Source: Spirochaetia bacterium (GTDB lineage: Bacteria; Spirochaetota; Spirochaetia; SZUA-6; Bin103). From it: DNA of 64,000 nucleotides. Made by a program: the position numbers and the translations under genes. The notes under the pieces are model-generated. The model saw nothing but the letters and a program-made list of their open reading frames with translations. It was not told where the DNA came from and searched no databases. Positions 1 through 64,000 of the stretch are shown here, piece by piece. Numbering within the stretch: the first letter of the stretch is position 1; each line of letters starts with the position of its first letter. The stretch spans positions 864,463 to 928,462 of the forward strand of contig OZ251575.1 of assembly GCA_965243555.1 (NCBI GenBank), given 5' to 3'.

Positions 1-1251
1 CCCATAGATGTTATCCACGTCGCGCTCGGTTTGTTCGGCCAGCATGCGCATCGCGTTGGCGTGCTGCCGATTCCGCAGGTCGCGCTCGTCCTGGGTCAGC
101 CCCTGCGCTTCCGCCGCGCTCTCCGGCAGCGCCGCGCGCTCCGCCCGCAGGAACTCGCGCATCTCGGCGGCGTCGTCGAAGCCCAGAATGCGGGCACCCT
201 GTTCCAGCGCCGCCGCGTTGAGGTTCTGGGCCGCCCACTCGTCCTGCAGAGCGCCGGCAATCTCCACCAACTCGCCCAAGTCCTGGTAGTCGCCGAACGT
301 CGGATCGCGCTTCGCATACCAGTCCGCAAACTTCTCGTCCATCCGGCCAACGACCGCGGTGGCCTCATCGAGCGCGTCATAGGTCCGCCCGAACAACCCC
401 TCGAAGTTCGGATCGTCCTGCCAGGTCTCGCCGTCGTCATCCGAGAACTGGATGCGCCGGCGGCCGTCCGGGCCGGTCACCGTGCGATAGTCCCGGTCCG
501 CCGCTTTATTCAGGTCCTCCGCCTCACGATCCGCGTTGGCAAGGCGCCAATCCGCCTCCTTCTGGCGGTAGACAGCCCACGCCTCGTCGTCCGGCGTCAG
601 CTCCTTCGACGGCGGATTGTCATGGTGGTACTCGCTTGCCCAACTTGTCCCTCGTTTTCCACTCGCGTACAAGGTTCGTGGCGCGTTGCGGTATTTTTCG
701 TCGTATTGACCACGCGCTCTCTCGAACTCCGCGCAGGCCCCCTCCGGATCGCCGCTGCCTCGCGCCGCACTGCAGCGGTGGTAGAGCTGCTCGACGGCCT
801 TCCAGTCGGTATAGCGCTGGCTCTCGGTGGGCGGCTGCGGCCGCGGAGCGGCCTCCGGAGGCGGCTCCGCCGGCGGCTGCTCCGGCGGCGGCTGCTGCGC
901 CGGCGGCGGCTGCTGCGCCGGCGGCGGCGGTTGCTGCTGCCGTTGCGGCGGCGGCGCCGGTTGACTCTGCGGCGGCACCGGGCCGGGCGTGGGCGGCGCG
1001 CTGGTCACCGACTGGTTGCGGCCCATCCCCACGCCCGGAGCAAACGCCAGCGAGGGAGCGGCGCCGGCGCCGCCCCGCGACTGCGGCGGTACCGGCGCGC
1101 CGGCAGCGGGCTGCGGCGGCCCCGAAGGCTGCACCTTCCCGGTGTCCCCTACACGAATCTCCGCCGGCCCGCCGGCGCCGGCCGGGCGCCCGAGCGGATT
1201 GCGCTTACGCCGCTTCTTGAACCCGTCAATGGCCTGCCCCACCGTCGCCAC
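1..1251 (-). CDS. Hypothetical phage-module protein, partial (runs off window start). At least 415 aa, with a Pro/Gln-rich linker and an acidic, Trp-rich C-terminal part.
   Basis: I translated the minus strand from 1251 down to 1 by hand. The same frame continues past the TGA of the upstream gene (1255-1257) with no internal stop over 1250 nt. Third codon positions are G/C-rich. Candidate starts: GTG at 1251 (GGGGG 7 nt upstream) or ATG at 1026. It is absent from the ORF track, probably because it has no stop inside the window. Confidence 0.5.
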   Translation of the reverse strand, partial: MATVGQAIDGFKKRRKRNPLGRPAGAGGPAEIRVGDTGKVQPSGPPQPAAGAPVPPQSRGGAGAAPSLAFAPGVGMGRNQSVTSAPPTPGPVPPQSQPAPPPQRQQQPPPPAQQPPPAQQPPPEQPPAEPPPEAAPRPQPPTESQRYTDWKAVEQLYHRCSAARGSGDPEGACAEFERARGQYDEKYRNAPRTLYASGKRGTSWASEYHHDNPPSKELTPDDEAWAVYRQKEADWRLANADREAEDLNKAADRDYRTVTGPDGRRRIQFSDDDGETWQDDPNFEGLFGRTYDALDEATAVVGRMDEKFADWYAKRDPTFGDYQDLGELVEIAGALQDEWAAQNLNAAALEQGARILGFDDAAEMREFLRAERAALPESAAEAQGLTQDERDLRNRQHANAMRMLAEQTERDVDNIYG

Positions 1252-1254
1252 CGG

Positions 1255-3177
1255 TCAGCCCCCCGGGTGACGCCCGTAGTACTCAACGGTGATCGACAGC
1301 AAGGTCTGGTTCCCGGAATCGACGATCACAGAAACCAACCCCAACGTCGCCGGCACCGACCGGCGCACGATCCCCCTACGCTGCGCCACCTCCTCGGCCC
1401 CGACCACCACCGTCCGGAGCACCACCCCGCCGGCGCGCACGTAGGAGAGCGTCAGGCCCTCAGGCGGCGTCCCCACGGTCACCGTGACCGTCACCCGCGA
1501 TACCCGCTGCCCCGACGGATCACCGCTGCGCGTCGGCAGCCGCACGTACCGGCGCGCCGGCACCATCCCCTCCAGCCGGTAGAGCCGCGACCCCACCACC
1601 ACCACCGGCCGCCGGTCCACGGTCGTCCAGCTCATGGCGACCACTCCCGGCGCGATAAATGGGAACACGCTCACTTTCCAGCCGCCGCCCACGTCCGAGC
1701 GCAAGGACTCCGGGGCGACGACGAACGCCAGACCGTCACCCTCCTCCAGCGCCGCCGGCAGTGCGTCACCCGTAACCTTCACCGCGCCACCATGCGCCAG
1801 CACCAGCAGCAGCTCTTCCTCAATCAGGTGCGTCGCCAGCGTCCCCGATCCGCGCGCCGCATCCACCCAGCGCGCGCAGTGCCGAGTCACCTGCCGCACG
1901 TCGGCGCCGCGCAACATCGAGAGCCGCCCGACCCGGTCGCTGAACACCAGCCACTCGATATCGCTCTCCACGCTCTCCGGCGCGGCAGTGCCGACGGAAT
2001 CGGCGAGCTTCGTGACCCCCCAATTCTCGTCCGAGTTCCCGGTGATAGCGTGAATCGCGTGATCCATCAGCACGGCAAGGAAGCCGGTGTGACTCTTCAG
2101 CGCCACCACACGGTCCCCCCCGTAGGAGAAGTACTCCTGCCGCAGCTCCCACCCGCTGAGGCGGTTATAGGGACCGAATTGCAGACTATCGCCGAACGCC
2201 AGACACACTCGATTGCGGTGCAGCTCCACCAAGTGCGGCGTCTGCCCATACAGCACCAGCCGCAGGTACTGCCGGTGCTCGACCGCCACCGCCTGCAGCT
2301 CCTTCCCCTCATACGCGCCCGCCAGCCGAATAACCGCGCGAATCTGCCCCCTGCCGACAACCGCATCCGCCACGCCGCCGAACCCTTCGGAAGAAGTGCG
2401 CGCCATCGCAGGATCCCAGTCCGCCTCGAACACCAGCTCGGCGCCGGACACCGACCCCACCGCCACCACGTCAGCGTCATCGAACGGCGTCGCGCCGGTC
2501 CTGGCGTCCTCATCGAGGAACCACAGCTTGCCGGCGACGCCGGCCACGTCGTCGAACGTGAGCCGCACTGCCTGGAAGGTCACCGTACTGGCCACCGTCA
2601 CGAACCGCTGCCCGGCTGCCAGCGTCACCTGATCCCCGCTGCCCAGGTCCTCCACATCCGGAGAGACCAAGTCCTTGCGGAAGAGGTTGGCAAGCGCGGT
2701 CACCCCCACCTGATAGTCTACCCCCGGCCGACGCAGCCGCACGTCCAGACTCTCCAAGGTCACGGCGCTGTTATCGTCCAGCACCACCACCGGCCACAGC
2801 CCGGGCGCCGCGCACACCACCACCGTCCCGCTCGGCGTCCACACCCCGCTCACCCGCGCGGCCGCAGCGCCGCCCCACCCCGGAAGCGCGCGCGCAGCGC
2901 TGAGCGCCGACCCGTCCGCCGCCAGGATCGCGTACTCGTAGCCGGCGCCGGCGCCGTGCAGCACGACCACCGAGGTACGATCCGGACGCGGGACCCCGGC
3001 CAACACCCGCTTGCCGCTCGGCACAGCCGCATCGAGCAGTACCCACCCCAGCGCCGGCTCCAGCACCCCGCCGCGGGCGTACACGTTCAACGAGTCTTCC
3101 ATCTCCACCGGCTCCAGCGCCGTTGCGACGCGGCCGTTCACGCCCCCGCTAAAGTCCTGCCGGTAGGAGTACGCCAC
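1255..3177 (-). CDS. Hypothetical phage structural, tail-associated protein (~640 aa).
   Basis: Long minus-strand ORF (track 1255..3246). Its GTG at 3177 overlaps the TAG of the upstream gene (TAGTG), which suggests translational coupling. It lies within the tail-gene block. Confidence 0.5.
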   Translation of the reverse strand: MAYSYRQDFSGGVNGRVATALEPVEMEDSLNVYARGGVLEPALGWVLLDAAVPSGKRVLAGVPRPDRTSVVVLHGAGAGYEYAILAADGSALSAARALPGWGGAAAARVSGVWTPSGTVVVCAAPGLWPVVVLDDNSAVTLESLDVRLRRPGVDYQVGVTALANLFRKDLVSPDVEDLGSGDQVTLAAGQRFVTVASTVTFQAVRLTFDDVAGVAGKLWFLDEDARTGATPFDDADVVAVGSVSGAELVFEADWDPAMARTSSEGFGGVADAVVGRGQIRAVIRLAGAYEGKELQAVAVEHRQYLRLVLYGQTPHLVELHRNRVCLAFGDSLQFGPYNRLSGWELRQEYFSYGGDRVVALKSHTGFLAVLMDHAIHAITGNSDENWGVTKLADSVGTAAPESVESDIEWLVFSDRVGRLSMLRGADVRQVTRHCARWVDAARGSGTLATHLIEEELLLVLAHGGAVKVTGDALPAALEEGDGLAFVVAPESLRSDVGGGWKVSVFPFIAPGVVAMSWTTVDRRPVVVVGSRLYRLEGMVPARRYVRLPTRSGDPSGQRVSRVTVTVTVGTPPEGLTLSYVRAGGVVLRTVVVGAEEVAQRRGIVRRSVPATLGLVSVIVDSGNQTLLSITVEYYGRHPGG

Positions 3178-3926
3178 TAGGCCGCTCCGCCCTGGGGCCA
3201 GGCGAACGTGAAGGTGCGCGCTGCCCGCCGGTTGGTGCTGTTCCACCGCCGCAACGTGTAGGTCACCCGCTGCACCTCGCTGTCGAGCGCGTGGGACAAC
3301 CGCAAGCTGCCGATACGGGTAGCCCGGTTCGTATGGTCATTGTGCGACCGCGAGCTGTCGAAGCTGCTGCTGCCGGCGCCGCTCAGCGACGTGTACCCCC
3401 ACGGCTCCGCAGTCGATTTCCACTCCAAGGTAATCGTCCCGATCACCCCGACCCCCGGAACCGCCTCCTCACTGAAAAGGTCGTGGCCCTCGGCGTCCCG
3501 CCGAGCCCGAAAGTACTCGATGGCCGGGTACGCCCGCACCTCGAACAGGGCGGAGGCAGTCGAGATCTGGTTCTGGTCGTCGGTCACCGTGATCCGGTAC
3601 GTCGCCGACTGGTCCGGCCTGGTAAAGTCGTCTGTTCCCGACTCCCCGCTCACGGCGTGCGTGGTGGTCGTGCCGTCCGCGAGCGTCTGCGTGATGCCTA
3701 TGCTGGCGGCGGTCCCCGTGGGGATGTCCACGTCCCACTGAACCTGCACGTGGGGCGTGGTGCTGAACGCGCTGCGCAGAAGGGTGTTCGGGGTCACGCC
3801 GAACGACCTGATCGCCGGGCCGGCGCCGGCATGGTCCCACACTACGTCCGGGCCGCGGTACCGCTTCGGTACGACGTCGGCTCCTCGGTACCTGATCAGG
3901 GTGTCCGCGCCGCGACGTCTCGCCAT
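3177..3926 (-). CDS. Hypothetical phage protein (249 aa).
   Basis: ORF with its ATG 5 nt after the stop of the large tail protein. Ser/Thr-rich, consistent with a structural protein. Confidence 0.5.
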   Translation of the reverse strand: MARRRGADTLIRYRGADVVPKRYRGPDVVWDHAGAGPAIRSFGVTPNTLLRSAFSTTPHVQVQWDVDIPTGTAASIGITQTLADGTTTTHAVSGESGTDDFTRPDQSATYRITVTDDQNQISTASALFEVRAYPAIEYFRARRDAEGHDLFSEEAVPGVGVIGTITLEWKSTAEPWGYTSLSGAGSSSFDSSRSHNDHTNRATRIGSLRLSHALDSEVQRVTYTLRRWNSTNRRAARTFTFAWPQGGAA

Positions 3927-3930
3927 CGGC

Positions 3931-6900
3931 CTACCCGATCACGTCGTAGTAGGTGTCGGCATCGATCGTGCCAGCGGCCGCGGCCGCATCATACTGCGCT
4001 TGGGTCATACGGATGGCCTGCCGGCTTGCGGGGATCGTGTCGGTATTGCCCTCCTGCGCCCATGAGGTAGCGGGGTCGTCGAGCGTCCACTTCTCGGTAT
4101 CAGCGATCACCGGCACCTTGCCGGCGGCGACCACGGTACCGGCCGCATACCGCAGCCGCTCCGGCACCACCAGCGTGGTGAACGTCCACTTAGCCCCATC
4201 CCAGGTGTAGTCGCCCGGCTCGTACGTCACTGCCCCGATGGTCTGCGCCGCCAGCAAGTTCCCGCGCTCGCCGGTGATCGGCGAGCCCGGGAAGTGTGTC
4301 CAGTCGGGGATACCCTGCATCGCCTTGCGCGCCAAGTCGCGATCGTAGGTCCGCACCCGCTCGGTAGCGTTCACGCCGTTGATCCACCCACCATCTCCGT
4401 ACTGTATGTCGATGCTGTTGGTAAGGTTGCTATCAGATACCCGCTGCGCCCCTACCTGCGCGGTCGTCCAAATAACCGACACGCCAGGTTCTTGTACCGG
4501 AGCTACCTGGAGATCGTCAGATTGATTGCCGTTCACCCAAATCGCGATGGGAAGCCCGTCGCCACTCGTCTGCGGAAGCCGAATGACGTACCGATTCTCT
4601 GATGGCGAACCCGCACGGGTATCGAACTCCAGGCTCGTGATGCCGGGAAGTGGCGCGTTGCTGCGGTAGAGCCCCGGCGTGCCCGGTACCTGCGCGAAGA
4701 CCACGGCGGTGCCCGTCGGCGTCCCTGCCACCTTCTCGCGCACCACCATGCGGAAGTCCACGTCTGCGCTGCCCTCCGCCTCGTTGAAGCCCAAGTCCGG
4801 CTGCGGCGGCGTCCACTGCCGCGGCGTCGTGGTCCCGTCCGCAGCCTTGTCCTGCCATGACAACACGTTTCCGCCGGTATTGATGCTGCCAACGTGCCGC
4901 TCGCGCACGAAGTTCCGAGCGCCCTGCTGCGTCATGACCACCTGCTCGTAGTCTTCCGAGAAACCGAGCCGGTCCGCAACGACCGCGATCGCATCCACGG
5001 AACGAAGATACGCCACGTACAACACGCCATCCGCCTCGGACAGACCGCGCATAGACGAGTTGACCCTCAGCAGGCCCTGCGGCGGCGCCTTTGATGAGTC
5101 ATACACACCAGCGAGACTAAACGGGAAGATCTGCGGCTTGCCTTGTTGGTAGTCGCGGTCGGCCAGATAAAGGTAGCCGTCCCTGTAGTACATGCCGCCC
5201 GCATCCTTGGACTTGGACGCCGCCGCATCGATTACCGCGCGGGACAACGCAGTAAAGCTCAAGTCCCTGTTACCGTCCGCGCCCCACTTCTGCACGCCGT
5301 ACGCAGTGCCCCAAATATAGAAATCCGTCCCATCAGTCGCAAGCGCCTCCGACCCGCCGGTAGCCTGGAACCCCATCGACGGTACCGCCGCCCCGTTGAT
5401 AAAAGCCCCAACCTTTCCGGTACTACCGTTGATCAGGTAAAGGTGGTCTCCCTTCCACGTCAAGCCGCCTGCGTAGTTCGCCCCGATCTCCGCCTCTACT
5501 ACACCCCGAGTAAGAGTGGGGTACTGGTCAGTGTCAGGATCTCCATTCACGAATACACGGACGTCCCTCGTATCTATATCGATAACGGCAACGGTACGAC
5601 CGTCCTTCGCCGCACAACCGGCGAGCTCCGGGACGCGCCCGAAAGCAGCCGTCAGTGCTGTCTCAGATAAGCTATAAGCAGGCGCCGAACGCCACGGGAA
5701 ACTGCCGATCACGAAATTAACGCGTAGCACCACCACGTTTGCCGACGCCAGGAGTCCCTCCTGCTGCGCCGTCAGCCGGCTCGCACTCTTGAACGCCAGG
5801 CCATTCGTGATCACCCTATCGCGTTCCACGGCGATCCTCAGCACAGGAGCAGTCTCCGCGCTAGCTTCGCTGCTCCCTATCCGAATTAGCATGTGGGTAA
5901 TCGTTCCGTGGAAGAGGTTGGCGAGCGTATCCGACACGTCCCCGGGGTTAACCGTGATCTCAAACAGCCCGCGGTCCGCCTGCCCAGCCTCCACGACGCG
6001 CACATACTCGATCCCGCCTTCCTTTCCGTCCGGCAGATCGAACGTCCCGCTGTAGTTGGGCGGGACGTCCCCGGCGTTATAGGACATGCGCACGTAGACC
6101 GGCTGCCCCCGCTCCACCAGGAGGAAGCGCGGCTCGGAGCGCGCGTCAGCAAGGGGTTGCGTATACCGGTGTTCGTTGGACAGGTCGCCGCCCGCCGCCG
6201 CTTCCGGATTGGCCAGACCAATCGCGTACCGGCCTGCGTCGTCCGGCGCGCCAAGCCGAATCCCGGTCCCGGGGGTCGCTACACCACCCGCCCCGATAGC
6301 AGTACGGAACGCCACCTTCTTCGTATCCGTGCCAGCGTCCAGCTTCGCAGGTGTCACCGCGAGCGGCTCCCACGCCTGCCCGTCCGCGGTCTTCGTGAGC
6401 AGCTTCCCGGCATCGTCCGATACGCCCTCAGGAACGAGGCGCGCCGCCGGCGCCAGCGCTTCCACGCGCGCATCGATCTGCTCCTGATCCAGCCCGGCGC
6501 CCGCGAAGGTGAGCGTCACCGTGCTGCCGACCTGCCTCGCGGTGACCCCGTGCCCCTCGAAGTTCAGCTCGGCCACCGTGTTGAGATCCCCGCCTCCCAG
6601 GAGCGTGCCCCCGTCGCGTACGGTGAGACCGGGTAGCGTCAGGTGATAGATGGTGCCGCTGGTGGATGCCAGCGACACCTGCCGGCCGTCGAGCGCAATG
6701 CCGTCGACCTGCACCGCCTTGTCGAGCACCGCGCGGTCCTGCGGCAGCAAGTCAGTGCCGTGACCCACAATCACGTCGAAGGTGATGGTGCGGGCTTGGT
6801 CATCCTCCTCCACGTGGAGGTTCCCCGTGAAGTGCAGTATCTGCTTCAACGCTTGGTAGATGTCCGCCGGCGTCACACCGTTGCTCGGCATCCTTCCTCC

Positions 6901-7593
6901 TCCTCCCGCCACGAGCACCACCCTGCCAAGCTCATACCCACCTCCCACCCCGTATCCCCCCGGCACGGATAACGCCATGCCGGCGGGCTCCTTCGTCGCC
7001 CGCTCCTGGGCATAGCGCGCCACCAAATCTCGATAATCCCGCTGGCGGCGTTCCACCACCGCCTCGTCCCGCTGCATGCGCGCGGCATAGCTCGCCGCGT
7101 AGTACGCCAAGGCCTCGTGATACGCCCCAGACAGCACCGGCTCATCCGTCTCATCCGGCCCAAAGCTGACCGCGTTCTGCGACACCACCAGGTCGACCCT
7201 CCTCCCACCGGGGATCGGAGCATCAAGCCACAGCCGCGGAGGCGTCGCCTGCTCCACCGCGTAGTACGCCGGCGTCCCACCCACTCCACCAAAATCCGGG
7301 TCGCGCAGCACGTCCAGACCAAACCCATTCGTCGTGTCGCCCTCGGCCAGCGGCCGCTGGCGCGCGTCCACGTAGTAGGCCGCCACGATACGGTTCGTGG
7401 CCGCTGGCAGAGCATACGCGCGACCGTCGTCAGAGGCGCCGTGCAGCGTGAGGTCCGTATGTAGCCCGCCCACGTCGCGCGCGAACGCCACGCACGCCTG
7501 CCCCAAGAAAAGGTCCATCATGGCCGTCGTCACGCTGCCGTCGTCCACCTGGGCGAAGGCGTACGCGAACTGCCGCAGCTCACCTCGTGTCAC
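3931..7593 (-). CDS. Large phage tail-fibre or host-specificity-like protein (~1221 aa) with beta-propeller-type repeats.
   Basis: 1281-aa ORF. The probable start is the GTG at 7593, which overlaps the TGA of the upstream gene (GTGA). An internal Met at 7521 is an alternative. It contains repeats of the form YLYL..D / VLYVAYLRSVDAIAVV, as in NHL/YVTN propellers. It shares the motif LSW.K.AADGT.TP..WTP with paralog B1. Confidence 0.55.
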   Translation of the reverse strand: MTRGELRQFAYAFAQVDDGSVTTAMMDLFLGQACVAFARDVGGLHTDLTLHGASDDGRAYALPAATNRIVAAYYVDARQRPLAEGDTTNGFGLDVLRDPDFGGVGGTPAYYAVEQATPPRLWLDAPIPGGRRVDLVVSQNAVSFGPDETDEPVLSGAYHEALAYYAASYAARMQRDEAVVERRQRDYRDLVARYAQERATKEPAGMALSVPGGYGVGGGYELGRVVLVAGGGGRMPSNGVTPADIYQALKQILHFTGNLHVEEDDQARTITFDVIVGHGTDLLPQDRAVLDKAVQVDGIALDGRQVSLASTSGTIYHLTLPGLTVRDGGTLLGGGDLNTVAELNFEGHGVTARQVGSTVTLTFAGAGLDQEQIDARVEALAPAARLVPEGVSDDAGKLLTKTADGQAWEPLAVTPAKLDAGTDTKKVAFRTAIGAGGVATPGTGIRLGAPDDAGRYAIGLANPEAAAGGDLSNEHRYTQPLADARSEPRFLLVERGQPVYVRMSYNAGDVPPNYSGTFDLPDGKEGGIEYVRVVEAGQADRGLFEITVNPGDVSDTLANLFHGTITHMLIRIGSSEASAETAPVLRIAVERDRVITNGLAFKSASRLTAQQEGLLASANVVVLRVNFVIGSFPWRSAPAYSLSETALTAAFGRVPELAGCAAKDGRTVAVIDIDTRDVRVFVNGDPDTDQYPTLTRGVVEAEIGANYAGGLTWKGDHLYLINGSTGKVGAFINGAAVPSMGFQATGGSEALATDGTDFYIWGTAYGVQKWGADGNRDLSFTALSRAVIDAAASKSKDAGGMYYRDGYLYLADRDYQQGKPQIFPFSLAGVYDSSKAPPQGLLRVNSSMRGLSEADGVLYVAYLRSVDAIAVVADRLGFSEDYEQVVMTQQGARNFVRERHVGSINTGGNVLSWQDKAADGTTTPRQWTPPQPDLGFNEAEGSADVDFRMVVREKVAGTPTGTAVVFAQVPGTPGLYRSNAPLPGITSLEFDTRAGSPSENRYVIRLPQTSGDGLPIAIWVNGNQSDDLQVAPVQEPGVSVIWTTAQVGAQRVSDSNLTNSIDIQYGDGGWINGVNATERVRTYDRDLARKAMQGIPDWTHFPGSPITGERGNLLAAQTIGAVTYEPGDYTWDGAKWTFTTLVVPERLRYAAGTVVAAGKVPVIADTEKWTLDDPATSWAQEGNTDTIPASRQAIRMTQAQYDAAAAAGTIDADTYYDVIG

Positions 7594-8540
7594 CCGTAGA
7601 AGACCCGCCCCAGCAGCGCCGCCCGCCGCGTCCTCAGATTCCCGGAGGCCTCCGGGATCGCCACGGCCCGCAGATGCGCCGTGGTCGTCACCGGCCCCAA
7701 TGCGCCGCCAGCAATGTGCCCGATGGCGCCGCCCGAGGGCACGTTCACCGCCGCACCCAGATCCACGTCCACCCACCCCGCGACCTGCACGCTACCGACC
7801 GCGTTGGCGGCAGCGGTCACCGAATAGGTCGGCACGCCATAGACGATCACGCCGCCAGCCACCGCGTCCGCGAGAGCAGGCGCGCCCCCACCGCCGTAAA
7901 CCGCCCTCCAGGTCCCGGTGCGGCCCCGCCGCAACTGGGTAAGCCGACCCCTGGTTAGCCCCAGCGCCGCGTCGACGTCGAGAAACATCCCCCCATAGGA
8001 ATCAGTCAGCAGCGACTGCGACGGCAGCCCGTCAAAATCGCGTATGCGGCCCAGGGAGCGGTACAAGGTCAGCCGCAGATAGTCACCACCGAAAAGGTAC
8101 AGATCCCGGGCGTTTTGCGCCCCGACTTTGGTGTCCGTGATCTCCGCCACGGCCAAGTCAGCGGACGGAAGCCCCGCCGCAAGCGCAGCCGTCAACGCTG
8201 CCCGCGTCCCGCCCCGCACCAGAGCCGAGTCGGTATTCGTGCGAGTCACGGCCGCCGGCAGCGTAACCCCGGAAACGGCGCCATGGATCGCACACGGCAC
8301 CACGTCGTTCTGCTTCCCAGACCCGATGGTCACGCCGAACACACCAAAGCGAGCGCCCGCGCCAAACGTCGCGCTCGCAGCCCACTGCACCTCCCCGCCG
8401 ATCACCTTGTAGGTCAGCTCCACGGCCCGCAACACCGCCGTAGTGCCCGCGTCTTGCAGATGCGCGTGGAGAAAGCACAGGCCGTCCGGCCCCACGAGAG
8501 GCGTCAGCGGCTCCGCACCGCTCGACAGTCCCAGAAACAC
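7590..8540 (-). CDS. Hypothetical phage virion protein (316 aa).
   Basis: Minus-strand ORF lying between the capsid-proximal genes and the tail fibre gene. Gly/Ala/Thr-rich. Confidence 0.5.
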   Translation of the reverse strand: MFLGLSSGAEPLTPLVGPDGLCFLHAHLQDAGTTAVLRAVELTYKVIGGEVQWAASATFGAGARFGVFGVTIGSGKQNDVVPCAIHGAVSGVTLPAAVTRTNTDSALVRGGTRAALTAALAAGLPSADLAVAEITDTKVGAQNARDLYLFGGDYLRLTLYRSLGRIRDFDGLPSQSLLTDSYGGMFLDVDAALGLTRGRLTQLRRGRTGTWRAVYGGGGAPALADAVAGGVIVYGVPTYSVTAAANAVGSVQVAGWVDVDLGAAVNVPSGGAIGHIAGGALGPVTTTAHLRAVAIPEASGNLRTRRAALLGRVFYG

Positions 8541-8551
8541 CCCAGCCCCTC

Positions 8552-9007
8552 CTAGCCGTGCATCGCCGCGCCGCTGAGGAACACGGCATGGGTCTTGCTG
8601 GCCGCGCCAGCACCGGTAACCAAACCCCAGATAAGGCCGTCCGGCGTGGCGGCCGCCGCCGGCTCCACACCGCCAGCCTTCGCCTTGATCACCTTGTTCG
8701 CGGTGGTGTCCATCGAGGCAAGAAAGGTAGCAGCCACCGCGCCGTACAACACCACCCTCACGGCATCCCCCTTCTTACCAGCACCCATCGAAACCGCAGG
8801 AAACTGTCCCTTCGGCGCGGCCGTAATCACGTCGTCCAATTGGAACAGAGGACCGCCGTTCGCATAGCGCACCACGCCGGCGCTGCCGGCCGCGACCGTC
8901 GTACTCGCCGGAAGATCGCCGATCTTGGCGTCGACAAACATGCGCCCGTCCGAATCTTCCTGCCAACCAAATGCCAACGACCCATTCTGGGCAATAATCC
9001 CCGGCAT
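8552..9007 (-). CDS. Hypothetical phage head or head-tail protein (151 aa).
   Basis: The track ORF 8552..9139 is trimmed here to the ATG at 9007, which overlaps the TAA of the capsid gene (TAATG). Gly/Ala-rich. Confidence 0.45.
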   Translation of the reverse strand: MPGIIAQNGSLAFGWQEDSDGRMFVDAKIGDLPASTTVAAGSAGVVRYANGGPLFQLDDVITAAPKGQFPAVSMGAGKKGDAVRVVLYGAVAATFLASMDTTANKVIKAKAGGVEPAAAATPDGLIWGLVTGAGAASKTHAVFLSGAAMHG

Positions 9008-9963
9008 TATTTGAAGGAGTAGGAGTCCACGCCAGATATGTGAAACATCGTGCGCCTCCGGGTTGCGGTCAGCTGACCGGTCCACTCCACCACGCGGACC
9101 AGAGCGCCCGGGAACCCGGCCAGCGTCGCGTCGATCCACTGGCCGGTAGAGATCCCCTCCGCCGACTCATAGCAATCGATCGCGTCCAGGTCCAGCCCCC
9201 ACAGGTTCCCCTCCAGCCCAGCCTCATCGATGAACTGGTCAGCCACAAAATCGACACCCATGAACCGGAACGACGTTAGACCAAGCTCGACAGTTTCCTT
9301 CGACTGCGGGATCTGAAAACGGCCACCTTTATCCACCCAGGTCGCCTCAACCTGGCTATGGTCCACGCTGCTCAGGAAAATATGCGTCGGCTTCTTGTTG
9401 TTGAACTTCGCCCTGTTTATGCAGAAACTCAGCCCGTCGGACGCACCGCTATACATCTTCAGGTGGGCGGTGTTGTATTCCTTCGCCCGGAACTTTTCTT
9501 CGTCTATGCCGCCGAACGCCGACGCGCTCACGATTTCCGAAAGAGAGTGCACCGGACGCCCCTGCAGATCACGCACGTAGATATCACGCCCGATTTTGGT
9601 AGCCTGATCGTCGCGCTGCTCCTCCACCTTACGTGAGACCAGCCTAATCACCGCCTGCTGACCGACATTTTCCACCTTCTCGTCTTTATCGATCATATGC
9701 GGCGTGTCATAATAGGCCCACTCCGTCTTCACGGAGGTCATCGTCCTCCGCCCGCCGAGCACGACCTCCGACCGTGGGTCGCGCGAGCGCGTCGTGCCGA
9801 GCTCCGTGATGTTGATTGGAAACTGCGCAGACGTCCCGCCCGGCTGCATCCGTTTGCGGCGCTGCAGGAGCGCCAACAGCGCGCACTGCCGATATACATT
9901 CTCGGTAAAGCGGCCGTAATATGGCTTGCTCACCGCGTTCGCTTGCTCGATAGTTATTGCCAT
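9007..9963 (-). CDS. Putative major capsid protein (318 aa).
   Basis: It sits immediately downstream of the scaffold-like gene in portal-scaffold-capsid order. Its size and composition fit an HK97-fold coat protein. I found no motif-level confirmation. Confidence 0.5.
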   Translation of the reverse strand: MAITIEQANAVSKPYYGRFTENVYRQCALLALLQRRKRMQPGGTSAQFPINITELGTTRSRDPRSEVVLGGRRTMTSVKTEWAYYDTPHMIDKDEKVENVGQQAVIRLVSRKVEEQRDDQATKIGRDIYVRDLQGRPVHSLSEIVSASAFGGIDEEKFRAKEYNTAHLKMYSGASDGLSFCINRAKFNNKKPTHIFLSSVDHSQVEATWVDKGGRFQIPQSKETVELGLTSFRFMGVDFVADQFIDEAGLEGNLWGLDLDAIDCYESAEGISTGQWIDATLAGFPGALVRVVEWTGQLTATRRRTMFHISGVDSYSFK

Positions 9964-9975
9964 TCAGATTCCTCC

Positions 9976-10896
9976 TTACAAGGCGGCAAGCTGCCGCTCG
10001 CGAATGTCCGCAAACGTGTCGCCCGGCCGCGAAATATCGTCGGAGACGGGCGAACCGCCCCCCCCCGCCGGCAGGAGCGTCGGGCTCCCACCCGGCCGAT
10101 CCGCGACGTTGGGGGAGCCCGCCGCCGCGCTCGACGCCTGCCCCTCGCCATACGCATGCAGCTTCGCCGCGAGTGTAATGACCTCACGCTCCAGGTCAGG
10201 CGCCTCAGCTATCGCACGTAGCGTAGACCGCAGCTCCTGCTCGTTCACGCCGTGCGGGAACGAGCGCTGATCGGCGAGCACCTCCGCAATCAGCCGGTTC
10301 TCCTTCTCGACCGCCTGCCGGGCGCGATAGTCCTCCAGCACCGGCGCAAACTCGCGCATCACCTCCTGCTTCATCGCCTCACGGGCCGCCTGGTCCCGTT
10401 CCGCCACCGCAGACCCAGACGGCGACTGGCCAAGGATCTGGTTGACGTACTGCGCCACGTCGGGCCGCTCCCGCAGCAGCCTGTCCAACTGCTCATACCG
10501 TCCCCGCGACCCAGCCCAGCTTTGCGTCTCCTGCTGATGCTGCCGGACCGCAGCCTCATGCGCGCGCCGCGACTCCTGGAGCCTGGTCATCTGCGACGAG
10601 TAGTCGGCCATCGTCAGCCGCTCGCGCCGGCCGGTCTCAGTCTCCCGGTCAAGGTGCTCCTTCAGCGCCGCAGCGTCCGCAAACGACTGCCCGCCGTAGG
10701 AAAACCACGGCTCGGCGCCCGCGCCACCACCGGCGCCCGCGCCACCACCGGCGCCCGCGCCACCACCGGCGCCCGCGCCACCACCGGCGCCCGCGCCACC
10801 ACCGGCGCCCGCGCCACCACCGGCGCCCGCGCCATCGCCGGCGCCCGCGCCATCACCGGCGCCCGCGCCGCCGGTGCTCTCAGCCCCATCCCACAC
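9976..10896 (-). CDS. Putative scaffolding protein with an N-terminal (GAGAGG)n repeat.
   Basis: 306-aa protein: a Gly-Ala repeat followed by a coiled-coil-like Glu/Arg/Gln-rich body. It lies between the portal and capsid genes. Confidence 0.5.
   Translation of the reverse strand: MWDGAESTGGAGAGDGAGAGDGAGAGGGAGAGGGAGAGGGAGAGGGAGAGGGAGAGGGAGAEPWFSYGGQSFADAAALKEHLDRETETGRRERLTMADYSSQMTRLQESRRAHEAAVRQHQQETQSWAGSRGRYEQLDRLLRERPDVAQYVNQILGQSPSGSAVAERDQAAREAMKQEVMREFAPVLEDYRARQAVEKENRLIAEVLADQRSFPHGVNEQELRSTLRAIAEAPDLEREVITLAAKLHAYGEGQASSAAAGSPNVADRPGGSPTLLPAGGGGSPVSDDISRPGDTFADIRERQLAAL
10714..10875. repeat. Tandem 18-bp repeat (GGCGCCCGCGCCACCACC, ~9 copies, the last two variant) inside the scaffold gene.
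   Basis: Read directly from the sequence. It encodes the GAGAGG repeat. Confidence 0.85.
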
Positions 10897-10907
10897 GTCG
10901 TACCTCC

Positions 10908-11204
10908 TCAGCCATCGAACCTGCGTAGCAGTCCGTCCAGACCGCCGCCCGCCGGCCCTGCGCCCGCGCTCGACCGGCCCGCCCGGCCAAGCGCTCGCTC
11001 AGCCACGGCCCCCGCTCCGGGGCGCAGGTTCGCGCCATTGGCAATGTTCGCCATTTTGTCCATCGGGCTCGCGTTACCCAACTGCGTCCGCGTGAACTTG
11101 TGCAGCTCCTCCAACAGCGGTCGGTTCACGTCGATGCCCATCGTCTCCAACATCCACTCCGCGACCGTCGTCGCCTCGGTCACAGTGGCGGCGGTGCGGC
11201 CCAT
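10908..11204 (-). CDS. Small hypothetical protein (~98 aa) between the portal and scaffold genes.
   Basis: The track ORF 10908..11372 overlaps the portal 3' end. I trimmed it to the internal Met at 11204. Weakly supported. Confidence 0.3.
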   Translation of the reverse strand: MGRTAATVTEATTVAEWMLETMGIDVNRPLLEELHKFTRTQLGNASPMDKMANIANGANLRPGAGAVAERALGRAGRSSAGAGPAGGGLDGLLRRFDG

Positions 11205-11283
11205 TAGCACCTGCCCATCCAATGGGTTGAGCAGGCTGCGATTCGACTCCACCACGTCCGCCGGCGGCGCAGCGGCCGCGGCG

Positions 11284-13131
11284 CTAGGCGGCTGGGAGCG
11301 CCGGTGGTTCGATGCCGGTTTCGGTCCCGAAGGTGGCAGCATCTTGGCCTCCTGGAAGTGCAGCAGCAGCACCCTGCGCCTGCACCAAGTTCATCTGCAT
11401 GCGTTGGATCGTTTCCCGCCAACCCGGCCAGTTCAGGTGCCGCAACGTATCCTCGGCGTCAATAATTCCCATCTGGGCGAGCCTTAGCGCAAGATTCGCC
11501 CTGCTCTGAAGGTCGGTAGGCAGGCTGGATTGGGACTGCACCAATATCTGGAACCGCATGGAAACGCGGTCGGCACCCACCGGCAGCGCCCGCATAAGCC
11601 GATCGAGCGCCGCATCACGAGCACGTTCCCGGTCGGTCTCACCATGCAGGCTCGGCTCCTCCTCACCCTCCTCCTCCTGCGCATCAAATTCCTCGTCAAC
11701 ATAGCGCGAGATAATGCGCCGCGCATCGTCGAGGCGATTGGAGATGGTGCCGTACGTCACCCCGCCGTCGCTATCCTCGTTGGAAAAATACCTGGACTCG
11801 CGGTAGAATTCCATCATCACAGACAAGATCCGATGGAGAACCCGCTTGACGGACAACTCCAGCATCCGCACCCGAAGACGGGTACGAGTGTGCCCAGCTT
11901 CATAAAGCCCAGAAAACTCTTGAGCGGTCTGCCGCTCCCGCTTTGCAGACTGACCACGAATTATATCCGTGACCGAAGTCAAATCCTCGAGAACCGTCTC
12001 AAGAAATTGGATGTACTGGAACTCGGCCTGCAGCGGTGGGCTCGTAGGTACGGGCTCAATGCCAGTGTACCGTAGGTCGTCGCCGCCTTGATTTTTCTTT
12101 ACCCAAAACTGGCCGCCGCGGTGGAAGTCAGACTTCACCTTTTCGGCGTCCACCACCGTCGAATCGATAACATAATTGTTCCTGCAGGTGTTCCGCACCT
12201 TGCCGGCGACGGACTGGAGCACCTCATTGAGCTCGTCGACCAACGGCATTAGGTGCCGGCCTTCTCCCACCCCCCAGATCTCGTGCGACAAGCGATAGTC
12301 GTAGACCAAAACGAACGGAGGCTTGCCATGCCCAAATGGGCTCGGGTAGTCCGCGAGCAAGACCGGCTTGCCCTCCCGCCCCGACCGCGTGAAGGTCACG
12401 AAGCGCCCGTTCGGGTATTTCAGCCGCCGCCTCTTCGGTGCCTCGTCACCATCCTCACCCTTCAGATCATCTTCAACGGTGTCGTCACGAAGCCACAACT
12501 CGTACACCGTCGCCCAGGCGTTGGTGGCCGAGAACGAATCCAGGCTACCCGAGCTACGATCCAAATCCCCGTCATCGTCGTCGGGATCCGGCACGATGTC
12601 CCCAGCCGCCGCCGGATAGCGCCGGCGCAGGTCACCGAGCGTGTGTTTACGCCGCTTGCACACCCAGGCGCATTCATCCAGGTCAGAGTGCCGCCCGCGC
12701 TGAAAAACCAAGTGCATCGGATTTACCACTCCGACTCGCACCTCTTCCTCAGTTTCGTCGTAGTCGATCTGGAGGCACCCCTGCTCCATCAGAAGAGCAT
12801 CCTGGTAGGCGGCCTGAAGCTTGCTACCCATGTCCAGCTCCTCCCAGAGAAACTCCAACGCCCTATTCCACTCCTCGACGATTGGCTGGACCGCCGGGTT
12901 ACGGGCCACCACCGACCAGATCGGCCTGCTGTCTGTCATTAGCGGCGCGAGCTGACTGACCGTAGCGAACAGCTTTCCACAATCGACACGCGAGAGGTGG
13001 TCAGGGGTATCTTCGCCCCACACCTCACCCTCGTACACCCGGCGGTAGCGCTTCCACCGCTCCCGGCGTGTACTATCCTCCTTGTATCGTGCCTCGATGG
13101 TATCCACTGCCCGCGCCAAGTTGATGTCCAC
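11284..13131 (-). CDS. Putative portal protein (615 aa).
   Basis: Large acidic protein. It is the first big gene of the structural operon, diverging from the terminase and lying upstream of the scaffold and capsid genes. The call rests on position and size. Confidence 0.5.
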   Translation of the reverse strand: MDINLARAVDTIEARYKEDSTRRERWKRYRRVYEGEVWGEDTPDHLSRVDCGKLFATVSQLAPLMTDSRPIWSVVARNPAVQPIVEEWNRALEFLWEELDMGSKLQAAYQDALLMEQGCLQIDYDETEEEVRVGVVNPMHLVFQRGRHSDLDECAWVCKRRKHTLGDLRRRYPAAAGDIVPDPDDDDGDLDRSSGSLDSFSATNAWATVYELWLRDDTVEDDLKGEDGDEAPKRRRLKYPNGRFVTFTRSGREGKPVLLADYPSPFGHGKPPFVLVYDYRLSHEIWGVGEGRHLMPLVDELNEVLQSVAGKVRNTCRNNYVIDSTVVDAEKVKSDFHRGGQFWVKKNQGGDDLRYTGIEPVPTSPPLQAEFQYIQFLETVLEDLTSVTDIIRGQSAKRERQTAQEFSGLYEAGHTRTRLRVRMLELSVKRVLHRILSVMMEFYRESRYFSNEDSDGGVTYGTISNRLDDARRIISRYVDEEFDAQEEEGEEEPSLHGETDRERARDAALDRLMRALPVGADRVSMRFQILVQSQSSLPTDLQSRANLALRLAQMGIIDAEDTLRHLNWPGWRETIQRMQMNLVQAQGAAAALPGGQDAATFGTETGIEPPALPAA

Positions 13132-13132
13132 C

Positions 13133-13402
13133 CTAGACCCTCGGCTCCCGCAGAATTAGCCCCTCGCGGTCAAGATAGGTGTCCCGCTCGCGCTGGTTAC
13201 CGAAGTACCGCCCCAGCCCCCCGTCGAAGCCGGCGCGGAAGCGCACCTTGTGGCGCACCGGCGAGAACACCCGCTCCGCCACCCCGCCACAGGAGCCGCA
13301 CTTCCGCCTCAGCAGCTCACCGTCCGTCATGGACACCACGACTTCAGCCACGACCCCACACCTCCCACAACGAAAGTCGTAGCGCACATCCCCATGATAC
13401 AA
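13133..13402 (-). CDS. FmdB-family zinc-ribbon protein (89 aa).
   Basis: Two CxxC pairs (CGRCG ... CGSCGG), typical of FmdB/zinc-ribbon regulatory proteins. Its stop is 2 nt before the portal start. Confidence 0.55.
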   Translation of the reverse strand: MYHGDVRYDFRCGRCGVVAEVVVSMTDGELLRRKCGSCGGVAERVFSPVRHKVRFRAGFDGGLGRYFGNQRERDTYLDREGLILREPRV

Positions 13403-13534
13403 GTGATACAGTCTTCGTCAAAAGCCCAAATAAAGGTACGTACACAGGAATGCCCTGCAGAGCCGCTCAGGCGATAGCGCGCCGCCGCGGCCGGCGGTGC
13501 GCCGTACGTACCAATCGAGGAGTTATCATAGGCC
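13403..13534. promoter_or_regulatory. Divergent intergenic region between the zinc-ribbon/portal operon (minus) and the terminase gene (plus).
   Basis: An AT-richer 132-bp stretch with a direct repeat TGATACA x2. GAGGAG lies 12 nt before the terminase ATG. Confidence 0.3.
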
Positions 13535-15289
13535 ATGCCGCCACAGACGACGTACCTACCGGGCTTGGAGCCAGCCAACAGCACATCGGACGCGGCTCCG
13601 CCCCTGGCCATCTTACGGCCGGGGCTGCTCAGCACAGAGCAGGTGCTCGCGAAGTACCGAGACCTTCGCGGGGGCGCCCAGAGCACACGCGAGACTAAGC
13701 GCCAGCTCGTCCGCTGGCGCGCGACGCACGATCTCTTTTGGTTCGGTGACACCTTCCTCGGCTTGGGCGAATTCGTCGACCCGGTCAACAAGCGGCAGCG
13801 CGTCGATCCGATCCTGCACGGCGACCTGTGCAAGCAGTTGGCCGCGCGTACCTCCATCCTGATCCTCCTCCCGCGCGACCACGGTAAGTCGACCTGGGTC
13901 ACCGTCACGGTCGCCCAAGACCTGTTGGCGAACCCCGACTACGTTCGCACGCTAATAATTTCCGCCAGCGTGACCCTGGCCCGAGCGAGGCTACGCTATT
14001 TGGCCGACCTGCTCACCAGGCCCGCAGTGTTGTACTACTTCGCCGATATCATTCCGGAGCCTGGACGCGGATTCACAAATTGGGACGTTAAAAACGCCTA
14101 CGACCTGACCGTGCGCAAGAGCCCGAACCGCCTCGAGGCGCAGCACCAGGTGATGGTCTGCGGGTACGAAGCGCTGATTACCGGCCACCATTTCGATCAC
14201 ATAATCTGTGATGACGTGGTCGACGAAAAAACCGCCCGGAGCGAAACGAAGCGGCAGCTCGCAGCGGAACGCTTGACAGGCCTCAACGCGCTCAAGGAGC
14301 CCACCGGACGCTTCACGGTGATCGGCACACGATACCATGAGGACGACGTGTATAGCCGCTTGCTCAACTCCACGCTCCTGGAAACACACGTGGTACGGCA
14401 AGCCACCGAGCGCCCCCCGGAGGTCGCTACGGAGCCGGTACCGGACGGTGTCACGGCCGGAGCCCTCGAAGACCCTTGGAGCGCACCGATCTACGCGTTC
14501 TATGACAAGGAAATGCTCAACCTGGCCAAGGAGGCGGCATACGACTTGACGGGCCGCCACGAGTGGTTCTACACGCAGTACTACAACCAAGCGCGCGCAC
14601 CCAGCGAGGCGGTGTTCCCCGACCCGCAGAAGCACACATACGAGGACATACCGGTCAACGTGCTCACGACGTGCGAAGTGTTTATAGCGCTCGACACGGC
14701 CAACACCCAAAACGTCACGTCCGACCTCAACGCCATCGCCGTCGGCTACCGCGAGCCACAAGGGACCGTGTTCATCGAGGACACCGAGGCGCTAAAGGGC
14801 ACCTGGGAGGACGCCGCACGAGCGCTCGTGGGAATGATGCTGAAGCATCCGCCAAGAGGAGTCGCAGTAGAAACGACCTTCGCCGACAACTGGCTGGCGA
14901 TGTTCCGCCGCGTGCTGTCCGACATACTGCGCGACCTCGACTATGACCCGCCGCGCCTCCCGACACCCGAAATAGTGTTGCCGCGGCGTGGGCAGAACAA
15001 GGAGGAACGCATCGACCTCCTATTCGGTTCCGCATTCAGGACCGGCACCGTAGTGGTGCAGCGCGATCAGACCGAGCTGCTCGCCCAGATGGCCAGCTTT
15101 CCGAAGGGGCGCCACGACGACCTCGTGGATGCCACGGCGACCGTCTGCGCCCTCGCCGAGCCGTCCCAGCGCTACGTAACGTACTACGAACGCCCGAAAC
15201 CGCCGCCTAACCGCTTCGAGATGTTCCTGCACCGCAATCGCAAGTCCGGCTACCGGTACGGCGAAAACCTAGCCGGCTACCTGGCTTGA
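13535..15289 (+). CDS. terL: Terminase large subunit (584 aa).
   Basis: Walker A-like LLPRDHGKST, a DExx motif (IICDDVVDE), and a C-terminal nuclease-like region, matching the standard TerL architecture. Confidence 0.7.
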   Translation: MPPQTTYLPGLEPANSTSDAAPPLAILRPGLLSTEQVLAKYRDLRGGAQSTRETKRQLVRWRATHDLFWFGDTFLGLGEFVDPVNKRQRVDPILHGDLCKQLAARTSILILLPRDHGKSTWVTVTVAQDLLANPDYVRTLIISASVTLARARLRYLADLLTRPAVLYYFADIIPEPGRGFTNWDVKNAYDLTVRKSPNRLEAQHQVMVCGYEALITGHHFDHIICDDVVDEKTARSETKRQLAAERLTGLNALKEPTGRFTVIGTRYHEDDVYSRLLNSTLLETHVVRQATERPPEVATEPVPDGVTAGALEDPWSAPIYAFYDKEMLNLAKEAAYDLTGRHEWFYTQYYNQARAPSEAVFPDPQKHTYEDIPVNVLTTCEVFIALDTANTQNVTSDLNAIAVGYREPQGTVFIEDTEALKGTWEDAARALVGMMLKHPPRGVAVETTFADNWLAMFRRVLSDILRDLDYDPPRLPTPEIVLPRRGQNKEERIDLLFGSAFRTGTVVVQRDQTELLAQMASFPKGRHDDLVDATATVCALAEPSQRYVTYYERPKPPPNRFEMFLHRNRKSGYRYGENLAGYLA

Positions 15290-15443
15290 CCGGAGGGCCG
15301 ACGCCCCCTTACCATCGTCGCAGCTTGCGGCTGGCGCAAGCGCAACAGGCGCTGTCGTTAGGCCGGTCGCGCCGCCCGCCGGGATTGAGCCCCCGGCGCG
15401 CGGCATCCAAAAAATTTGGGCGCGTATACTCGCGGATGCTCTC

Positions 15444-15460
15444 CTTACTGTGAAGACACC
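15444..15460 (+). repeat. 17-bp perfect direct repeat CTTACTGTGAAGACACC, copy 1, upstream of the recombinase gene.
   Basis: Exact match to 16896..16912, read directly from the sequence. A 17-mer coincidence is negligible at 64 kb. Confidence 0.8.
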
Positions 15461-15800
15461 CCTACCCCCCCTCCCCCCGGTCGAACCCCCCCGGCACCCG
15501 TAGACGGGCGCACGCTCACCTACTCCACGCGTCCGCGGGCAAGTTGCACACGGATTGCCCGCGCGGCCCGCCGCGCGCCGAGTGAACGAACAGCGGTGGC
15601 TATTCAGCTCCTGCCGGTGCGCGCTGGGGGGGCGCCCTCCGGGGCGACAGCTCGTAGCCGGACCGCACCCCCCGCGCACGGGCGGCCCGGCCCGGCGCGC
15701 TCCCATCCGCACGCCCCTGCATGGTGGCCCGGGCGCGCCGTCATAGCGCCGCGCCGGGTCGCTGCCGGGCGCAAAACCACCCGTTTCGCTTGACCTGTGT

Positions 15801-15830
15801 TATCGCCTATGATTACACTTATAGGCGATG
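15801..15830. promoter_or_regulatory. Inverted repeat TATCGCCTAT-N10-ATAGGCGATg overlapping the recombinase start codon and putative promoter (TTGACC at 15790).
   Basis: The arms match 9/10 bp. A -35-like TTGACC lies 5 bp upstream. Candidate operator or recombinase-binding site. Confidence 0.45.
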
Positions 15831-16817
15831 ATAGACATGCAGCCGGCGGGCCAGCCGCTCGCCGATACCCTGGGCACCGAGCTTGCCGCCAAGGACGTGC
15901 TGCGCATCGAGCAGGCCCTGGATGCAGCGCGCAGCAAGAACACCCGGCGCCAGTACAAGTCAGCTTGGGCGACCTTCGCTTCCTGGGCCAACCTCAACGG
16001 CCACAAGGCGTTGCCGGCGGAAGCGCAAGTCATCGCGGCCTACTTGACCGAGATGGAGAGCAACAGGAAGTCGGCCAGCACCATCGAAGGCGCGCGCGCA
16101 GCCATCGGCGCAGCCCACCGTGACGCAGGGCTCGTTGATCCTACGCAGCATGAAGGCGTCCGCCGGGTGTTGCGCGGCGTCAAGCGCCAAGCGCGCGGTC
16201 GCGGTCGCGGTCAGGCGCAGGGACTCACTGCCGAAGACATAGCGGCTATGCTCGCGACCGCCGACATCCCGCGCCAAACAGGACGCGGCATCGAGTCGAC
16301 CGATCAGGCATCGGCGCGCGGCGCCATCGACAAGGCGATCTGCGGCCTACTCTTCCACGGCGGCCTCCGCCGAAGCGAAGCGGCAGCCCTCACGTGGGGA
16401 GACGTGCTCATTAACGACACCGGCGTGCTGGTCACCGTTCGCACATCGAAGACGAACCAGAAAGGCGACCGCCACGACGTGCGCTTCCTCAAGAACGGGT
16501 GCGCCGCGGCCATGCGTAGCCTGCGCAACCGCCGCGAGTGCGACCTACAGGGCCAACCGGAGGCCGGGGACCTCGTCCTCGGCGGTCTCAACGGTGCCAG
16601 CATCGCAAGGCGCCTCGCCGCCGCCGCGCGCGCCGCGGGGATCGACGGCCGCATCACCGGCCACTCCGGGCGCGTCGGCCTCGCCACCGAGCTCACGCAG
16701 CGCGGCGCCAGCACGACCGAGACGATGCTCGCCGGCGGTTGGACCACGGCGCGGATGGTCGCGCACTACAGCGCGGGCGCGGTCGCCGAGAGGGGCGCGG
16801 TCGCAAAGTATCTCTGA
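15828..16817 (+). CDS. Cre-like tyrosine site-specific recombinase/integrase (329 aa).
   Basis: The C-terminus GHSGRVGLATEL...AGGWTTARMVAHY parallels Cre SGHSARVGAARDM...AGGWTNVNIVMNY (catalytic His, Arg, Trp, Tyr). The N-terminal domain parallels Cre (LPAEAQVIAAYL vs FPAEPEDVRDYL). An alternative start is the ATG at 15837. Confidence 0.8.
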   Translation: MIDMQPAGQPLADTLGTELAAKDVLRIEQALDAARSKNTRRQYKSAWATFASWANLNGHKALPAEAQVIAAYLTEMESNRKSASTIEGARAAIGAAHRDAGLVDPTQHEGVRRVLRGVKRQARGRGRGQAQGLTAEDIAAMLATADIPRQTGRGIESTDQASARGAIDKAICGLLFHGGLRRSEAAALTWGDVLINDTGVLVTVRTSKTNQKGDRHDVRFLKNGCAAAMRSLRNRRECDLQGQPEAGDLVLGGLNGASIARRLAAAARAAGIDGRITGHSGRVGLATELTQRGASTTETMLAGGWTTARMVAHYSAGAVAERGAVAKYL

Positions 16818-16895
16818 ACGAGCGGCGATGGCCATTCAGTCGGCGGCTCCGAGCGCCGCGCGTCCCCCGAAACCTGCCCCGCGCCGGCCGCGCCT

Positions 16896-16912
16896 CTTAC
16901 TGTGAAGACACC
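16896..16912 (+). repeat. 17-bp perfect direct repeat CTTACTGTGAAGACACC, copy 2, 79 bp downstream of the recombinase stop.
   Basis: Exact match to 15444..15460. Confidence 0.8.
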
Positions 16913-16955
16913 TTCCGCGCAAACTCGCAAGTTCTTATTGCGTATACCGTAAGCA

Positions 16956-17426
16956 TTGCATAGCTACGCCGAATCGCAGGCCAAGGAACAGGCCCGGCAC
17001 CTCTGGAAACACCTCGTCGCAATGTTGCGCGCGCACACGCCCACGCACGTAGTCGCCACGCACCTTGAGATCGGCCGGAACAAGATCGAGCAGGTCCAGT
17101 GCGGGTCACTCCGCGCCTACTGGCTCGGCTCCTGGCTGCTGGGCATCCCACCGAGCGAACTATGCCGCGGCGGATGGTACGCACCACGCGGCGTCGACCA
17201 CACACCACCCCCAACGAACGTTGAAACCGCTGCGCTGTGGGAGAGCGCAACCGCGAAGCGGAAAGCACAGATCAGAGCCCAACACCCCGTTCGACTCCGA
17301 CTGACCTACACGCACCGCACCACCCGCCCAAGCTTGATCCGCGTGTGCCGCGTCGGCCCGGCTCTCTGGGGCACCGTCGCCGCCGCCTTTCAAGCCCTCG
17401 AACACGAGCGCCGACAACAACATTGA
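16956..17426 (+). CDS. Hypothetical protein (156 aa).
   Basis: Plus-strand ORF of plausible composition downstream of the recombinase. No recognisable domain. Confidence 0.3.
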   Translation: MHSYAESQAKEQARHLWKHLVAMLRAHTPTHVVATHLEIGRNKIEQVQCGSLRAYWLGSWLLGIPPSELCRGGWYAPRGVDHTPPPTNVETAALWESATAKRKAQIRAQHPVRLRLTYTHRTTRPSLIRVCRVGPALWGTVAAAFQALEHERRQQH

Positions 17427-17486
17427 ATCCGGCGACGGACGCCGGGCGGCCCCATTCGGGGGCGCCCACCAGGCGTCCCGTCCCTT

Positions 17487-17514
17487 GTCCCAATCTCTTT
17501 TGGGAGATTGGGAC
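17487..17514. repeat. Perfect 11-bp-stem hairpin (GTCCCAATCTC-ttttgg-GAGATTGGGAC), followed by TGGGAC direct repeats.
   Basis: Read directly from the sequence. There is no U-tract on either strand. It lies between the 156-aa ORF and the abiEii 3' end. Confidence 0.5.
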
Positions 17515-17660
17515 ACTGGGACATTGGGGAGTTGCAGCTAAGTAGTAGACAGACTATACATTATCGGTAGTCGTGTACGCTGCCGCGGGCGGGCCGTGTG
17601 CGCCGTAACGAGAGCTCCGGCTACCGAATAAACCCGCCCGCCCGCCCGCTGCGCGGGTCC

Positions 17661-18464
17661 TCAGCCGGCAGCGAGCACCGCTACGAGGTTGGAGCGCTGC
17701 AGCAGGTCGGCGTCGGCGGAGCGCTCCAGGAAAGGACGGACGTCGCCGATGAGCTGACCGACGTCAAGCCCCGCGAGTTGTGCGCGAAGGATCGACCGCC
17801 ACTCCCGCGCCCGGTAGCGGCCGACGCCTTCGGTCTGATCCAGGGCGCTCTGCAGCAACGGCAGATTCGGCTCCACCGGCGGGCGCCGCGTTCGGTACCA
17901 CACCAGATCGTACCAATCCCGGCCCTTCCGGTAGCGGCGGGTCAGGAGCGCGTGCAACTTCCCGGCCATCAGCGACGGCAGATCGTAGTGCGCCACCACG
18001 AAGGTCACGCCGCGTGTTACGATCGTGCGTTCGATGTGCGCCCCGGCGGGCGGGCGGGTGTCGATCTCGATCTTGATGGCGAGTTTCTGTTGCGGATGAC
18101 CGGACAGCCCTGTCTCGGCGAGCAGCGAGGAGGTCCGTACCCACGCTACCTGTACGGTCCGGCGGTCATTCCAGCGAACGGTACTGTCGAAACCGGCGAA
18201 GTGGAGGTCGCGCTTCAGCTTCTCCAACCAGACGCGCGGGTGGTATTCCGCCGCCGAGGTGCGACAGAAGTCGAGGTCCTCGGAGAAGCGCGGCAGATCC
18301 TCCAGCAGCCGGAGCGCGGTACCGCCCACAAACGCCACCGACCGTGACGCTTCGCTCTCGTGCAACGACCTCAGGGTGAAAACCTGGAGGTACTCGCGTA
18401 GCGCGTTGAGGCGTTGCGTGGGGTCGGTGTAGCGCTCGGCGGCGGCGAGCGCCTGCTCCTTCAC
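17661..18464 (-). CDS. abiEii: AbiEii/AbiGii-family nucleotidyltransferase toxin (type IV TA), ~267 aa.
   Basis: Family-typical motifs: FVGGTALRL, LPRFSEDLDF, and the C-terminal DWYDLVW. The GTG start at 18464 overlaps the TGA of abiEi (GTGA). Confidence 0.75.
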   Translation of the reverse strand: MKEQALAAAERYTDPTQRLNALREYLQVFTLRSLHESEASRSVAFVGGTALRLLEDLPRFSEDLDFCRTSAAEYHPRVWLEKLKRDLHFAGFDSTVRWNDRRTVQVAWVRTSSLLAETGLSGHPQQKLAIKIEIDTRPPAGAHIERTIVTRGVTFVVAHYDLPSLMAGKLHALLTRRYRKGRDWYDLVWYRTRRPPVEPNLPLLQSALDQTEGVGRYRAREWRSILRAQLAGLDVGQLIGDVRPFLERSADADLLQRSNLVAVLAAG

Positions 18465-19102
18465 AGTTCCTCGCCTTCGTCGTCGTGCAGGGAGCGGCAC
18501 TCCTGCCACACCCGCACGGCATGCCGAATCCGCGGCTTGCCCATACGCCGCGCAAGGGCGGCGAGGCGGCCAAGGTCGAACAGTTCGGTCTGCTGGAATC
18601 GCATCTCCGCCATCCGGTCGACATCCCACGCGCCGGGCGTCAGGTGGAACAGGTCAAGCAGCGCCTTCTCCACCGTGGCGACGATTGCGTCGCTGCCCGC
18701 GACCCGGACGGTGCGGTACCCGAAGAAGAACTCCCGCTTCACGTTGCGGTAGCTGAACGTGCCGAGCCGGTTCGCGAATTCGCGCGGGGTGCGCGTGGTG
18801 ACGCTGGTGTAGACCGGCACGCTTTCGGGAATCACGCCGTAGAAGCTCAGCGCCCACGCGCCGCTCAGGTAGGACGGGGCGTACAACGCGTTGGCCAGCG
18901 CGGCCGGCGCCAGCGGCGCGCGCCGGTAGCGGTCGGCCAGCGTGTAGCGGCCGCGGCGCAGGGCGACCACCTTGCCGGCCCGGCCCCAGCGGTGGAGCTG
19001 GCTCACCACGCTCGCCCGCGGCGCCGCGCTGAGCTGGGTCACCGTCGCCAAGTCGAACCACGGCTCCGCGCCGAGCAGCTCCACGACCGTGTCAAATCTC
19101 AT
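18461..19102 (-). CDS. abiEi: AbiEi-family antitoxin / transcriptional regulator (213 aa).
   Basis: The N-terminal wHTH-like region and C-terminal domain fit AbiEi (COG5340-like). It is immediately upstream of, and overlapping, the AbiEii toxin gene. Confidence 0.7.
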   Translation of the reverse strand: MRFDTVVELLGAEPWFDLATVTQLSAAPRASVVSQLHRWGRAGKVVALRRGRYTLADRYRRAPLAPAALANALYAPSYLSGAWALSFYGVIPESVPVYTSVTTRTPREFANRLGTFSYRNVKREFFFGYRTVRVAGSDAIVATVEKALLDLFHLTPGAWDVDRMAEMRFQQTELFDLGRLAALARRMGKPRIRHAVRVWQECRSLHDDEGEEL

Positions 19103-19208
19103 AGAGACGCGATCCGTTTACGATAATGTACCAAAGTGATGATTATCGTCAACCAGAGCGTGCGTGCCGCTCCTGTCCGCGCCTGCACGTCCCGGCGGCG
19201 GCTTGCGG

Positions 19209-20756
19209 TCAGCCGGCGGCCACCTCGAAGGCGGTCACGTTGCGAGTCGCGCGGCTGAACTCCACCCCGAGCAGGTGGATCGGCTCGCGCCCGTCCCGGT
19301 ACTTGGCGGCGTAGTCGCGCTCCCGCAACTGCGCCAGCGCGGTCCCCTCCCCCGCCTGCTCCGTTACCTTGAACTCGAACAGGTACACCTGCCCGCCGGC
19401 CCGCACCGCCATGTCCAGCCGCCCGACCGCGCTCGAATCCTCCACCACAATGTCATAGCCCAGCGCCGCGAAGTAGGAGTAGAACACGCTCGCGTAGTAG
19501 CCCTCGTAGCGGGCGATGTCGTTGTTGGAGTGCCACTCATACGGGATGCTCGCAAAGAAGGCGTGGAACAGCTCCCGCAGCCCGGCGCAGTCGGCCGCTT
19601 CCAGCAGGCGCGCCAGGCGGAAGCTGTTGGCCATCTGCCGGTCTCCGTCCCGCACCAGATGGCGCAACAGCACGTCGTTCAGGCTCTGCCGCACCTCCCG
19701 GTTCGGGTAGCCCAGCCGGTACACTGCCCTCCCGCCCAGCTCATCTTCCGCCTTGATCGTCAGGTAGCCGGTCTGGAACAGCAGCGCCTGGGTGCCTATG
19801 TGCTCCACGTCGAACGCCGACAGCAGCTCCTCGGTACCGACCATGTCGGCCAGCGACACGGTGGAGACTCGCCGCTCAAACAGCGTGTCGATCAGGAACG
19901 CCGGCGAGCCGGTCTCGAACCAGTGGGGCTTGAACTTGCGGCTGTCGAACAGCAGCAGCAGGTCAAACGGGTTGTACACCTTCTCGTCGCCCAGCCAGCA
20001 GTACCCGTTGTACCACTCGCGGATGCGATCGCGGTCCAGCCCCGGCAGCTCCGGGGCGAATACGGTGTCCAGGTCTTCTTCGGTGTAGCCGCAGATCGCC
20101 GAGTAGCGCGGGTCCAGCGTGAGGTCGGTGAGGTTGTTGAGGTCGGAGAACAGACTCATCTTGGAGAACTTGCTCACCCCGGTCAGGAAGGTAAAGCGCA
20201 CGTGCGCTTCACTGTCCTTGATCACCCCGTACAGACCGCGCAGGAAGGCGCGGTTGGCGCGGGCTACCTCGGGGGTTTCCAGCGCGTCCAGGATCGGCTT
20301 GTCGTACTCGTCCACCAGCACCGCCGCCTGCTGCCCGGTACGCTCGTGCAGGGCTTCCAGCAGGGATGCGAAACGGCCCGGCGCCGTCAGGTAGTCCGCC
20401 TCCACCCCGTTGCGCCGCTCCACGGCCGCGAGCTGCTCCATGACGTTGTCCCGCAACAGTCCCGGCTCCCTGAAACTGCCGCCGCCGAAGCTGAGCCGCA
20501 CCACGGGATGGCGCTGCGACCAGTCATGGCGTCCGTGGACGTGGAGCCCCTCGAACAATGCCTTGCTGCCCTCGAACAGCTCCTTGAGCGTGTCCAGAAA
20601 CAGACTCTTGCCGAACCGCCGCGGCCGCGACAGAAAGTAGTGCGTGCCCCCGTCGAGCAGACGTTCGACGTAGGGCGTCTTGTCCACGTAGTAACAATTC
20701 CGCTTGCGGAGCGTGCGGAAGGTCTGGATGCCGGTGGGCAGCCTGCGCCGGACCAT
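19209..20756 (-). CDS. Paralog A1: AAA-ATPase-like N-terminal domain plus C-terminal PD-(D/E)XK nuclease-like domain (~515 aa).
   Basis: N-terminus MVRRRLPTGIQTFRTLRKRNCYYVDKT..YFLSRPRRFGKS (the predicted-ATPase family signature). The C-terminus has D...FEFK (PD-(D/E)XK). I trimmed the track ORF to the Met homologous to the A2/A3 start. Confidence 0.7.
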   Translation of the reverse strand: MVRRRLPTGIQTFRTLRKRNCYYVDKTPYVERLLDGGTHYFLSRPRRFGKSLFLDTLKELFEGSKALFEGLHVHGRHDWSQRHPVVRLSFGGGSFREPGLLRDNVMEQLAAVERRNGVEADYLTAPGRFASLLEALHERTGQQAAVLVDEYDKPILDALETPEVARANRAFLRGLYGVIKDSEAHVRFTFLTGVSKFSKMSLFSDLNNLTDLTLDPRYSAICGYTEEDLDTVFAPELPGLDRDRIREWYNGYCWLGDEKVYNPFDLLLLFDSRKFKPHWFETGSPAFLIDTLFERRVSTVSLADMVGTEELLSAFDVEHIGTQALLFQTGYLTIKAEDELGGRAVYRLGYPNREVRQSLNDVLLRHLVRDGDRQMANSFRLARLLEAADCAGLRELFHAFFASIPYEWHSNNDIARYEGYYASVFYSYFAALGYDIVVEDSSAVGRLDMAVRAGGQVYLFEFKVTEQAGEGTALAQLRERDYAAKYRDGREPIHLLGVEFSRATRNVTAFEVAAG

Positions 20757-20769
20757 TCGTTCTCTTACC

Positions 20770-22662
20770 TCACACCCACGCCAGCAGCTCAAAGACGGTG
20801 TTGGCAAGCAACGTTTCGCCGTTGCCCACCAGGTAGACGATGTCCTTATCCGTATTAACCGTAGTGCCCGACCATTCCCGTTGTAACACTATCTTGACCC
20901 TGCGAACGGTGGCATCGTTCGTGGCCGACACCAGGTAGACGTTTGCGCCCAACCCGGTAACCCTTTGGTTCCACAGGACAGACGCCGCGAATCCCGTCCA
21001 CGGCAGAACCACTTCGGAGACTACCGCCGCACCGATCTTGACGCGAAACACGAGACCCAACCACGAATTCGGCAGCCGCCGCGGAACGTTCATCTCGCTT
21101 ACCCCACGCGCCGGTGACACCAGGTCGAATCCTGCGGGCGCCGTCCCCTCGATGACCCAGTTGACCGGCGGAAGCGTAGACGCGGAGTACAAGCCGGCGG
21201 CGGGCGACAGCGTCGCTATCAGCGCGCCGACGTGATTCGGCGTCCACGCCGCCGGCGTCTCGGTGCCGTCCGCAGCGACTTTGACCCACGAAAGCGTGCC
21301 GGCGGTCTCGTCCAGGCTCTTGACGTGCTGCTCGCGCGCCTCCGCCTGCAGCCGCGCCTTGCTCATGGTGCGGTAGCCGTACAACGACGCCTCAGGGTAT
21401 GCCGTAACCGCCTTCGACGCCGTAAACGCGGCCACGTAAAACCCGACGTCGCCCAAGTACAGAATCCCAGCAGCAGGGTCGTATGCCGCCCCCGTCAACC
21501 CGCGAAAGCCGGACCGGCCTGCCGTTACCTGCGAACCGGTGAGGGTAAGCCCCGGAACTTCTTTACCGGTGGCTACGTTGTAGGCGTACACCGCGTCTCC
21601 GCTGCCCCCGTAGATCAGCACGTCCCCTACGAACGTCGCAGCGCCGACCCCCTCCGTTCCCGGCAGCTTCACGTGCTTGGTAGCCGTGCCGCTCTTGAAC
21701 ACGCGCGCAAGACCGAACCCGTCAATCACCCACAGATCGTTGTCGTGCCATGCCATACACCACACGCTTCCCAACCTGCCAACGGCCAACTTGGAAACTT
21801 TGATCTCGTCCCCGGCCACCTCCTCGGGCCTTTGCTCAGCCGTTCCGGGGTGCGACAACCTGAACACCTTGATCGGCTTACGGTACCCGTCCGCCGTAAT
21901 CGCGAGCTTTTTGCTGGTGTGGTTGTAGGACAGTCCATGGACCGGAGCAACACCAGTCCCGGTGATGTCCGCGCCGGGAAACCTGCGACCGTTCTTGAAC
22001 GCGAAGACTCTGCCCGAACGAGTACTGCCAACGAGGACCACGCCATTCTCAACGACTTCCAAGGCGCCTGGCTTGATCCTGCCCAACTCAGTCGCATCAA
22101 TGTCCTTGCTGCTATCTCGGTTCCACCCCGTTACCGCGCCATGCGTGAGCCGAAAATTGATCCTCACGTATGCCGGGGCCTCAGTGCTCAGCACAGCAGG
22201 ATCGCCGCCAAGCGCCTCCGCGGTGACGATCGCCAGGGTATCGGTGGTCCCCGTGTCCTTGATCACCTTCTCAATGCTCTTCCTATCCGTCACCGCCGCC
22301 TCCGCAGTGGCGCCCATCTGCAAGATAAGCGCATCGACCGTGCCGGCGGCGAACAGGTTGGCCAGCGTCCGAGAGGCGTCATGCGGCAAAGTCGTCACCT
22401 TGAACTTGCCGGCGTCCCGGTTGCCGCTCGTACCCACGCGCACGTAGGAAAACTGCGCAGTCACCGCCCCGTCCGCGCTAATCGGGAACGTGCCCTGATA
22501 GGTCCGCGTCCGGGCGTTGTGCTCCAGCCGCACTACGTGAGGATCGGACTTCTGAATCGCCTCCAGACGCCACTCTTTGACCGGATCAAGCGCCCGTTGC
22601 GCGAACTTGTCGGCTGCGGCCAATTCACGGCCGGCTTGCGGCCGGGGATTGGTAACCGCCAC
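20770..22662 (-). CDS. Paralog B1: large protein (630 aa) with a beta-propeller-repeat body related to the phage tail protein, plus the conserved B-family C-terminal domain.
   Basis: GTG start per the track. The body shares repeats and the motif LSWVKVAADGTETPAAWTP with the 3931..7593 tail protein (NVLSWQDKAADGTTTPRQWTP). The C-terminal ~110 aa are homologous to B2 and B3. The 5' end sits out of frame behind a leader module. Confidence 0.55.
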   Translation of the reverse strand: MAVTNPRPQAGRELAAADKFAQRALDPVKEWRLEAIQKSDPHVVRLEHNARTRTYQGTFPISADGAVTAQFSYVRVGTSGNRDAGKFKVTTLPHDASRTLANLFAAGTVDALILQMGATAEAAVTDRKSIEKVIKDTGTTDTLAIVTAEALGGDPAVLSTEAPAYVRINFRLTHGAVTGWNRDSSKDIDATELGRIKPGALEVVENGVVLVGSTRSGRVFAFKNGRRFPGADITGTGVAPVHGLSYNHTSKKLAITADGYRKPIKVFRLSHPGTAEQRPEEVAGDEIKVSKLAVGRLGSVWCMAWHDNDLWVIDGFGLARVFKSGTATKHVKLPGTEGVGAATFVGDVLIYGGSGDAVYAYNVATGKEVPGLTLTGSQVTAGRSGFRGLTGAAYDPAAGILYLGDVGFYVAAFTASKAVTAYPEASLYGYRTMSKARLQAEAREQHVKSLDETAGTLSWVKVAADGTETPAAWTPNHVGALIATLSPAAGLYSASTLPPVNWVIEGTAPAGFDLVSPARGVSEMNVPRRLPNSWLGLVFRVKIGAAVVSEVVLPWTGFAASVLWNQRVTGLGANVYLVSATNDATVRRVKIVLQREWSGTTVNTDKDIVYLVGNGETLLANTVFELLAWV

Positions 22663-22820
22663 ACCTTCGGCTCGCCCGTAATCGCTACCGCCTGCGTCTC
22701 CTTCCCGCTCGAAATGATGACGTTCGTAGCCGCAAGCAGTGCCTCATTATGCCGCAGTGCAGCCTCGAACTCGGAGGGCTGTGGGTTCGATTGCCGTCTC
22801 GGCCCCGTAGGTCGCAGCAT
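22533..22820 (-). pseudogene. Leader-module ORF (MLRPTGPRRQSNPQPSEFEAALRHNE...) that runs out of frame into the B1 body.
   Basis: AGGAGG-N8-ATG leader near-identical to the B2 5' end. The reading frame is offset by 1 nt from the B1 frame. This may be a recombination junction, a frameshifted gene, or a site of programmed frameshifting. Confidence 0.35.
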
Positions 22821-22824
22821 CAGC
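22778..22824. repeat. Conserved leader-module core (type I) upstream of B1.
   Basis: About 47 bp (CGATTGCCGTCTCGGCCCCGTAGGTCGCAGCATCAGCTCCACCTCCT) near-identical to 24606..24652. It contains the RBS and start of the leader peptide. Confidence 0.7.
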
Positions 22825-23107
22825 TCCACCTCCTTGCATCTTTGCATCTTTGCGCAGCCGCGCCGTAGCGTGCCAGTTCAGACCCATTCGTATACCTCAA
22901 TGGTTGCTTGGGCCGGAATCTCATTGCCATTACCACGCACGTCAAGCTTGTGTCCGCGCGGTCCGGGTCGGCATCCGGTACCTTCGGCGTGCCCGGAATC
23001 GCTACCGCTACCGACTCCTTCCCGCTCGGAATGGTGACGTTCGCCGCCGCCGTAAGCAGTTGCTCGTCGTACCGTAGCGCCTGCTCGAACTCAGCCCGCC
23101 CTACCAC
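22820..23107 (-). pseudogene. Truncated B3-type 5' gene fragment (VGRAEFEQALRYDEQLL...DPDR, then divergent).
   Basis: It matches the B3 N-terminal ~50 aa and diverges after DPDR. It is preceded by a type II leader carrying ACG in place of the ATG. Confidence 0.4.
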
Positions 23108-23177
23108 TTGGCACTCGCCTCAATCTGCCCCCGCACCGGCGGCTGCGCTATCGGCCGCCGGTGGCGGGGCCGGGGGT

Positions 23178-23224
23178 TGATGGCCGTTTCGGCCCGTAGG
23201 GTCGCAACGTCAGGTCCACCTCCT
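23178..23224. repeat. Conserved leader-module core (type II, with start codon mutated to ACG) upstream of the truncated B fragment.
   Basis: Near-identical to 29628..29677. Confidence 0.7.
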
Positions 23225-24638
23225 ATACCCATGCGCGCAATTCGAAAGTGGTATTGGTCTTGATAGGCGTGTTGTTGCCAATTACAAATAGCGCATCCTT
23301 GCGTGGACGGATGTACTCTCGCTGCAGCGCCAACTTGATGTTGCGCCTCGTCCTGTCATCGGTCGCATTGATGATGTAAACTGATGTACCCAAATGGTCT
23401 TCGACTTCGCTTTGCCAGGCTGATCCTGTCCGGAAAGGCAACCACGGGACGTACACCCTCTCTATTACCTTCACCCCGACCTTCACCACGACGACCAACC
23501 CCAACCAGGATTCCGGAAGCACCCTGGGAACGTTCATCGAACCGAAGACATGCGGCGGGCCGACCCGGTCGAAGCCCGTCGGAATGCCGCTTGAAAACAC
23601 CCAGTCGGCTCCGGGGCGCGCGCTAGCCCCTGGCGTTCCCGCCGGCCACTCTAGTGTTGCTACCAAGGCCCCCACGTGAGTCCTCGGGGCCGCGTCCGTG
23701 GGTGAAAGGGATACGCCAAGGTCCGCGGTGATGCGGAACGTGCGAGACTCCGCTGCTCCCTGGTAGGTCCAGTAGTAGCCGGTGGTGTTGTTGGCGTTGC
23801 GGCCAAGGTAGAAGTGAACTTCGCCGAGCTTGACGTTCGACCGGTACACGCCTACGCCGCCGCCGATCTCCAGCCCCTCCACGGGGTCGCCAACTTCCCA
23901 ACTCGCCACCGCCGCAAGCTCCGAGAGAAAGACAATCTCGGTGATGTCGTGCGTCCTATTATTGTCGGTGGTGAAGCCAATATCGTCGGTCCTGCCGCCG
24001 CCGGTGATCGTCAGGGTCAGCGACACGTACAGCTCTCCGCGGTTGTAGTCGTCCAGGTCCAATGGCGTGCTGAACGGAATCAGCGCGGCACCACTAACTT
24101 GGTTGTCGGAGCTGTCATTCACGTCAAGGGCAGCGATGGTGGCGCGATCTTCCAGCACGGTGAGGCGCGGAACAGGGGGCAGCTTTACCGCCGCGATCTT
24201 CGACGCGTTCGAACGGCGCGCCCACGGTTCAAGGTCAATCGAAGACACCGTGATCGCTACCGAGTAGGTGCCCGCCCGATCCGCGGAGAACAGGAACTGC
24301 GAATCGGTCGACCGCGCCAGCATGCAGAGCGTGCTGCCCATCGAATGCACGACGGCGTTCTTTGAATTCAGCTCCGCGCCGCGCGTAACTACCGGCTTCG
24401 CCAGCAAGGCCGACAGGTCGAACCGCACGGCGCTGACGCCCACCTTCCATATCACCTCACGGTCCGGGTCGGCATCCGGCACCTTCGGACTGTCCGTGAT
24501 CAATGCCGCCTGCGTCTCCGACCCGTTTTGAATGGTCACGCTCTTCGCCGCAGGCCATGGCTCGTTATGCCGTAGCGCCGCCTCGAACTTGGAGGGCTGT
24601 GAGTTCGATTGCCGTCTCGGCCCCGTAGGTCGCAACAT
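23223..24638 (-). CDS. Paralog B2 (~471 aa): fused leader, B-type body, and conserved C-terminal domain.
   Basis: AGGAGG lies 8 nt before the ATG at 24638. The N-terminus is MLRPTGPRRQSNSQPSKFEAALRHNE. The body is homologous to B3. The C-terminus is homologous to B1 and B3 (NVPRVLPESWLGLVV...FELRAWV). Confidence 0.55.
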   Translation of the reverse strand: MLRPTGPRRQSNSQPSKFEAALRHNEPWPAAKSVTIQNGSETQAALITDSPKVPDADPDREVIWKVGVSAVRFDLSALLAKPVVTRGAELNSKNAVVHSMGSTLCMLARSTDSQFLFSADRAGTYSVAITVSSIDLEPWARRSNASKIAAVKLPPVPRLTVLEDRATIAALDVNDSSDNQVSGAALIPFSTPLDLDDYNRGELYVSLTLTITGGGRTDDIGFTTDNNRTHDITEIVFLSELAAVASWEVGDPVEGLEIGGGVGVYRSNVKLGEVHFYLGRNANNTTGYYWTYQGAAESRTFRITADLGVSLSPTDAAPRTHVGALVATLEWPAGTPGASARPGADWVFSSGIPTGFDRVGPPHVFGSMNVPRVLPESWLGLVVVVKVGVKVIERVYVPWLPFRTGSAWQSEVEDHLGTSVYIINATDDRTRRNIKLALQREYIRPRKDALFVIGNNTPIKTNTTFELRAWV

Positions 24639-24652
24639 CAGGTCCACCTCCT
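24606..24652. repeat. Conserved leader-module core (type I) at the B2 5' end.
   Basis: Matches 22778..22824. Confidence 0.7.
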
Positions 24653-24717
24653 TACATCTCTCTGTGCCGATAGTAGCTCACCTCGCCGTCCACCGCCACC
24701 GTGCCACCCACCGCAAT

Positions 24718-26583
24718 CTAGTCGTTGTCCAGGATGGTGACGGTCGCCGTGCACCGCCCCCCGCAGGTTACGTTGGTACTGTGAGGCCGATCATCAGTTG
24801 GGGTCAGGCCGATTTCCTCCAGATCGCGCGTGCTGAGCGGGCCGATGTGCAGCTGGAACGTCTCCGTCTCTTCTTTGACGAGATCGCCGACTATGCGAAA
24901 CTGAATTTCTTGTGAACACCGAGGGTCATCGTCGCCCGGCGCACGACTGCAAGGGGGGTTCCCGGTGAAGTAGCCCCAAACAAAGTCGATGATTCCGCTA
25001 CGTAAATTAATAGGAAAAAGAATCGTGTAGTCGGTGCCAGAGCAGCTTCCCGAAGGGGTGTGCTGCGTCCGGGGTGAGGTGCACGGGGTTGCCGTGCCCG
25101 GCGTAGCCCAGTATTTGAAATACAAGTGCTCGGGGATTGAGGTCACATTAAGGTATATCTTGACCTGTACCCATCCGTTCTCGTAGCCTTCGGTTAAAGT
25201 ATCGTCGCGTTCCGTAAAGGTATAGGTCAGGTCGGCGAACGAGATCGTCGGCGGCGTCTCCTCGGCCGGTGGAGGGACTGGGGCCGGCGGCTCCGCGGTT
25301 GGCGGCGCCGGCTGCTCGGCCGGTGGCGGCGCTGGGGCGGTGGTGAACGACCACACCTTGCCAAAGCCCTCTAACCCGCTTTCGTTCAAGGCATCCACCA
25401 TCCAATAGTAGCGCGTTTCGGGCGCCAGCTCCGCCGACGTGGGGATCCTCAAGAAGGTAGACGTGGTTCGAGTCGACCTGTTCCGCCAAAGGAGCTCACT
25501 TGTGGTGCTCCAGTACACATTGTAGTGGGTAGCGCGGGGCGCGGCGGCCCAACTCAAAAGCGGCCCGGCAACCGTCACGCCGGTCGCCCCGTCGCGCGGC
25601 TGCGGGTTGCTGGCATATCCGGGAGCGCGTATGGTGGTGAACGACCACACGTTGCCGCGGATGGTGCCGGCTTCGGTCTTTACGTCCACCCGCCAGTAAT
25701 AGCGCGTTTCCCACAGCCGAGGCGCCCAGGCGCCAACCTCATAGGAGTTGTTCACGGTATTGAGCGGCCATTCCGTACCCTCAAGGCCGTCCGCGGGGAG
25801 ATCGTTCGTGGTGCCCATGTAGAAGTCGTAGCTGAGAGCGCCGGGCGCGGCGTCCCAACTGAAAGTTACTGCGCCGCGGCTCACGCCGGTCGCCCCGTTG
25901 CGGGGCGACGGGTTCCTGGCAGCTCCGGGAGGGCCGGTTGCGGGCGGCGGAGCACCGTCGCCCGGCGGCGGACTCGGAGCCGGCGGCGTCTCATCGCCCG
26001 GGGCCGGACCTGGGGCGGGCGGCGTTTCATCGTCGCGCGGCGACGGACCCACGGTCGGCGGCGCGGGCCGGCCGGCGGGGATGGTCGGCGCCACGTCGTC
26101 CGGCAGGGTTTCCAGGTCGAAGTCATCCGGCAGGTCGATCACTCGCGCTATGCACTCGTCGTTGGTGTTGACCACGCAGCTCGAGCCGTCGGCGCGGCGG
26201 CTGAGGACGTACAACCGATTACCGCCGGGGTAACGGATCACGATCAGATAGTACTGCGACTGCTGCGCCTGCTCGGTCCGGCCGTCCGGCACCGACAAGC
26301 CGGCCTGCAGCGACTGATTCGCGGGGTCCATGCAGGTGGCCGGCGCGGTGGCGCCGCCCATGTGCAGCTTGTCGGAGACGATCGCGCCGTGGACTCCCGC
26401 GCCGCGGTCGAGCAGCCGAATTGCCGAGTCGTCGCACGAGGCCTGCGGCGCGGCCGGCGCCGGGTTCGCCGCAGTCTCCGGCTCCGGGTCCGGGGTGACC
26501 GCCGCCCCGCAGGCGGCCAGGATTGCGGTCAGCGCGAACAGCGCCGCCCACCGTGTCCACAAGCGTTTCGTTGTCTTTATCAT
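24718..26583 (-). CDS. Paralog L1: secreted lipoprotein (~621 aa) with a Pro-rich linker, FN3-like repeats, and a C-terminal Calx-beta-like domain.
   Basis: Signal peptide plus lipobox (LTAILAAC). YYWRVD...VWSFTT FN3-like motifs occur twice. The C-terminal TVTILDND resembles a Calx-beta end. The first ~230 aa are near-identical to L2. I trimmed the start to MIKTTKRLW. Confidence 0.6.
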   Translation of the reverse strand: MIKTTKRLWTRWAALFALTAILAACGAAVTPDPEPETAANPAPAAPQASCDDSAIRLLDRGAGVHGAIVSDKLHMGGATAPATCMDPANQSLQAGLSVPDGRTEQAQQSQYYLIVIRYPGGNRLYVLSRRADGSSCVVNTNDECIARVIDLPDDFDLETLPDDVAPTIPAGRPAPPTVGPSPRDDETPPAPGPAPGDETPPAPSPPPGDGAPPPATGPPGAARNPSPRNGATGVSRGAVTFSWDAAPGALSYDFYMGTTNDLPADGLEGTEWPLNTVNNSYEVGAWAPRLWETRYYWRVDVKTEAGTIRGNVWSFTTIRAPGYASNPQPRDGATGVTVAGPLLSWAAAPRATHYNVYWSTTSELLWRNRSTRTTSTFLRIPTSAELAPETRYYWMVDALNESGLEGFGKVWSFTTAPAPPPAEQPAPPTAEPPAPVPPPAEETPPTISFADLTYTFTERDDTLTEGYENGWVQVKIYLNVTSIPEHLYFKYWATPGTATPCTSPRTQHTPSGSCSGTDYTILFPINLRSGIIDFVWGYFTGNPPCSRAPGDDDPRCSQEIQFRIVGDLVKEETETFQLHIGPLSTRDLEEIGLTPTDDRPHSTNVTCGGRCTATVTILDND

Positions 26584-26663
26584 CGTCAGTCTCCTCTCGG
26601 AACGGTCGCCAGTGCCCTGGGTATAACCCAGCGAGCGAGCGAATCTCCTGCGCGGCTCTGGTC

Positions 26664-28076
26664 CTAGTCGTCGTCTATGATCGTGAGTTTCGCCCGGCAC
26701 CGGCCGCAGGTCACCGGGAAACCTTTATGAGGGATGACTTCTATGAATACCGTCTCATTTTCTTCCTTTACCCGATCGCCGATAATGACTGGCCCATGAC
26801 TAAACGGCCCGCAGACTCGGTGTGGCGAACCTTCAGGAATATTGCGGCACGGCTCCATCTCATAGTGCGCGGAGAAATCAACCCAGTCGACTCCTTCCGC
26901 CACCCTCATTTGAAGATCGAAGTGCCCGTCGGTCGCCGTGCCCCCGCCCATCTTAAAGAAAATATGGAGGTCCCGGGCCGCCGTGACGGGCGAACTCAAG
27001 GTCACCTCGAAGTCGACATCAAAATACCCGTCGTCGCCTTCGAGAACGCTCTGATCGGCAGAAAGCGATATCGTCGGCTGCGCTGGCGTCTCCTCGGCCG
27101 GTGGAGGGGCTGGAACTGGGGCCGGCGGTGGCGCCGCGGCAGGAGCGGTGGTGAACGACCACACGGCGCCGCGGGTGGTCCCGGCTTCGTTCTTTGCGTC
27201 CACCCGCCAGTAGTAGACCGTTTCGGCATCCAGATCCGCCGAGGCTGAGATCCTCAAGGCCGTGAACGAGGTGTTGATCGGCGTATCCAGGTCGGTGTTC
27301 TCGGCGCCCCAGTACACGTCGTAGCTGAGCGCGCGCGGCGCGGCGGCCCAACTCAAGAGCGGACCGCCAACCGTCACGCCGGTCGCCGCGTCACTCGGCT
27401 GCGGACTGGTGGCAGCTCCGGGAGGCGTGCCGGCTGTGGGCGGCGGCGCACCGTCGCCCGGCGGCGGACTCGGAGCCGGCGGCGTCTCATCACCCGGGGC
27501 CGGACCTGGGGCGGGCGGCGTTTCATCGTCGCCCGGCGACGGACCCACGGTCGGCGGCGCGGGCCGGCCGGCGGGGATGGTCGGCGCTATGTCCTCCGGC
27601 AGGGTTTCGAGGTTGAAGTCATCCGGCAGGTCGGTCACTCGCGCTATGCACTCGTCGTTGGTGTCGACCACGCAGCTCGTGCCGTCGGCGCGGCGGCTGA
27701 GGACGTACAGCCGATTACCGCCGGGGTAGCGGATCACGATCAGATAGTACTGCGACTGCTGCGCCTGCTCGGTCCGGCCGTCCGGCACCGACAAGCCGGC
27801 CAGCAGCGACTGATTCGCGGGGTCCATGCAGGTGGCCGGCGCGGTGGCGCCGCCCATGTGCAGCTTGTCGGAGACGATCGCGCCGTGGACTCCCGCGCCG
27901 CGTTCGAGCACGCTGATCGCCAGGTCGTCGCACGAGGCCTGCCGCGCGGGCGGCTCCAGGTTCGCCGGCGGCTCCAGGTCCGGGGTGACCGCCGCCCCGC
28001 AGGCGGCCAGGATTGCAGTCAGCGCAAGCAACGCCGCCCACCGTGTCCACAACCACAATGCTTTCGTTGTCTTCAT
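26664..28076 (-). CDS. Paralog L2: secreted lipoprotein (470 aa) with an FN3-like repeat and a C-terminal Calx-beta-like domain.
   Basis: Start MKTTKALWLWTRWAALLALTAILAAC (lipobox). C-terminal motif KLTIIDDD. The N-terminal half is near-identical to L1. The C-terminal region is lower in GC. Confidence 0.6.
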   Translation of the reverse strand: MKTTKALWLWTRWAALLALTAILAACGAAVTPDLEPPANLEPPARQASCDDLAISVLERGAGVHGAIVSDKLHMGGATAPATCMDPANQSLLAGLSVPDGRTEQAQQSQYYLIVIRYPGGNRLYVLSRRADGTSCVVDTNDECIARVTDLPDDFNLETLPEDIAPTIPAGRPAPPTVGPSPGDDETPPAPGPAPGDETPPAPSPPPGDGAPPPTAGTPPGAATSPQPSDAATGVTVGGPLLSWAAAPRALSYDVYWGAENTDLDTPINTSFTALRISASADLDAETVYYWRVDAKNEAGTTRGAVWSFTTAPAAAPPPAPVPAPPPAEETPAQPTISLSADQSVLEGDDGYFDVDFEVTLSSPVTAARDLHIFFKMGGGTATDGHFDLQMRVAEGVDWVDFSAHYEMEPCRNIPEGSPHRVCGPFSHGPVIIGDRVKEENETVFIEVIPHKGFPVTCGRCRAKLTIIDDD

Positions 28077-28107
28077 CGTCAGTCTCCTCTCCGCACTAAC
28101 GGGGTTG

Positions 28108-29556
28108 TCATATCCACTGGAGCAGCTCGATGGAGGTGCCGGCCTTGATCTGCTCGGCGTTGCCCACGACCTCGAGGCGGTCCTTCGTCGTACTGGCCCA
28201 CTCGCGTTGCAGCACCAGCTTCACGGTGCGTGCCGTGGAGTCGTCACTTACGAGCAAATGGAATACGTTCGTGCCGAAGGGGGAGGGTCCTATCCGACTG
28301 TCCCAGGCAACGTCTTCGTGGATGGGGACCCAGGGAAGGAATACCTGCGACACCGTATTGGTGGTGCCCACCTTCGTCCGCACTACCACGCCCGCCATGT
28401 TATCCGGCAGCACCCTCGGAACGTTCAACTGCCCGTTGCTGCCTCCGGTCGCTTCGAAATCACGGGGAGCCCCGCTTTGCACCACCCAGGCCGCAGCCGG
28501 GCGCGCATTCGCCGCTAGCGTGCCGGCAGGAATGTCAAGCTTGGCAATCAACGGTCCGACGTGTCCGGTAGACGAAGTAGCCGCGGGCGCGTCAGTCCGC
28601 GAGAACGACACCTCCATCGTGGCGGTCAGTGTCACATCCGACCCGCTCGTCCCGCCACCGGAGTAGCGCAGCAGGTAACCGAGCTCGTTGTTGGCGTTCT
28701 TGGCAAAGTAGAACGACAGCAGACCCAGTTGGTTGAAGCTATCGTGCAGGTACACGCTGGAACCGACCGGCTCCCCGTGAAAGGGCCCACTGCTCACGTA
28801 CGTACCCAGTGCAGATACATCCGATGCCAACACTACTCCGTCGAACGTGTAGGTACGGTCCTCGTTCGTGCCGAAACCGGCCACTAGCACCGAACGATCG
28901 TCGAAGGTAACCGTCATCACCACGTGCAACTCGCCGGTCCGGTGTTCGTCCAGATCGAATGCCGGCGCCAGCGCCCTGAACGAGCCGGTTGACATGCTGT
29001 TGGTGTTATGGATGCGCATCCCGACAGCCCTCCCGGCGTGCAGAATCTGCAGCCCGGTCAGCTTCCGCACGCGCGCGTCGACCTGTGCCTGCGTCAGCCA
29101 CGGCGACGGCAGATTCGCCGCCGCGACCTTCGTCGCGTTCGACCGGCGCGCCCACGGTTCAAGGTCAATCGAGGACACCGCGAGCTCCACCGAGTAGGTG
29201 TCCGCCCGGTCCGCGGAGAACAGGAACTGCGAAGCGGCCGTCTCCGACGCGGCCGTCCGCGCCAGCATGCAGAGCGTGCTGCCCACCGAGAACACGACGG
29301 AGTTGGTTGAATCCAAGACCGTGGTCGTCGTAACTGTCACCGCCGGCTTCGCCCGCAACGCGGACAGGTCGAACCGCACGGTGCTGCCGTCCACCGTCCA
29401 TATCACCTCACGGTCCGGGTCGGCAGCCGGCACCTCCGGCGTGCCCGGAATCGCTACCACTACCGATTCCTTCCCGCTCGCAATGGTAACGGCCGTAGCC
29501 GGGAGCAGTTGCTCGTCGTACCGTAGCGCCCCCTCGAACTCGGCACGCGCTACCAT
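28108..29556 (-). CDS. Paralog B3 (482 aa): B2-like body and conserved C-terminal domain, preceded by a leader uORF.
   Basis: Its ATG lies within AAATGGTAG and overlaps the uORF stop. The N-terminus MVARAEFEGALRYDEQLL is homologous to the B2 segment SKFEAALRHNE. The body (STLCMLAR..SSIDLEPWARRSNA) is homologous to B2. The conserved C-terminus ends ..ELLQWI. Confidence 0.55.
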   Translation of the reverse strand: MVARAEFEGALRYDEQLLPATAVTIASGKESVVVAIPGTPEVPAADPDREVIWTVDGSTVRFDLSALRAKPAVTVTTTTVLDSTNSVVFSVGSTLCMLARTAASETAASQFLFSADRADTYSVELAVSSIDLEPWARRSNATKVAAANLPSPWLTQAQVDARVRKLTGLQILHAGRAVGMRIHNTNSMSTGSFRALAPAFDLDEHRTGELHVVMTVTFDDRSVLVAGFGTNEDRTYTFDGVVLASDVSALGTYVSSGPFHGEPVGSSVYLHDSFNQLGLLSFYFAKNANNELGYLLRYSGGGTSGSDVTLTATMEVSFSRTDAPAATSSTGHVGPLIAKLDIPAGTLAANARPAAAWVVQSGAPRDFEATGGSNGQLNVPRVLPDNMAGVVVRTKVGTTNTVSQVFLPWVPIHEDVAWDSRIGPSPFGTNVFHLLVSDDSTARTVKLVLQREWASTTKDRLEVVGNAEQIKAGTSIELLQWI

Positions 29557-29663
29557 TTGGCACCCGCCTCAATCCGCTCCCGCACCGGCGGCGGCGCTAT
29601 CAGCCGGCCGCGGCGGGGGCTGGGGCCCGATGGCCGTTTCGGCCCCGTAGTAGGTCGCAACAT
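29550..29663 (-). CDS. Leader uORF (37 codons, MLRPTTGPKRPSGPSPRRGRLIAPPPVRERIEAGAKW) upstream of B3, translationally coupled to it.
   Basis: AGGAGG lies 8 nt before the ATG. Its stop TAG overlaps the B3 start (ATGGTAG). It is the same leader as B2, with a ~75-nt insertion. Confidence 0.35.
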   Translation of the reverse strand: MLRPTTGPKRPSGPSPRRGRLIAPPPVRERIEAGAKW

Positions 29664-29677
29664 CAGGTCCGCCTCCT
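29628..29677. repeat. Conserved leader-module core (type II) at the 5' end of the B3 uORF.
   Basis: Matches 23178..23224. Confidence 0.7.
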
Positions 29678-29767
29678 GCATCCGTGCCCGGTCGTCGGAC
29701 AGTGCGAGCTCCAGGATTGGGTGTATCCATGCGCGTGTCAACCCGGCAAGCCCGGCCGGCCGGCGGG

Positions 29768-31315
29768 TCAGGCGTCGTCGGCCTCGAAGGCGGTCAGGGT
29801 GCGCGTCTTGCGGCTGAACTCCACGCCGATCAGGTGGATGGACTTACCGCGGCCCAGGTACTTGGCGGCGTAGCCGCGCTCCCGCAGCTGCGCCAGCGCT
29901 GCCCCCTCCCCCGCCTGTTCCACCACCTTGAACTCGAACAGGTAGACGTGGCCGCCGGTCCGCACCGCCATGTCCAGCCGCCCAACCGCGCTCGACTCCT
30001 CCACCACAATGTCATAGCCCAACGCCGCGAAGTAGGAGTAGAACACGCTGGCGTAGTAGCCCTCGTAGCGCGCGATGTCGTTGTTGACGTGCCACTCATA
30101 CGGGATGCTCGCAAAGAACGCTTGGAAAAGCTCCCGCAGACCGGCGCAGTCGGCCGCTTTCAGCAGGCGCGCCAGGCGGATTCTGTCCGCCGTCTGCGCC
30201 CGGGCGCCCGGCGCCAGGCGGCGCAACAGCACGCGGTTCAGGCTCTGCCGTACTTCCCGGTTCGGATAGCCCAGCCGGTACACCTGCTCCCCGTCCAGGT
30301 CCTCCTCGTCCGTGATCGTCAGATAGCCGGTCTGGAACAGCAGCGCCTCGGTGCCTATCTCCTCCACGTCGAACGCCGACAGCAGCTCACGAGTGCCGAC
30401 CATGTCCTCCAGCGAAACGGTGGAGACCTGCCGCTCGAACAGCGTGTCGACCAGGAACTTCGGCGAGCCGGTCTCGAACCAGTAGGCATCGAACTCGCGG
30501 CTGTCGAACAGCAGCAGCAGGTCAAACGGGTTGTACACCTTCTCATCGCCGCGCCAGCAATAGCCGTTGTACCACTCGCGGATGCGCTCGCGGTCCAGCC
30601 CGGCCAGCTCCGGGGCGAACACCGTGTCCAAGTCTTCCTCGGTGTAGCCACAGATCGCGGAGTAGCGCTGGTCCAGCGTGATGTCGGTGAGGTTATTGAG
30701 CTGCGAGAACAGGTTCACCTTGGAGAACTTGCTTACGCCGGTCAGCAACGCAAACCGTATGCGCGCGTCGCTCGCCTTGATCACCCCGTACACGTTGCGC
30801 AGAATGTCGCGGTTGGCGCTCGCCACGGCCGGCGTGCCCAGCATGTCCAGGATCGGCTTGTCGTATTCGTCCACCAGCACAACCACCCGCCGCCCGCTCC
30901 GTTGGTGCAGCACTTCCAGCAGGTGCGCGAAGCGGCCCGGCACCGTAAGAGCGTCCGTCTCCACCCCGTGGCGCCGTTCCTCGGCCGCGAGCAGGTCCAC
31001 GAGGCTGTCCTCCAACAGGTTCGGCTGCCGGTAGTCGCCGCCGGCAAAGTCCAGCCGCACCACCGGATTGGGCTCGCCCCAGGTCCAACCGGCATGGACG
31101 CGGAGCCCCTCGAACAGCTTCTCGCTGCCTTCGAACAGCTCCTTCATGGTGTCGACGAGTAAGCTCTTCCCGAACCGCCGCGGCCGCGACAGGAAGTAGC
31201 GCGTCCCTTCGGCGACCAGACGTTCGATGAAGGCGGTCTTGTCGACGTAGTAGCAGTTCTCCTCCCGCAGCACGCGGAAACTCTGGATGCCGATCGGCAA
31301 CCGGCGCTTGACCAT
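29768..31315 (-). CDS. Paralog A2: AAA-ATPase-like plus PD-(D/E)XK protein (515 aa).
   Basis: MVKRRLPIGIQSF...YFLSRPRRFGKS. The C-terminal 150 aa are almost identical to A3. Confidence 0.7.
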   Translation of the reverse strand: MVKRRLPIGIQSFRVLREENCYYVDKTAFIERLVAEGTRYFLSRPRRFGKSLLVDTMKELFEGSEKLFEGLRVHAGWTWGEPNPVVRLDFAGGDYRQPNLLEDSLVDLLAAEERRHGVETDALTVPGRFAHLLEVLHQRSGRRVVVLVDEYDKPILDMLGTPAVASANRDILRNVYGVIKASDARIRFALLTGVSKFSKVNLFSQLNNLTDITLDQRYSAICGYTEEDLDTVFAPELAGLDRERIREWYNGYCWRGDEKVYNPFDLLLLFDSREFDAYWFETGSPKFLVDTLFERQVSTVSLEDMVGTRELLSAFDVEEIGTEALLFQTGYLTITDEEDLDGEQVYRLGYPNREVRQSLNRVLLRRLAPGARAQTADRIRLARLLKAADCAGLRELFQAFFASIPYEWHVNNDIARYEGYYASVFYSYFAALGYDIVVEESSAVGRLDMAVRTGGHVYLFEFKVVEQAGEGAALAQLRERGYAAKYLGRGKSIHLIGVEFSRKTRTLTAFEADDA

Positions 31316-31339
31316 CAGCCCATCACACCATCGAACAGG

Positions 31340-32884
31340 TCAGGCGTCCGCCGCCTCGAAGGCGGTCAGGGTGCGCGTCTCGCGGCTGAACTCCACGCCA
31401 ATCAGGTGGATGGACTTACCGCGGCCCCGGTACTTGGCGGCGTAGCCGCGCTCCCGCAGCTGCGCCAGCGCCGCCCCCTCCCCCGCCTGCTCCACCACCT
31501 TGAACTCAAACAGGTAGACGTGGCCGCCGGTGCGCACCGCCATGTCCAGCCGCCCAACCGCGCTCGACTCCTCCACCACAATGTCATAGCCCAGCGCCGC
31601 GAAGTAGGAATAGAACACGCTGGCGTAGTACCCCTCATAACGGGCTATGTCGTTGTTGGTATGCCACTCATACGGGATGCTCGCAAAGAACGCTTGGAAA
31701 AGCTCCTGCAGGCCGGCGCAGTCGGCCGCTTCGAGCAGGCGCTCCAGGTGCGTGCTGTTGGCCATCTGCCGCGCATCGTCCCGCACCAGATGGAGCAGCA
31801 GATGCTCATTCAGGCTCTGCCGCACCTCCCGGTTCGGATAGCCCAGCCGGTACACCGTTCTCCGGCCGCGCTTCACTTCCGTGATCGTCAGGTAGCCGGT
31901 CTGGAACAGCAGCGCCTCGGTGCTTACGTGATCCACGTCGAACGCCGACAGCAGGCGCTCGGTGCCCACCATCTGCTCCAACGATACGGAGGAGACCCGC
32001 CGCTTGAACAGCGTCTCCACCAGAAACGCCGGCGAGCCGGTCTCGAACCAGTGGGCGTCGAACGTGCGGCGGCGCAGCAGCAGTAGCACGTCGAACGGGT
32101 TGTAGACCTTCTCCTGGCCCAGCCAGCTATAGCCGTTGTACCAGGCGCGCACCTCCTCCCGGTCCAGTCCTCCGAGCTCCGGCGCGAACACGGTGTCCAA
32201 GTCGCCTTCCGTGTAGCCGCAGATCGACGAGTAGGCCGGCTCCAGCGTGATGTCGATAAGGTTATTGAGCTGCGAGAACAGGCTCATCTTGGAGAACTTG
32301 CTCACCCCGGTCAGAAACGTGAACCGTACGTGCGCGTCGGAGTCCTTGATCACGCCGTACACGCCGCGCAGGAAGCCGCGGTTGGCGCGGGCCACCGGCG
32401 GCGTCTCCAGCGCATCCAGGATCGGTTTGTCGTATTCGTCCACCAGCACCACGACCCGCCGGCCGGTCCGTTCATGCAGGGCTTCCAGCAGGTGCGCGAA
32501 GCGGCCCGGAACCGTGCGGGAGTGCGCATCCACCCCGTGGCGCCGTTCCATCGCCTCGATCTGCTCCAGGACGTTGTCCGCCACCAAGTACGGCTCGGTG
32601 AAGCTGCCGCCGGCGAAACTCAGCCGCACCACCGGATTGGGCTCGCCCCAGGTCCAGCCGGGGTGGATGCGGAGCCCCTTGAACAGCTTCTCGTTGCCCT
32701 CGAACAGCTCCTTCAGCGTATCCAGGAACAGGCTCTTGCCGAACCGCCGCGGCCGCGACAGGAAGTAGTGCGTACCTTCGTCGACCAAGCGTTCAATGAA
32801 GGCCGTCTTGTCGACGTAGTAGCAGTTCCGCTCCCGGATCCTGCGGAAGCTCTGGATGCCGATCGGCAACCGGCGCTTGACCAT
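31340..32884 (-). CDS. Paralog A3: AAA-ATPase-like plus PD-(D/E)XK protein (514 aa).
   Basis: Same family as A2. The first ~40 nt of the CDS and the ~25 nt upstream are identical to A2. Confidence 0.7.
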   Translation of the reverse strand: MVKRRLPIGIQSFRRIRERNCYYVDKTAFIERLVDEGTHYFLSRPRRFGKSLFLDTLKELFEGNEKLFKGLRIHPGWTWGEPNPVVRLSFAGGSFTEPYLVADNVLEQIEAMERRHGVDAHSRTVPGRFAHLLEALHERTGRRVVVLVDEYDKPILDALETPPVARANRGFLRGVYGVIKDSDAHVRFTFLTGVSKFSKMSLFSQLNNLIDITLEPAYSSICGYTEGDLDTVFAPELGGLDREEVRAWYNGYSWLGQEKVYNPFDVLLLLRRRTFDAHWFETGSPAFLVETLFKRRVSSVSLEQMVGTERLLSAFDVDHVSTEALLFQTGYLTITEVKRGRRTVYRLGYPNREVRQSLNEHLLLHLVRDDARQMANSTHLERLLEAADCAGLQELFQAFFASIPYEWHTNNDIARYEGYYASVFYSYFAALGYDIVVEESSAVGRLDMAVRTGGHVYLFEFKVVEQAGEGAALAQLRERGYAAKYRGRGKSIHLIGVEFSRETRTLTAFEAADA

Positions 32885-32921
32885 CAGCCCATCATACCAC
32901 GGAGGGCCGGCCAGTAGTCCA

Positions 32922-33191
32922 TTATTCGTTGAGGCGCGTCAGGGCCCAGATCAGCGCGAGCGCGCCGAATCCGGCGGCGAACAGGTTGACGCCGTTGAAG
33001 TGCGCCAGCCGTTCGATCACCCCGGCGAGCAACTGATCCGCCACGCCGCCGAGCACGGCGCCGATCAGGCCGACGACGAGCGCGCCCCAGAAGTCGCCGA
33101 GGACGCGCCGCCGCAGGATGAAGCGCCAGAAGATGGCGGCCGCCAGCCCGACGGTTACGTAGGTCAGGCCAACGTCGACGTACCGGAACAC
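32922..33191 (-). CDS. GlsB/YeaQ/YmgE-family stress-response membrane protein (89 aa).
   Basis: Two hydrophobic segments with the G..G...G spacing typical of the transglycosylase-associated YeaQ/YmgE family. Confidence 0.65.
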   Translation of the reverse strand: MFRYVDVGLTYVTVGLAAAIFWRFILRRRVLGDFWGALVVGLIGAVLGGVADQLLAGVIERLAHFNGVNLFAAGFGALALIWALTRLNE

Positions 33192-33201
33192 GCGGGATCG
33201 G

Positions 33202-33873
33202 CTACGGGAGCGTCAGGAAGATCGAGCCAAGGTAGAGCGGTTCGCTATACCGTTCCCGGCCGTCGCCGCCGCGGCCGTAGGAAAGCACGTAGAGTTGCAA
33301 GTAGAACGGCTCCCCGGCGCAGTCGTTCGCGAGTTGCGGCAGCGCCGCCACGTCGGCGTCACCGGCCTGAAACTGATCGCAGGTGAACCGCTCGTACCTG
33401 CCGTCGGTTTGCTCCACGCCGCGCCGTAGCGAGACGGCGCGCTCGCCGCCCGTGGCCACCGGGTCGCCGCCGCCGCTAACCGGAGAAAAGTCCAGGGTGA
33501 TCGTCCCGTGACGTCCGGTGTTCGGTACTTTGATCAGCGGCCGGTCGGCCTGGTCGACCGGGTGCCGCCTGTCCTCGTCGGCCAGCCGCACGAAGCGCCG
33601 GCGCACGGCGGCGAGGCTGCCGAGGTTGCGGTCGGTAAAGGCGCCGGGCGCCGAGAAGCGGTAGTACACCTCGTAGCCGAAGCTCACCACGTCCCCGCCG
33701 ATGGGGCCGGCGGGCTGCGAGAAGGTGAACCGGTGGAGGATGGTACTGGCCGACGGAGCGGTCGGCCGCGGCAGCGGCGCCTGGGGGTTGGCGGGCAGGC
33801 CGCAGCCGCCGACGGCGCCGGTCAGGGCCGCCGCGAGCAGCACGCCGCCGAACCGCCTCCGGAAGTGCCCCAA
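33202..33873 (-). CDS. Putative lipoprotein (~223 aa).
   Basis: A TTG start gives MGHFRRRFGGVLLAAALTGAVGGC (signal peptide and lipobox). The upstream part of the track ORF 33202..34617 is Arg-rich shadow and is discarded. Confidence 0.45.
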   Translation of the reverse strand: MGHFRRRFGGVLLAAALTGAVGGCGLPANPQAPLPRPTAPSASTILHRFTFSQPAGPIGGDVVSFGYEVYYRFSAPGAFTDRNLGSLAAVRRRFVRLADEDRRHPVDQADRPLIKVPNTGRHGTITLDFSPVSGGGDPVATGGERAVSLRRGVEQTDGRYERFTCDQFQAGDADVAALPQLANDCAGEPFYLQLYVLSYGRGGDGRERYSEPLYLGSIFLTLP

Positions 33874-33881
33874 GAAAACCC

Positions 33882-34586
33882 CTACTCCGCCGGCAGCCGG
33901 CCCTCGGTCTCCAGGGTGATGAGGCGGTTGCGCGCCGCCGCGGCCCAGCGGCTGCCGCCGTGCTCGTCGGTCAGGCGGTCGTAGCCGGCCGCCGCCGCGG
34001 CGTGGTCGCCGCGCTGTTCGGCCAGGCGCGCAATCGAGAACAGGGCGCGCGGCGCCAGAGTGGCGCCCTCCCACTGCTCCACCAACCGCTGCAGGTACTC
34101 GGCCGCGGCCTCCGGCTGCCCCGCCTCCTCCTGCGCCACCGCGGCGTTGTAGATGCTCAGCGGCGCCAGATAGCTCTCCGGCCAGCGCGCCGCGACTTCT
34201 TCCCAGTCGGCCGCCGCGGCGTCCCACTCCCGCAACTCGAACTGGTATTGGGCGCGCACGTACAGCGCCCGCTGCGCCGCGTAGCGCCGCGGGAACTGCC
34301 GCAGGATCTGTTCCACGTCGCCGAGCAGGGCGTCGCCGAGGTTGCTCTTGCGGGTGCCCTCCGGCTCCGCCTGCCAGGTCTCGAACTGCTCCTGCAGGCG
34401 CTCGGCGCGCAACGCCGAGCTCGCCGCCACGCTGCGCTCCCGCTCCGCCCACGCCAGCCAGATGATCAGCGCCGCCAGCACCGCGCCGGCAACCACCAGC
34501 AACGGCACCCGGTAGCGCTCGACGACCGCCGAGATTACGGCCGCGGCGCCCGCCGTCCCGCTCGGGGCATTCGCTGCGCGGCTCAT
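33882..34586 (-). CDS. Membrane-anchored tetratricopeptide-like protein (234 aa).
   Basis: A single N-terminal transmembrane helix followed by TPR-like helical repeats. Its ATG overlaps the rpsA stop (TGATG). Confidence 0.55.
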   Translation of the reverse strand: MSRAANAPSGTAGAAAVISAVVERYRVPLLVVAGAVLAALIIWLAWAERERSVAASSALRAERLQEQFETWQAEPEGTRKSNLGDALLGDVEQILRQFPRRYAAQRALYVRAQYQFELREWDAAAADWEEVAARWPESYLAPLSIYNAAVAQEEAGQPEAAAEYLQRLVEQWEGATLAPRALFSIARLAEQRGDHAAAAAGYDRLTDEHGGSRWAAAARNRLITLETEGRLPAE

Positions 34587-36289
34587 CAGTTGGAGGAGCG
34601 GTCGCGCAGAAACTCACCCAGGGACACCCGGTCCGACTGATCGTCGTCGTGGATGTACTTCACCAGCTCCTGGCGCTCCTCGCGGCGCTGCAACTCGCGC
34701 AACGACAGCGACAGGCGCTGCTTCTCGGCGCTGATCTCGGTGACCACGGCCTTGACCTGGGCGCCCGGCTCCAGCTCCGCGCGCGCCTTGTCGACGCTGC
34801 CGCCGCCGGGGTCGGCAAGCTGGTTGTTGGCGATGAGCCCCTCGATGCCGCCCTGCACGCGCACGAACACCCCGAAGTCGGTCTTGCTGGTTACCTCCCC
34901 CTCGATCACGCTGCCGCGCCGGAAGGCGCGCGTCAGCGCCACCCACGGATCGTCGGAGAGCTGCTTCAGGCCGAGCCGGATGCGGCGCGCCTTCTTGTCC
35001 AGGTCCACCACCGCGACCTCCAGCTCCTGCTCGGTGCGCACCACCGAGGCGGGGTTGCGCACCTTCTTGGTCCACGACATGTCGTCGACGTGCAGCAGGC
35101 CGTCGATCCCCTCCTCCAGTTGCACGAAGGCGCCGTAGCTGGTGATGTTGCGCACGATGCCCTTTACCACCTTGCCGGGCGGGTAGCGCTCCTCGGCGCT
35201 GTCCCAGGGGTTGGGCAGCACGTGCTTGAGGCCCAGCGACAGCTTGCCGCGCTCCAGGTCGTAGGCCAGGATCTTCACCCGCACCTCGTCGCCGTTGCCG
35301 AGGATCTCACGCGGATGGCCGATTTTCTTGACCCACGACATGTCGGAGATGTGCAACAACCCCTCGATGCCGGCCTCGATTTCGATGAACGCGCCGAAGT
35401 CGGTAATCTTGGTCACCTTGCCGGTGACCTGATCCTCGAGCGCGTAGCGTTCCTCGAACGTCGTCCACGGGTCGGGCGTGAAGTGCTTGAGGCTGAGATT
35501 GACCTTCTGCGAGTCGCGGTCGATGCGGATCACCTTGACGTTGACCTCTTCGCCGATCACCACCGCGTCCTTGGGCGACGCCACGTGGCCCCAGCGCATG
35601 TCGTTGACGTGCAGCAGGCCGTCGAAGCCGCCGAGGTCGACGAACGCGCCGAACGAGGTGAAGGTCTTGACCGTGCCGCGGTACACGTCGCCGATCGCCG
35701 CGGTCTCGTAGAACTGGTCGCGCTTCTTCTTGGCCTCGCGCTCCAGCCACGCCTTGCGGTTCAGGACGATGTTCACCTTGCCGCGGTTGTAGAGCTGCTC
35801 CACGAAGAACCGCGTGTCCAGGCCCACGTAGGCGTCTTCGTCGCGCACGCGCATCACGTCCACCTTGGAAAAGGGCACGAAGGCGCGCAGCGCGGCGCCG
35901 AGGTCCACCTCGTAGCCGCCCTTGATCTTGCGGGTGATGCGGCCGGCCACCGGATCGCCGGTCTCGCCGGACTCCTTGAGGGCGCGCCAGATCACCTGCT
36001 CGTCGGCCTTGCGCTTGGACACCACCACCTCGCCGTGGCGGCCCTCCTTGCGCAGCAGCACCACGTTGACCTCGTCGTCCACGTGCGGCGGCTCGCCGAA
36101 CTCGTCAATCGGGATCCGGCCCTCCGACTTGAGACCTACGTCGACAAATACCATTTCGGGGCCAACCTCGATAACGCGGCCGGTGATCAGCTGACCCTCT
36201 TCCACCCGGTCGAGCCGGGTGATGTATTGCTCTTGAAGCTGAGATTCAAAGGACTGGGGCGGAGACACGCCCATTTCCGAGTCGCTCAT
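34586..36289 (-). CDS. rpsA: 30S ribosomal protein S1.
   Basis: Multiple S1 domains (GxV.G.V..I..FGAFV repeated). I trimmed the start to MSDSEMGV... Confidence 0.9.
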   Translation of the reverse strand: MSDSEMGVSPPQSFESQLQEQYITRLDRVEEGQLITGRVIEVGPEMVFVDVGLKSEGRIPIDEFGEPPHVDDEVNVVLLRKEGRHGEVVVSKRKADEQVIWRALKESGETGDPVAGRITRKIKGGYEVDLGAALRAFVPFSKVDVMRVRDEDAYVGLDTRFFVEQLYNRGKVNIVLNRKAWLEREAKKKRDQFYETAAIGDVYRGTVKTFTSFGAFVDLGGFDGLLHVNDMRWGHVASPKDAVVIGEEVNVKVIRIDRDSQKVNLSLKHFTPDPWTTFEERYALEDQVTGKVTKITDFGAFIEIEAGIEGLLHISDMSWVKKIGHPREILGNGDEVRVKILAYDLERGKLSLGLKHVLPNPWDSAEERYPPGKVVKGIVRNITSYGAFVQLEEGIDGLLHVDDMSWTKKVRNPASVVRTEQELEVAVVDLDKKARRIRLGLKQLSDDPWVALTRAFRRGSVIEGEVTSKTDFGVFVRVQGGIEGLIANNQLADPGGGSVDKARAELEPGAQVKAVVTEISAEKQRLSLSLRELQRREERQELVKYIHDDDQSDRVSLGEFLRDRSSN

Positions 36290-36302
36290 AATGCGAACAG
36301 GA

Positions 36303-37001
36303 TTACTCCGGGAGGAAATTGCTGGGGACAAGGCAACAAAGGTTCGCACAAACTTCGGCAACCGTCAAGCGCGAGGTGTCAATCCGCCTGGCGTCCGCCG
36401 CGGGGCGCAGCGCGCCCACCGGTTTGCGCCGGTCGCGGCGGTCGCGGTCGGCGAGCGACGCCGCCACCTGCGCCACGCGCGCCGGCCCGGCGCGCGGCCC
36501 GGGAACGGCCTCCGCGGCGCCGCGCTGGCGGGCGCGGCGCGCCGCGCGCACCTCCGGCGCGGCGTCCAGAAACACCTTGAGCACCGCGCCGGGAAACACC
36601 TCGGTGCCGACGTCGCGGCCTTCCATCACCCACCGGCCGCGCCCGGCGGTCGCCCGCAGCACGCGGTTTACCGCCGCCCGCACGCCGGGAATGGCGGATA
36701 CCTGCGCCACGCGGCGGTCCACCGCGGCGACGTGCAGCCCCGCGCTCAGGTCGCGGCCGTTGGCGCGCACCGCGCTGCCGGCCACCTCCCAGCGCACTGA
36801 CCGCACCAGGGCAACCACCTCCGCTGCCGGCGCCTCCGCGCCCAGGCGCTCCAGCACCAGCCGGGTGACGCCGCGGTACAGCGCGCCGGAACTGATCCAC
36901 GGCACGCCGAGGCGCCGCGCCAGGCACGCCGCGGCGGTGGTCTTGCCGCAGCCGGAGGGTCCGTCGATGGCGATTACCGGCACCGGCGATTCAGAAACCA
37001 T
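36303..37001 (-). CDS. cmk: Cytidylate kinase.
   Basis: P-loop IAIDGPSGCGKTT. The classic cmk-rpsA adjacency. Confidence 0.85.
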   Translation of the reverse strand: MVSESPVPVIAIDGPSGCGKTTAAACLARRLGVPWISSGALYRGVTRLVLERLGAEAPAAEVVALVRSVRWEVAGSAVRANGRDLSAGLHVAAVDRRVAQVSAIPGVRAAVNRVLRATAGRGRWVMEGRDVGTEVFPGAVLKVFLDAAPEVRAARRARQRGAAEAVPGPRAGPARVAQVAASLADRDRRDRRKPVGALRPAADARRIDTSRLTVAEVCANLCCLVPSNFLPE

Positions 37002-37741
37002 GCCACCTCGCGCGCGGTCAACGGCCGCCAGCCGCCGGGCGCCAGGCCGCGCAACGTCACCGGCCCCACCCGTACCCGGGTGAGGCGCAGCACCTGCAGG
37101 CCGGCGCTGCCCAGCACGCGGCGAATCTCGCGGTTGCGGCCCTCGGTCAGGGTCAGCGTCACGCGCGCGCCGGGCTCCAGCCGGTAGCCGGCCAGCCGGT
37201 AGGTGACGCCGCCGATGCGGCAGCCGGCGCGGTATTCCTCCAGTACCGCCGCCGGCACGCGGCGGTCGGTGACCACGTCGTACTCCTTCTCCACCCCGAA
37301 GCGCGGGTGGGTGGCGCGCACCGCGAGCTCACCCTGGTTGGTAAACAGGATCAATCCCGCGGAGTCCAGGTCCAGCCGCCCGGCGTGGAACAGGCGCCCC
37401 GCGCCGGCCGGCAACAGGGAGCGGGCCAGCGGCCGCCGGCCGGGGTCGCGGTTCGAGCACAGGTAGCCGGGCGGCTTGTGCAGCGCCAGCGAGCAGGGCG
37501 CCGCGGCCGCGGTGACCTCCCGGCCGTCGACCGTCACCCGGTCGCCGGCCCCTACCCTGCTCCCCTGCGCCACCACCGGCTCACCGTTCACCGTCACCCG
37601 CCCGGCGGCGATCAGGCGCTCGCCGGCGCGCCGCGACGCCACTCCCGCGCGCGCCAGGAACACCTGCAGCCGGGCGCCCCGGTTGCGTTCCGCGCCGCCC
37701 CCGCCGGCGCCGCTTGCGCCGCCCGCCGCGGCGTCACTCAT
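36974..37741 (-). CDS. rluB: rRNA pseudouridine synthase of the RluB/RsuA family, with an N-terminal S4 domain.
   Basis: RLQVFLARAGVASRR (S4 domain) and HAGRLDLDSAGLIL (catalytic Asp motif). The scpA-scpB-rluB context supports the assignment. Confidence 0.75.
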   Translation of the reverse strand: MSDAAAGGASGAGGGGAERNRGARLQVFLARAGVASRRAGERLIAAGRVTVNGEPVVAQGSRVGAGDRVTVDGREVTAAAAPCSLALHKPPGYLCSNRDPGRRPLARSLLPAGAGRLFHAGRLDLDSAGLILFTNQGELAVRATHPRFGVEKEYDVVTDRRVPAAVLEEYRAGCRIGGVTYRLAGYRLEPGARVTLTLTEGRNREIRRVLGSAGLQVLRLTRVRVGPVTLRGLAPGGWRPLTAREVAWFLNRRCR

Positions 37742-38402
37742 CGGCGGCCCGGAACCGGGCGCGGTCGGCGTCGGTCAGCTTCGGCAGGTCGGCAATTGAG
37801 GTCAGCCCGAACACCCGCAGAAACTCCGCCGAGGTGCCGTACTGGATTGGCCGCCCCGGCGCCTCCTTGCGCCCCACCTCGCGTATCAGGTCGCGCTCGC
37901 CGAGCATGCGGATCATGGCGTCCGGCGACACCCCGCGAATCGTCTCGATTTCGCTGCGGGTGACCGGCTGCGAGTAGGCGATGATCGCCAGGGTCTCGAG
38001 CGCCGCGCGCGACATCCGGCCCTGCGACAGGCGCCCGTAGTGGGGCCGCAGCCACGGCCACAGCTCCGGTTTCGGCACCAGCGCGTAGCCGCCGGCCACC
38101 TCCAGCACCTGCACGCCATGACCGCGCCCGGCAAAGCGCCGCCGCACCTCGGCCACCGCCTCCTGCGCCGCGGCTACCGCCAGCCCGGTGAGCCGCGCCA
38201 ACCGTTCCGCGCTCTGCGGCTCCGGCTCCAGGAACAGAATCGCCTCCACCAGGCGGCTTTGCTCCTCCGCCCCGCCCGGCGCCGCCGCGCCCGCCGCCGG
38301 CTGCGGCGCGGCGGCGCCGCCGGCGGTGGGCGCCGCTACGGGTTCCGGCGCGCGGCCCCCGTTGGCGGCGGCGCGCTCCGCCGCGCTCCCGGCGGCGCTC
38401 AC
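37734..38402 (-). CDS. scpB: Segregation and condensation protein B.
   Basis: ScpB-typical wHTH motifs IEAILFL and PVTRSEIE.IRGV. Downstream of scpA. Confidence 0.85.
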   Translation of the reverse strand: MSAAGSAAERAAANGGRAPEPVAAPTAGGAAAPQPAAGAAAPGGAEEQSRLVEAILFLEPEPQSAERLARLTGLAVAAAQEAVAEVRRRFAGRGHGVQVLEVAGGYALVPKPELWPWLRPHYGRLSQGRMSRAALETLAIIAYSQPVTRSEIETIRGVSPDAMIRMLGERDLIREVGRKEAPGRPIQYGTSAEFLRVFGLTSIADLPKLTDADRARFRAADE

Positions 38403-39310
38403 TCGTTGCCCGCCGCGCCGCCCGCGCCGCCGGCGCCGGCCGCCGGCCGCCCGCGCCGCACGGTAATCGCCGCGAACGGCTGGCGCTGCACCACCACGAT
38501 CGCCTGCGCCTTGGCCAGCTCCAGCACGGCCCAGAACGCGCAGATGATCTCAATGGCGGAACCGCCGCGCACCAGTTCCGAGAATGCAAACGCCGCGCTC
38601 CGCGCCAGCCGCTCGTGCACCAGGGCCACCTTCTCCTTGACGGTAAACTCCTCGTACAGGCTGGTGAACCGTTCGCCGCCGATCGCCGCCACGATCTCCC
38701 GGAACGCCGCCAGCAGTTCATCCGGGGAAAGCCGCACCTCCTCCGGCTCATGGTTCACTACCGACTCCGGCAGCAGCCGCGGCGCGGAGCGGGTAATGAT
38801 CCAGTGCGCCTGCCGTTGCTGCTCGGCCAACGCCTCGCTCAGACGCTTGAAGCGCTGATACTCCAGCAGTTGCTCGACCAGCTCCCGGCGCGGGTCCTCG
38901 TACGGCTCGTCGGAATCGTACGGCAGCGGCAGCAGCATGCGCGACTTGATCTGCAGCAGGGTGGCGGCCATCACCCGGAAGCGGGTCAGGTCTTCGAGGC
39001 GCTGCTGCGCCGGGGCGCCTCCCGCCGGCTCCGCGGCGCCGCGCTGCCGGCCGGCGGCCGCCAAGTGGTGCAGGTACTGATCGGTGATGGTGGCAATCGG
39101 AATGTCGTAGACGTTCACTTCGGCGCGTTGGATGAGCTGCAGCAGCAGGTCGAGCGGCCCCTCGAAGTCCCCGAGGTGAAAGCTCACCTCCGTGCCGCCG
39201 CCGTTCGCGCCGCCCGCGGAGCCTGCGCCGCCGCCCGCCGCGGCCGGCGCCCCGAACGGAAGTTCCGGGGCGGCGCGGCCGTTGCCCTGATCGTGCGGCG
39301 CTGCCGGCAT
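38399..39310 (-). CDS. scpA: Segregation and condensation protein A.
   Basis: FEGPLDLLLQLI..EVNVYDIPIA.ITDQY, the ScpA N-terminal signature. Confidence 0.8.
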   Translation of the reverse strand: MPAAPHDQGNGRAAPELPFGAPAAAGGGAGSAGGANGGGTEVSFHLGDFEGPLDLLLQLIQRAEVNVYDIPIATITDQYLHHLAAAGRQRGAAEPAGGAPAQQRLEDLTRFRVMAATLLQIKSRMLLPLPYDSDEPYEDPRRELVEQLLEYQRFKRLSEALAEQQRQAHWIITRSAPRLLPESVVNHEPEEVRLSPDELLAAFREIVAAIGGERFTSLYEEFTVKEKVALVHERLARSAAFAFSELVRGGSAIEIICAFWAVLELAKAQAIVVVQRQPFAAITVRRGRPAAGAGGAGGAAGNE

Positions 39311-39331
39311 CCGCGGGCGCTCGAGCGCTCT

Positions 39332-40417
<1,086 letters not shown>

Positions 40418-40507
40418 CAGATTCCTCCTGGGGCTGCCACCGAACCGGCGTGCCGGTCACGTGCGGTTGCAGCCCGACTGTGATGGCAATGACAACGGCG
40501 CGGCGTT

Positions 40508-40560
40508 GCCGGTGCTTCTAAAATAGTGAAAATAGTTTCGGCGCGGCGGGCCGCGGCCTC
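40508..40560 (-). terminator. Putative intrinsic terminator downstream of rpe. On the minus strand it reads as a GC hairpin followed by a U-rich tail.
   Basis: Minus strand: GGCGCcga-GGCCGCGGCC-cgccGCGCC, followed by GAAACUAUUUUCACUAUUUU. Confidence 0.35.
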
Positions 40561-40634
40561 GGCGCCGCATGATAGGCCGGCCCCCCGCGCGCGGTCAATG
40601 CGGGCGCTCACTCACTCACCCAACGCGGCGCGCG

Positions 40635-41345
40635 TCAGCCCTCCCCGGCGCCGGCGAGCGCGCGCAGCGCGGCGCCCGGCTGCGCGGCGCCGTAGAAGGC
40701 GGTGCCGGCCACCAGTACGTCGGCGCCGGCGCGCCGCGCCCGCGCCGCGGTCGCCGCGTTGATGCCGCCGTCGACCTGGATCAGGAACGAGGCCGCGGCG
40801 GCCTGCCGCAGGGCCGCCACCGCGCCCACCTTCTCCAGGCAGCGGGGAATGAGCCGCTGGCCGCCGTATCCGGGATTCACCGTCATCACCAGCACCAGGT
40901 CCGGGAGGTCGAGCACCTCGCCGAGCAGCGCCGCCGGCGTGGCCGGCACCAGCGCCACCCCGGCGCCAACCCCCGCCGCACGGATTTCCTGCAGGGTACG
41001 GTGCACGTGCGTGGCCGCCTCCAGGTGGAAAGTGATGAGGTCGGCGCCCGCCTCCGCGAACGCCGCCACGTGGCGCTCCGGGTGGCAGGTCATCAGGTGG
41101 ACGTCGAGCAGCAGGTCGGTGCGGCGGCGGAGGGCAGCCACGGTCTGCGCGCCAAAGGAAATGGGCGGCACGAACACGCCGTCCATCACGTCGAGGTGCA
41201 GCCAGCGCGCCCCGGCCTCGGCTGCGCGGGCCGCGGCGGCGGCCAGGTCGGCGCCGTCCGCGGCCAGAATGGAGGGCGCCACCACCGGGAGCGGCGGCCG
41301 ACCGGCGGGCGGCAGGAAGGGGCGCAGGCGCTCGGCGCGGCTCAT
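40635..41345 (-). CDS. rpe: Ribulose-phosphate 3-epimerase.
   Basis: PSILAAD..L, HLDVMDG.FVP, and VMTVNPGYGGQ motifs. I trimmed the start to MSRAER... Confidence 0.85.
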   Translation of the reverse strand: MSRAERLRPFLPPAGRPPLPVVAPSILAADGADLAAAAARAAEAGARWLHLDVMDGVFVPPISFGAQTVAALRRRTDLLLDVHLMTCHPERHVAAFAEAGADLITFHLEAATHVHRTLQEIRAAGVGAGVALVPATPAALLGEVLDLPDLVLVMTVNPGYGGQRLIPRCLEKVGAVAALRQAAAASFLIQVDGGINAATAARARRAGADVLVAGTAFYGAAQPGAALRALAGAGEG

Positions 41346-41443
41346 GGCGGCGCCATGGTAGCGGGGTTGGCGCGGCCCGGACAACCCGCGTTGACCGGCC
41401 GCGCCCGCGCGGTGTAGGCTGCCGCCGATAGCGCAAACCCCAC

Positions 41444-42469
41444 ATGACCGACCAGCAGCTCACGTTCGACGAGAACGACATCGCGCACTTGGTCAACGGT
41501 GCGTACGACCGGTTGCGAGACGGAGAATATGGGGAGGCCGCCGCGTTGCTGGAGCGCGCCCTCGAACTCGACCCGGAGTACGAGGGAGTGAGCGTTACGC
41601 TCAAGTGCGTGCGCTTCTGGGAAGAGCGCCGGCAGCGGCTGGAGGAAATCGAGTCGAGCGCCGACCGGGCGGTGTATCTGCTGGAGCAGTGGACTTCGTT
41701 CCGCGGCTTTGCGGCGCGCATTGGGGAACTGCCGGAGCGATGCTACCAGGACGTCAAGCACCACGTGCACGCCAGCGCCGTCGCCTGGCTGCTGCAGACC
41801 TCCGCCGCGGACCTGCCGCCGGCCGCGGCTGCCGCGCATTATCTGCGGCCAAGCGCGCAGACCCGGCGGCTGCTGCTCATTGGCCACTCCTTCAAGGCGA
41901 TGGGCGACTTCGCCAACGCCGTCCGCTGCCTGGAGCAGGCGCGCGGCGCGGAGGCCGGCTGGGCGCCGCTGCTGGCCGAGCTCGCCGACTGCTACTCACT
42001 GATCGAAGAGACCCGCGCCGCCAAGATCTTCTTTCGCGAGGCCTTTTTCCTGGGGGCCGCGGAGATCCCGGTGGAGGAGCTGGAGTCGCCCATGATCCGG
42101 CGCCTGGTGAGCGCCGTGAAGGATGCCGGAGTGACCCGCGGCGTGCGCGAGTGGGTGCCGGTCTACGGCGTCCTGTTGGGGGCGTTCAGCATCACGCGCG
42201 AACTCACCGCCCTGGAATACGGGAAGCTGCGGCAGTCGATCTTCGAGCTGGAGCAGGGGCTCGGCGTCAAGGCCACGCCGGACGGGCTCACGGTGGCGGC
42301 CGCGCCGCCGGAGGACGCGCAGGCCGCCCTGATACCGCGTTTGATCTACCGCTACTTCTGGTTGATCGAACACTACCGGGCCGCCGGTGAGGACGCCGCC
42401 AAGGTGGAAGAAGTATTGCGCCGCGTCAAGGTGCTCGACGCGGGCGTGCATCAACGCTACGTCAGTTAG
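41444..42469 (+). CDS. Hypothetical helical protein (341 aa).
   Basis: Clean plus-strand ORF. A possible sigma70-like promoter (TTGACC-N18-TAGGCT) lies upstream. No recognisable domain. Confidence 0.5.
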   Translation: MTDQQLTFDENDIAHLVNGAYDRLRDGEYGEAAALLERALELDPEYEGVSVTLKCVRFWEERRQRLEEIESSADRAVYLLEQWTSFRGFAARIGELPERCYQDVKHHVHASAVAWLLQTSAADLPPAAAAAHYLRPSAQTRRLLLIGHSFKAMGDFANAVRCLEQARGAEAGWAPLLAELADCYSLIEETRAAKIFFREAFFLGAAEIPVEELESPMIRRLVSAVKDAGVTRGVREWVPVYGVLLGAFSITRELTALEYGKLRQSIFELEQGLGVKATPDGLTVAAAPPEDAQAALIPRLIYRYFWLIEHYRAAGEDAAKVEEVLRRVKVLDAGVHQRYVS

Positions 42470-42489
42470 TATACTATTGGAGTAACACC

Positions 42490-45252
42490 ATGCCGGAAAC
42501 GAAGCCAGACACCATGCCCGACACGAAGCCGGATACCATGCCGGATACCCTCGCCAGCCGAATCGGGGAGATGATCAACGAGGAAAAGTGGACGCGTACC
42601 GACCTGTCCGAGTACTCGATATCGAATTTCCATACGTTCGACGAGACGCTCAAGCAGATCTTCGCCGAAGAGATACCGGACGAAGCCCAGGAGATCTGCG
42701 AGGAGCATCTGCAGACCTCCCGCGACAGCGTGATCGGTCTGTACCTGGCCGGCATCATCGCGCTCAGGAAGCGCATCGTCGACGACTCCAATCTGGTCGT
42801 GCTGACCAACATGTTCGTCGACAGCGAGAAGTGGAACATCGTCGAGTATCTGTGTCAACAGATTCTGGAGTATGGCGAGAACAAGTTTGCGCTGCGCACG
42901 CTGGCCGACACCTACGCCCGGAAGAACGATCAGGAGAACCAGTATGAAATACTGGAGCGCCTCATCAAGGTAGACTACGAAGAAGCCGACACGGTGCGCC
43001 GGCTGGCTGAAAAGCGGGAGCAGGACGGCGACCTCGACGGCGCCCTCGCCTACTACAAGAAGGCGCTGCACCGCTACATCAACCGGCGCCAGTTCTCGCA
43101 CGTGCGGCAGATGTGGGAAAAGGTCATTGAGTTCGAGTCGGAAGACCTGGAGGGCCTGATGCAAATCGAAAGCAAGGTGGTGCGGACGCTGGGCGGGGAC
43201 CGCGCCATCACCCTGCTGGAGATGCTCTACCCCTACTACCGGGAACAGGACAACTGGACCGCTTCGGCCGACATATTGAAACGGATCCTCAATCACGACC
43301 CCAAGAAAAACGGCGCGCGCGCCGAGTTGGTGGACGTGTACACCAACCGTTACGCCGGCCACAGCCATCTGCAGGAGTACCTCAAGCTCTCCAACCTGAA
43401 TCAGTCGTGGCGCAACGTGCAGGACGCCATTGCCGACTTCGAGAAGCACATCAGCTTTGACGAAGGCAACTACGTGTTCCATCGCACCTGGGGATTGGGG
43501 CGGATCAAGGAAATCAAGGACGACCTCTTCACCATCGACTTTCTGAAGAAGCGTGGTCACCAGATGTCGCTGAAAATGGCGGTGAACGCGCTCCACATTC
43601 TCGACGGCGAGCACATCTGGGTGCTGCGCGCCACGGTGCCGCGCGACAAGCTCAAGGCGCGGGTCAAGGCGGAACCGGAGTGGGCGCTGCGCGTCGTGAT
43701 AAAGAGCTTCGACAACGCCGCGGACATGAAGCGGGTCAAGGCCGAGCTGGTGCCGCGCATCCTCACGCCCGCGGAGTGGACCCGGTGGAGCACCGACGCG
43801 CGCCGCATCCTCAAGACCAACGCCTGGTTCGGGACCGTGAGCGGCAAGCTCGATCACTACACGGTGCGGGAGCGGGAGATTACCTTCGAGGAGAAGACCT
43901 ACAACACCTTCCGCACCGACAAGAGTTTCTTCAACCGGGTGCAGACCCTGCACGAGTTTCTGGACCACACCGAGGGTGAGTCGGAGTACCTCGGCGAGAT
44001 GTTCGAGTACTTCGTCGGATTCTTGCGGGCGCCGTCGGCGCAGGCCGAGAACAACCTCGCCAGTTTTCTGATCGTGGAGAAGCTGATCGCCGCGCATCCG
44101 CATCTGAATCCCGGCGTACCCGTTCAATTTCGCGAGCTGTTCTCGCAGGTGGAGGACCTCGAGGAGGTGTTCGGCGCGCTCGACGGAGCCGGGCTCGCCA
44201 AGGAGTTCCTGGCCCACGTGCGCGCCGACATCGGGGCCTGGCCGCACGTCTACGCCCGCATCTTCCTGTTCTATCCGGCGCGTCAGATTCTCGACGAGCT
44301 CACGACCAACGAGCAGACCGACGTGGTGGCCGAGCTGATCGCCGACATCGTCGACGACTACCGCGACTACCGTTTGCCGTTCGTGTGGATGGTGCGCAAC
44401 GACAACGGCGCCGGCTGGCTGCGCGAGCACGGCGTCAAGGACGAGAAGATCATGATCGGCATGATTCATCTGCTCGATCTGACCTACCGCGACATCGGCA
44501 ACCGGCGCGACGTTCCGGCGAACCGCAAGCTGAACCGCCAGATCTCCGACTATCTGTTCAAGGAAGGCAATCTCAACGACTACATTGGCGCCATTGACTC
44601 GGCAAGCGAGGAGTCCATTGACCGCATCTACACGCTGGTGGCGGACGTCAAGGAGCTCGATCCTTCGGTCAAGCTGAACGTGCGCCAGCACATCAAGGAG
44701 AAGTTTCCGGCGTACCGGTTCGACGACGAGGCGGTCCGGGACAGCGTGCGCAGCGGCCTGCTGGTCACCCGCTTCGGCTACGAAAACCGGCAGCGCGAAT
44801 TGCGCCAGATTCTGGAAGATGAGATACCGGAAAACTCCAAGGAAATTGGAATCGCGCTGCAGAAGGGAGATCTGCGCGAGAACGCCGAATACAAGGCCGC
44901 GTTGGAGAAGCAGGAGCAACTCAAGAATGCCGTTTCCCGGCTGCAGGAGGATCTGCAGAACGCGCAGATCTTCGACCTGGCGGAGGCCAACGACTCGGTG
45001 ATTTCGTTCGGTACCGAAGTGCGGCTCACCAACGTCGACAGCAATACCAGCGAGCGCTACGTGATCCTCGGGCCGTGGGAGTCGGACCCGGAGCACAACG
45101 TCATCTCCTATCTGTCGCCGCTCGGCGCCAAGCTGTGGCAGCACCGCGCCAACGACGAGCTGCAGTTCACGATCAACGACAAGGACTTTCACTACCGCAT
45201 CGAGCGCATCGACAAGGTAACCGAGGAGCGCTTGCCGGGGCGCTCCGGCTAA
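42490..45252 (+). CDS. Giant GreA/GreB-family protein (920 aa): a ~770-aa N-terminal extension plus a C-terminal GreA coiled-coil and FKBP-like domain.
   Basis: The C-terminus is GDLRENAEYKAA...(coiled coil)...ERYVILGPWESDPEHNVISYLSPLG (Gre signature). The N-terminus begins with the MP(E/D)TKPDT x3 repeats. Confidence 0.7.
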   Translation: MPETKPDTMPDTKPDTMPDTLASRIGEMINEEKWTRTDLSEYSISNFHTFDETLKQIFAEEIPDEAQEICEEHLQTSRDSVIGLYLAGIIALRKRIVDDSNLVVLTNMFVDSEKWNIVEYLCQQILEYGENKFALRTLADTYARKNDQENQYEILERLIKVDYEEADTVRRLAEKREQDGDLDGALAYYKKALHRYINRRQFSHVRQMWEKVIEFESEDLEGLMQIESKVVRTLGGDRAITLLEMLYPYYREQDNWTASADILKRILNHDPKKNGARAELVDVYTNRYAGHSHLQEYLKLSNLNQSWRNVQDAIADFEKHISFDEGNYVFHRTWGLGRIKEIKDDLFTIDFLKKRGHQMSLKMAVNALHILDGEHIWVLRATVPRDKLKARVKAEPEWALRVVIKSFDNAADMKRVKAELVPRILTPAEWTRWSTDARRILKTNAWFGTVSGKLDHYTVREREITFEEKTYNTFRTDKSFFNRVQTLHEFLDHTEGESEYLGEMFEYFVGFLRAPSAQAENNLASFLIVEKLIAAHPHLNPGVPVQFRELFSQVEDLEEVFGALDGAGLAKEFLAHVRADIGAWPHVYARIFLFYPARQILDELTTNEQTDVVAELIADIVDDYRDYRLPFVWMVRNDNGAGWLREHGVKDEKIMIGMIHLLDLTYRDIGNRRDVPANRKLNRQISDYLFKEGNLNDYIGAIDSASEESIDRIYTLVADVKELDPSVKLNVRQHIKEKFPAYRFDDEAVRDSVRSGLLVTRFGYENRQRELRQILEDEIPENSKEIGIALQKGDLRENAEYKAALEKQEQLKNAVSRLQEDLQNAQIFDLAEANDSVISFGTEVRLTNVDSNTSERYVILGPWESDPEHNVISYLSPLGAKLWQHRANDELQFTINDKDFHYRIERIDKVTEERLPGRSG

Positions 45253-45302
45253 GCCGTTCCGGCCGCCAAGGCGAGGGCCGCTCCGGGGCGGGGCCGCTCC
45301 GC

Positions 45303-46880
45303 TCAGCGCCGCCACCAGGCCAGCTTGAGCGGCCGGTAGAGGGCCAGAACCGCGGCCCCCGCGGCGCCGCCCAGGGCGGCGGTTAACACCGCGTTGCGCC
45401 AGGTGCTGCCGGGCTGCCACCAAGTTCCGGTGGCCGCGGCCGCCGCCCACAGCAGCAGCGCCAACGCCGCGTTTGCGGCCAGCGTGCGCGCGGCGTGCGG
45501 CAGCAGGCGGCTGCTCCGCAACTCCGGCAGCCGCCGCCGCGCGACCACCAGCAGCAGCGCCGCGCCGGCGGAAAAGGCCACCGAGTTGGCCACCGCCAGG
45601 CCCGCCACCCGTAGCGGCGTTTCCTTCAACAGCAGGGCCAGCGGGACGTCGATGGCGGCGATCAGCAGAGCGCCAAGAAACGGCGTGCGGTAGTCGCCGG
45701 CGGCGAAGAAGTAGCGTTGCGCGAAGGTGAACGCCCCGGCGCTGACCAGCCCGGCGGCGTAGCCGGCCAGCACCCCGGCGGCCAGGGCGGTGCCGGCGGG
45801 CGTGAAGGTCATGCGTTCCAGGGCCACGCGAATCACCGCCTCGCCGAAGAACAGGTAGAACAGGGCCGGGGGCAGCAGCAGATCGGTGATCATCATCAAA
45901 CCGTCGCCAAAGCTGCGCGCCAGCGCCGCGCTCTCGCCGGCCGCGGCGTAGCGGCTCATGCGCGGAAAGTGAGCGGTAACGACCGACACCGAGAAGATGC
46001 CGAAGGGAAGCTGCCAGAACACCAACGCGTTGGCGAGCGCCGAGGTGCTGCCATCCTCCAGCCCGGAGGCGAAGATGATCGATACCTGCTGGATGACGGC
46101 GAACACCGAGGCCGACGCCACCACCGGAATCCACTGCCGCACGATGCGCCGCACGCGCGGGTCGCCGCGCCACCGGAAGTCGGGCCGCAGATCGTAGCCG
46201 CGCCGCAGGAACGCCGGGAGCTGGCCCACTACCCCGCCGACGCCGCCGGCCAGGATGCCGACGCCCGCCGCCGTCAGCCCCCAGTGGCGGTGCAACAGCG
46301 CGATGGCGAGGATCACGTTGACCGAAAACAGCAGCGGCGCCAGCGCCGGCGTCACGAACACGTCGTGGCAGTTGAGCGCGGCCATCAGCACCGAGCTGAT
46401 GCTGACCAGCAACAGATAGGGAAACACCAGCCGGAACAACTCCGCCGCCAGCTCCATCTTCCACGGCTCCGGGAACTCCAGCACCGCGCCCACCACCGGC
46501 TGCGCCAGCACCACGGCGGCCACCACCACGATGCTCACCGCGGCCACCAGCAGGGTCAGCAGGCGGCGTACCAGGGAGCGCGGGTCGCCCGCCTGCGCCG
46601 CCTCCTGCCCCGCCTCCTGCCGCTGCACCGCGCGCGCCAGTTCCGGGATCAGCGCCGAGGAGAGCGCGCCCTCGGCCAGCAGCTTGCGCAGGTTGTTGGG
46701 GATCATGAACACCGCGTTGAGCACGTCGGCGGCGCCGGTAGCGCCGAACACCGCGCCGATCACGGCCACGCGGACGAAGCCGAGCAGCCGCGACAGACTG
46801 GTGCAGATCGCCAGCGCCAGCACCGCGCGGCGCGGGCCGGCCTCGCCACCGGCGCCGCTAGCCTGCGGGGGCTGCGGCAC
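45303..46880 (-). CDS. murJ: Lipid II flippase MurJ.
   Basis: A ~14-transmembrane protein with the MurJ N-terminal motif RLLGFVR...FGA..DA..AVFMIPN.LR.LLAEGALS.A.IP. Confidence 0.85.
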   Translation of the reverse strand: MPQPPQASGAGGEAGPRRAVLALAICTSLSRLLGFVRVAVIGAVFGATGAADVLNAVFMIPNNLRKLLAEGALSSALIPELARAVQRQEAGQEAAQAGDPRSLVRRLLTLLVAAVSIVVVAAVVLAQPVVGAVLEFPEPWKMELAAELFRLVFPYLLLVSISSVLMAALNCHDVFVTPALAPLLFSVNVILAIALLHRHWGLTAAGVGILAGGVGGVVGQLPAFLRRGYDLRPDFRWRGDPRVRRIVRQWIPVVASASVFAVIQQVSIIFASGLEDGSTSALANALVFWQLPFGIFSVSVVTAHFPRMSRYAAAGESAALARSFGDGLMMITDLLLPPALFYLFFGEAVIRVALERMTFTPAGTALAAGVLAGYAAGLVSAGAFTFAQRYFFAAGDYRTPFLGALLIAAIDVPLALLLKETPLRVAGLAVANSVAFSAGAALLLVVARRRLPELRSSRLLPHAARTLAANAALALLLWAAAAATGTWWQPGSTWRNAVLTAALGGAAGAAVLALYRPLKLAWWRR

Positions 46881-48006
46881 CGGCGCCCTCGAGATAGTCG
46901 CTCAGGAAGCGGCGGCGAAAGGCGGCAAAGGCGCCGCGGTCAATGGCGGAGCGGACCTCCTCCAGCAGCCGCGCCATAAAGGCGAGGTTGTGATAGGTAG
47001 TGAGCACCGGGGCCATGATCTCGCGCTGGTTGAACAGGTGGCGCAGGTAGCCGCGGCTGAAGCGAGCGCACACTTTGCAGCCGCAGGCGGGATCCACCGG
47101 CTCGTCGCTGGCGCCGGCCGCGGCGGCGCGCAGGTTCAGCGGCCCGTTGCGGGTAAGGGCGCGCGCGTTGCGCGCCACCCGGGTGGGATACACGCAGTCG
47201 AACATGTCGGCGCCGGCCGCGGCCGCCTCCACCGCGTAGTCGGGGCTGCCCACGCCCATCACGTAGCGCGGCCGGTCCGCCGGCAGCAGCTCCAGCGAGA
47301 GGGTGAGAAACTCCAGGAACTGGCTGCGGCTCTCGCCCACGGAGAGGCCGCCGACGGCGTAACCGGGCAGCTCCAGGCCGCGCAGTTGCTCCGCGGAGCG
47401 GGCGCGCAGGTCGCGGTGAAAGTGGCCCTGCACGATGCCGAACAGCGCCCCCACCCGCCCGCCGGCGCGCCGTTCGGCTTCCCAGGCGCGCTTGCTCGCG
47501 GCCGCCCAGCGGCAGGTCAGCTCCACCGCCCGCTCCGCCTCGCCGCGCCCGGCCGCGGCCGCGCTGCACACGTCCAGCGGCATCAGCACGTCGCTGCCGA
47601 ACGCAACCTGGCTGGCGACGACGCTCGCCGGCGTAAAGGAGAGCGCGCTGCCGTCCAGGTGCGAGCGGAATCGGACTCCATCCTCGTCCAGGCGGCGCAG
47701 GGTTGCCAGCGAGAACACCTGGAAGCCGCCGGAGTCGGTGAGCAGGTTGCCCTCCCAGCCCATGAAGCGATGCAGGCCGCCGGCTTGGCGGATGCGCTCC
47801 GCGCCGGGCCGCACCATCAGGTGGTAGGTGTTGCTCAGCAGCACGCGGAAGCCCAGGTCCGCCAGATCCTCCGGCCACGCCGCCTTGACCGAAGCGCTGG
47901 TTGCCACCGGCATGAACAACGGGGTAGCGGCCGGCCCGCGCCCGGTGACCAGGCGCCCGCGGCGCGCGGCGCTGCCGCGGTCCTGGCGCTCGACGACGAA
48001 CTCCAC
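46858..48006 (-). CDS. tgt: Queuine tRNA-ribosyltransferase.
   Basis: ARRGRL.T..G...TP.FMPV.T, DSGGFQ, and the zinc site CxCxxC...H. Confidence 0.9.
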   Translation of the reverse strand: MEFVVERQDRGSAARRGRLVTGRGPAATPLFMPVATSASVKAAWPEDLADLGFRVLLSNTYHLMVRPGAERIRQAGGLHRFMGWEGNLLTDSGGFQVFSLATLRRLDEDGVRFRSHLDGSALSFTPASVVASQVAFGSDVLMPLDVCSAAAAGRGEAERAVELTCRWAAASKRAWEAERRAGGRVGALFGIVQGHFHRDLRARSAEQLRGLELPGYAVGGLSVGESRSQFLEFLTLSLELLPADRPRYVMGVGSPDYAVEAAAAGADMFDCVYPTRVARNARALTRNGPLNLRAAAAGASDEPVDPACGCKVCARFSRGYLRHLFNQREIMAPVLTTYHNLAFMARLLEEVRSAIDRGAFAAFRRRFLSDYLEGAGAAAPAG

Positions 48007-48017
48007 GCCGCTCCCCG

Positions 48018-49118
48018 TCAGGTGCGCGCCACTTGCAGCAGCGTCACGCCGGCCAGCAGGAACAGCAGCAGCGCGCCGAACGCCCCCGCCTCCGGCGACA
48101 GCACGCCGAGCTGGGCCAGGATGCCGCCCACTAGGCGCAGCACGTAGAACACCACGGCGATGGCCAACGCCAGCAGCATGCTCATCAGCACGATGTTGCG
48201 GCGCATCAGGCCGCCCACCGCGGCGGCGATCAGCGTTACCGCCAGCGGGGTGGCGGCGAAGCTGAGCTTGCCGTAGGATTCGGTCAGCGCGGCGCGGTAG
48301 TCGCGCCCGGCGCGGCGCAGGGTCTCCACCCAGGCCAGCGCGTCGCGGTAGCGCATCTCGTTCACCTCCCGGTTGCCGCGGCGGAACGCCGCCGGCCCCT
48401 CGGCGAACGCGGCTGCCGAGTAGCTCTCCCGGTGCTCCTCCTCCATCGCCGCCGGACCGTTGCCGTGGCCGTTGCCGGCGCCGCCGCTCCGGGAAAACCG
48501 CCGCACGTTCTCGAACCGCCAGCGGTCCTCCTCCCAGCGCGCCCGCTCGGCGTCCAGCCGCATCGCCACCCCGCCGTCCGGGGCGCGTTGGATCACCAGC
48601 ACGTCGGTGAGCTCGGCGCGTTCGTCGTCGTAGCTGCCGGCATGGTACACCACGCTACGGTCGGCGCTGGTAATGGTCACGTTGAAGTTGTCCAGCGGCA
48701 GACTGAGGTCCAGCGCGGTGCGGTGCAGCCGGTTCTTGAGGCGCAGGGTGTCGATCGCCACCGCGTCCTCGAACAGAAACAGGGCGCCGCTCAGCAGCGC
48801 GCCGAGCAGCGCCAGCGGCGCCACCAGCCGGCGCAGGCTCACGCCGGAGCCGAAGATGGCGATCAGCTCGTTGCGCGCGTAGCAGGTGCCCATGGTATGG
48901 GCGACCGCGAACAGCAGCGCGACCGGCACCGCGAAGATGACGCAGGTGGGCAGGTACAGCAGCGCGATGCGCGCAATCGTCCCCGGGGCCACGCCGGCGG
49001 ACAGGTAGCGGTACAGGTTGGGCGTCAGGTCGGCCAGCTCCAGAATCAGGACGAAGAACAGCACCGCGATGGCGAACACCGGCAGCAGCGAGCTCAGGAT
49101 CATGCGCTGTAGCCGCAT
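48018..49118 (-). CDS. lptG: LptF/LptG-family LPS export permease (probable LptG).
   Basis: YjgP/YjgQ-family topology. I trimmed the track ORF to MRLQRMILSS. The upstream Arg-rich part is shadow. Confidence 0.7.
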   Translation of the reverse strand: MRLQRMILSSLLPVFAIAVLFFVLILELADLTPNLYRYLSAGVAPGTIARIALLYLPTCVIFAVPVALLFAVAHTMGTCYARNELIAIFGSGVSLRRLVAPLALLGALLSGALFLFEDAVAIDTLRLKNRLHRTALDLSLPLDNFNVTITSADRSVVYHAGSYDDERAELTDVLVIQRAPDGGVAMRLDAERARWEEDRWRFENVRRFSRSGGAGNGHGNGPAAMEEEHRESYSAAAFAEGPAAFRRGNREVNEMRYRDALAWVETLRRAGRDYRAALTESYGKLSFAATPLAVTLIAAAVGGLMRRNIVLMSMLLALAIAVVFYVLRLVGGILAQLGVLSPEAGAFGALLLFLLAGVTLLQVART

Positions 49119-50395
49119 CGCCACCGCCACGTCAGGTAGAGCGCGCCCGACAGCGCCAGCACCGCCAGGTTGGGGGCCCAGATCGCCAGGGCCGGAGCGA
49201 ACTGATGGCGCAGCCCGCCGCCGTGGGCCGACACCAGCAGCGACCAGTATCCCGCCGCCACCACCATTCCCACCAGCAGGCCGTAGGCGCGGCCGCTGCG
49301 CGGCGCCAGGAACGCCGCGGGCACGGCGAACAGCGAAAAGATCAGGCACGCCGCCGGCATCGCCAGCTTCTTGTGGAACTCGAACAGGTGGTTGCGCAGC
49401 TCGGCGTCCGGCTCCGGCGCGGCCGCCGCGGCCAGGGCGCGGTGCTCGTCCGCGAGCCGCTGCCGCTCCTGCCGGAGCAGCGCGTCGCGTTGGTCCGGCG
49501 GCGCCTCCGCCACCCGCCCGGCGGCGGCGCCGACCGCGTGCAGCAGGGCATGCGCGGTCACCGCGTCTTGCTCCCGCCGGCGTTGTTGCCGCTGCTCGCG
49601 CCGCAACGTGATGGCGCGCCACACGTCGATCGAGCTCTGCGCGGCCGGCCCGATTTCCACCAGCGCCTCGACGATCTCCGGGAGCACGATGTTGTACTCC
49701 ATGCCGGCGGCGCGGGCGTATTCGAAGTCGCCCCGGTCGGCGCCGATCAGATGGGTAAACACGGCGCCGAGCTGCAGCGAGATCACCCCCGCCTGCAAGC
49801 CGCTCTCGCGCAGGCCCACCGTGCCCGCGGTAATCACGCGCTGGCGGCCGGAGTCGGCGCGATCGATAATCGTCACCTCTTCCAGCGCGCCGCCGCGCAG
49901 GCCGCCGGTTACGATGGAGCTGTCCTCGAAGTGGGTTACCGTGTTCGGCTCCAGCTCCAGCCCCGGATTGTGATTCAGGATGCGGCGGTAGACGCGGTTG
50001 AACTCGATGGTGCCGGCCGGCAGCAGCACGTCGTTGGTGGCGAACGACAGCCCCGAAAACAGCACCCCCAGGAACACCAGCGGCGCCATTCCCCCCAACA
50101 GGCGGATCCCGGCGGCCTGCAGGGCAACCAGTTCCCGGTCGGCGCGCAGCCGCCCCAGCGCCATGAGCGCGCCGAGCAGCGTGGCGAAGGGCAGCGCCAG
50201 GTGGATGATCTGCGGCAGCGAGTAGAGTACCAGCAACCCCACGTCGCCGATCGGCACCTGCCGGGCCATGATGTCGGAGGCGGTTACCAGCAGCACGTTG
50301 ATGAAGAAGATGGAAAAGAAGAACAGGAACGAAACCAGAACCGAAATCAGGAACTCGCGCGCCACGTAGCGCGTCAGCAGGCCGCTACGGTACAT
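49100..50395 (-). CDS. lptF: LptF/LptG-family LPS export permease (probable LptF).
   Basis: Start MYRSGLLTRYVAREFL (typical LptF). Six transmembrane helices and a periplasmic domain. Confidence 0.7.
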   Translation of the reverse strand: MYRSGLLTRYVAREFLISVLVSFLFFFSIFFINVLLVTASDIMARQVPIGDVGLLVLYSLPQIIHLALPFATLLGALMALGRLRADRELVALQAAGIRLLGGMAPLVFLGVLFSGLSFATNDVLLPAGTIEFNRVYRRILNHNPGLELEPNTVTHFEDSSIVTGGLRGGALEEVTIIDRADSGRQRVITAGTVGLRESGLQAGVISLQLGAVFTHLIGADRGDFEYARAAGMEYNIVLPEIVEALVEIGPAAQSSIDVWRAITLRREQRQQRRREQDAVTAHALLHAVGAAAGRVAEAPPDQRDALLRQERQRLADEHRALAAAAAPEPDAELRNHLFEFHKKLAMPAACLIFSLFAVPAAFLAPRSGRAYGLLVGMVVAAGYWSLLVSAHGGGLRHQFAPALAIWAPNLAVLALSGALYLTWRWRCGYSA

Positions 50396-50446
50396 CCTCT
50401 ACCCCGCTTGGTCCGCCGCCGGCCGCCGGCGCCTGCCCGCGGCCCG

Positions 50447-51721
50447 CTACCAGTCGAACGGCACGCGGCGCAGGTCGTCCACGTTTCCGGTACCGTAGGC
50501 GAGCAGATTGAAGCCGCCCGGCTGCAGCAGGCGGGCGCTCAGCGCGGCCACCTCGCGGGCGCTTACCGAGCGCAGCAGCCGCGCCGCCCGGTCCATCTCG
50601 AGCACCCGTCCGAACATCTGATACTGCCCCGCCAGCCGCTTCATGCGGGTTTCCATGTCCTCTTTGGCAAACACCATGCTGCCGGTGACGTGGCTGATCG
50701 CCGCGTCCACCTCGGCCTCGGAGAGCGGCTCGTCGGCCAGGCGCCGCAACTCCCGATTCAACGCCTGCAGCAGTCTCGCGGCCAGCTCCGGCATCGCGTT
50801 GGCGTAGATTCCCCAACCCCAGACGTCGGAGTAGTGACTGCGAAACGATTCCACGGTGTAGCACAATCCCTGATCTTCGCGCAGGTGCTGGAACAGGCGC
50901 GAGCTCATCGACTCGCCGAACGCCGTGGACAGCACCACCAGCGCGAGATAGGCCGCCGGGTCGGCGGCCGGCTCGAAGGTGGTGCCAAGGTACACCTGGG
51001 TCTGCTGATGGTGGCCGGCGGCGTAGTCGCGCGCGGCATGGCGCCGCGGCCGCTCCCGCGCCGGCGCCGCCTCCGCCGCGTTCCCGTCCCCGGCCCCGGC
51101 AGCCGGCAGCCGCTCGCTCAGGGTGCGCGCCAGCGCGTCGGCGTCCAGCGCGCCGGCGGCCGCCACCGTCAGGTGGCGGGGATGGCAACGGCTGCGGTAG
51201 AAGGCGGCGAGGGCCTGCCGCTCGATGCGCTCCACCTCCGCCACCACGCCGGCGACGCGCGCCGCCAGCGGATGGGAGCGCCACAGGCCCTCCACGAACA
51301 GTTGGTACGCCTGCTCGTCCGGGGCGTCCTCGGCGGCGCGGATCTCGTTGCTCACCACCACTTTTTCCTTAGCGATCTCCGCCTCGGCCAGCGCCGCCGA
51401 GGTCACCATGTCGCACAGAATATCCAGCGCCAGCGGCGCGTGGTCCGCCGGCAGGGTGCAGTAGAAGCAGGTGGTCTCCTTGTCGGTAAAGGCGTTGATC
51501 GACCCCCCGACGCGGTCCACCTGCAAGGCAATGTCCAACGCGGAACGCCGCGCCGTGCCCTTGAACAGCATGTGTTCCAGGAAGTGGGCGTAGCCGCGCT
51601 GGTGGGAAAGTTCGTCGCGCGAGCCGGTCGGGTACCAGAACCCGAGCGAACAGGTTGCGGTAGTGGTGACCGGCTCGCAAAGCAGGGTGACGCCGTTGGC
51701 GAGCGTCCCCTGCTCGATCAA
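50447..51721 (-). CDS. M16-family zinc peptidase (insulinase-like).
   Basis: The inverted zinc-binding motif HFLEH..F.GT. The classic position upstream of pnp. Confidence 0.8.
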   Translation of the reverse strand: MIEQGTLANGVTLLCEPVTTTATCSLGFWYPTGSRDELSHQRGYAHFLEHMLFKGTARRSALDIALQVDRVGGSINAFTDKETTCFYCTLPADHAPLALDILCDMVTSAALAEAEIAKEKVVVSNEIRAAEDAPDEQAYQLFVEGLWRSHPLAARVAGVVAEVERIERQALAAFYRSRCHPRHLTVAAAGALDADALARTLSERLPAAGAGDGNAAEAAPARERPRRHAARDYAAGHHQQTQVYLGTTFEPAADPAAYLALVVLSTAFGESMSSRLFQHLREDQGLCYTVESFRSHYSDVWGWGIYANAMPELAARLLQALNRELRRLADEPLSEAEVDAAISHVTGSMVFAKEDMETRMKRLAGQYQMFGRVLEMDRAARLLRSVSAREVAALSARLLQPGGFNLLAYGTGNVDDLRRVPFDW

Positions 51722-54081
51722 CCGTCGCTCCGGCGATAGCCCGAATCGGAGCGCCCGCGGTCGCGGTCACGATCGCGGTCCCGGTCGAAGCGGCCGCGCC
51801 GCGGCGGGCGCCCGCGGTCGCGGTCGCGATCCCGGTCCCGGTCGGGGCGCCGGTCGCGGCCCCAATCACCGTCGCGGCGCCCGCCGTCCCGCCGCCCGCC
51901 GTCGCGGCGGCCACCGTCACGCGGGCGCCCGCCGTCGCGGCGCCCGGCCAGCGCCGGGCGCGAGTCGGCGAAGCGCCCCACCGGCAGCTCGTCGCTGTCG
52001 AACGCCTCGGCGTTGGCCAGGTTGGAGCGTCCGAGACGGTCGATCTCGATCAGCCGCACGCGCACTTCCTGACCGATCTCCAGCACGTCGGACACCGAGT
52101 CCACGTGCTCGCGGGAAATCTTGGAGATGTGCAGCAGCCCCTCCTTGCCGGGCAGGAACTCCACGAACGCGCCGAAGTCCATGATGCGCTTTACCGTGCC
52201 GTCGTAGTCCTTGCCGATTTCCGGTTCCTCGACCGCGGCCTTGACCAGCTCCAGCGCCTTCTCGGCGGCCTGCTTGCGCCGCGCGAAGATCGTGATCGTG
52301 CCGTCGCGGCCCACGTTCACGTCCGCCCCGCTCTGCTCGGTAATCGCGCGGATGTTGGCGCCGCCGGTGCCGATCAACGCGCCGATCTTGTCCTCGGGAA
52401 TGGTGGTGGTCAGGATCTGCGGAGCGTGGTCGGAGACGTCGCGCCGCGGCTCCTTGATGGTGGCGGCCATGATCTCCAGAATCTTGAGGCGTCCGGCCTT
52501 GGCCTTCTCCAGCGCCTGCTGCAGCACGGCGCGATCTACCCCGGCCACCTTGATGTCCATCTGAAACGCGGTGATGCCGTTTTCGGTGCCGGCGACCTTG
52601 AAGTCCATGTCGCCGAGGTGATCCTCTTCGCCGAGGATGTCGCTGAGCACCACGTGGCGCTCGCCGTCGGTGACCAACCCCATCGCAATGCCGGCCACCG
52701 ACTTCTTGATCGGCACTCCGGCGTTGAGCAGGCTCAGGGTGCCGCCGCATACCGAGGCCATGGAGGAGGAGCCGTTGGACTCCAGGATCTCCGAAACCAG
52801 GCGGATCGTGTAGGGAAACTCCTCCTTGGAGGGAATCATCCCCTCCAGCGCCCGCTCGGCCAAGTGGCCGTGGCCCACCTCGCGCCGCCCGGTGCCGAGG
52901 CGCCCGGTCTCCCCCACCGAGAACGGCGGAAAGTTGTAGTGCAGCATGAAGCCCTTGCGGGTGTCGTGATCGGTTTCCAGCGCGTCCAGGACGCGCAGCT
53001 CGTCGCTCTCGCTGCCCAGGGTGGAGAGTGCCAGCGCCTGGGTCTCGCCGCGCGTGAACAGCGCGGAGCCGTGGGAGCGCGGCAGCACGTCCACTTCGCA
53101 GGTGATGGGCCGAATGTCGTCCGGCCCGCGCCCGTCGGTGCGTACCTGCCGCGACAGGATCGACTCCCGCACCACGTGGGTCTCCAGGTCTTCCAGCAGG
53201 GCGCGCGCCCGCCCCCGCTCGTCCTCCGCGACGCGCTCCGCGAACTGCTCCAGAGCGGCGGCGGCGACCTCCTTGATGGCGTTGGAGCGCTCGAACTTGC
53301 CCTTGACGAAGCACGCCTCCTGCATCTTCGGCAGCGCCCACTGCCACAGCTCATCGTGCACGGCGAGCGGCGCCGGCGCCGCCGGCAACGGCAGCTTGGC
53401 GCCGCGCCCGGCGGCGGCCGCAAGCTGCTGCTGCAGCGCGCACAGCTCCTTGATGCGCTCGTGCGCCAGGGTCACCGCCTCCACCATGCGCTCCTCGCCG
53501 GCCTCGGCGGCGCCGCCTTCGACCATGGTGATTCCGGTAGCGGTGCCCGCCACCACGATTTCCAGAGTCGCCTCGGCGCGCTGCTCGTAGGTGGGATTGA
53601 CCACCAGCTCGCCGGCCACTTCGGCGACGCGCACCGCGCCGACCGGCCCGTCGAACGGTATGTCGGAGATGGTCACCGCGGCGGACGCCGCCACCATCGC
53701 CACCACGTCGGGCGGGTTCTCCTGGTCGGCGGAAATTACCGTGGGCACCACCTGGATGTCGCGCTTGAACGCCTTGCTGAACAGCGGCCGCAACGGCCGG
53801 TCAATGAGCCGCGACACCAGAATCTCGCGATCCTTGGGGCGGCCTTCCCGTTTGAAGATCGACCCCGGAATCTTGCCGGCCGCGTACGCCTTCTCGTTGT
53901 ACTCCACCTGCAGCGGTACGTAGTCGAGGCCGTCAATGGTGTTTTCCGAACAGCACACCGTGGCCAGAACGGCCGACCCGCCATACTCGGCGTATACCGC
54001 GCCGTTGGCCTGCCGCGCCAGGCGGCCGGTCTCGAGAATCAATTCCTGGCTGCCGAGGCGGCAGCTTACTCGTTGTAACAT
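51718..54081 (-). CDS. pnp: Polyribonucleotide nucleotidyltransferase (PNPase), with an unusual RD/RG-rich C-terminal extension of ~90 aa.
   Basis: Two RNase PH domains, KH and S1 domains. The tail reads [44 protein letters not shown]... Confidence 0.95.
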   Translation of the reverse strand: MLQRVSCRLGSQELILETGRLARQANGAVYAEYGGSAVLATVCCSENTIDGLDYVPLQVEYNEKAYAAGKIPGSIFKREGRPKDREILVSRLIDRPLRPLFSKAFKRDIQVVPTVISADQENPPDVVAMVAASAAVTISDIPFDGPVGAVRVAEVAGELVVNPTYEQRAEATLEIVVAGTATGITMVEGGAAEAGEERMVEAVTLAHERIKELCALQQQLAAAAGRGAKLPLPAAPAPLAVHDELWQWALPKMQEACFVKGKFERSNAIKEVAAAALEQFAERVAEDERGRARALLEDLETHVVRESILSRQVRTDGRGPDDIRPITCEVDVLPRSHGSALFTRGETQALALSTLGSESDELRVLDALETDHDTRKGFMLHYNFPPFSVGETGRLGTGRREVGHGHLAERALEGMIPSKEEFPYTIRLVSEILESNGSSSMASVCGGTLSLLNAGVPIKKSVAGIAMGLVTDGERHVVLSDILGEEDHLGDMDFKVAGTENGITAFQMDIKVAGVDRAVLQQALEKAKAGRLKILEIMAATIKEPRRDVSDHAPQILTTTIPEDKIGALIGTGGANIRAITEQSGADVNVGRDGTITIFARRKQAAEKALELVKAAVEEPEIGKDYDGTVKRIMDFGAFVEFLPGKEGLLHISKISREHVDSVSDVLEIGQEVRVRLIEIDRLGRSNLANAEAFDSDELPVGRFADSRPALAGRRDGGRPRDGGRRDGGRRDGGRRDGDWGRDRRPDRDRDRDRDRGRPPRRGRFDRDRDRDRDRGRSDSGYRRSDG

Positions 54082-54102
54082 GTAGTTCGTTCCTTGTTTT
54101 GG

Positions 54103-54384
54103 TTAGCGGCGCAGGCCGAGGGCGGCCAGAGTCGCGCGGTAGCGCTCCAGGTCGCTGTTGCGCAGGTAGCGCAGAAGCCGGCGGCGCTTGCCTACCATCT
54201 TCAGCAGGCCGCGGCGGGAGGCGTGGTCCTTGCGGTGCTCGCGAAAGTGCTCGGTCAACTGTTGAATGCGCCGCGTGAGCAGCGCAATCTGTACTTCGGT
54301 GCGTCCGGTATCGCGTCCGGAACCGTCGTCATCGGAACCAAACTCGCCGATGATCGCGGTTACTTGCTTTGGGTCGAGAGCCAA
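54103..54384 (-). CDS. rpsO: 30S ribosomal protein S15.
   Basis: Size and motifs ([19 protein letters not shown]...H.KD..SRRGLL) match S15. Confidence 0.9.
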
Positions 54385-55313
54385 TGTTCCTTACTTCTCC
54401 TGTATCGTGGGATGTCGCGGCGCGTCTCGAGCTGCCGGTGAAACCGCAGGACTTCGGGAGCGCATGGCAGGTTGGCCGGCCACGCGCAACGCACGCCGTC
54501 GGCCGCTACCTCGACCTCGGCCGCTACCGTGCCGCCGCCGGCTACCACCGCCGACGCGGCGTAGGTTCCCGGCGGCGGAAGAATCTGTTCCAACGGCCCC
54601 GCGGCGACGTACGCCGCGGCGCCGTTTGCCGTTGCGCGGCAGGTTGAGCCCGCCCGGCGGCCAGCCTCGCGGCGAATCGTGCCCACTCTGCGGATCGTGC
54701 CCGCGGTGCCCGCCCCCCGAAGATCAACCTCGAACGGCAAGCCCATCATTTCGTGGGCCGCGGCGAAGTCTCCTGCCCGCACCGCCGCCCGAATCCTGGT
54801 GCTGCTGACGGCCGCGCTGCCGTTTTCCGTACCGCCTCCGGCCATCACCGGCGGCACTACCGCAACCGGCACTCCGGCCGGAGACAACAGCCGCCGCAGC
54901 TCAACCACGTCGGTGTCGCGCCCGCGGCCGCAACGAAAATCCACACCGACCACCAACTTGCGGAGCTCCGTGACGCGCAGCAGCGCGGCGATGAACTCCC
55001 TGCCTGATAGTCTACTGAATTGTACGGAAAAGTCAATCAGTATCAGATCGGTCACGCCCAGCGCCGCGAACCGCTCGCGCCGCTGGCGCAGCGTGGTCAG
55101 CGTCCCCGGATGCTCCCCGGCCAGCACCGCGCGCGGGTGTTGGCGAAAGGTCAGCACCGCGCGGCGAACCCCCGCCGCGGCGCCCGCGGCCAGCCGCCGC
55201 AGAATCTCACGGTGACCGCGGTGCACCCCGTCGAAGGTACCGATCGCCAGCCGCACCGGGCCGCGCAGCGCCTCGCGCCCGGCGGTCAGGCCGTGCCAGG
55301 TGGTGACCACCAT
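54360..55313 (-). CDS. ribF: Bifunctional riboflavin kinase / FMN adenylyltransferase.
   Basis: [12 protein letters not shown] and the downstream kinase domain. Its 3' end overlaps the rpsO start by ~25 nt. Confidence 0.85.
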
Positions 55314-55340
55314 CAGCCGGCCCCCGGCCGCGCGCGCGCC

Positions 55341-56222
55341 TCAGGCGTCGGCAAACACGCCGGCATAGCTCCAGCCCTCCGCGTTCCAACGCAGCACCGC
55401 CAGCAGGCGCTCATCTTCGTCGAACGCCGCGTAATAGTCGGCGCCCGGCGCCGGCGGCGCGGTGAACAGGGCGGCGCTGAGCGCCTGCCCGCGCAGCAGG
55501 CGATGGCGGAACCGCGCCTGCACCCGCAACGCGCTCACCCCCGGAAGGCGCTTCAGGAACGCGGCCGGCGGCAGCACGTGATGCGGGCGAAACTGCTCGG
55601 GAGAGACCGCCTCGCCGCTGCCGAACGGCCCGATTGCGGTGCGCTGCAGGCGCACCACGTAGGCGCAGGAGCCGGCCGCGGCGCCCAGGTCGCGCGCCCA
55701 GGAGCGCACGTAGGTGCCCGCGCTCACGCTCAGCGCCGCGGTCAGGTCGGGCGGCTGCCAATGCAACAGGTCCGCCGCGGTCACCGTCACCTCGCGTAGC
55801 GGCAGCTCCGGTTGCTCGCCGCGCCGCGCCAGCGCGTAGGCCCGCCGCCCCCCCACCTGCACCGCCGAGTAGGCCGGCGGGCGCTGGCGAATTTTCCCAA
55901 GCAGGGCGGGCAGCGCGGCTCGAATGCGTTCCAACTCCGGCACCGGCGCCTCGCGCACTACCCGCCCCTCCGGATCCAGCGTGTCGGTTTCGACGCCGAA
56001 CCGAATCACCGCCAGATAACGCTTCGGCAGGCCGCTCAGAAGCGGCGCCAGCCGGGTGGCGCGCCCGGCCAGCACCCCCAGCAGGCCGGTGGCGAAGGGG
56101 TCCAGGGTGCCGGCGTGGCCGGCCCGCCGCGTAGCGAGCGCTCGCTTTACCGGCGCCAGACACTGAAAACTGGAGATCCCCGCCGGCTTGTCCAACAACA
56201 CCAGGCCGCCGCTGGCTGACAT
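55341..56222 (-). CDS. truB: tRNA pseudouridine(55) synthase TruB.
   Basis: LLDKPAGISSF and GHAGTLDP (catalytic Asp). Confidence 0.85.
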   Translation of the reverse strand: MSASGGLVLLDKPAGISSFQCLAPVKRALATRRAGHAGTLDPFATGLLGVLAGRATRLAPLLSGLPKRYLAVIRFGVETDTLDPEGRVVREAPVPELERIRAALPALLGKIRQRPPAYSAVQVGGRRAYALARRGEQPELPLREVTVTAADLLHWQPPDLTAALSVSAGTYVRSWARDLGAAAGSCAYVVRLQRTAIGPFGSGEAVSPEQFRPHHVLPPAAFLKRLPGVSALRVQARFRHRLLRGQALSAALFTAPPAPGADYYAAFDEDERLLAVLRWNAEGWSYAGVFADA

Positions 56223-56237
56223 CGCGTTCCCGGAACG

Positions 56238-56585
56238 TCAGCGCCCGACGTCCTTGAGCTGCTGGGTAACGCGAAACCCATCCAGAATCGAGGTGTCGGC
56301 GATAAAGCGCAGCTTTGGCGTGTGGCGCATCCGCAACTGGCGCCCGATGCGGGCCTGCAGGAAACCGGCGGCGTGGTTGAGGGCGTCCACGGTGGCGGCA
56401 AGCACCTGTTGGTCGCCGTAGTACGAGACGTAGACCCGAGCCGAAGTCAGGTCCTTGGCCACGCGCACCCCGGCAACGGTCACCAGCGACTCGACCCTGG
56501 GGTCCTTCAGGGTGTTGCTGCTGATCAGGCGGCTTATCTCGGCGCCGAGAAAGCTCTCAACCCTTCTGAGCCGCAGCTCCGACAT
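56238..56585 (-). CDS. rbfA: Ribosome-binding factor A.
   Basis: 115-aa KH-like protein in the infB-rbfA-truB context. Confidence 0.85.
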   Translation of the reverse strand: MSELRLRRVESFLGAEISRLISSNTLKDPRVESLVTVAGVRVAKDLTSARVYVSYYGDQQVLAATVDALNHAAGFLQARIGRQLRMRHTPKLRFIADTSILDGFRVTQQLKDVGR

Positions 56586-59511
56586 GTTGTGGGCGCCGTT
56601 CCCGCGCCGGCTGGCCGGTGCCGTTGGTAAGCGGCTCGCCCAGCTTCTTGGCCACCGTGCGCTGTTCGATTACGTCGATGGTGTCGCTCACCTTGACGTC
56701 GTTGAAGCCTTCGATGCGAATGCCGCACTCGAAGCCCGACTCCACTTCGCGCACGTCGTCCTTGAAGCGCCGCAGGGTGACGATGCGCCCGCGATAGACC
56801 GGGCGCCCGTCGCGAATGACCTGCGCCAGCGCGCCGCGCCGCACCGTGCCCGACTGCACGTAGCTGCCGGCGATGGTGCCGACCCGGGAGATACGGAACA
56901 GCTCGCGCACCTCGACGCTGCCCACCGTGTCCTCCACCACGTCGGGCGTCAGCAGCCCCTCCATGGCGGAGCGCACGTCGTCTATCACCTCGTAGATGAT
57001 GTCGTACTTGCGGATTTCGACCTTTTCCTGGTCGGCCAGCGCCTGGGCGTTGGGCGTGGGCCGGATGTGAAAGCCGATGATGATGGCGTTCGACGCCGAC
57101 GCCAGCGCCACGTCGTCCTTGTTCACCGCGCCGGCCGCGGAGTGGATGACGCTGAGCTTGATTTCGGAGGTGCTGAGCCGCTCCAGGGCGCTCCGCAGCG
57201 CCTCCACCGAGCCGTAGACGTCGCCCTTGATGATCAGCTTGAGGTCCTTGGTCTCGCCTTCGCTGATCTGCTGGTAGAGGTTGTCCAGGGTGACCTTGGT
57301 GACGTTCTGCGCCTCTTCCGCCTTCTTCAACTCCTGGCGCTTGGCGCCGACCTGACGCGCGGTCTTTTCGTTCTCGGTGGCCTGAAACGGATCCCCCGCC
57401 TCCGGCAGCCCGGCGATGCCGACGATCTGGATCGGCTGCGCCGGGGTCGCCTCGGTCACCCGCTCGCCGCGGTCGGTAAACATGGCGCGCACCTTGCCGG
57501 AGTAGACGCCGCCCACGAAGGAGTCGCCGGTGCGCAAGGTGCCCTTCTGGATCATCACGGTGGCGACGATGCCGCGCCCGAGGTCCACCGCCGACTCCAC
57601 GACCCGGCCCACCGCGCGCGCCTGGTAGTTGGCCTTGAGCTCCAGCAACTCGGCCTGCAGCAGGATGCTGTCCAGCAGGTCGCCGATGCCGTCGCCGGTG
57701 AGCGCCGAAATCTCGTTGAACAGGGTGGAGCCGCCCCATGCGTCCGAGATCAGCTCGTGGCCCGACAGTTGCTGCCGCACGCGGTCGGGATTGGCGTCCG
57801 GCAGGTCCATCTTGTTGATCGCCACGATGATCGGGACGCCGGCCGCCTTGGCGTGGTTGATCGCCTCCACGGTCTGCGGCATCAGGCCGTCGTCCGCGGC
57901 CACCACCAGCACCACGATGTCGGTGAGCTGCGCCCCCCGGGCGCGCATCTCGGTAAACGCCGCGTGGCCGGGGGTGTCGAGAAAGGCGACGCGGCCGCGC
58001 GGCGTGTCCACCGAGTAGGCGCCGATGTGCTGGGTAATCCCGCCCGCCTCCCCGGCCACCACGTTGGCCTGGCGAATGGCGTCGAGCAACTGAGTCTTGC
58101 CGTGGTCGACGTGGCCCATGATGGTGACGATGGGAGGCCGCGGCCGCATCGCTTCCGGCGTGTCCGCGTCCTCCTCTATCACGGTTTCGTCGAACAGGGA
58201 GACCACGTTGACCTTGGAGCCATACTCCTCGGCCAGCAGGGTCGCGGTATCGGAGTCGATCTGCTGATTGATGGTCACCATGGTGCCCATCGACATCAGC
58301 TTGGCGATCAGGTCGGAGGCCTTGAGGTTCAACTTGCGGGCCAGCTCCGAAACCGTGATCACCTCCAGAATGTCGATTTCCTTCGGCACCGGGTTGGCCA
58401 CCGGCACCGGCTTCTTGCGGGCGCGGGAGAGCTTTTCCTCGTGCTCCTCCGGGCCGACGTGGTAACCGAGGCTGGTGCGGCGCTTCGGCCTGGTGCGGAA
58501 GATGCGCTTGCCGCCGGGGCGGCCGTCGGAAATCGGCGGCGCCGGCGCCCCGCCCCCGCTGCGCGGCAGGCCGAACCGGCTCGGGCCGGCGCCGCGCCCG
58601 GCGCCGGCCGGGGGCCGCCCGCGCGGCGGCGCGGCGCCGCGCGAAGCGGCGGCCGCCGGGCGTCCGCCCGCGCCGCGTTCCGCCGGCCCGCGCATACCGC
58701 CGCCGCCGCGCCCCGGCGGCAGGCGCCCGCGCCCCCCCGGCGCGCGCGCTGCCGGCCGCCGCCAGTTGCCGCGTTCGCGAATCTCGGGCAGCGGCTGATC
58801 GCTGTCGCGGGCGCGGGAAATTGGCCGCAACGGCGCTTCCGCGGCCCGAATGCGGTCGGCGGAAGAAGTGAGCCGGCGGCCGGCGCCGGGCCGGGCCGGG
58901 CCGCCGTCACGCGGCCGGCCGCCGGGCCGCGCCAGCCGCTGGCCGTCCCGGCGCGGGGGCGGGCCGGAGCCTCCCCGCCCCGCTCCCGGCCGCCGCGGCG
59001 GGCGCTCGGAGCGCGGCCGCTCGCGGTTCGCGGGCTCGGGGCGCGGGCGCGGCGGCGCCCCGCCGGTGCGGTCGCCGGCGGCAGGCCGTTGCGGGGCAGC
59101 CGCCGGCGGGGCCTGGGCGGCAGCGGCCGCGGGCTGCGCGGGCGGAGGCGGAGGCGGCGCCGCCTCCGGCTCGCGGCCACCGGCGGCGCCGGCAACGGCC
59201 GCGGGCCGAGACTCAGGCTCCGACGCCGCCGGTGCCGGAGGCGGGGTTGCGCCGGAGTCCTGCTTGGCGGGGTCTTGCCGGGCGGCCGCCGGGGGTGGCT
59301 TGAGCACCACCTTGCGGCGCTGCTTCTTGACGACGACGATGCGGCGCCGCGCCTTGTCGGCGCCGACTCCGTCGCCGCCGGCGGACTCCGCGGGCGCCGC
59401 GGGCGCGGCCTTGGGAGGCTCCGGCTTGCGCTTGATAAGCGTGGCCTTGGGCCGTTGCCGCTCGTCGGAGTCCTGCCGCTCGGGGTTGGAAACGGTTTTG
59501 TCGTCGCTCAT
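56557..59511 (-). CDS. infB: Translation initiation factor IF-2, with a long low-complexity Pro/Ala/Arg-rich N-terminal region.
   Basis: G-domain motifs [17 protein letters not shown], followed by the downstream beta-barrels. Confidence 0.95.
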
Positions 59512-59561
59512 TCTCTAGCTCGCAGTATCCGGGCGGCGCCGGTGCCTGTCAATCGACCGGT

Positions 59562-61238
59562 TCACGCCGACTCCTCGTCCTCTTCCACTACTTCGACGTT
59601 TTCCTCAATGATCCGCAGCAGCGTCGTTACGTCCTCGGAGGAGAGCCCTTCCACCGCGCCAAGCTGCGCTTCGGTCATGGACACCACTTCCACCACGTCG
59701 TCCAACCCGGCCGCCTTCAGCGCCGCGGCGATCCCTGCCGGCAGCCCCGGCAGCTCACTCGCAAGCACCACCTCCGCCGGCTCCTCGCCGGCCTCACCTG
59801 CCGCGGGCGCTTCTTGCGGGGCCGCGGGCGCTTCCGGCTCTGCCGGCGCGACCGGCGGCGCGGCGGCGACCGGCGGCAGCGCGGCCGCTACCGGCGCTTC
59901 CTCAACCTCCGGCTCCGGCGCGGGGTCGGCGGGAGGCGGCTCCTCCTCCACGATCTCCACGTTTTCCTCGATCAGCTTCCGCAGGCCGCCGACATCCTGC
60001 TCCGACAGATCCGGCAGCGCCCGGAGCTGCTCCGCGCTCATCGCCACCAGGGTCTCCAGCAGCTCGACGCCGGCGGCCTTGAGCGCCGCCGTCACCCGCG
60101 GTGCGATGCCCGGCAGTTGCGCCACCTCGGTAATCTCTTCCTGCGCGCCGCCGAACAACGCCTCCGCGGCGCTGCGCGAGTCGGCCCGCTCCATCTCGTT
60201 CACCTGCGCGCGGGTGCGCACGTCGATGCTCCAGTCGGTGAGGCGGTTGGCCAGCCGCACGTTCAACCCCTGCTTGCCGATCGCCAGCGAAAACTGACTC
60301 TCCGGCACCACCGCCAGCGCCTGCCGCTTGGCTTCGTCCAGCACGATCACCTGCTCCACCTCGGCCGGCTTCAGCGCCTCGGTAATGAACGAGCGCACGT
60401 CCGGGTCATAGCGCAGCACGTCGATCTTCTCCCCTTCCAGCTCGCGCACCACGGTCTGAATGCGCACGCCGCGCATGCCGACGCAGGCGCCCACCGGATC
60501 CACGTCGTCGCGGGTCGAGTAGACCGACATCTTGGTGCGGTAGCCCGGTTCCCGCACCATCTTGTGAATCTCGATGGTGCGGTCGTAGATTTCCGGCACC
60601 TCCAGCTCGAAGATCTTCTTGACGAACTCGGTGTGGGTGCGGGTGAGGATGATCTGCAGGCCGAGATCGGACTTCTCCACCTCGTAGATCATGGCGCGCA
60701 CGCGGTCGTTGGGGCGGTAGATCTCGCGCGGTGACTGATAGCGGCGCGGCAGGATTCCCTCGGTGCGGCCCAGATCGACGAAGATGGTGGCGTTCCGCTC
60801 GCGCTGGTAGTAGCCGACGATCAGCTCGCCCTCGCGGTCCTTGAACTCGGAGTAGAGCGTGTCCTTCTGAATCTCGCGGAGCGACTGGCGCGCCTTCTGC
60901 TTGGCGGTCTGGATCGACACCCGGTCGAAGTCGCGCGGGTTGATCTCGATCAGCAGCTCGTCCCCCAGTTCGGCGTCGTCGTTGTAGGTCAACGCGTCGG
61001 TCAGGGTGATCTCCAGCGCCTGGTCTTCGACTTCCTGGTCCGGCACGATCTTCTTCTGCGCGAAGATGGAGACCGAGGTGGCGTCTTCCGCAAAGCGCAC
61101 CACGGCATTGTCCACGGTCCCGTACTTCCGCTTGTAGGCCGCCAGCAGCGTGTCCTCGATGGTGGACATCACCAGCTCCTCCGAGATGCCGCGTTCCTGG
61201 ATTATCTGGCGGATTGCAAGCGCCATTTCGCTCGACAT
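59562..61238 (-). CDS. nusA: Transcription termination/antitermination factor NusA, with a duplicated C-terminal acidic repeat domain.
   Basis: S1 and KH domains, plus two repeats of ~60 aa of the form LPG..A...AALKAAG...E.V.MS.EQL. Confidence 0.9.
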   Translation of the reverse strand: MSSEMALAIRQIIQERGISEELVMSTIEDTLLAAYKRKYGTVDNAVVRFAEDATSVSIFAQKKIVPDQEVEDQALEITLTDALTYNDDAELGDELLIEINPRDFDRVSIQTAKQKARQSLREIQKDTLYSEFKDREGELIVGYYQRERNATIFVDLGRTEGILPRRYQSPREIYRPNDRVRAMIYEVEKSDLGLQIILTRTHTEFVKKIFELEVPEIYDRTIEIHKMVREPGYRTKMSVYSTRDDVDPVGACVGMRGVRIQTVVRELEGEKIDVLRYDPDVRSFITEALKPAEVEQVIVLDEAKRQALAVVPESQFSLAIGKQGLNVRLANRLTDWSIDVRTRAQVNEMERADSRSAAEALFGGAQEEITEVAQLPGIAPRVTAALKAAGVELLETLVAMSAEQLRALPDLSEQDVGGLRKLIEENVEIVEEEPPPADPAPEPEVEEAPVAAALPPVAAAPPVAPAEPEAPAAPQEAPAAGEAGEEPAEVVLASELPGLPAGIAAALKAAGLDDVVEVVSMTEAQLGAVEGLSSEDVTTLLRIIEENVEVVEEDEESA

Positions 61239-61243
61239 TGTAA

Positions 61244-61720
61244 CTACGCTCCCCCTCCTTCGGCGCCGGTAAGCTGCGCGCGCCGAATACTCGCTATCGG
61301 CATGGTCGCGGCGGCGCCGGCAATACGCAACGTAACGCGGTCACCGGCCGCGCGTTCGATAACGGCGTGCTCCCACTCGGTCGAGTCGCCGCGCAGCACG
61401 CGCACCCCCTTGCCGGCAAAGATGGCGTACTCGTGCGGCTGCCGCAACGTACGCTCAATGCCGGGCGAACAAACCTCCAACGCGAGCCCGCTCAGGTCGG
61501 CGCCGCCGGGGTCCTCGATGAACGGCAGATTGAACTGAATCCCGCGCGTGAGGCGCTCCAGGGCGGCCGTGTCCATGCCGGACTCGCGGTACACGACGAC
61601 CCGCAGGCGCCGCGCGCGCCGGCTGCGCTGGAGCCCCAGCTCGACGCACTCAAAACCCTCGGCCCGGATCAGAGGTTCCAGCGCCTCCGCAAGATGCTGC
61701 TCGGTAACGTCCCGCGCCAA
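61244..61720 (-). CDS. rimP: Ribosome maturation factor RimP.
   Basis: 158-aa protein immediately upstream of nusA. Confidence 0.85.
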   Translation of the reverse strand: MARDVTEQHLAEALEPLIRAEGFECVELGLQRSRRARRLRVVVYRESGMDTAALERLTRGIQFNLPFIEDPGGADLSGLALEVCSPGIERTLRQPHEYAIFAGKGVRVLRGDSTEWEHAVIERAAGDRVTLRIAGAAATMPIASIRRAQLTGAEGGGA

Positions 61721-61804
61721 AGTTCTCCGCTAACGTAGCCATCGCGGCGCCCGGTTGTCAACCGTTGCGAGGCAACACGTCGCTGCGAGTCCGAACGAGC
61801 CGGG

Positions 61805-62522
61805 TCAATCCCGCACCAGGGTCAGCACGCGGACCTCAGGCGTGCCGGCGGCGGTGAGCAACGCGGCGCACTCGTGGGCGGTGGCGCCGGTGGTGAATAC
61901 GTCGTCGAGCAGCACCACCGGGCGCGGTTCCGGCTGCAGCAGGCGGATGCGGCCCTGCAGGTTGCCGGCGCGGGACGCGGAGTCCAACCCCTTCTGCTGG
62001 CGCCCGCCGCGCCGGCGCAGCAGGCGGCGCACCGGCAGCCGGTGAACGCGCTGCAGGCGGCGCGCGAGCAGGTCGACGGTGTCGTACCCGTAGTGGAGGA
62101 TACGTTGCGGGCGCGCCGGCACCGGCACCACCGCGGCTGCGCCGTAGCCGGCGGCGAGGCGCACCGCCAGCAGCTCGGCGAACAGGTCCGCGAGCCCGGT
62201 GCAGCCGGCGAACTTGAACTCCTGCAGCAGCTCCTGCGGCAGCCCGCGGTAGTCGAACAGTGCCTCGTGCGAGTGGAACGCCAGCTCCCGGTCGCGGCAC
62301 AGCAGGCAGGGAGTCTCCTGCTCCGGCAGCACCTCCGCTCCGCAACGGGGACAGTAGCCGGCCGCCGGGCGCAGCGCCGCGCGCACCGCCCGGCGGCAGC
62401 AGCGGCACAACGGGAGCTGCCCGCTGCCAACCGCCAGCCCGGCGCCGCAGCCGGCGCAGCGCGGCGGAAACAGCAGGTCCAGCGCCGCGGTGGCGGCGCG
62501 CCGCGCCGGGCCGGCGGTCACG
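61805..62522 (-). CDS. comF: ComF-family protein (phosphoribosyltransferase-like).
   Basis: A zinc-finger CxxC x2 N-terminus and a C-terminal PRTase motif VLLDDVFTTGAT. I trimmed the track ORF to the GTG at 62522, which overlaps the mutS stop. The Arg/Gly-rich upstream part is discarded. Confidence 0.6.
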
Positions 62523-64000
62523 GCCCGCTCCCCCGCAGCTCGCCCTGCCAGCGCGCCAGCAGCTCCAGCGCCTGCAGCGGCGTGGTGGCCTCCACGTCCA
62601 CCGCCGCCACCGCCCGGCCCACCAGCTCGTAGGCCGAAAACAGATCCTGCTGGCGGTAGCTTGCCGCCGCCGCGGGCTCCGGCGCCGCCGCGGGCGCGGC
62701 CGGCGGCGCGGCGCCCGCCCCCGCGCCCGGCTCCATCTGCTGCAGCAGCTCCCGGGCGCGCGCCACCACCGCCTGCGGCACCCCGGCCAGGGCGGCGACG
62801 TGCACGCCGTAGGAGCGGTCCGCGGCCCCGGCGGCGACGCGCTTCAAGAACACCACCTCCTGGTCTTCCTCGACCACCTGCATGGCGAAGTTGGCGGCGC
62901 CGGGATGGCGGAGCTGGGCCAGTTCCCGCAGGTGGGTGGCGAACAGGGTCTGCGCGCGCACCTCCTCGAGCAGGTACTCGCACGTCGCCCAGGCGATGGC
63001 GCGCCCATCCTCGGTGCTGGTGCCGCGGCCGATCTCGTCCAGAATCACCAGGCTGTGCGCGGTGGCGGCGCGCAGGATGCGCGCGGTCTCGTTCATCTCC
63101 ACCAGGAAGGTGGACTCGCCGCGCGCCAGGTTGTCGCTGGCGCCGACCCGGCAGAAGATCCCGTCCACCACGCCGACGCGGGCGGAGGCGGCGGGCACGA
63201 ACGATCCGAGCTGCGCCATCAGCACGATCAGCGCGGTCTGCCGCAGGTAGGTGGACTTGCCCGCCATGTTGGGGCCGGTGAGCACCACGAAGCGGGTGCC
63301 GTCCGGCTCCAGCGCCAGATCGTTGGGCACGAACGCGCCCGCCGGCAACGTCGCCTCCACCACCGGGTGGCGCCCCTCCCGGATCACGATGCCGGCGCCC
63401 GGCGGCCCGAGCTGCGGGCGGGTATAGCCGCCGGCGGTGGCCGCCAGCGCCAGGCTCTGCGCCAGGTCGACGCCGGCCAGCGCGCGCCCCAGGGCCAGCA
63501 CCGCCGGCACCTGACCGGCCACCTGCGCGCGCACCGCCAGGAACGCGGCGCGCTCCAGCTCGCGCAGGCGCTCGCCGGCGACCGCGATGTCGTGGTCAAG
63601 TTGGCGCAGCCGGTCGGTGGTGAAGCGCTCGGCGCCGACCAGCGACTGGCGCCGCACGAAGTGGCCGGGCACGCGCCCCGCCTGCGCGCTGCGCACCTCC
63701 AGATACCACCCCAGCACGCGGTTGTAGCGCAGCTTGAGGCCGGGGATACCCGCGGCCGCCCGCTCCTCCTCCAGGTAGGAGTGCAGCAGCGTTTCCGCGT
63801 CCTGCGCGGCGCTTCGCAGTCGGTCCAATTCCTCGTCATGACCCGGTCGCATGATGCCCCCCTCGGTAATGGACAACGGGGGTTCGTCCACCAACGCTTC
63901 TTCGATCAGCGCCGCCACCGGTTCGGCGGCGGCCGCCACGTCCGGGAGCGGGCCGGCGAGACCGCCGTCCGCGCGCTCCGCGGCGTCCGGGTGAGCGCTC
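62518..64000 (-). CDS. mutS: DNA mismatch repair protein MutS, C-terminal ~490 aa. The N-terminus lies beyond the window end.
   Basis: Walker A GPNMAGKST, TFLVEMNET, and DEIGRGTSTEDG. The ORF is open to position 64000. Confidence 0.9.
   Translation of the reverse strand, partial: SAHPDAAERADGGLAGPLPDVAAAAEPVAALIEEALVDEPPLSITEGGIMRPGHDEELDRLRSAAQDAETLLHSYLEEERAAAGIPGLKLRYNRVLGWYLEVRSAQAGRVPGHFVRRQSLVGAERFTTDRLRQLDHDIAVAGERLRELERAAFLAVRAQVAGQVPAVLALGRALAGVDLAQSLALAATAGGYTRPQLGPPGAGIVIREGRHPVVEATLPAGAFVPNDLALEPDGTRFVVLTGPNMAGKSTYLRQTALIVLMAQLGSFVPAASARVGVVDGIFCRVGASDNLARGESTFLVEMNETARILRAATAHSLVILDEIGRGTSTEDGRAIAWATCEYLLEEVRAQTLFATHLRELAQLRHPGAANFAMQVVEEDQEVVFLKRVAAGAADRSYGVHVAALAGVPQAVVARARELLQQMEPGAGAGAAPPAAPAAAPEPAAAASYRQQDLFSAYELVGRAVAAVDVEATTPLQALELLARWQGELRGSGP

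Follow-up and report, generated by a model that had tools for sequence, protein, structure and literature searches.

The locus examined here raises the question of why genes made of phage-type fibre modules should lie in the chromosome of a spirochaete, outside any phage structural region. Within the window, a stretch of 64,000 nucleotides from an uncultured Spirochaetia bacterium, three paralogous genes (B1, B2 and B3) are found near a prophage, and a preliminary description made from the sequence alone had proposed that the body of B1 is homologous to the beta-propeller region of the prophage tail protein and that the B proteins are either alternative tail fibres or binding proteins exapted by the host. 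The results presented here make it rather probable, in our judgement, that B1 is a 5'-deleted copy from a phage-derived, recombining chromosomal pool of fibre-type binding modules. The origin and architecture of the B genes are well supported, and we infer their cellular role. The features on which the argument turns are collected in Table 1.

Table 1. Positions of the prophage tail protein, the B genes, their domains and the neighbouring genes in the window.
Feature	Position	Strand	Remarks
Prophage tail protein, 1220 aa	3931..7593	-	SU10-type adaptor, shaft, pre-body, propeller-length region, tail-type C-terminus
Tail-protein segment with LSWQDKAADGTTTPRQWTP motif, ORF aa 943-990	4807..4950	-	BLASTP
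Tail-protein segment homologous to B1 pre-body, ORF aa 519-688	5713..6222	-	BLASTP, profile
AAA-ATPase_like + PDDEXK_9 gene next to B1	19209..20807	-	further paralogs at 29768-31315 and 31340-32884
B1 ORF, 5'-truncated B-family member	20770..22662	-	630 aa, GTG start
B-type C-terminal all-beta domain of B1, aa 477-630	20773..21234	-	common to B2, B3 and phage tail proteins P0026, P0027, P0044, P0061
B1 post-propeller linker with LSWVKVAADGTETPAAWTP motif, aa 428-476	21235..21381	-	BLASTP E 3e-7; profile E 1.8e-3; low pLDDT
B1 beta-propeller, aa 176-427, ~5-6 four-stranded blades	21382..22137	-	AlphaFold2 model, Foldseek WD40 matches
B1 pre-propeller ('pre-body') domain, aa 1-175	22138..22662	-	significant homology to tail-ORF aa 519-688; AlphaFold2 beta-rich domain at 41-175
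Family 5'-end remnant: Shine-Dalgarno site, ATG at 22820, 52 N-module codons	22662..22841	-	repeat family D12
Second, degenerate N-module 5' remnant	22954..23224	-	start codon mutated to ACG; repeat families D9, D13, D15
B2: N-module, B2/B3-type body, B C-terminal domain	23223..24647	-	
Two paralogous lipoprotein genes between B2 and B3	24718..28076 (24718-26700, 26664-28076)	-	
B3: N-module, B2/B3-type body, B C-terminal domain	28108..29556	-	
37-codon upstream ORF with family leader (MLRPTTGPKRPS...)	29550..29663	-	overlaps B3 start in ATGGTAG

Comparison of B1 with the tail protein (whose open reading frame spans 3931..7776, the annotated protein starting at 7593) reveals two significant blocks of similarity. 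Residues 1-170 of B1 match residues 519-688 of the tail ORF with 32% identity (BLASTP, E 2e-16), and residues 428-475 match residues 943-990 with 42% identity (E 3e-7). The second block holds the LSW..AADGT..TP..WTP motif, which had been pointed out as shared and is indeed genuine. Both blocks are collinear and separated by nearly equal distances (257 aa in B1 vs 254 aa in the tail protein). A profile of the B1 family matches the tail protein with E 4.8e-27 and a profile of the pre-propeller domain alone does so with E 2.7e-17, but the propeller part on its own (profile of B1 176-426) is not significant against the tail protein (E 0.28, probability 0.2%). For this part, BLASTP without composition correction returns an HSP of 104 aa at 23% identity (E 3e-4), and the Smith-Waterman score of 62 compares with 38.5 +/- 6.2 in shuffled sequences (z ~3.8) and is reached by one shuffle in 300. 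The register of the propeller alignment is ambiguous, since the tail segment GDHLYLINGSTGKVGAF is placed opposite one B1 blade by the first method and opposite another by the second. The proposed homology is hence real, but its signal lies in the parts that flank the propeller and not in the propeller repeats. One of the two repeat pairs originally put forward (DNDLWVIDGFGLARVF with GDHLYLINGSTGKVGAF) falls within the best local alignment, but in the other the B1 segment YDPAAGILYLGD aligns with tail YYRDGYLYLAD. Given the significant similarity of a flanking domain and a linker, an origin of the resemblance in generic propeller repeats only is ruled out: B1 and the tail protein have in common a pre-body domain, a propeller-length stretch and a post-propeller linker. 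This link is genuine but old, and at 32% identity no recent exchange with the window prophage is visible.

The AlphaFold2 model of B1 presents residues 176-427 as a beta-propeller of serial four-strand units (pLDDT about 85-95), in a set of models with shallow alignments (25-29 sequences) and low pTM (0.39-0.49). Foldseek relates this model to WD40-type propellers with E about 1e-9 (3e-9 or lower), and the matches that it returns from the PDB are generic WD40 propellers only, which mask the remaining domains. The C-terminal domain conserved among the B proteins also proves genuine (B1 477-630 vs B2, 45% identity, E 4e-31; vs B3, 40%, E 7e-31), with a length of about 155 aa and not the ~110 aa first assigned to it. 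Structure prediction yields beta strands only for this domain, with weak jelly-roll or lectin-like fold matches and no match to a chaperone family; profile searches found no relative of it in the PDB. The B3 model has no PDB match below E 0.007 in fold searches, and in BFVD it retrieves only weak jelly-roll capsid matches and a few phage matches. The domain ends within a few residues of the protein C-terminus in some 30 of the best 40 profile matches (E <= 1e-10). The attachment, trimerisation or intramolecular-chaperone role that had been suggested for it is unlikely, as the attachment domain of the phage proteins is N-terminal, and the B domain is all-beta and located at the extreme C-terminus. 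An intramolecular chaperone of the S74 kind, a C-terminal domain that contains helical elements and is removed by cleavage once folding is complete, can be rejected on account of the wrong fold class and because Pfam reports no Peptidase_S74 domain in B1-B3 at E <= 0.01.

The only Pfam match of the window tail protein is to the SU10-type adaptor PF24175 (tail ORF residues 80-260; 30.5 bits vs a threshold of 27), while the portal of the same prophage matches PF23899 and PF16510; the tail protein contains no N-module. B2 and B3 match the distal third and an internal N-module of the adaptor-fused phage tail proteins P0026 and P0027 (E 4e-35 and 9e-44). The B C-terminal domain is thereby found in related phage tail proteins, and the tie of the B paralogs to phage tail machinery is borne out beyond what could be seen in the window itself. 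P0026 comes from a circular contig of 43.9 kb that shows synteny to the window prophage (with 65% identity in the portal and 56% in the major capsid protein), and P0044 and P0061 occur in clusters with TerL, HNH, portal, capsid protein and S78 protease genes. Like the window tail protein, these three lie within phage structural gene blocks. Two phage or phage-like lineages carry B modules in cis, behind a virion-attachment domain and in one polypeptide: a podovirus-like lineage with an SU10-type adaptor and a small HK97-like element with an apparent head-tail connector domain. The phage proteins begin with the virion-attachment domain, have the N-module directly after the shaft and close with the B C-terminal domain. 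Position and fold suggest that the shared modules form the distal, host-recognising part of a phage appendage, of which the B C-terminal domain would be the distal tip.

Together with about 65 relatives in metagenomes, B1, B2 and B3 make up a family that belongs to a high-GC uncultured Spirochaetia lineage. Its proteins are built in the order N-module, body and C-terminal domain, from all-beta domains that fold independently of one another. Two kinds of body occur, a pre-body domain with a beta-propeller and a jelly-roll-like domain, and the C-terminus is either of the B type or of a 'tail' type ending in ..MTQAQYDA...YVIVG. In comparison sequences drawn almost entirely from metagenomes, whose assembly may contain errors at so repeat-rich a locus, one body occurs with either C-terminus (alignment A1) and one combination of N-module and C-terminus occurs with either body (A3). 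P0012, in turn, shares three blocks with the window tail protein, including 50% identity across the last 100 aa. New combinations in the family arise via recombination and deletion at module borders. Values of dN/dS range from 0.27 to 0.77 and stay under 1 in almost every module, and within a single gene pair the modules have different dS. The N-modules are 60-80% identical among chromosomal copies and only about 35% identical to phage copies, so that the chromosomal family looks long-resident and not actively traded with phages.

B1 itself is not an intact member of this family. A protein identical to it (630 aa) is recorded from an NCBI/ENA genome. Directly upstream there is a 52-codon N-module stub, which shares 82-92% identity with intact genes at their 5' ends and is joined to B1 out of frame at the deletion junction. 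With respect to intact homologues at two other loci (L006 and L003), B1 is missing 400 nt and 352 nt, respectively, and the reading frame is broken because both lengths equal 3n+1. B1 is thus a free-standing fibre-module gene with a 5' deletion and is probably defective, and it would at best be translated from an internal GTG. The preliminary description contains no mention of this deletion. A conserved Shine-Dalgarno site and leader are present in all chromosomal copies, and the best-preserved ones show a sigma-70-like promoter; a promoter and terminator scan of positions 17000-33500 found no excess over shuffled sequence.

A tyrosine integrase gene (15828-16817), the sole recombinase found, directly follows TerL, and a 33-nt motif at 17544-17576 recurs at the insertion edge in a related genome. 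AbiE lies beyond this motif and is followed by the B array, and synteny with related genomes is recovered at 32926. With the prophage boundary placed by this one motif and by the position of the integrase gene, the array begins some 1.6 kb past the putative end of the prophage, and B1-B3 are outside the phage structural block, past integrase gene, element end and AbiE. No tRNA gene marking the integration site was found in the window. None of the three B proteins has an adaptor or connector (virion-attachment) part. Relatives occur at seven non-phage loci (L001, L003, L005, L006, L056, L057 and L058), among housekeeping genes and, at L056, inside the atp operon, between atpG and atpD. There are no phage genes within 10 kb of the B genes at L003, L005 and L056, and no other phage structural genes beside chromosomal B genes at any locus. 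Taken together, the location outside the prophage, the lack of an attachment domain, the 32% identity and the dispersal of the family lean away from the B genes being spare parts of this prophage.

Both lipoproteins encoded between B2 and B3 have a signal peptide with a lipobox (LAAC), an N-domain that contains Cys, a linker rich in Pro and Ig/Fn3-like repeats; their C-termini vary, and their Pfam matches are all sub-threshold. At six independent loci a B gene lies next to a lipoprotein gene in the same orientation. Searches for relatives of the B proteins elsewhere were negative: Pfam, PHROGs, PADLOC and NCBIfam hold no match for B1, B2 or B3, sequence and profile searches of the PDB gave only chance-level matches for them, and tblastn of B1 found none in 50,697 GenBank phage records. 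Scans of IMG/VR for the B1 family, for the tail protein and for the N-module, of GTDB genomes for the B1 family and of JGI metagenomes for the N-module found nothing, and the aligned C-terminal domains vary too much to yield a pattern for scanning. PADLOC likewise has no match for the lipoproteins or the AAA proteins, and a literature search on AAA-ATPase_like/PDDEXK_9 returned nothing relevant.

Several known systems offer partial parallels. Phage T7 gp17 and the tailspikes of SP6/K1-5 and Klebsiella phages combine a conserved N-terminal anchor with horizontally swapped distal domains. As in such receptor-binding proteins, the B family is a domain-wise mosaic of conserved proximal and variable distal modules, which in phages are encoded within the structural block (P0026, P0027, P0044, P0061 and the window tail protein). 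In the phages analysed here, however, the fibre forms one polypeptide with a portal adaptor or connector, whereas the B genes are chromosomal, dispersed, devoid of an attachment domain and without sequence relatives in Pfam, PHROGs, the PDB or GenBank phage records. The N-terminal domain of the window tail protein and the portal resemble the SU10 adaptor (PF24175) and SU10/P22-type portals, but in the window about 1000 extra fibre residues are fused to the adaptor, and B1 lacks the adaptor part altogether. The receptor-binding protein Gp45 of Staphylococcus phage phi11 has a five-bladed beta-propeller platform, comparable to the small propeller found here between a stem-like part and a distal domain of a predicted host-recognition protein, although there is no sequence or specific fold match and Foldseek reports generic WD40 only. 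The storage of several alternative distal fibre segments side by side is also reminiscent of diversity-generating retroelements and of invertible cassettes, such as the Mu G segment with Gin, the P1 C segment with Cin, and shufflons, but every intact B copy is equipped with a separate start codon and ribosome-binding site, and promoter-like sites lie upstream of some. An invertible cassette or shufflon was rejected, as the B genes all lie on the minus strand and neither an invertase nor inverted repeats between the copies are present, and so was a diversity-generating retroelement target, no template/variable repeat pair being present in positions 1-37000. Finally, T5-like and small siphoviruses pair a receptor-binding gene with a superinfection-exclusion lipoprotein (pb5/Llp; PMC11990801). 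The B and lipoprotein genes are likewise repeatedly adjacent and vary together, but the lipoproteins here are multi-domain proteins of 450-700 aa, the pairs are chromosomal, and no lipoprotein gene is found in the phage loci read.

The array can be understood as a phage-derived pool of binding modules that would be turning over by recombination within a variable island of the chromosome. B2 and B3, the intact members of the pool, lack a signal peptide and would be made as cytoplasmic proteins, the partner of which may be either phage-type particles or the lipoproteins whose genes always lie next to theirs. If the partner were a particle, the B proteins might serve in trans as alternative or accessory fibres of the neighbouring prophage or of other resident phage-like particles, docking through the conserved N-module and changing or broadening host range. 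The conserved N-terminal module with variable distal parts is the classic layout of receptor-binding proteins, the N-module directly follows the shaft in phage proteins, the products would remain in the cytoplasm, where virions assemble, and the array is close to the putative prophage end. We nonetheless consider this unlikely, for the N-module is lost from B1 and lacking in the window tail protein, some B genes have no phage genes nearby, the identity to phage copies is low and the 23.6 kb read from phage contig L004 contain no free-standing B gene.

Rather unlikely as well is a domestication of the B genes by the host, in which their products would act at the cell surface or against phages, together with the adjacent lipoproteins and perhaps the AAA-ATPase/PD-(D/E)XK proteins; candidate roles are the masking of receptors, variable surface display, and service as a decoy or poison subunit against the fibres of incoming phages. 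The recurrent pairing, which extends to the insertion in the ATP synthase operon, argues for it, as do the AbiE defence pair adjoining the array, an SMC_N/AAA_15/AAA_21 ATPase beside the array at L058, the separate grouping of chromosomal N-modules and the known sharing of a locus by receptor-binding genes and exclusion factors in phages (PMC11990801). In a close strain, moreover, the leader, N-domain and Pro-rich linker of a lipoprotein continue in one protein into the propeller and C-terminal domain of B1 (P0003), but this fusion occurs in one metagenomic contig and is explicable as a simple deletion between neighbours. The absence of signal peptides from the B proteins and of PADLOC matches for B, lipoprotein and AAA proteins speaks against domestication, and so do the frequent pseudogenes and fragments (B1, and split or frameshifted copies at L003 and L056) and the lack of a lipoprotein homologue in the phage loci read (L004, L008 and L054). 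These same damaged copies, the two N-module fragments beside B1, the high dN/dS and the position between prophage end and core genome could instead mark the array as decaying debris that earlier prophage integrations left at a hotspot and that no longer has a function, with the resemblance of B1 to the tail protein as a relic. This is very improbable in view of the dozens of intact full-length members in many samples, their conserved Shine-Dalgarno site and leader (with a promoter-like site in some), dN/dS below 1 in almost every module, the recurrent lipoprotein pairing and the lack of accompanying phage structural genes at any locus.

The shuffling of fibre domains is well known, and the homology of B1 to a tail protein would by itself be ordinary. 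Less ordinary are a predicted host-recognition fibre that, in two phage lineages of high-GC uncultured spirochaetes, is fused to a portal adaptor or connector, and a multi-copy chromosomal family of phage-type modules that lacks an attachment domain, has its own conserved ribosome-binding site and leader, is constantly paired with surface-lipoprotein genes and is without detectable relatives in Pfam, PHROGs, NCBIfam or the PDB. It is conceivable, although we put it forward only tentatively, that the B and lipoprotein pair, frequently accompanied by an AAA-ATPase/PD-(D/E)XK gene, constitutes a mobile, host-domesticated unit that re-uses phage receptor-binding modules and spreads to unrelated sites, even into the ATP synthase operon. 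Such a unit might serve for variable surface display, as P0003 would suggest, for masking or mimicking phage receptors, or for poisoning or sensing incoming fibres. If the pairing is functional, these bacteria would be retaining and moving the binding modules of phages for use in their own defence or at their own surface, and the pairs would provide a starting point toward the receptors of phages that infect uncultured spirochaetes.

The B1 gene, one of three paralogues (B1, B2 and B3) in the window, is a genuine ORF of 630 aa, and an identical protein is recorded from one NCBI/ENA genome. BLASTP against the ORF of the prophage tail protein returns two significant, collinear blocks, the first pairing B1 residues 1-170 with tail residues 519-688 (32% identity, E 2e-16) and the second B1 428-475 with tail 943-990 (42% identity, E 3e-7). 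The second block contains the motif LSWVKVAADGTETPAAWTP in B1 and LSWQDKAADGTTTPRQWTP in the tail protein, confirming the shared motif pointed out in a preliminary description of this DNA, while the first is recovered with a profile of the B1 family (E 4.8e-27) and with one of its first domain alone (E 2.7e-17). That description had also taken propeller repeats as the signal of homology, and in this respect it does not hold: the stretch between the blocks shows on its own no significant similarity between the two proteins (profile E 0.28). Uncorrected BLASTP aligns 104 aa there at 23% identity (E 3e-4), Smith-Waterman scores 62 against 38.5 +/- 6.2 for shuffles, and the two methods pair the same tail segment with different B1 blades. 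The stretch is of near-equal length in B1 and the tail protein (257 and 254 aa), and B1 176-427 folds as a propeller in an AlphaFold2 model built, like our other models, on a shallow alignment (pLDDT 85-95; Foldseek matches to WD40 propellers, E ~1e-9). Given the collinear flanks, the near-equal spacing and this model, the homology, as judged by sequence comparison, is real and probably spans the entire body, the evidence for it lying in the flanks rather than in the repeats.

B1 belongs to a family of modular proteins and is truncated. Among 5.8 billion proteins only 24 relatives were found for B1 and 45 for B3, all from metagenomes, plus one source genome, and the comparison sequences are mostly metagenome assemblies of a repeat-rich locus. 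Full-length B1 relatives (~800-1040 aa) start with an N-module of ~150 aa (MLRPTGPRRQS..FEAALR..PDADPDREVIW..LCMLARS..FLFSAD..SSIDLEPWARRS), which is also the N-terminus of B2 and B3. Upstream of B1, a Shine-Dalgarno site and an ATG at 22820 precede 52 N-module codons; this stub, which matches the start of intact genes at 82-92% identity, runs into the B1 GTG at 22662 in a different frame. Compared with intact homologues at loci L006 and L003, B1 lacks 400 and 352 nt, respectively, both 3n+1. A second stub (22954-23224) is more decayed, its start codon now being ACG.

The B1-type body is combined either with the B-type C-terminus (..NVPR.LP..LPW..LQRE..GN..ELLAWV) or with one of tail type, which closes with ..VKMTQAQYDAATAAGTI..LYVIVG and is 50% identical to the C-terminal 100 aa of the tail protein in the window; the N-module and B C-terminus also surround a different body, for instance in B2 and B3. 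Within a single gene pair, B1 and its relative P0003, synonymous divergence varies from module to module (dS 0.23 in the propeller, 0.03-0.12 after it); module-wise dN/dS is 0.27-0.77.

The modules are present in phage tail proteins. A search for relatives of the tail protein returned, apart from itself, just two, P0026 (on contig L004) and P0027, which share its adaptor and shaft (45% identity) but after the shaft differ from it, continuing with two N-modules, a B2/B3-type body and, at the extreme C-terminus, the B C-terminal domain; B3 162-482 aligns with P0027 886-1203 (34% identity, E 9e-44) and with P0026 (E 4e-35). In P0044 and P0061, an N-terminus other than the SU10-type adaptor, resembling by eye a head-tail connector, leads into the same series of shaft, N-module, body and B C-terminus. 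Their genes lie in ~12-13 kb elements with TerL, HNH, portal, HK97-type capsid protein and S78 protease. Related phages thus do carry the B C-terminal domain on their tail proteins, a check that the preliminary description had proposed. In this host group, two different lineages of phages or phage-like elements thus make the presumed host-recognition fibre as one polypeptide with an SU10-type portal adaptor or a connector-like domain. The small elements L008 (11.8 kb) and L054 (12.1 kb), whose gene orders are circular permutations of one another, encode only the five products just listed, a protein of 355 aa, a connector::fibre fusion and some small genes. They are candidates for capsid-forming satellites, mini-phages or gene-transfer-agent-like elements.

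The B C-terminal domain spans ~155 aa in alignment. In a set of 1.84 billion representative proteins its profile has matches in 89 clusters, and in about 30 of the 40 best the end of the domain coincides with the C-terminus, in proteins of 300-2500 aa; Pfam and PHROGs are nearly blank for these, one having tail-fibre and PRD1 P5-like segments. The domain is all-beta in the B1 and B3 models (pLDDT ~75-90), Foldseek returned no specific match in the PDB and weak jelly-roll capsid matches plus a few phage ones in BFVD, and no Peptidase_S74 signal was found in the B proteins. Since the phage proteins have their virion-attachment domain at the opposite terminus, we read this domain as a distal tip; the attachment or chaperone domain proposed earlier is unlikely.

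Coordinates of phage, array and dispersed B-family features
Feature	Location	Strand	Remarks
Large terminase (TerL)	window 13535-15289	+	
SU10/P22-type portal	window 11284-13131	-	
Major capsid protein	window 9007-9963	-	
Long tail protein (adaptor-fused fibre gene)	window 3931-7593	-	ORF 3931-7776; annotated start 7593, 1220 aa
Other fibre genes fused to an adaptor or a connector-like domain	L004 10001-13642; L008 6683-8884; L054 1997-5308		
Tyrosine integrase	window 15828-16817	+	directly 3' of TerL
AbiEii toxin/AbiEi antitoxin	window 17661-19102	-	abortive-infection defence; between integrase gene and B array
AAA-ATPase_like + PDDEXK_9 paralogues (AAA)	window 19209-20807, 29768-31315, 31340-32884; L003 1800-8060	- (window)	
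B1	window 20770-22662	-	
Lipoprotein paralogues (lipoA, lipoB)	window 24718-26700, 26664-28076	-	37-nt overlap
B locus	L003		four AAA genes, lipoprotein-B, lipoprotein-frameshifted B
B loci	L005, L001		AAA, B, then housekeeping genes
B locus	L006		AAA, B, then lipoprotein::B1 fusion
B locus	L057		AAA, B, PolX
B locus	L058		SMC_N/AAA_15/AAA_21 ATPase, AAA, two B genes, lipoprotein
B locus	L056 5028-8268		B-lipoprotein pair between atpG and atpD of F1Fo ATP synthase operon, co-oriented

The window (G+C ~68%; S1 ribosomal protein at 95% identity with its counterpart in OZ241863.1, the genome of an uncultured 'Spirochaetia bacterium') holds a podovirus-like structural block at 1255-15289, syntenic with L004, a circular 43.9-kb metagenomic contig (portal 65% and capsid protein 56% identical); the tail protein begins with an SU10-type adaptor (PF24175, 30.5 bits; threshold 27). 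ORF 9976-10896 (minus strand), in the expected place of a scaffold gene between portal and capsid genes, contains ~10 tandem copies of an 18-nt unit (10677-10910). Beyond the integrase gene, a 33-nt motif (GTAGACAGACTATACATTATCGGTAGTCGTGT, 17544-17576) recurs in a related genome (L010 5659-5691), beside a 5'-truncated Bcp-like gene and on the border of an insertion into that gene, and probably marks where the prophage, or an element related to it, ends. The AbiE pair and the array follow (minus strand: AAA3, AAA2, B3, lipoB, lipoA, B2, stub, stub::B1, AAA1), and three related genomes are again syntenic from 32926 onwards, which places the array between the core genome and the probable end of the prophage. 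The tandem AAA paralogues (80-90% DNA identity; no PADLOC matches) flank B genes at nearly all loci, and metagenome contigs often break at them. The lipoproteins, 85-95% identical in their N-terminal halves and unlike in their C-terminal domains, have only a weak Ig_Rha78A_N-like match in Pfam; they carry a signal peptide with lipobox, which the B proteins lack.

Further B genes occur at loci without phage genes (Table). In the L056 pair the B-like gene is split into ORFs of 334 and 291 aa, beside a lipoprotein-family gene of 455 aa. P0003 (L006 5425-7449, from a close strain) is a fusion: its lipoprotein part, made up of signal peptide, N-domain and Pro-rich linker, has 91% identity with window 26664-28076, and the part joined to it corresponds to B1 residues 163-630 (87% identity). 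The junction shows a 15-nt overlap, and such a fusion would result from a deletion in an array like that of the window. The stretch running from the Shine-Dalgarno site into the leader is common to all B copies, and some have a predicted upstream TTGACA-17-TATACT promoter. Genes of the B3 type carry a 73-nt insertion that makes the family leader an upstream ORF of its own, 37 codons long (window 29550-29663, minus strand; L058, upstream of P0040), and the overlap of its stop with the main start codon (ATGGTAG) suggests translational coupling.

The setting of the B family is thus chromosomal, dispersed and lipoprotein-associated. That the intact free-standing B proteins are fibres supplied in trans seems unlikely. 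Domestication of the B genes for a surface or defence role together with the lipoproteins is slightly less improbable. Pure debris, for which the stubs and the truncation of B1 might be cited, is very improbable beside the shared leader and intact relatives. We consider it reasonably probable that the array is a phage-derived module pool, in which the modules would be host-recognition parts, the C-terminal domain their tip, and recombination would turn the array over.

Follow-up and report, generated by a model that had tools for sequence, protein, structure and literature searches.

Tandem lipoproteins of a Spirochaetia bacterium with near-identical N-terminal parts and divergent Calx-beta-like tips

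Gene pair, domain architecture and identity profile

The window analyzed here is a stretch of 64 kb taken from a 4.97-Mb contig of a Spirochaetia bacterium. It contains two tandem lipoprotein genes, L1 and L2, both on the minus strand and with intact reading frames of 621 and 470 codons, respectively. The first-pass annotation had placed the pair between genes of another type, the B genes, and the gene order bears this out, with B3 upstream of L2 and B2 downstream of L1. B2 and B3 are 42% identical, and the B3 family is without a Pfam match. Genes for sulfatases and sugar-binding proteins are also found nearby. The start of L1 is likely the ATG at 26583, since a ribosome-binding site (GAGAGGAG) precedes it, as is the case for the L2 ATG; the GTG at 26700, given as the L1 start in the list of open reading frames (ORFs), would overlap L2. 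The features of the locus are as follows.

23223..24647, minus strand: B2 gene, downstream of L1 (70-nt gap)
24718..26583, minus strand: L1 gene, 621 aa, 3' end at 24718
24721..25248, minus strand: L1 divergent Calx-beta domain, aa 446-621, six Cys, insertions of ~50 aa, GC3 ~0.69
25249..25335, minus strand: L1 Pro-rich linker between FN3-like repeat b and the Calx domain, carrying the 43-nt GC-rich repeat family D9
25336..25629, minus strand: L1 FN3-like repeat b, aa 319-416, just below the Pfam Ig_Rha78A_N cutoff
25630..25914, minus strand: L1 FN3-like repeat a, aa 224-318
25934..26399, minus strand: L1 side of the 97-100% identical tract (partner L2 27430-27895)
26071..26436, minus strand: L1 conserved N-terminal domain, aa 50-171
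26509..26583, minus strand: L1 signal peptide with lipobox LAAC (Cys25), from the sequence
26664..28076, minus strand: L2 gene, 470 aa, from the ORF, the L1 alignment and family matches
26667..27074, minus strand: L2 divergent Calx-beta domain, aa 335-470, four Cys, GC3 ~0.66
27144..27410, minus strand: L2 FN3-like repeat, aa 223-311, mosaic of L1 repeats b (5') and a (3')
27430..27895, minus strand: L2 side of the 97-100% identical tract (partner L1 25934-26399)
27567..27932, minus strand: L2 conserved N-terminal domain, aa 49-170, four invariant Cys
27999..28076, minus strand: L2 signal peptide with lipobox LAAC (Cys26)
28108..29556, minus strand: B3 gene, upstream of L2 (31-nt gap)

Both proteins start with a positive n-region, a hydrophobic h-region and a lipobox fitting [LVI][ASTVI][GAS]C (L1 MIKTTKRLWTRWAALFALTAILAAC, L2 MKTTKALWLWTRWAALLALTAILAAC), a motif that is retained in other members of the family. 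L2 continues with the N-terminal domain, a proline-rich linker, one FN3-like repeat, a second linker and a Calx-beta-like domain; the order is the same in L1, with two FN3-like repeats and insertions in the Calx-beta-like domain. The N-terminal domain, which the first-pass annotation did not mention, is a cysteine-containing globular domain of 122 aa. We found no relatives of it in Pfam or the PDB, and its AF2 model was poor (pLDDT 42). L1 repeat b scored 25.9 bits against PF25788 (gathering cutoff, 27.4) and E 0.036 against PF00041, and many family members carry precomputed matches to PF00041, PF25788 or PF16656. Repeat family D9 also occurs in the other linkers of L1 and L2 (25945-26023, 27081-27123, and 27441-27519). 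The linker PAPGDETPPAP and the endings TVTILDND and KLTIIDDD, listed earlier, were all found in the sequence. The lipobox, the conserved cysteines and the FN3 and Calx-beta architecture agree with the proposal that these are surface or adhesion-type lipoproteins, a role that stays putative, and the L proteins are presumably located outside the cytoplasm.

We then compared L1 and L2 along their length. Their DNA is 85% identical across the first ~950 nt and 97-100% identical from ~nt 185 to 650 after the ATG (~465 nt), a tract that contains repeat family D6 (95% over a 300-nt block). The similarity begins at the ribosome-binding site and falls steeply at the start of the first FN3 repeat, at the linker/FN3 junction. 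Thus, the near-identity previously reported for the first ~230 codons holds for the signal peptide, the N-terminal domain and the proline linker, but the first FN3 repeat lies outside the block. The FN3 repeats of L1 and L2 have a protein identity of only 50-59%, and the single repeat of L2 is a mosaic, in which the 5' 90 nt resemble the second L1 repeat (87-93%) and the 3' 70 nt the first (82-87%). Between the two genes, dS was 0.079 in the N-domain versus 1.64 in the Calx domain.

Calx-beta tips and their base composition

The C-terminal domains had been described as Calx-beta-like and, at the same time, as unrelated in sequence. When L1 or L2 was searched alone, no Pfam match to PF03160 was obtained, even at E <= 1. 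However, hhalign matched both C-domains to a profile of seven family tails (L1, probability 97.8%, E 6.5e-13; L2, probability 98.0%, E 2.2e-13), and all seven of these tails pass Pfam PF03160 (best E, 1.3e-11). The family-tail profile, rather than L1 or L2 directly, matched chains of the Na/Ca exchanger (NCX) CBD domains (E 7.2e-17) and integrin beta-4 (E 3e-3) in the PDB. The membership of L1 and L2 in the Calx-beta group therefore follows transitively, as their tips match the family tails and the tails match Pfam and PDB entries. The two C-domains also align directly in tblastn (E 1e-4; 33% identity over 130 aligned codons), and their Calx-beta homology accordingly combines an intermediate family profile with a weak direct match. 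The profile comparison upholds the Calx-beta-like label, whereas both lines of evidence contradict the claim of unrelated C-termini: the domains are homologous, which is the very outcome that the first-pass annotation had set against its own proposal of domain swapping. Within the domain, a conserved frame (TIS-AD..EG, GTAT, GD..KEE.ETF, and CGRC..TI.DDD) surrounds a hypervariable center, and the acidic Ca-site motif is partly substituted (VKEETETF and VKEENETV versus LDDE.DETF). The terminal motif I.D[DN]D was present in 29 of 120 family members among the matches listed.

The lower GC content of the C-termini was confirmed by windowed GC and by GC3. Total GC was 0.525-0.575 at 24900-25299 (L1) and 0.545-0.595 at 26700-26999 (L2), and GC3 was 0.685 and 0.659 in the C-domains of L1 and L2, respectively, versus 0.897 in the N-terminal parts of both. 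Core genes had a GC3 of 0.909 ± 0.043 in 140-codon windows; the C-domains lie more than 5 SD below this value, and none of the 631 core windows was as low. Elsewhere in the stretch, equally low windows were found only in phage-like genes (portal and adaptor).

Such a dip, together with the different C-terminal architectures found in the family, would fit the earlier proposal that the C-terminal domains came by horizontal transfer from donors of lower GC and were swapped on a shared N-terminal scaffold. However, low GC3 was also found at the same location in genes of other assemblies, namely in the cognate Calx domains of the family members P0019 (0.38-0.70) and P0041 (0.45-0.70), and in P0041 the domain is internal and the flanking windows have a GC3 of 0.85-0.95. 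The pattern is family-wide, with tails mostly at 0.61-0.78 and full-length N-domains at 0.82-0.92, one conserved canonical Calx tail at 0.89 being an exception. Since the same dip occurs in cognates that are only 42-57% identical over the domain at the protein level, it is old and stable rather than the trace of a fading import. Moreover, a full HMMER (phmmer) search of 1.84 billion representative proteins with the L1 C-domain recovered full-domain relatives only in P0121 (52%) and P0041, both of the L family, and thus no donor outside the family among these representatives. The closest relatives of the L2 C-domain, P0019 (57%), P0015 (47%) and P0046 (41%), likewise all belong to the L family, and both tips are of the same family-specific Calx-beta type. 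With L2 and P0019 also collinear and alike in dS along the gene (see below), acquisition of the tips from outside is very improbable. We infer instead that low GC3 reflects AT-biased mutation in rarely recombining or fast-turnover segments. In the family, GC3 correlated with the breadth of segment sharing (Spearman rho 0.44, p = 1e-11; 22 genes, with non-independent windows), and a higher GC3 has been reported for recombining bacterial genes (PMC4450053). The tips may also have been exchanged within a lower-GC gene pool shared by related spirochaetes.

History of the pair

L2 and P0019, which is encoded in another assembly, are collinear, and their dS ranged from 0.1 to 0.7 in sliding windows; the values per domain were similar (N-domain, 0.18; Calx domain, 0.29). 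This collinearity and the similar magnitude of dS along the gene indicate that the Calx domain of L2 was inherited with the rest of the gene. In contrast, dN rose from 0.03-0.1 in the N-domain to 0.4-0.65 in the Calx center, where dN/dS reached 1.05-1.63 before decreasing again at the conserved C-terminal end. Over ~100 codons, a ratio close to 1 or higher does not on its own exceed 1 significantly, and relaxed constraint could account for it. The excess of nonsynonymous over synonymous changes in the Calx domain relative to the N-domain was significant for L2/P0019 (odds ratio, 3.0; p = 0.009) but not for L1/P0041 (p = 0.13).

A dN/dS of ~1, the several truncated loci of the family (L012-L014) and the rearranged 5' end of the neighboring gene B1 could be taken to indicate decaying paralogues, in which relaxed constraint on the tips and a low GC3 accompany a loss of function. 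Yet the frames of 470 and 621 codons are intact, the cysteine pairs and the motifs GTAT, KEE.ETF, CGRC and TI.DDD are kept where tails are only ~25-57% identical, and dN/dS is elevated (1.2-1.6) only in the center and falls at the conserved C-terminal end. Decay is thus very improbable. The variable tip may rather constitute a ligand-binding or recognized surface under diversifying selection.

The adjacency of the genes, their common orientation and ribosome-binding site, and the fast evolution of the Calx domain would be expected from a simple recent tandem duplication followed by faster divergence of the 3' half in place, without conversion or recombination. Against this stand the gap between the N-domain dS of L1/L2 (0.079) and the value of ~1.6 in the Calx domain, the FN3 repeat of L2, which is a patchwork of both L1 repeats, and the affinities of the tips. 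The L1 and L2 tips share ~30% identity, while that of L2 is much nearer to tips from other assemblies (P0019 and P0015) and that of L1 is nearest to P0121. As the tips are closer to other members than to each other, their two lineages are older than the event behind the likeness of the 5' parts, and the dS values place the coalescence of the N-terminal parts of L1 and L2 after the split from the P0019 lineage and that of the C-terminal parts long before it. Simple duplication is therefore highly unlikely.

We consider it probable that L1 and L2 form a tandem pair homogenized in its 5' part, within a modular lineage-specific family that carries old, fast-diversifying Calx-beta tips. The two tips would represent old separate lineages of one Calx-beta domain, of family rather than outside origin, that change quickly at the amino acid level. 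The 5' part, which reaches from the ribosome-binding site through the first linker, would have been homogenized recently, likely by gene conversion or recombination between the neighbors, with junctions plausibly in the GC-rich repeats that encode the linkers. There is no indication of programmed antigenic variation. Indeed, when the DNA of both C-domains was searched for silent cassettes in the 64-kb window (blastn, word size 7), each matched only the 3' 54 nt of the other, and the window held no extra copies of the variable region. Hallmarks of diversity-generating retroelements (DGRs) were also absent, with no template-like repeat in the window and no reverse-transcriptase domain among the ORFs scanned.

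The lipoprotein family, its neighbors and known systems

L has at least 194 homologues, and N-domain identity is 52-100% among the 112 best-aligned members. FN3 repeats mostly number 1-4, and the tails are of the Calx-beta, F5/8 type C, He_PIG or GGGSG-repeat type or are missing; roughly a quarter of the members, as well as L1 and L2, end in a C-terminal Calx-beta domain. These different C-terminal architectures establish that modules are shuffled within the family, but shuffling is not what separates L1 from L2. A scan of a species-representative genome collection yielded 13 loci, all in metagenome-assembled genomes (MAGs) titled Spirochaetia bacterium, and 11 of them lie on the complete chromosome OZ251573.1, which has two further adjacent copies by tblastn. 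The contig of the window itself carries at least seven L copies. The best reading of these sequences is a large, modular, lineage-specific family, so far seen only in Spirochaetia MAGs.

The B genes and their surroundings raise the question of a phage link, in which B would encode tail-fiber-like receptor-binding proteins and L would be partnered prophage accessory genes. By analogy with some phage lipoproteins located beside receptor-binding genes, L could then act in superinfection exclusion or receptor masking. An SU10-like prophage (adaptor, head, portal, and terminase), an integrase and AbiE lie 5-20 kb away, a 170-aa segment is common to B1 and the adaptor-like protein of the prophage, B adjoins L on other contigs (L017, L018, and L019), and the AF2 model of B3 consists of three beta-sandwich domains. 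However, the fold matches of B are weak and generic, PHROG gave none for B and only generic FN3 for L, and neither B nor the L N-domain was present in the 2.9 million viral contigs searched. In addition, the L copies of OZ251573.1 lie among housekeeping genes and without B, except for one short fragment (L004). The phage link is therefore unlikely. We are similarly doubtful of a broader scheme, in which arrays of A, B and L genes would constitute an undescribed mobile, self-diversifying surface-variation cassette of high-GC spirochaetes. In such a cassette, B would be a phage-derived receptor-binding-like beta-sandwich protein and L a lipoprotein with a hypervariable Calx-beta tip; the two would move together and be able to land inside housekeeping operons, and modules would reshuffle at the repeat-encoded proline linkers, perhaps with help from the flanking AAA-ATPase/PD-(D/E)XK nuclease genes (A). 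One copy was found between atpG and atpD.

Several known systems resemble the L proteins in part. Leptospira LigA and LigB are also spirochaete lipoproteins with tandem Ig-like repeats, and they share a 5' part and differ in their distal parts, as do L1 and L2. However, the Lig repeats are Big_2 domains, whereas the L proteins have a nonrepeat N-terminal domain, a proline stalk, FN3-like repeats and a Calx-beta tip; a Pfam scan found no Big_2 in L1 or L2, and there was no NCBIfam match either. Lig is thus an analogue without sequence relationship to L, not a member of the same family. With the Calx-beta domains (PF03160) of NCX CBD1/CBD2, integrin beta-4 and large bacterial adhesins, the likeness lies in the family-tail profile matches and in the family motifs GTA..DY, GD..(D/E)E.DETF and terminal DDD, which correspond to the acidic motifs of NCX CBD1. 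In NCX CBD1, these acidic motifs bind calcium. L1 and L2 differ in being below Pfam detection when taken alone, in their Cys-rich insertions of up to ~50 aa, in always ending the protein with CGRC..TI.DDD, and in having an acidic motif that is partly VKEE. In Borrelia, Vsp/Vlp, VlsE and the cp32 prophage-borne Erp/Mlp are multicopy lipoproteins with a conserved leader or N-terminal part and variable exposed parts; recombination takes place between their paralogues, and some lie beside prophage genes. The L family resembles them as multicopy spirochaete lipoproteins with a conserved N-terminal part and variable parts, but it has no sequence similarity to them, its domain content is different, and the window has no silent cassette array. 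Finally, the multicopy L proteins share the domain vocabulary (FN3 and Calx-beta) of the eukaryote-like adhesion-domain proteins (FN3, cadherin, and Ig) of host-associated marine bacteria, and the sulfatase and sugar-binding protein genes in the vicinity are a further likeness. Adhesion-type eukaryote-like domains have been discussed for sponge symbionts (PMC3909097), and by this analogy a tie to host-associated marine bacteria is only a lead.

Altogether, the pair provides a small, clean case in which one half of a gene evolves in concert while the other half persists as long-lived, divergent lineages. A sharp drop in GC3 inside a gene need not signal foreign DNA; here it marks the tip, the part of this multigene family that evolves fast and is not homogenized, and the drop is kept in different lineages. 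The family, with its at least 194 members, is unannotated, with neither a name nor a curated model for its N-terminal domain. It appears to be a major variable component of the envelope of uncultivated high-GC Spirochaetia and is a candidate for how these bacteria vary surface presentation or binding.

Gene layout and the near-identical 5' parts

L1 and L2, the tandem lipoprotein genes, lie in a compact minus-strand run of four genes between two of their paralogous B neighbors, with intergenic gaps of 31, 80, and 70 nt in the order B3-L2-L1-B2.

28108-29556, minus strand: B3
26664-28076, minus strand: L2, 470 aa
24718-26583, minus strand: L1, 621 aa, starting at the ATG at 26583
23223-24647, minus strand: B2, last gene of the run
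27567-27932 (in L2) and 26071-26436 (in L1): conserved L-family N-terminal domain, with four invariant cysteines

An alternative GTG start for L1 at 26700, taken from the ORF list, would overlap L2. Since a GAGAGGAG ribosome-binding site precedes both the ATG at 26583 and the L2 start, and since this is exactly where the two genes start to resemble each other, we assigned lengths of 621 aa to L1 and 470 aa to L2. The N termini of both consist of a basic n-region and a hydrophobic core followed by the lipobox LAAC. Scans of 24400-29900 for consensus promoters and terminators returned only chance-level counts, which is compatible with cotranscription of B3-L2-L1-B2. Searches of the window for Rfam families and tRNAs found none.

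The first ∼950 nt of L1 and L2 are 85% identical by blastn, but the identity is unevenly distributed. In 60-nt steps, it is 87 to 93%, with a 6-nt indel, just past the lipobox, reaches 97 to 100% between approximately nt 185 and nt 650 downstream of the ATG, and drops abruptly to 50 to 77% at the onset of the first FN3-like repeat. The near-identical block thus takes in the leader, a globular domain of 122 aa that contains the four invariant cysteines, and a proline-rich linker, and it leaves out the first FN3 repeat, which the first-pass annotation had placed within it. The globular N-domain carries the motifs HGAIV.D.LH.GG and YYLIVIRYP.GNRLYV and had no relatives in Pfam, NCBIfam, or the PDB sequences (profile versus PDB); its AlphaFold2 model was unusable (pLDDT of 41.9, from a shallow 17-sequence alignment).

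L1 contains two FN3-like repeats, and L2 contains a single one. The L2 repeat is mosaic: over its 5' 90 nt it resembles the second repeat of L1 (87 to 93%), and over its 3' 70 nt it resembles the first (82 to 87%). This mosaic points to further patchy exchange. All four linkers of L1 and L2 are encoded by a single family of 43-nt GC-rich repeats (D9), which would provide plausible junctions for module exchange.

Homology and base composition of the C-terminal tips

The C-terminal Calx-beta-like domains (tips) of L1 and L2 had been described as unrelated in sequence. They do align directly, albeit weakly (tblastn E value of 1e-4), and they have in common an ordered frame composed of TIS-AD..EG, GTAT, (I/V)GD.VKEE.ET, and VTCG(G)RC.A..TI.D.D, the last element being at the very end of both proteins. 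In L1, about 50 residues of cysteine-rich insertions lie between GTAT and the GD..KEE strand. The same C-terminal ending occurs in 29 of 120 listed family members, and a profile built from seven family tails with this ending (A2) matched the L1 tip with an hhalign probability of 97.8% (E value of 6.5e-13) and the L2 tip with a probability of 98.0% (E value of 2.2e-13). All seven tails of A2 passed Pfam Calx-beta (best E value, 1.3e-11), and the profile matched solved Calx-beta domains of Na/Ca exchangers (E value of 7e-17); scanned by themselves against Pfam, L1 and L2 gave no Calx-beta match, being too divergent. Judged from the direct alignment, the common frame, and the profile matches, the two C-terminal domains are homologous. 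The first-pass annotation had proposed that they were swapped by horizontal acquisition and had itself made this idea depend on their not being homologous; by that criterion, the idea is refuted.

The compositional observation behind that proposal was borne out. Total GC falls to 0.525 to 0.595 in 24900-25299 and 26700-26999, and GC3 is 0.685 in the L1 tip and 0.659 in the L2 tip, versus 0.897 in both N-terminal parts. The core genes of the window have a GC3 of 0.909 ± 0.043 (140-codon windows), and all 631 core windows lie above the tip values. Otherwise, GC3 values of ≤0.70 were found only in phage-like portal and adaptor genes and in single windows of AbiEii and B2.

No donor outside the L family was found for the L1 tip among 1.84 billion representative proteins scored with HMMER. 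Only six proteins passed an E value of 1e-3: the query's own protein, P0121, P0041, two repeat artifacts, and one generic Calx-beta protein. The real full-domain relatives, P0121 (52% identity) and P0041, are both L-family proteins, as are the nearest relatives of the L2 tip, P0019 (57%), P0015 (47%), and P0046 (41%). A word-indexed homologue search with the L2 C-domain returned no match, which reflects a limit of the method, given the clear relationship of this domain to P0019 and other proteins.

P0019, from another assembly, is collinear with L2 over the full length of the gene, one extra FN3 repeat aside. Their dS values are similar for the N-domain (0.18) and the Calx domain (0.29) and range from 0.1 to 0.7 in sliding windows, and dN rises from 0.03 to 0.1 in the N-domain to 0.4 to 0.65 in the Calx center, where dN/dS is 1.05 to 1.63. 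The nonsynonymous excess in the tip relative to the N-domain is significant (odds ratio of 3.0, P = 0.009); L1 and P0041 show an excess in the same direction that is not significant (P = 0.13). Collinearity, similar dS, and raised dN indicate that the tip was passed down together with the remainder of the gene and diverged by fast amino acid change.

The cognate genes also dip in GC3 at the same place (0.38 to 0.70 in P0019 and 0.45 to 0.70 in P0041). The Calx domain of P0041 is internal, and the FN3 windows on either side of it have a GC3 of 0.85 to 0.95. The persistence of the dip while the cognate proteins diverged to only 42 to 57% identity over the Calx domain is not the behavior of an import signal. 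Family-wide, gene tails mostly have a GC3 of 0.61 to 0.78, versus 0.82 to 0.92 in full-length N-domains; one conserved canonical Calx tail has a GC3 of 0.89. Across 216 forty-codon windows from 22 genes, GC3 correlated with how many family members share the segment (rho = 0.44, P = 1e-11, the windows not being independent). Segments in frequent recombination, whether with paralogues or inside the population, may stay GC rich, and unique, fast-turning-over segments may drift toward AT; a cause of this kind agrees with the association that has been reported for bacteria between recombination and GC3 (PMC4450053). Together, these results largely uphold the first-pass description of the pair but do not support its interpretation as horizontal acquisition.

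The L family and its genomic surroundings

A search with L1 retrieved 194 proteins at an E value of ≤1e-3, none of them named. N-domain identity was 52 to 100% among the 112 best-aligned members. Proteins of the family mostly contain 1 to 4 FN3-like repeats and may end in Calx-beta, F5/8 type C, He_PIG, GGGSG repeats, other unannotated domains, or no further domain. When 185,579 species were scanned, each represented by a single genome, the N-domain turned up only in three complete metagenome-assembled chromosomes titled Spirochaetia bacterium, relatives from which the probable taxonomy of the window follows. One of these, OZ251573.1, accounted for 11 of the 13 loci and held two further adjacent L copies by tblastn. 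The 4.97-Mb contig of the window itself contains at least 7 members. For the L, B, and A genes, the curated libraries PHROGs, NCBIfam, and PADLOC gave only generic FN3 matches.

The array is bracketed by A genes and lies near an AbiE pair and phage-like genes.

31340-32884, 29768-31315, and 19209-20807, minus strand: A genes (Pfam AAA-ATPase_like and PDDEXK_9)
20770-22662, minus strand: B1
18461-19102, minus strand: AbiEi (PADLOC E value of 4e-44)
17661-18629, minus strand: AbiEii (PADLOC E value of 8e-65)
15828-16817: tyrosine integrase
13535-15289: SU10-like podophage terminase
11284-13131: SU10-like podophage portal
9007-9963: SU10-like podophage major head
3931-7776: 1,281-aa protein with an N-terminal SU10-adaptor domain, in the probable neighboring prophage

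The B genes form a 45-member family without a name or Pfam domain. B1, B2, and B3 conserve a C-terminal module of ∼150 aa; B2 and B3 have a common N-terminal module, the N-terminal region of B1 is different, and the region between the modules differs. An AlphaFold2 model of B3 (pLDDT of 72.6) has three beta-sandwich domains, but the fold gave no family assignment, as PDB and BFVD matches were only weak, generic jelly-roll or lectin hits (TM of 0.1 to 0.2). Two minus-strand pieces of the B N-terminal module (22533-22847 and 22820-23107) precede B1, of which the first abuts the B1 start in a different frame. Elsewhere, the module is found fused without interruption to a B1-type body (L017, 352-2346; L019, 1876-4377). 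The 5' end of B1 thus looks rearranged or frameshifted. The first 170 aa of B1 are 32% identical (E value of 2e-15) to a segment of the adaptor-like protein encoded at 5713-6222 of the window, a similarity that links the B family to phage tail-associated proteins. Searches of 2.9 million viral contigs detected neither the B family nor the N-domain of L. The region 3931-16817, with a GC3 of 0.72 to 0.81, below that of core genes, is probably a prophage or prophage remnant. AbiEi and AbiEii (17661-19102) form a complete abortive-infection/toxin-antitoxin pair.

The three A paralogues are 75 to 78% identical, and A homologues adjoin L genes at four other loci (L010, L012, L017, and L019). B and L also adjoin on other contigs. 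In L018 (ENA ERZ23495812, scaffold_2686; 5028-8268), a B-like gene, split into two ORFs, and an L gene lie inside the ATP synthase operon between atpG and atpD, in the same orientation, with no flanking repeats found at the insertion. In OZ251573.1, an L gene directly follows atpC (L001, 10001-11641); the loci recovered from this chromosome have L copies among housekeeping genes and B only as one short fragment. The L genes of L015 and L016, both from related assemblies, are flanked by sulfatases, solute-binding proteins, a DUF4143 ATPase, and a Transposase_31 (PD-(D/E)XK) gene, which hints at a polysaccharide-rich, possibly host-associated habitat. We regard the B and A surroundings as leads that lie outside the explanation of the pair.

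Origin and likely role of the pair

The comparison of L1 with L2 gives a dS of 0.079 for the N-domain and one of about 1.6 for the Calx domain. Set against the values of 0.18 and 0.29 for L2 and P0019, this makes the 5' parts younger than the split from the P0019 lineage and both tips much older. Duplication followed by divergence does not yield young 5' parts with much older tips. On sequence grounds, the dS pattern bears the mark of gene conversion or recombination that homogenized the 5' ∼670 nt of two neighboring paralogues, and the homogenized tract ends in the proline linker. Neither a DGR template nor silent-cassette donor copies were found within the window.

Five features make L1 and L2 candidate extracytoplasmic, lipid-anchored proteins that would present a variable distal binding or recognized surface: a lipobox, cysteine pairs in both the N-domain and the tip, a proline stalk, FN3 spacers, and a terminal Calx-beta domain. 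The hypervariable center of this domain has a dN/dS of 1 or more, and its conserved motifs are the counterparts of those at the calcium sites in NCX CBD1. In logic, the closest analogues are LigA and LigB of Leptospira, spirochete lipoprotein adhesins with identical N-terminal and nonidentical C-terminal regions (PMC3133549). A Pfam scan found no Big_2 domains in L1 or L2, which are therefore not members of the Lig family.

Altogether, the pair belongs to a large, unannotated, spirochete-restricted family of modular lipoproteins, with local 5' homogenization and with Calx-beta tips that are old, rapidly diversifying, and GC3 poor. It is a known kind of system, that of paralogous variable envelope lipoproteins.

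Follow-up and report, generated by a model that had tools for sequence, protein, structure and literature searches.

The conserved leader of the B genes is, on our reading, probably a 5' junction that the members of a mosaic, phage tail-fibre-like gene family have in common and that is prone to recombination and to indels, and the upstream open reading frame (uORF) that it forms in some copies is most likely a by-product. We base this conclusion on the anatomy of the module in the window (the whole 64,000-nucleotide stretch of Spirochaetia bacterium DNA analysed here), on its variability among relatives, on the mosaicism of the genes and on their phage affiliation.

A scan of the window found exactly four copies of the module, AGGAGG-N8-ATG/ACG followed by MLRPTGP..., all on the minus strand (22810-22823, 23200-23213, 24628-24641 and 29653-29666; chance expectation 0.58), which bears out the sequence-only reading that each B gene carries a shared minus-strand 5' module, the copy in a truncated fragment starting with ACG. 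A fifth match with 2 mismatches at 47807 was unrelated to the module. Two of the copies are fused in frame to FEAALR (type I) and two carry a GC-rich extra segment of 70-74 nt (type II); the AGGAGG was found in all four and in every type I or type II relative except L051.

The intact type II gene of the window, B3 (28108..29556, minus strand), encodes a 482-aa tail-fibre/receptor-binding protein (RBP)-like product, P0046 in the public record. Its leader has a strong Shine-Dalgarno (SD) sequence, AGGAGG, at 29672..29677 (minus strand), 8 nt before the ATG at 29663 that opens the uORF (29550..29663, minus strand; 37 codons plus TAG, MLRPTTGPKRPSGPSPRRGRLIAPPPVRERIEAGAKW), and the first ~45 nt of this uORF are homologous to the type I N-terminal tag (MLRPTGPRRQSN...). 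As first described, the stop lies over the main start: the TAG ends at 29550 and the main ATG is at 29556, giving the overlap ATGGTAG. The type II-specific segment, delimited by alignments, spans 71 nt at 29545..29615 (minus strand) and is completed by a 3-nt ACT at 29648..29650 (74 nt in all); its 3' ~35 nt hold the initiation region of the main ORF, GATTGAGGCGGGTGCCAA-ATG, plus codons 1-4. Further upstream, a promoter-like site at 29713..29741 (minus strand; TTGACA at 29741..29736, a 17-nt spacer and AATCCT at 29718..29713), which is a consensus match only, has a counterpart in the aligned block of L003 (TTGACA-N17-TATACT), and a consensus promoter scan left the window B3 copy unflagged because of its weak -10.

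The type I gene B2 (23223..24652, minus strand; AGGAGG 24652..24647, ATG 24638, 471 aa from the ATG) has a 17-codon tag (24638..24588) in frame with FEAALR and the body, and its leader and body are indeed continuous, with 24638..23223 forming a single frame identical to P0014. In the other type I gene, B1 (20770..22834, minus strand; AGGAGG 22834..22829, ATG 22820), we could see the leader run in frame into FEAALRHNE and then out of the frame of the 630-aa body ORF (22662..20770), as had been reported; the frame changes because an internal deletion, which follows the leader and 53 N-domain codons, has taken out residues 54-177 as numbered on the full-length relative P0023. The truncated type II fragment (22820..23224, minus strand) has an AGGAGG (23224..23219) overlapping the B2 stop, an ACG at 23210 in place of ATG and a main GTG at 23107; its extra segment measures 70 nt, and an internal deletion in its body joins residue ~80 of the N-domain to the last ~20 codons, the intact counterpart being the 451-aa gene P0019 in L006. 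The independent 37-codon uORF ascribed to this fragment does not exist, as its first codon is ACG and the next frame, from a TTG, has 19 codons and closes 40 nt before the GTG. The window B1 and the fragment are decayed copies.

The two isoforms are real and are set apart by a discrete indel. Both occur in independent metagenome assemblies (L002-L006 and L052-L054), so the ~75-nt difference is no artefact, and the leaders recur in the homologous loci of related assemblies, although all relatives come from one set of metagenome scaffolds and their diversity is low. The distance from ATG to TTCGAG is exactly 51 nt (17 codons) in type I, in both window copies and in 8 of 8 scaffold copies examined, and 93-125 nt in type II. 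There are, however, more than two forms: further junction variants exist, P0024 among them, in which the leader reads through as an in-frame fusion, and the proposed toggle between fused and coupled expression is better described as two points on a wider range of junction variants than as a demonstrated switch. Indels between loci fall at short repeats (GGGGCC/GGGGCCC, C5/C6 and (GCC)3/(GCC)1).

The main ORF of type II genes has a separate initiation region, TGAGGnGGnTGCCAA-GTG, which is present without any leader in L001. This region (...GCCAAGTG) is kept in loci where the uORF is altered or missing, with the exception of L053, which has the variant GCCTAGTG and where GGGGAGAATGCCTAGTG immediately follows the upstream gene. 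L001 and L051 share AGGAGGATGCCAAGTG, their SD-start blocks being identical at 16 of 16 positions, and the L001 copy sits behind a promoter-like TTGACA-N17-TATCCT of its own. The first main codons (VV[AG][RL]xE) align with the long adaptor-fibre forms. In B3, the main SD is GAGG, 10 nt upstream of the start and weaker than that of the uORF; more generally, the main SD is weaker (GAGGCGGG or GAGGCGAG) in the clade with a strong upstream SD than in relatives lacking the leader or its SD (GAGGAGGA).

We compared the uORF among 9 type II copies from 7 scaffolds and found it in all three frames, with 19-43 codons and an end between -40 and about +17 nt from the main start. Four near-identical copies (window B3, L002, L004 and L005) have 36-37 codons and a stop at +7; in L003, the L006 middle gene and L052 the uORF shares the main frame, runs for 20-29 codons and closes with a TGA 12 nt before the GTG; that of the window fragment stops at -40 after 19 codons; and the uORF of L051, about 43 codons without an SD, extends beyond the main start to a stop at about +17. 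The initiation signal AGGAGG-N8-ATG is present in B3, L002-L005 and L052 and weakened to ACG in the L006 middle gene and the window fragment, such that 2 of the 9 copies miss the uORF ATG and 1 of the 9 (L051) the SD; L001 and L053 have no uORF. We found no conserved uORF peptide, the sequences after MLRPTGP being entirely different between loci. The B3-type uORF is therefore not a conserved unit. Its TAG derives from the second main codon, GTA, and a TAG stands at the equivalent place in L051, whose uORF is in another frame.

Mosaicism is visible both around and inside the leader. A promoter-leader-N-domain unit with 96-98% nucleotide identity precedes bodies of different kinds; P0013 matches B3 at 93% identity along no more than 34% of its length, and P0002 does so at 72% along 66%. 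The L052 type II copy combines the upstream flank of the window type I gene B2 (ggcacagagagatgcaaggagg) with a 3' half of the L006-middle type and has lost an internal stretch, and in one L004 gene the start of the leader is joined directly to SIDLEPWARRSNA; to judge by these junctions, recombination occurs inside the leader. Among the family proteins gathered by a first search and a cluster look-up, 24 of 46 start with ML(R/Q)PTGP..., MPPPTGQSQQSNPQPSE, MLQPPTEPGRQSEPQPSE or shortened versions of these; in its fused form the tag is old.

These observations fit the following arrangement. The module opens with very strong initiation signals (AAGGAGGTG, 7-8 nt, ATG), behind which comes an N-terminal tag of ~17 codons rich in Pro, Arg, Gln and Ser, the tag being joined to a conserved N-terminal domain of ~135 residues (FEAALR...SSIDLEPWARRSNA..KLP) that bears interchangeable C-terminal bodies. 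Type I, where the protein carries the tag as a fusion, is the widespread form, and type II is a composite, in which the 5' module lies upstream of the second, independent initiation region (TGAGGnGGnTGCCAA-GTG/ATG) of a "short-start" sub-family whose first codon corresponds to the first V of the VVGLxE linker in the long adaptor-fibre fusions. Between the two initiation regions, the GC-rich spacer probably gains and loses bases at short C-runs and GCC repeats, and the orphaned tag therefore turns into a uORF of arbitrary frame and length, which in the B3 clade happens to stop on the TAG made by the main second codon GTA. B3 probably has two routes to translation: some ribosomes would start directly at its weak SD, and others, having loaded at the strong SD upstream, would re-initiate; the direction of the rearrangements and the share of each initiation route are what we infer here.

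We considered two origins for the spacer. Descent from the coding stretch found ahead of FEAALR in the long adaptor-fibre fusions (...QVDARIxA...VVGLxE) was not supported, with a nucleotide local score of 16 against 19.8 +/- 3.4 for shuffles and a peptide score of 125 against 117 +/- 8, equalled by 187 of 1000 shuffles. The comparison with the L001 promoter region (CCTGTTGACAGC and GGCTGATAGC) gave a local score of 26, where mononucleotide shuffles gave 17.2 +/- 2.8 and 4 of 500 scored as high; this is suggestive of a decayed copy of that region, on which we do not rely.

Termination-reinitiation coupling through overlapping stop and start codons is common in bacterial and phage operons, and the anatomy of the B3 clade fits it, with an upstream ORF opened by a strong SD and an ATG, a stop over the downstream start (ATGGTAG) and a weak downstream GAGG 10 nt away. 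The leader had been proposed as a translational-coupling or regulatory element; the B3 clade has the anatomy expected for coupling, but the uORF is not conserved among homologous loci. It is possible, though we consider it unlikely, that the type II leader is a functional coupling device independent of the encoded peptide, in which ribosomes load at the strong upstream SD, cross the GC-rich spacer and re-initiate at the weak main start; with the same reserve, such a device could set the level of B3 expression compared with that of the fused type I genes. Wherever an intact type II gene has a translatable, SD-driven uORF, the stop lies close to the main start, at -12 or +7 nt, and only in the pseudogene copy is it far (-40), an observation that runs against the by-product reading. 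Main SDs are stronger where a translatable uORF is missing (L001 and L051). Stop proximity and a weaker main SD together are the pattern that selection for coupling would produce, although with about 5 independent events chance could still account for it. In the B3 clade, moreover, a 7-bp stem (GUAGCGC/GCGCUAC) directly follows the start codon, where a terminating ribosome would open it.

On the other side, the uORF of the intact L006 middle gene starts with ACG, the frame and length of the uORF vary between loci, and the TAG comes from codon GTA and is found at the same place in L051 with a uORF in the other frame. L051 lacks the 7-bp stem, and in the L006/L052 clade a mismatch in it is left uncompensated; the SD-start region has a predicted accessibility of 0.56-0.62, not below the 0.45-0.55 of type I starts, and none of the fold z-scores is significant. 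We discarded the idea that a hairpin masks the main start on the same grounds, the B3-clade stem being neither conserved nor significant and predicted accessibility not lowered. Known coupled operons differ in two ways: here the upstream partner is no gene but an ORF whose start, frame and length change from one homologous locus to the next, and the downstream gene brings an initiation region of its own, found in relatives without the leader. We also rejected programmed -1 frameshifting as the link between the uORF and B3: seen from the uORF the main frame is indeed -1, but the site GCC-AAA-TGG (GCC-AAG-TGG in relatives) is not a slippery heptamer, and the uORF is in other frames at other loci. 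Our literature search for comparable uORF and tail-fibre cases found nothing relevant. We keep to the shuffled 5' junction with an incidental uORF as the preferred reading.

A more dynamic role for the spacer would be that of a hypermutable contingency switch, in which slippage at C-runs and GCC repeats shifts the uORF frame among overlap-coupled, TGA-closed, early-stop and, as in P0024, fully fused states, and so varies the expression of alternative receptor-binding proteins in the population. The positions of the locus-distinguishing indels at short repeats (GGGGCC/GGGGCCC, C5/C6, (GCC)3/(GCC)1), the occurrence of all three uORF frames and the in-frame fusion of P0024 are in line with such a switch. 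The tracts, however, are only 5-9 nt long (C5-6, G4C2-3 and (GCC)1-3 runs), well under those of known contingency loci, the main start is retained in every frame state, and the variants come from different scaffolds rather than one population, some being possibly assembly errors; we regard the switch as very unlikely. Only as a speculative idea of low probability do we mention the GC-rich spacer as a population-level dial, with slippage indels moving the uORF among these same four states; if this were true, cells or particles would differ in the amounts or the N-terminal forms of alternative receptor-binding proteins.

The leader had further been described as more conserved than the gene bodies. 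This is true with respect to the C-terminal bodies (the whole B3 and B2 proteins share 42% identity) but hardly so for the N-domain: between types, the first 45 nt of the leader are mostly 84-89% identical, compared with 75-78% for the N-domain, and the window B3 copy has no excess (75-77% vs 75-78%). These 45 nt are slightly better kept than the coding N-domain even where translation is unlikely (L051 and the L006 middle gene). Gene conversion accounts for this slight excess, though it is not proven by it. We give scant credence to the alternative that the conserved nucleotides form a structured cis-regulatory or small RNA. The GC-rich composition and a conservation at the nucleotide level that includes copies probably not translated would suit such an RNA, but structure prediction gave fold energies not under those of shuffles (z-scores of +1.43 and +0.10), the alifold covariation term was unfavourable (+1.47, with 1 of 30 pairs compensatory), no Rfam match reached the gathering score, and none fell in the leader in an E<=1 scan of 22600-29800; the small structured RNA of the sequence-only reading is thereby already weakly refuted. 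A site scan found no terminator-like site in the leader. Regulatory leader peptides and attenuators such as trpL, ermCL and tnaC share with the B leader a short ORF in the 5' leader of a gene; the B leader, unlike these, has no conserved peptide, no terminator or alternative hairpins and no significant structure.

Finally, the module could be the target of a site-specific recombination system that exchanges or mobilises B cassettes in the manner of shufflons, Gin/Cin or integrons. B genes are found in tandem arrays and at unrelated chromosomal places, including between atpG and atpD, the leader forms the junction between successive cassettes, and the window holds a tyrosine recombinase gene (15828-16817). 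We nevertheless judge a dedicated recombination site highly improbable: the module copies of the window are all direct repeats with no inverted copy (the sole inverted repeat in the window is unrelated to the module), the B genes of L001, L004, L006, L051, L052 and L058 have no linked recombinase, arrays without this leader exist (L058), and the end points of deletions differ, as expected from homologous or illegitimate recombination. In phage Mu (Gin and the G segment), phage P1 (Cin) and shufflons, tail fibres are switched by DNA inversion. As there, several alternative C-terminal receptor-binding modules here share one constant N-terminal part; in contrast, the B copies are complete genes with their own starts in one orientation, and we found neither inverted repeats of the module nor an invertase linked to B genes.

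By sequence and gene context, the B genes belong with phage receptor-binding or tail-fibre-like modules. Within virion gene clusters, relatives carry head-tail adaptor domains as fusions; P0017, with an adaptor-type N-terminus, is part of a TerL-capsid-protease-portal cluster, P0049 contains an SU10 adaptor domain, and the body of B1 is homologous to a prophage adaptor-fibre protein. The best fold matches of a B protein (moderate-confidence model, pLDDT 72.6) are phage RBPs and fibres, weak but consistent. The family counts about 500 relatives in public metagenome and genome proteins; it contains no Pfam domain and has no match to cultured phages (tblastn) or PDB sequences, and searches with N-domain peptide patterns did not find it in GTDB representative genomes, IMG/VR or JGI metagenomes. 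IMG/VR likewise has no exact copy of the leader DNA, and the single JGI match to a degenerate leader pattern was an unrelated chance match.

Fibres of the T7 gp17 type and the tailspike sets of SP6/K1-5 and Klebsiella phages combine a constant N-terminal attachment domain with exchangeable C-terminal parts. The B family resembles them in its conserved ~135-residue N-terminal domain on unrelated C-terminal bodies, in the fusion of relatives to head-tail adaptors inside virion modules and in its weak but consistent fold matches to phage RBPs and fibres; it differs in having no sequence similarity to any cultured phage or solved structure and no Pfam family, and in that several copies stand alone outside the prophage structural module, among housekeeping genes. 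The wider locus comprises arrays of B genes with paired lipoproteins, adjoining repeated AAA-ATPase/PD-(D/E)XK genes, once inside an ATP synthase operon. In phage T5, the receptor-binding protein pb5 adjoins the lipoprotein Llp, which blocks the receptor; here, however, the fold match to pb5 is weak (model pLDDT 72.6) and the lipoproteins, at 470-660 aa, are large and carry Fn3-like repeats.

In annotation, the start of B3 and of its relatives should be placed at the ATG/GTG of MV(A/G)RAEFE, and the upstream frames of 19-43 codons should not be called genes. The leader itself adds little new, and the wider B-gene locus may deserve follow-up more than the leader. The analysis places an unannotated family among the modular phage receptor-binding proteins and shows the place where its modules are joined.

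Searching the window for the CTGATGTTGCGACC motif with at most 1 mismatch, we found exactly four copies, all on the minus strand, against 0.58 expected by chance. They belong to four tail-fibre-like genes: B1 (body 20770..22662, leader ATG at 22820), a fragment (22820..23224), B2 (23223..24638) and B3 (28108..29556), all on the minus strand. In B3, AGGAGG (29677..29672) is followed after an 8-nt gap by the ATG at 29663, which opens an upstream ORF (uORF, 29550..29663) of 37 codons ending in TGG-TAG at 29550; the start codon of B3 itself, ATG 29556, is contained in AAATGGTAG. Alignment of the four copies bore out the single length difference proposed from the sequence alone, one block of ~71 nt being present in B3 and the fragment (type II, with an extra GC-rich segment and a uORF) and missing from B1 and B2 (type I, with the leader tag fused in frame to FEAALR). 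B2 is uninterrupted and identical to a public protein (P0014) that was itself called from the leader ATG. Relative to the full-length P0023 (819 aa), B1 lacks residues 54-177, and it is this frame-shifting deletion that breaks its reading frame; the 3' end of B1 overlaps the start of an AAA-ATPase gene (20770 vs 20807). The fragment is an internally deleted version of a gene that survives intact, with 451 aa, in a related metagenome scaffold (L006); in the fragment, the first ~80 codons run straight into the last ~20. The 37-codon uORF ascribed to it is not there: ACG replaces ATG, and from the next TTG the frame shuts after 19 codons. Two of the four window copies, B1 (20770-22847) and the fragment (22820-23224), are decayed.

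The division of the leader into two isoforms held in that the 51-nt type I form and type II both recur in related scaffolds, but further junction forms exist. Counted from the leader ATG, TTCGAG (the Phe-Glu of FEAALR) is reached after exactly 51 nt in 10/10 type I copies examined (2 in the window, 8 in related scaffolds) and after 93-125 nt in type II copies; scaffolds with the 51-nt leader include L006, L052, L053 and L054. The fused tag was found in 24 of 46 family proteins (first search plus cluster look-up), including diverged versions (MLRPTGPRRQSKPQPSE, MPPPTGQSQQSNPQPSE, MLQPPTEPGRQSEPQPSE) and shortened ones (MLQPPQPSG, MLQPTGE). Such spread and divergence at the protein level make the fused form an old one, and the tag itself is an extension of low complexity under loose constraint. 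Among the other junctions, one relative (P0024) reads without a break from MRPTGQ via QVSGRAK to FEAALR. Three tandem B genes in L058:1-4700 have zero intergenic space, each next GTG start overlapping the previous stop (GTGGGTATAA or GTGGGTGTGA); there the MLRPTGP module is absent and the N-termini are MGIRRFRQRSKFEAALR and MGVRRFRRRPEFEAALR instead. In a 744-aa B-like gene (L004:3600-3700), the leader start (GGGACCTGATGTTGCG) abuts the end of the conserved N-terminal domain (N-domain; SIDLEPWARRSNA), and this gene is another deletion with an end point inside the leader.

Type II leaders also occur in L002, L003, L004/L005, L006 (middle gene) and L052, with a diverged form in L051. Their uORFs show all three frame relations to the main ORF, and the peptides have nothing in common after MLRPTGP. 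In window B3 (37 codons) the TAG lies at +7 from the main start and overlaps its ATG; in L002, L004 and L005 (36 codons) it lies at the same position and overlaps a GTG. The uORF ends with a TGA 12 nt upstream of the main start in L003 (28 codons, in the main frame after a gain of one C and a loss of 6 bases), in the L006 middle gene (29 codons counted from TTG, the first codon being ACG) and in L052 (20 codons, with a 29-nt internal deletion). The 19-codon frame of the window fragment, whose first codon is ACG, stops at -40, and that of L051 (~43 codons) begins at an ATG without a Shine-Dalgarno sequence (SD) and ends ~17 nt past a main start that has a strong SD. A programmed frameshift from the uORF into B3 was considered and rejected, as there is no slippery site and the frame relations differ among loci. 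In the type II leader of L052, the upstream flank is that of window type I B2 and the 3' half that of the L006-middle gene, a composite that points to recombination inside the leader.

Two leaderless short-start relatives show the main start's own initiation region: L001 has a promoter-like site followed by AGGAGGATGCCAAGTG, and L053 has GGGGAGAATGCCTAGTG 28 nt past the preceding gene. Since both have a start region without any leader, TGAGGnGGnTGCCAA-GTG is the gene's own initiation region, and this block falls within the type II "insertion". Long fusion proteins read ...VVGL(T/R)E|FEAALR at the entry to the N-domain, and the short class begins M-V-(A/G)-R-A-E|FE, so that the short-class start codon corresponds to the first Val of the VVGL(T/R)E linker. 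We favour, with some confidence, a reading in which the module combines a very strong shared initiation region with an N-terminal tag that is dispensable, and type II is a composite that has this module ahead of a native initiation region, the second of the two. The spacer between them, rich in G+C, is prone to indels at C-runs and GCC repeats, and, because it gains and loses bases, the orphaned tag would become a uORF of arbitrary frame; that such slippage serves as an expression dial is the least conventional reading, and we consider it very improbable. The stop-start overlap in B3 arises because the second codon of the main ORF is GTA, and L051, with its uORF in another frame, has a TAG at the same place. 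Ribosomes probably start B3 directly at GAGG-N10-ATG, and re-initiation by those terminating at the overlapping TAG probably adds to this. That re-initiation, independent of the peptide, is itself the selected function is the main rival, which we regard as unlikely: the uORF stop does lie at -12 or +7 in all intact genes with an SD-driven uORF, and the main SD is weaker where an upstream SD is present, but these amount to ~5 independent events and cannot be told from chance.

The B3 leader resembles an ordinary overlapping-ORF coupling site. The defining features of an attenuator, a riboswitch-type RNA and an inversion switch were each looked for in it and not found, and it is none of these. 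The sequence-only reading had offered a small structured RNA or a recombination site, and neither was upheld. The 186-nt leader and the 96-nt extra segment fold no better than dinucleotide shuffles (z +1.43 and +0.10). When eight type II leaders are folded to a consensus, the covariation term is unfavourable and 1/30 pairs is compensatory. No Rfam family reached its gathering score anywhere in the window, and scanning 22600-29800 at E<=1 likewise placed no hit in the leader. A 7-bp stem (GUAGCGC/GCGCUAC) directly 3' of the B3 start codon is absent from L051 and, in the L006/L052 clade, contains a mismatch that is not compensated; the SD-start region is predicted to be at least as accessible as at type I starts. 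We found no inverted copies and, in related scaffolds, no linked recombinase. The leader had also been said to be conserved more strongly than the gene bodies. Over its first 45 nt, type I and type II are mostly 84-89% identical, compared with 75-78% in the N-domain, an excess of about five positions that is seen in the other copies but not in window B3 (75-77% vs 75-78%). Gene conversion among tandem paralogues together with selection on a strong initiation region explains this excess as well as any further function would.

The N-domain (~135 residues, FEAALR...PDADPDREVIW...LCMLARS...QFLFSAD...SSIDLEPWARRSNA..KLP; 61-69% identity among diverse members) carries unrelated bodies. P0013 matches B3 at 93% identity confined to the first 34%, P0002 has a ~190-residue insertion, and the B3 promoter-leader-N-domain unit keeps 96-98% nucleotide identity in L002, L003 and L004 despite differing downstream bodies. 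B genes form tandem arrays in the window, L006 and L058, and an AAA-ATPase_like/PDDEXK_9 gene lies immediately upstream of a B gene in the window, L003, L004, L052 and L053; in L004 it comes after an SMC_N/AAA_15/AAA_21 ATPase gene. Three such paralogues, spanned by repeat families of 65-90% nucleotide identity, bracket the window's B cluster (19209-20807, 29768-31315, 31340-32884). B genes adjoin housekeeping genes in L054, and in L051 one is located between atpG and atpD. There, L051:4875-8316 holds a B gene (frameshift-split at ~6030) and a lipoprotein gene within an otherwise ordinary F-type ATP synthase operon; the TTGACA of the promoter-like site just before the leader contains the atpG stop, and the lipoprotein start overlaps the B stop. 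This arrangement could be either a mobile module of two genes that inserted here or a chimeric assembly. Downstream of B3-type genes there are regularly 1-2 large lipoprotein genes (window 24718-28076; L001:4285-7692; L051:6901-8268), whose products have an LAACG lipobox, Fn3-like repeats, a conserved N-terminal region and a C-terminal "...C(G)RC(R/T)A..TI(I/L)D(D/N)D"; over a stretch of 300 nt, the two window copies are 95% identical.

The window has a G+C content of 68% and encodes a ribosomal protein S1 that shares 95% identity with its counterpart in an uncultured Spirochaetia genome. Podovirus-type virion genes at ~1,250-15,300 encode a P22/SU10-type portal and a 1281-aa protein with an N-terminal SU10 adaptor domain; a T7-type terminase domain is matched there too, weakly and below threshold. 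Within this structural region, ~10-12 tandem 18-nt units (CGGCGCCCGCGCCACCAC, plus strand, 10677-10910) lie inside a minus-strand ORF (9976-10896) and code for a Gly/Ala-rich repeat. The virion genes are followed by an integrase (15828-16817) and an AbiE toxin-antitoxin pair (17661-19102), made up of an AbiEii toxin gene (Pfam E 2e-23) and an ORF overlapping it upstream that is its likely AbiEi partner, and then by the B cluster, with three AAA-ATPase_like/PDDEXK_9 genes and two lipoprotein genes interspersed. As the AbiE genes lie between the integrase and the B cluster, the integrase separates the virion genes from the B genes. The B cluster may be part of the prophage or an island next to it.

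No Pfam or PHROG family was matched by the B proteins. A word-indexed search gave 45 relatives, and for 44 of these ENA metagenome assemblies are the only source, with all 15 retrieved contigs coming from one scaffold series (PANK22-1); a profile search of 1.8 billion representatives gave 504, many of them 800-2000 aa long with B domains internal or C-terminal. One relative, P0017, has a head-tail-adaptor-like N-terminus homologous to the prophage 1281-aa protein (39% over 105 aa), and its gene sits between a prohead protease and a portal-like gene, adjoined by TerL and an HK97-type capsid gene. An SU10 adaptor domain is found in P0049 and collagen repeats in P0083, and the B1 body shows homology to the central part of the adaptor-fibre protein encoded in the window itself (E 2e-16). 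Because relatives sit in a virion gene context and are fused to adaptor domains, we regard B as a receptor-binding or tail-fibre module of phage origin, an assignment well supported by gene context and fusions and weakly by fold. The arrangement is like that of phage modular receptor-binding proteins, in which a constant attachment domain carries swappable distal parts. Phage T5 pairs a receptor-binding protein with a receptor-blocking lipoprotein, and the pairing of B3-type genes with lipoprotein genes recalls it. The B proteins form a family undescribed in the libraries searched, and one of an already familiar kind.
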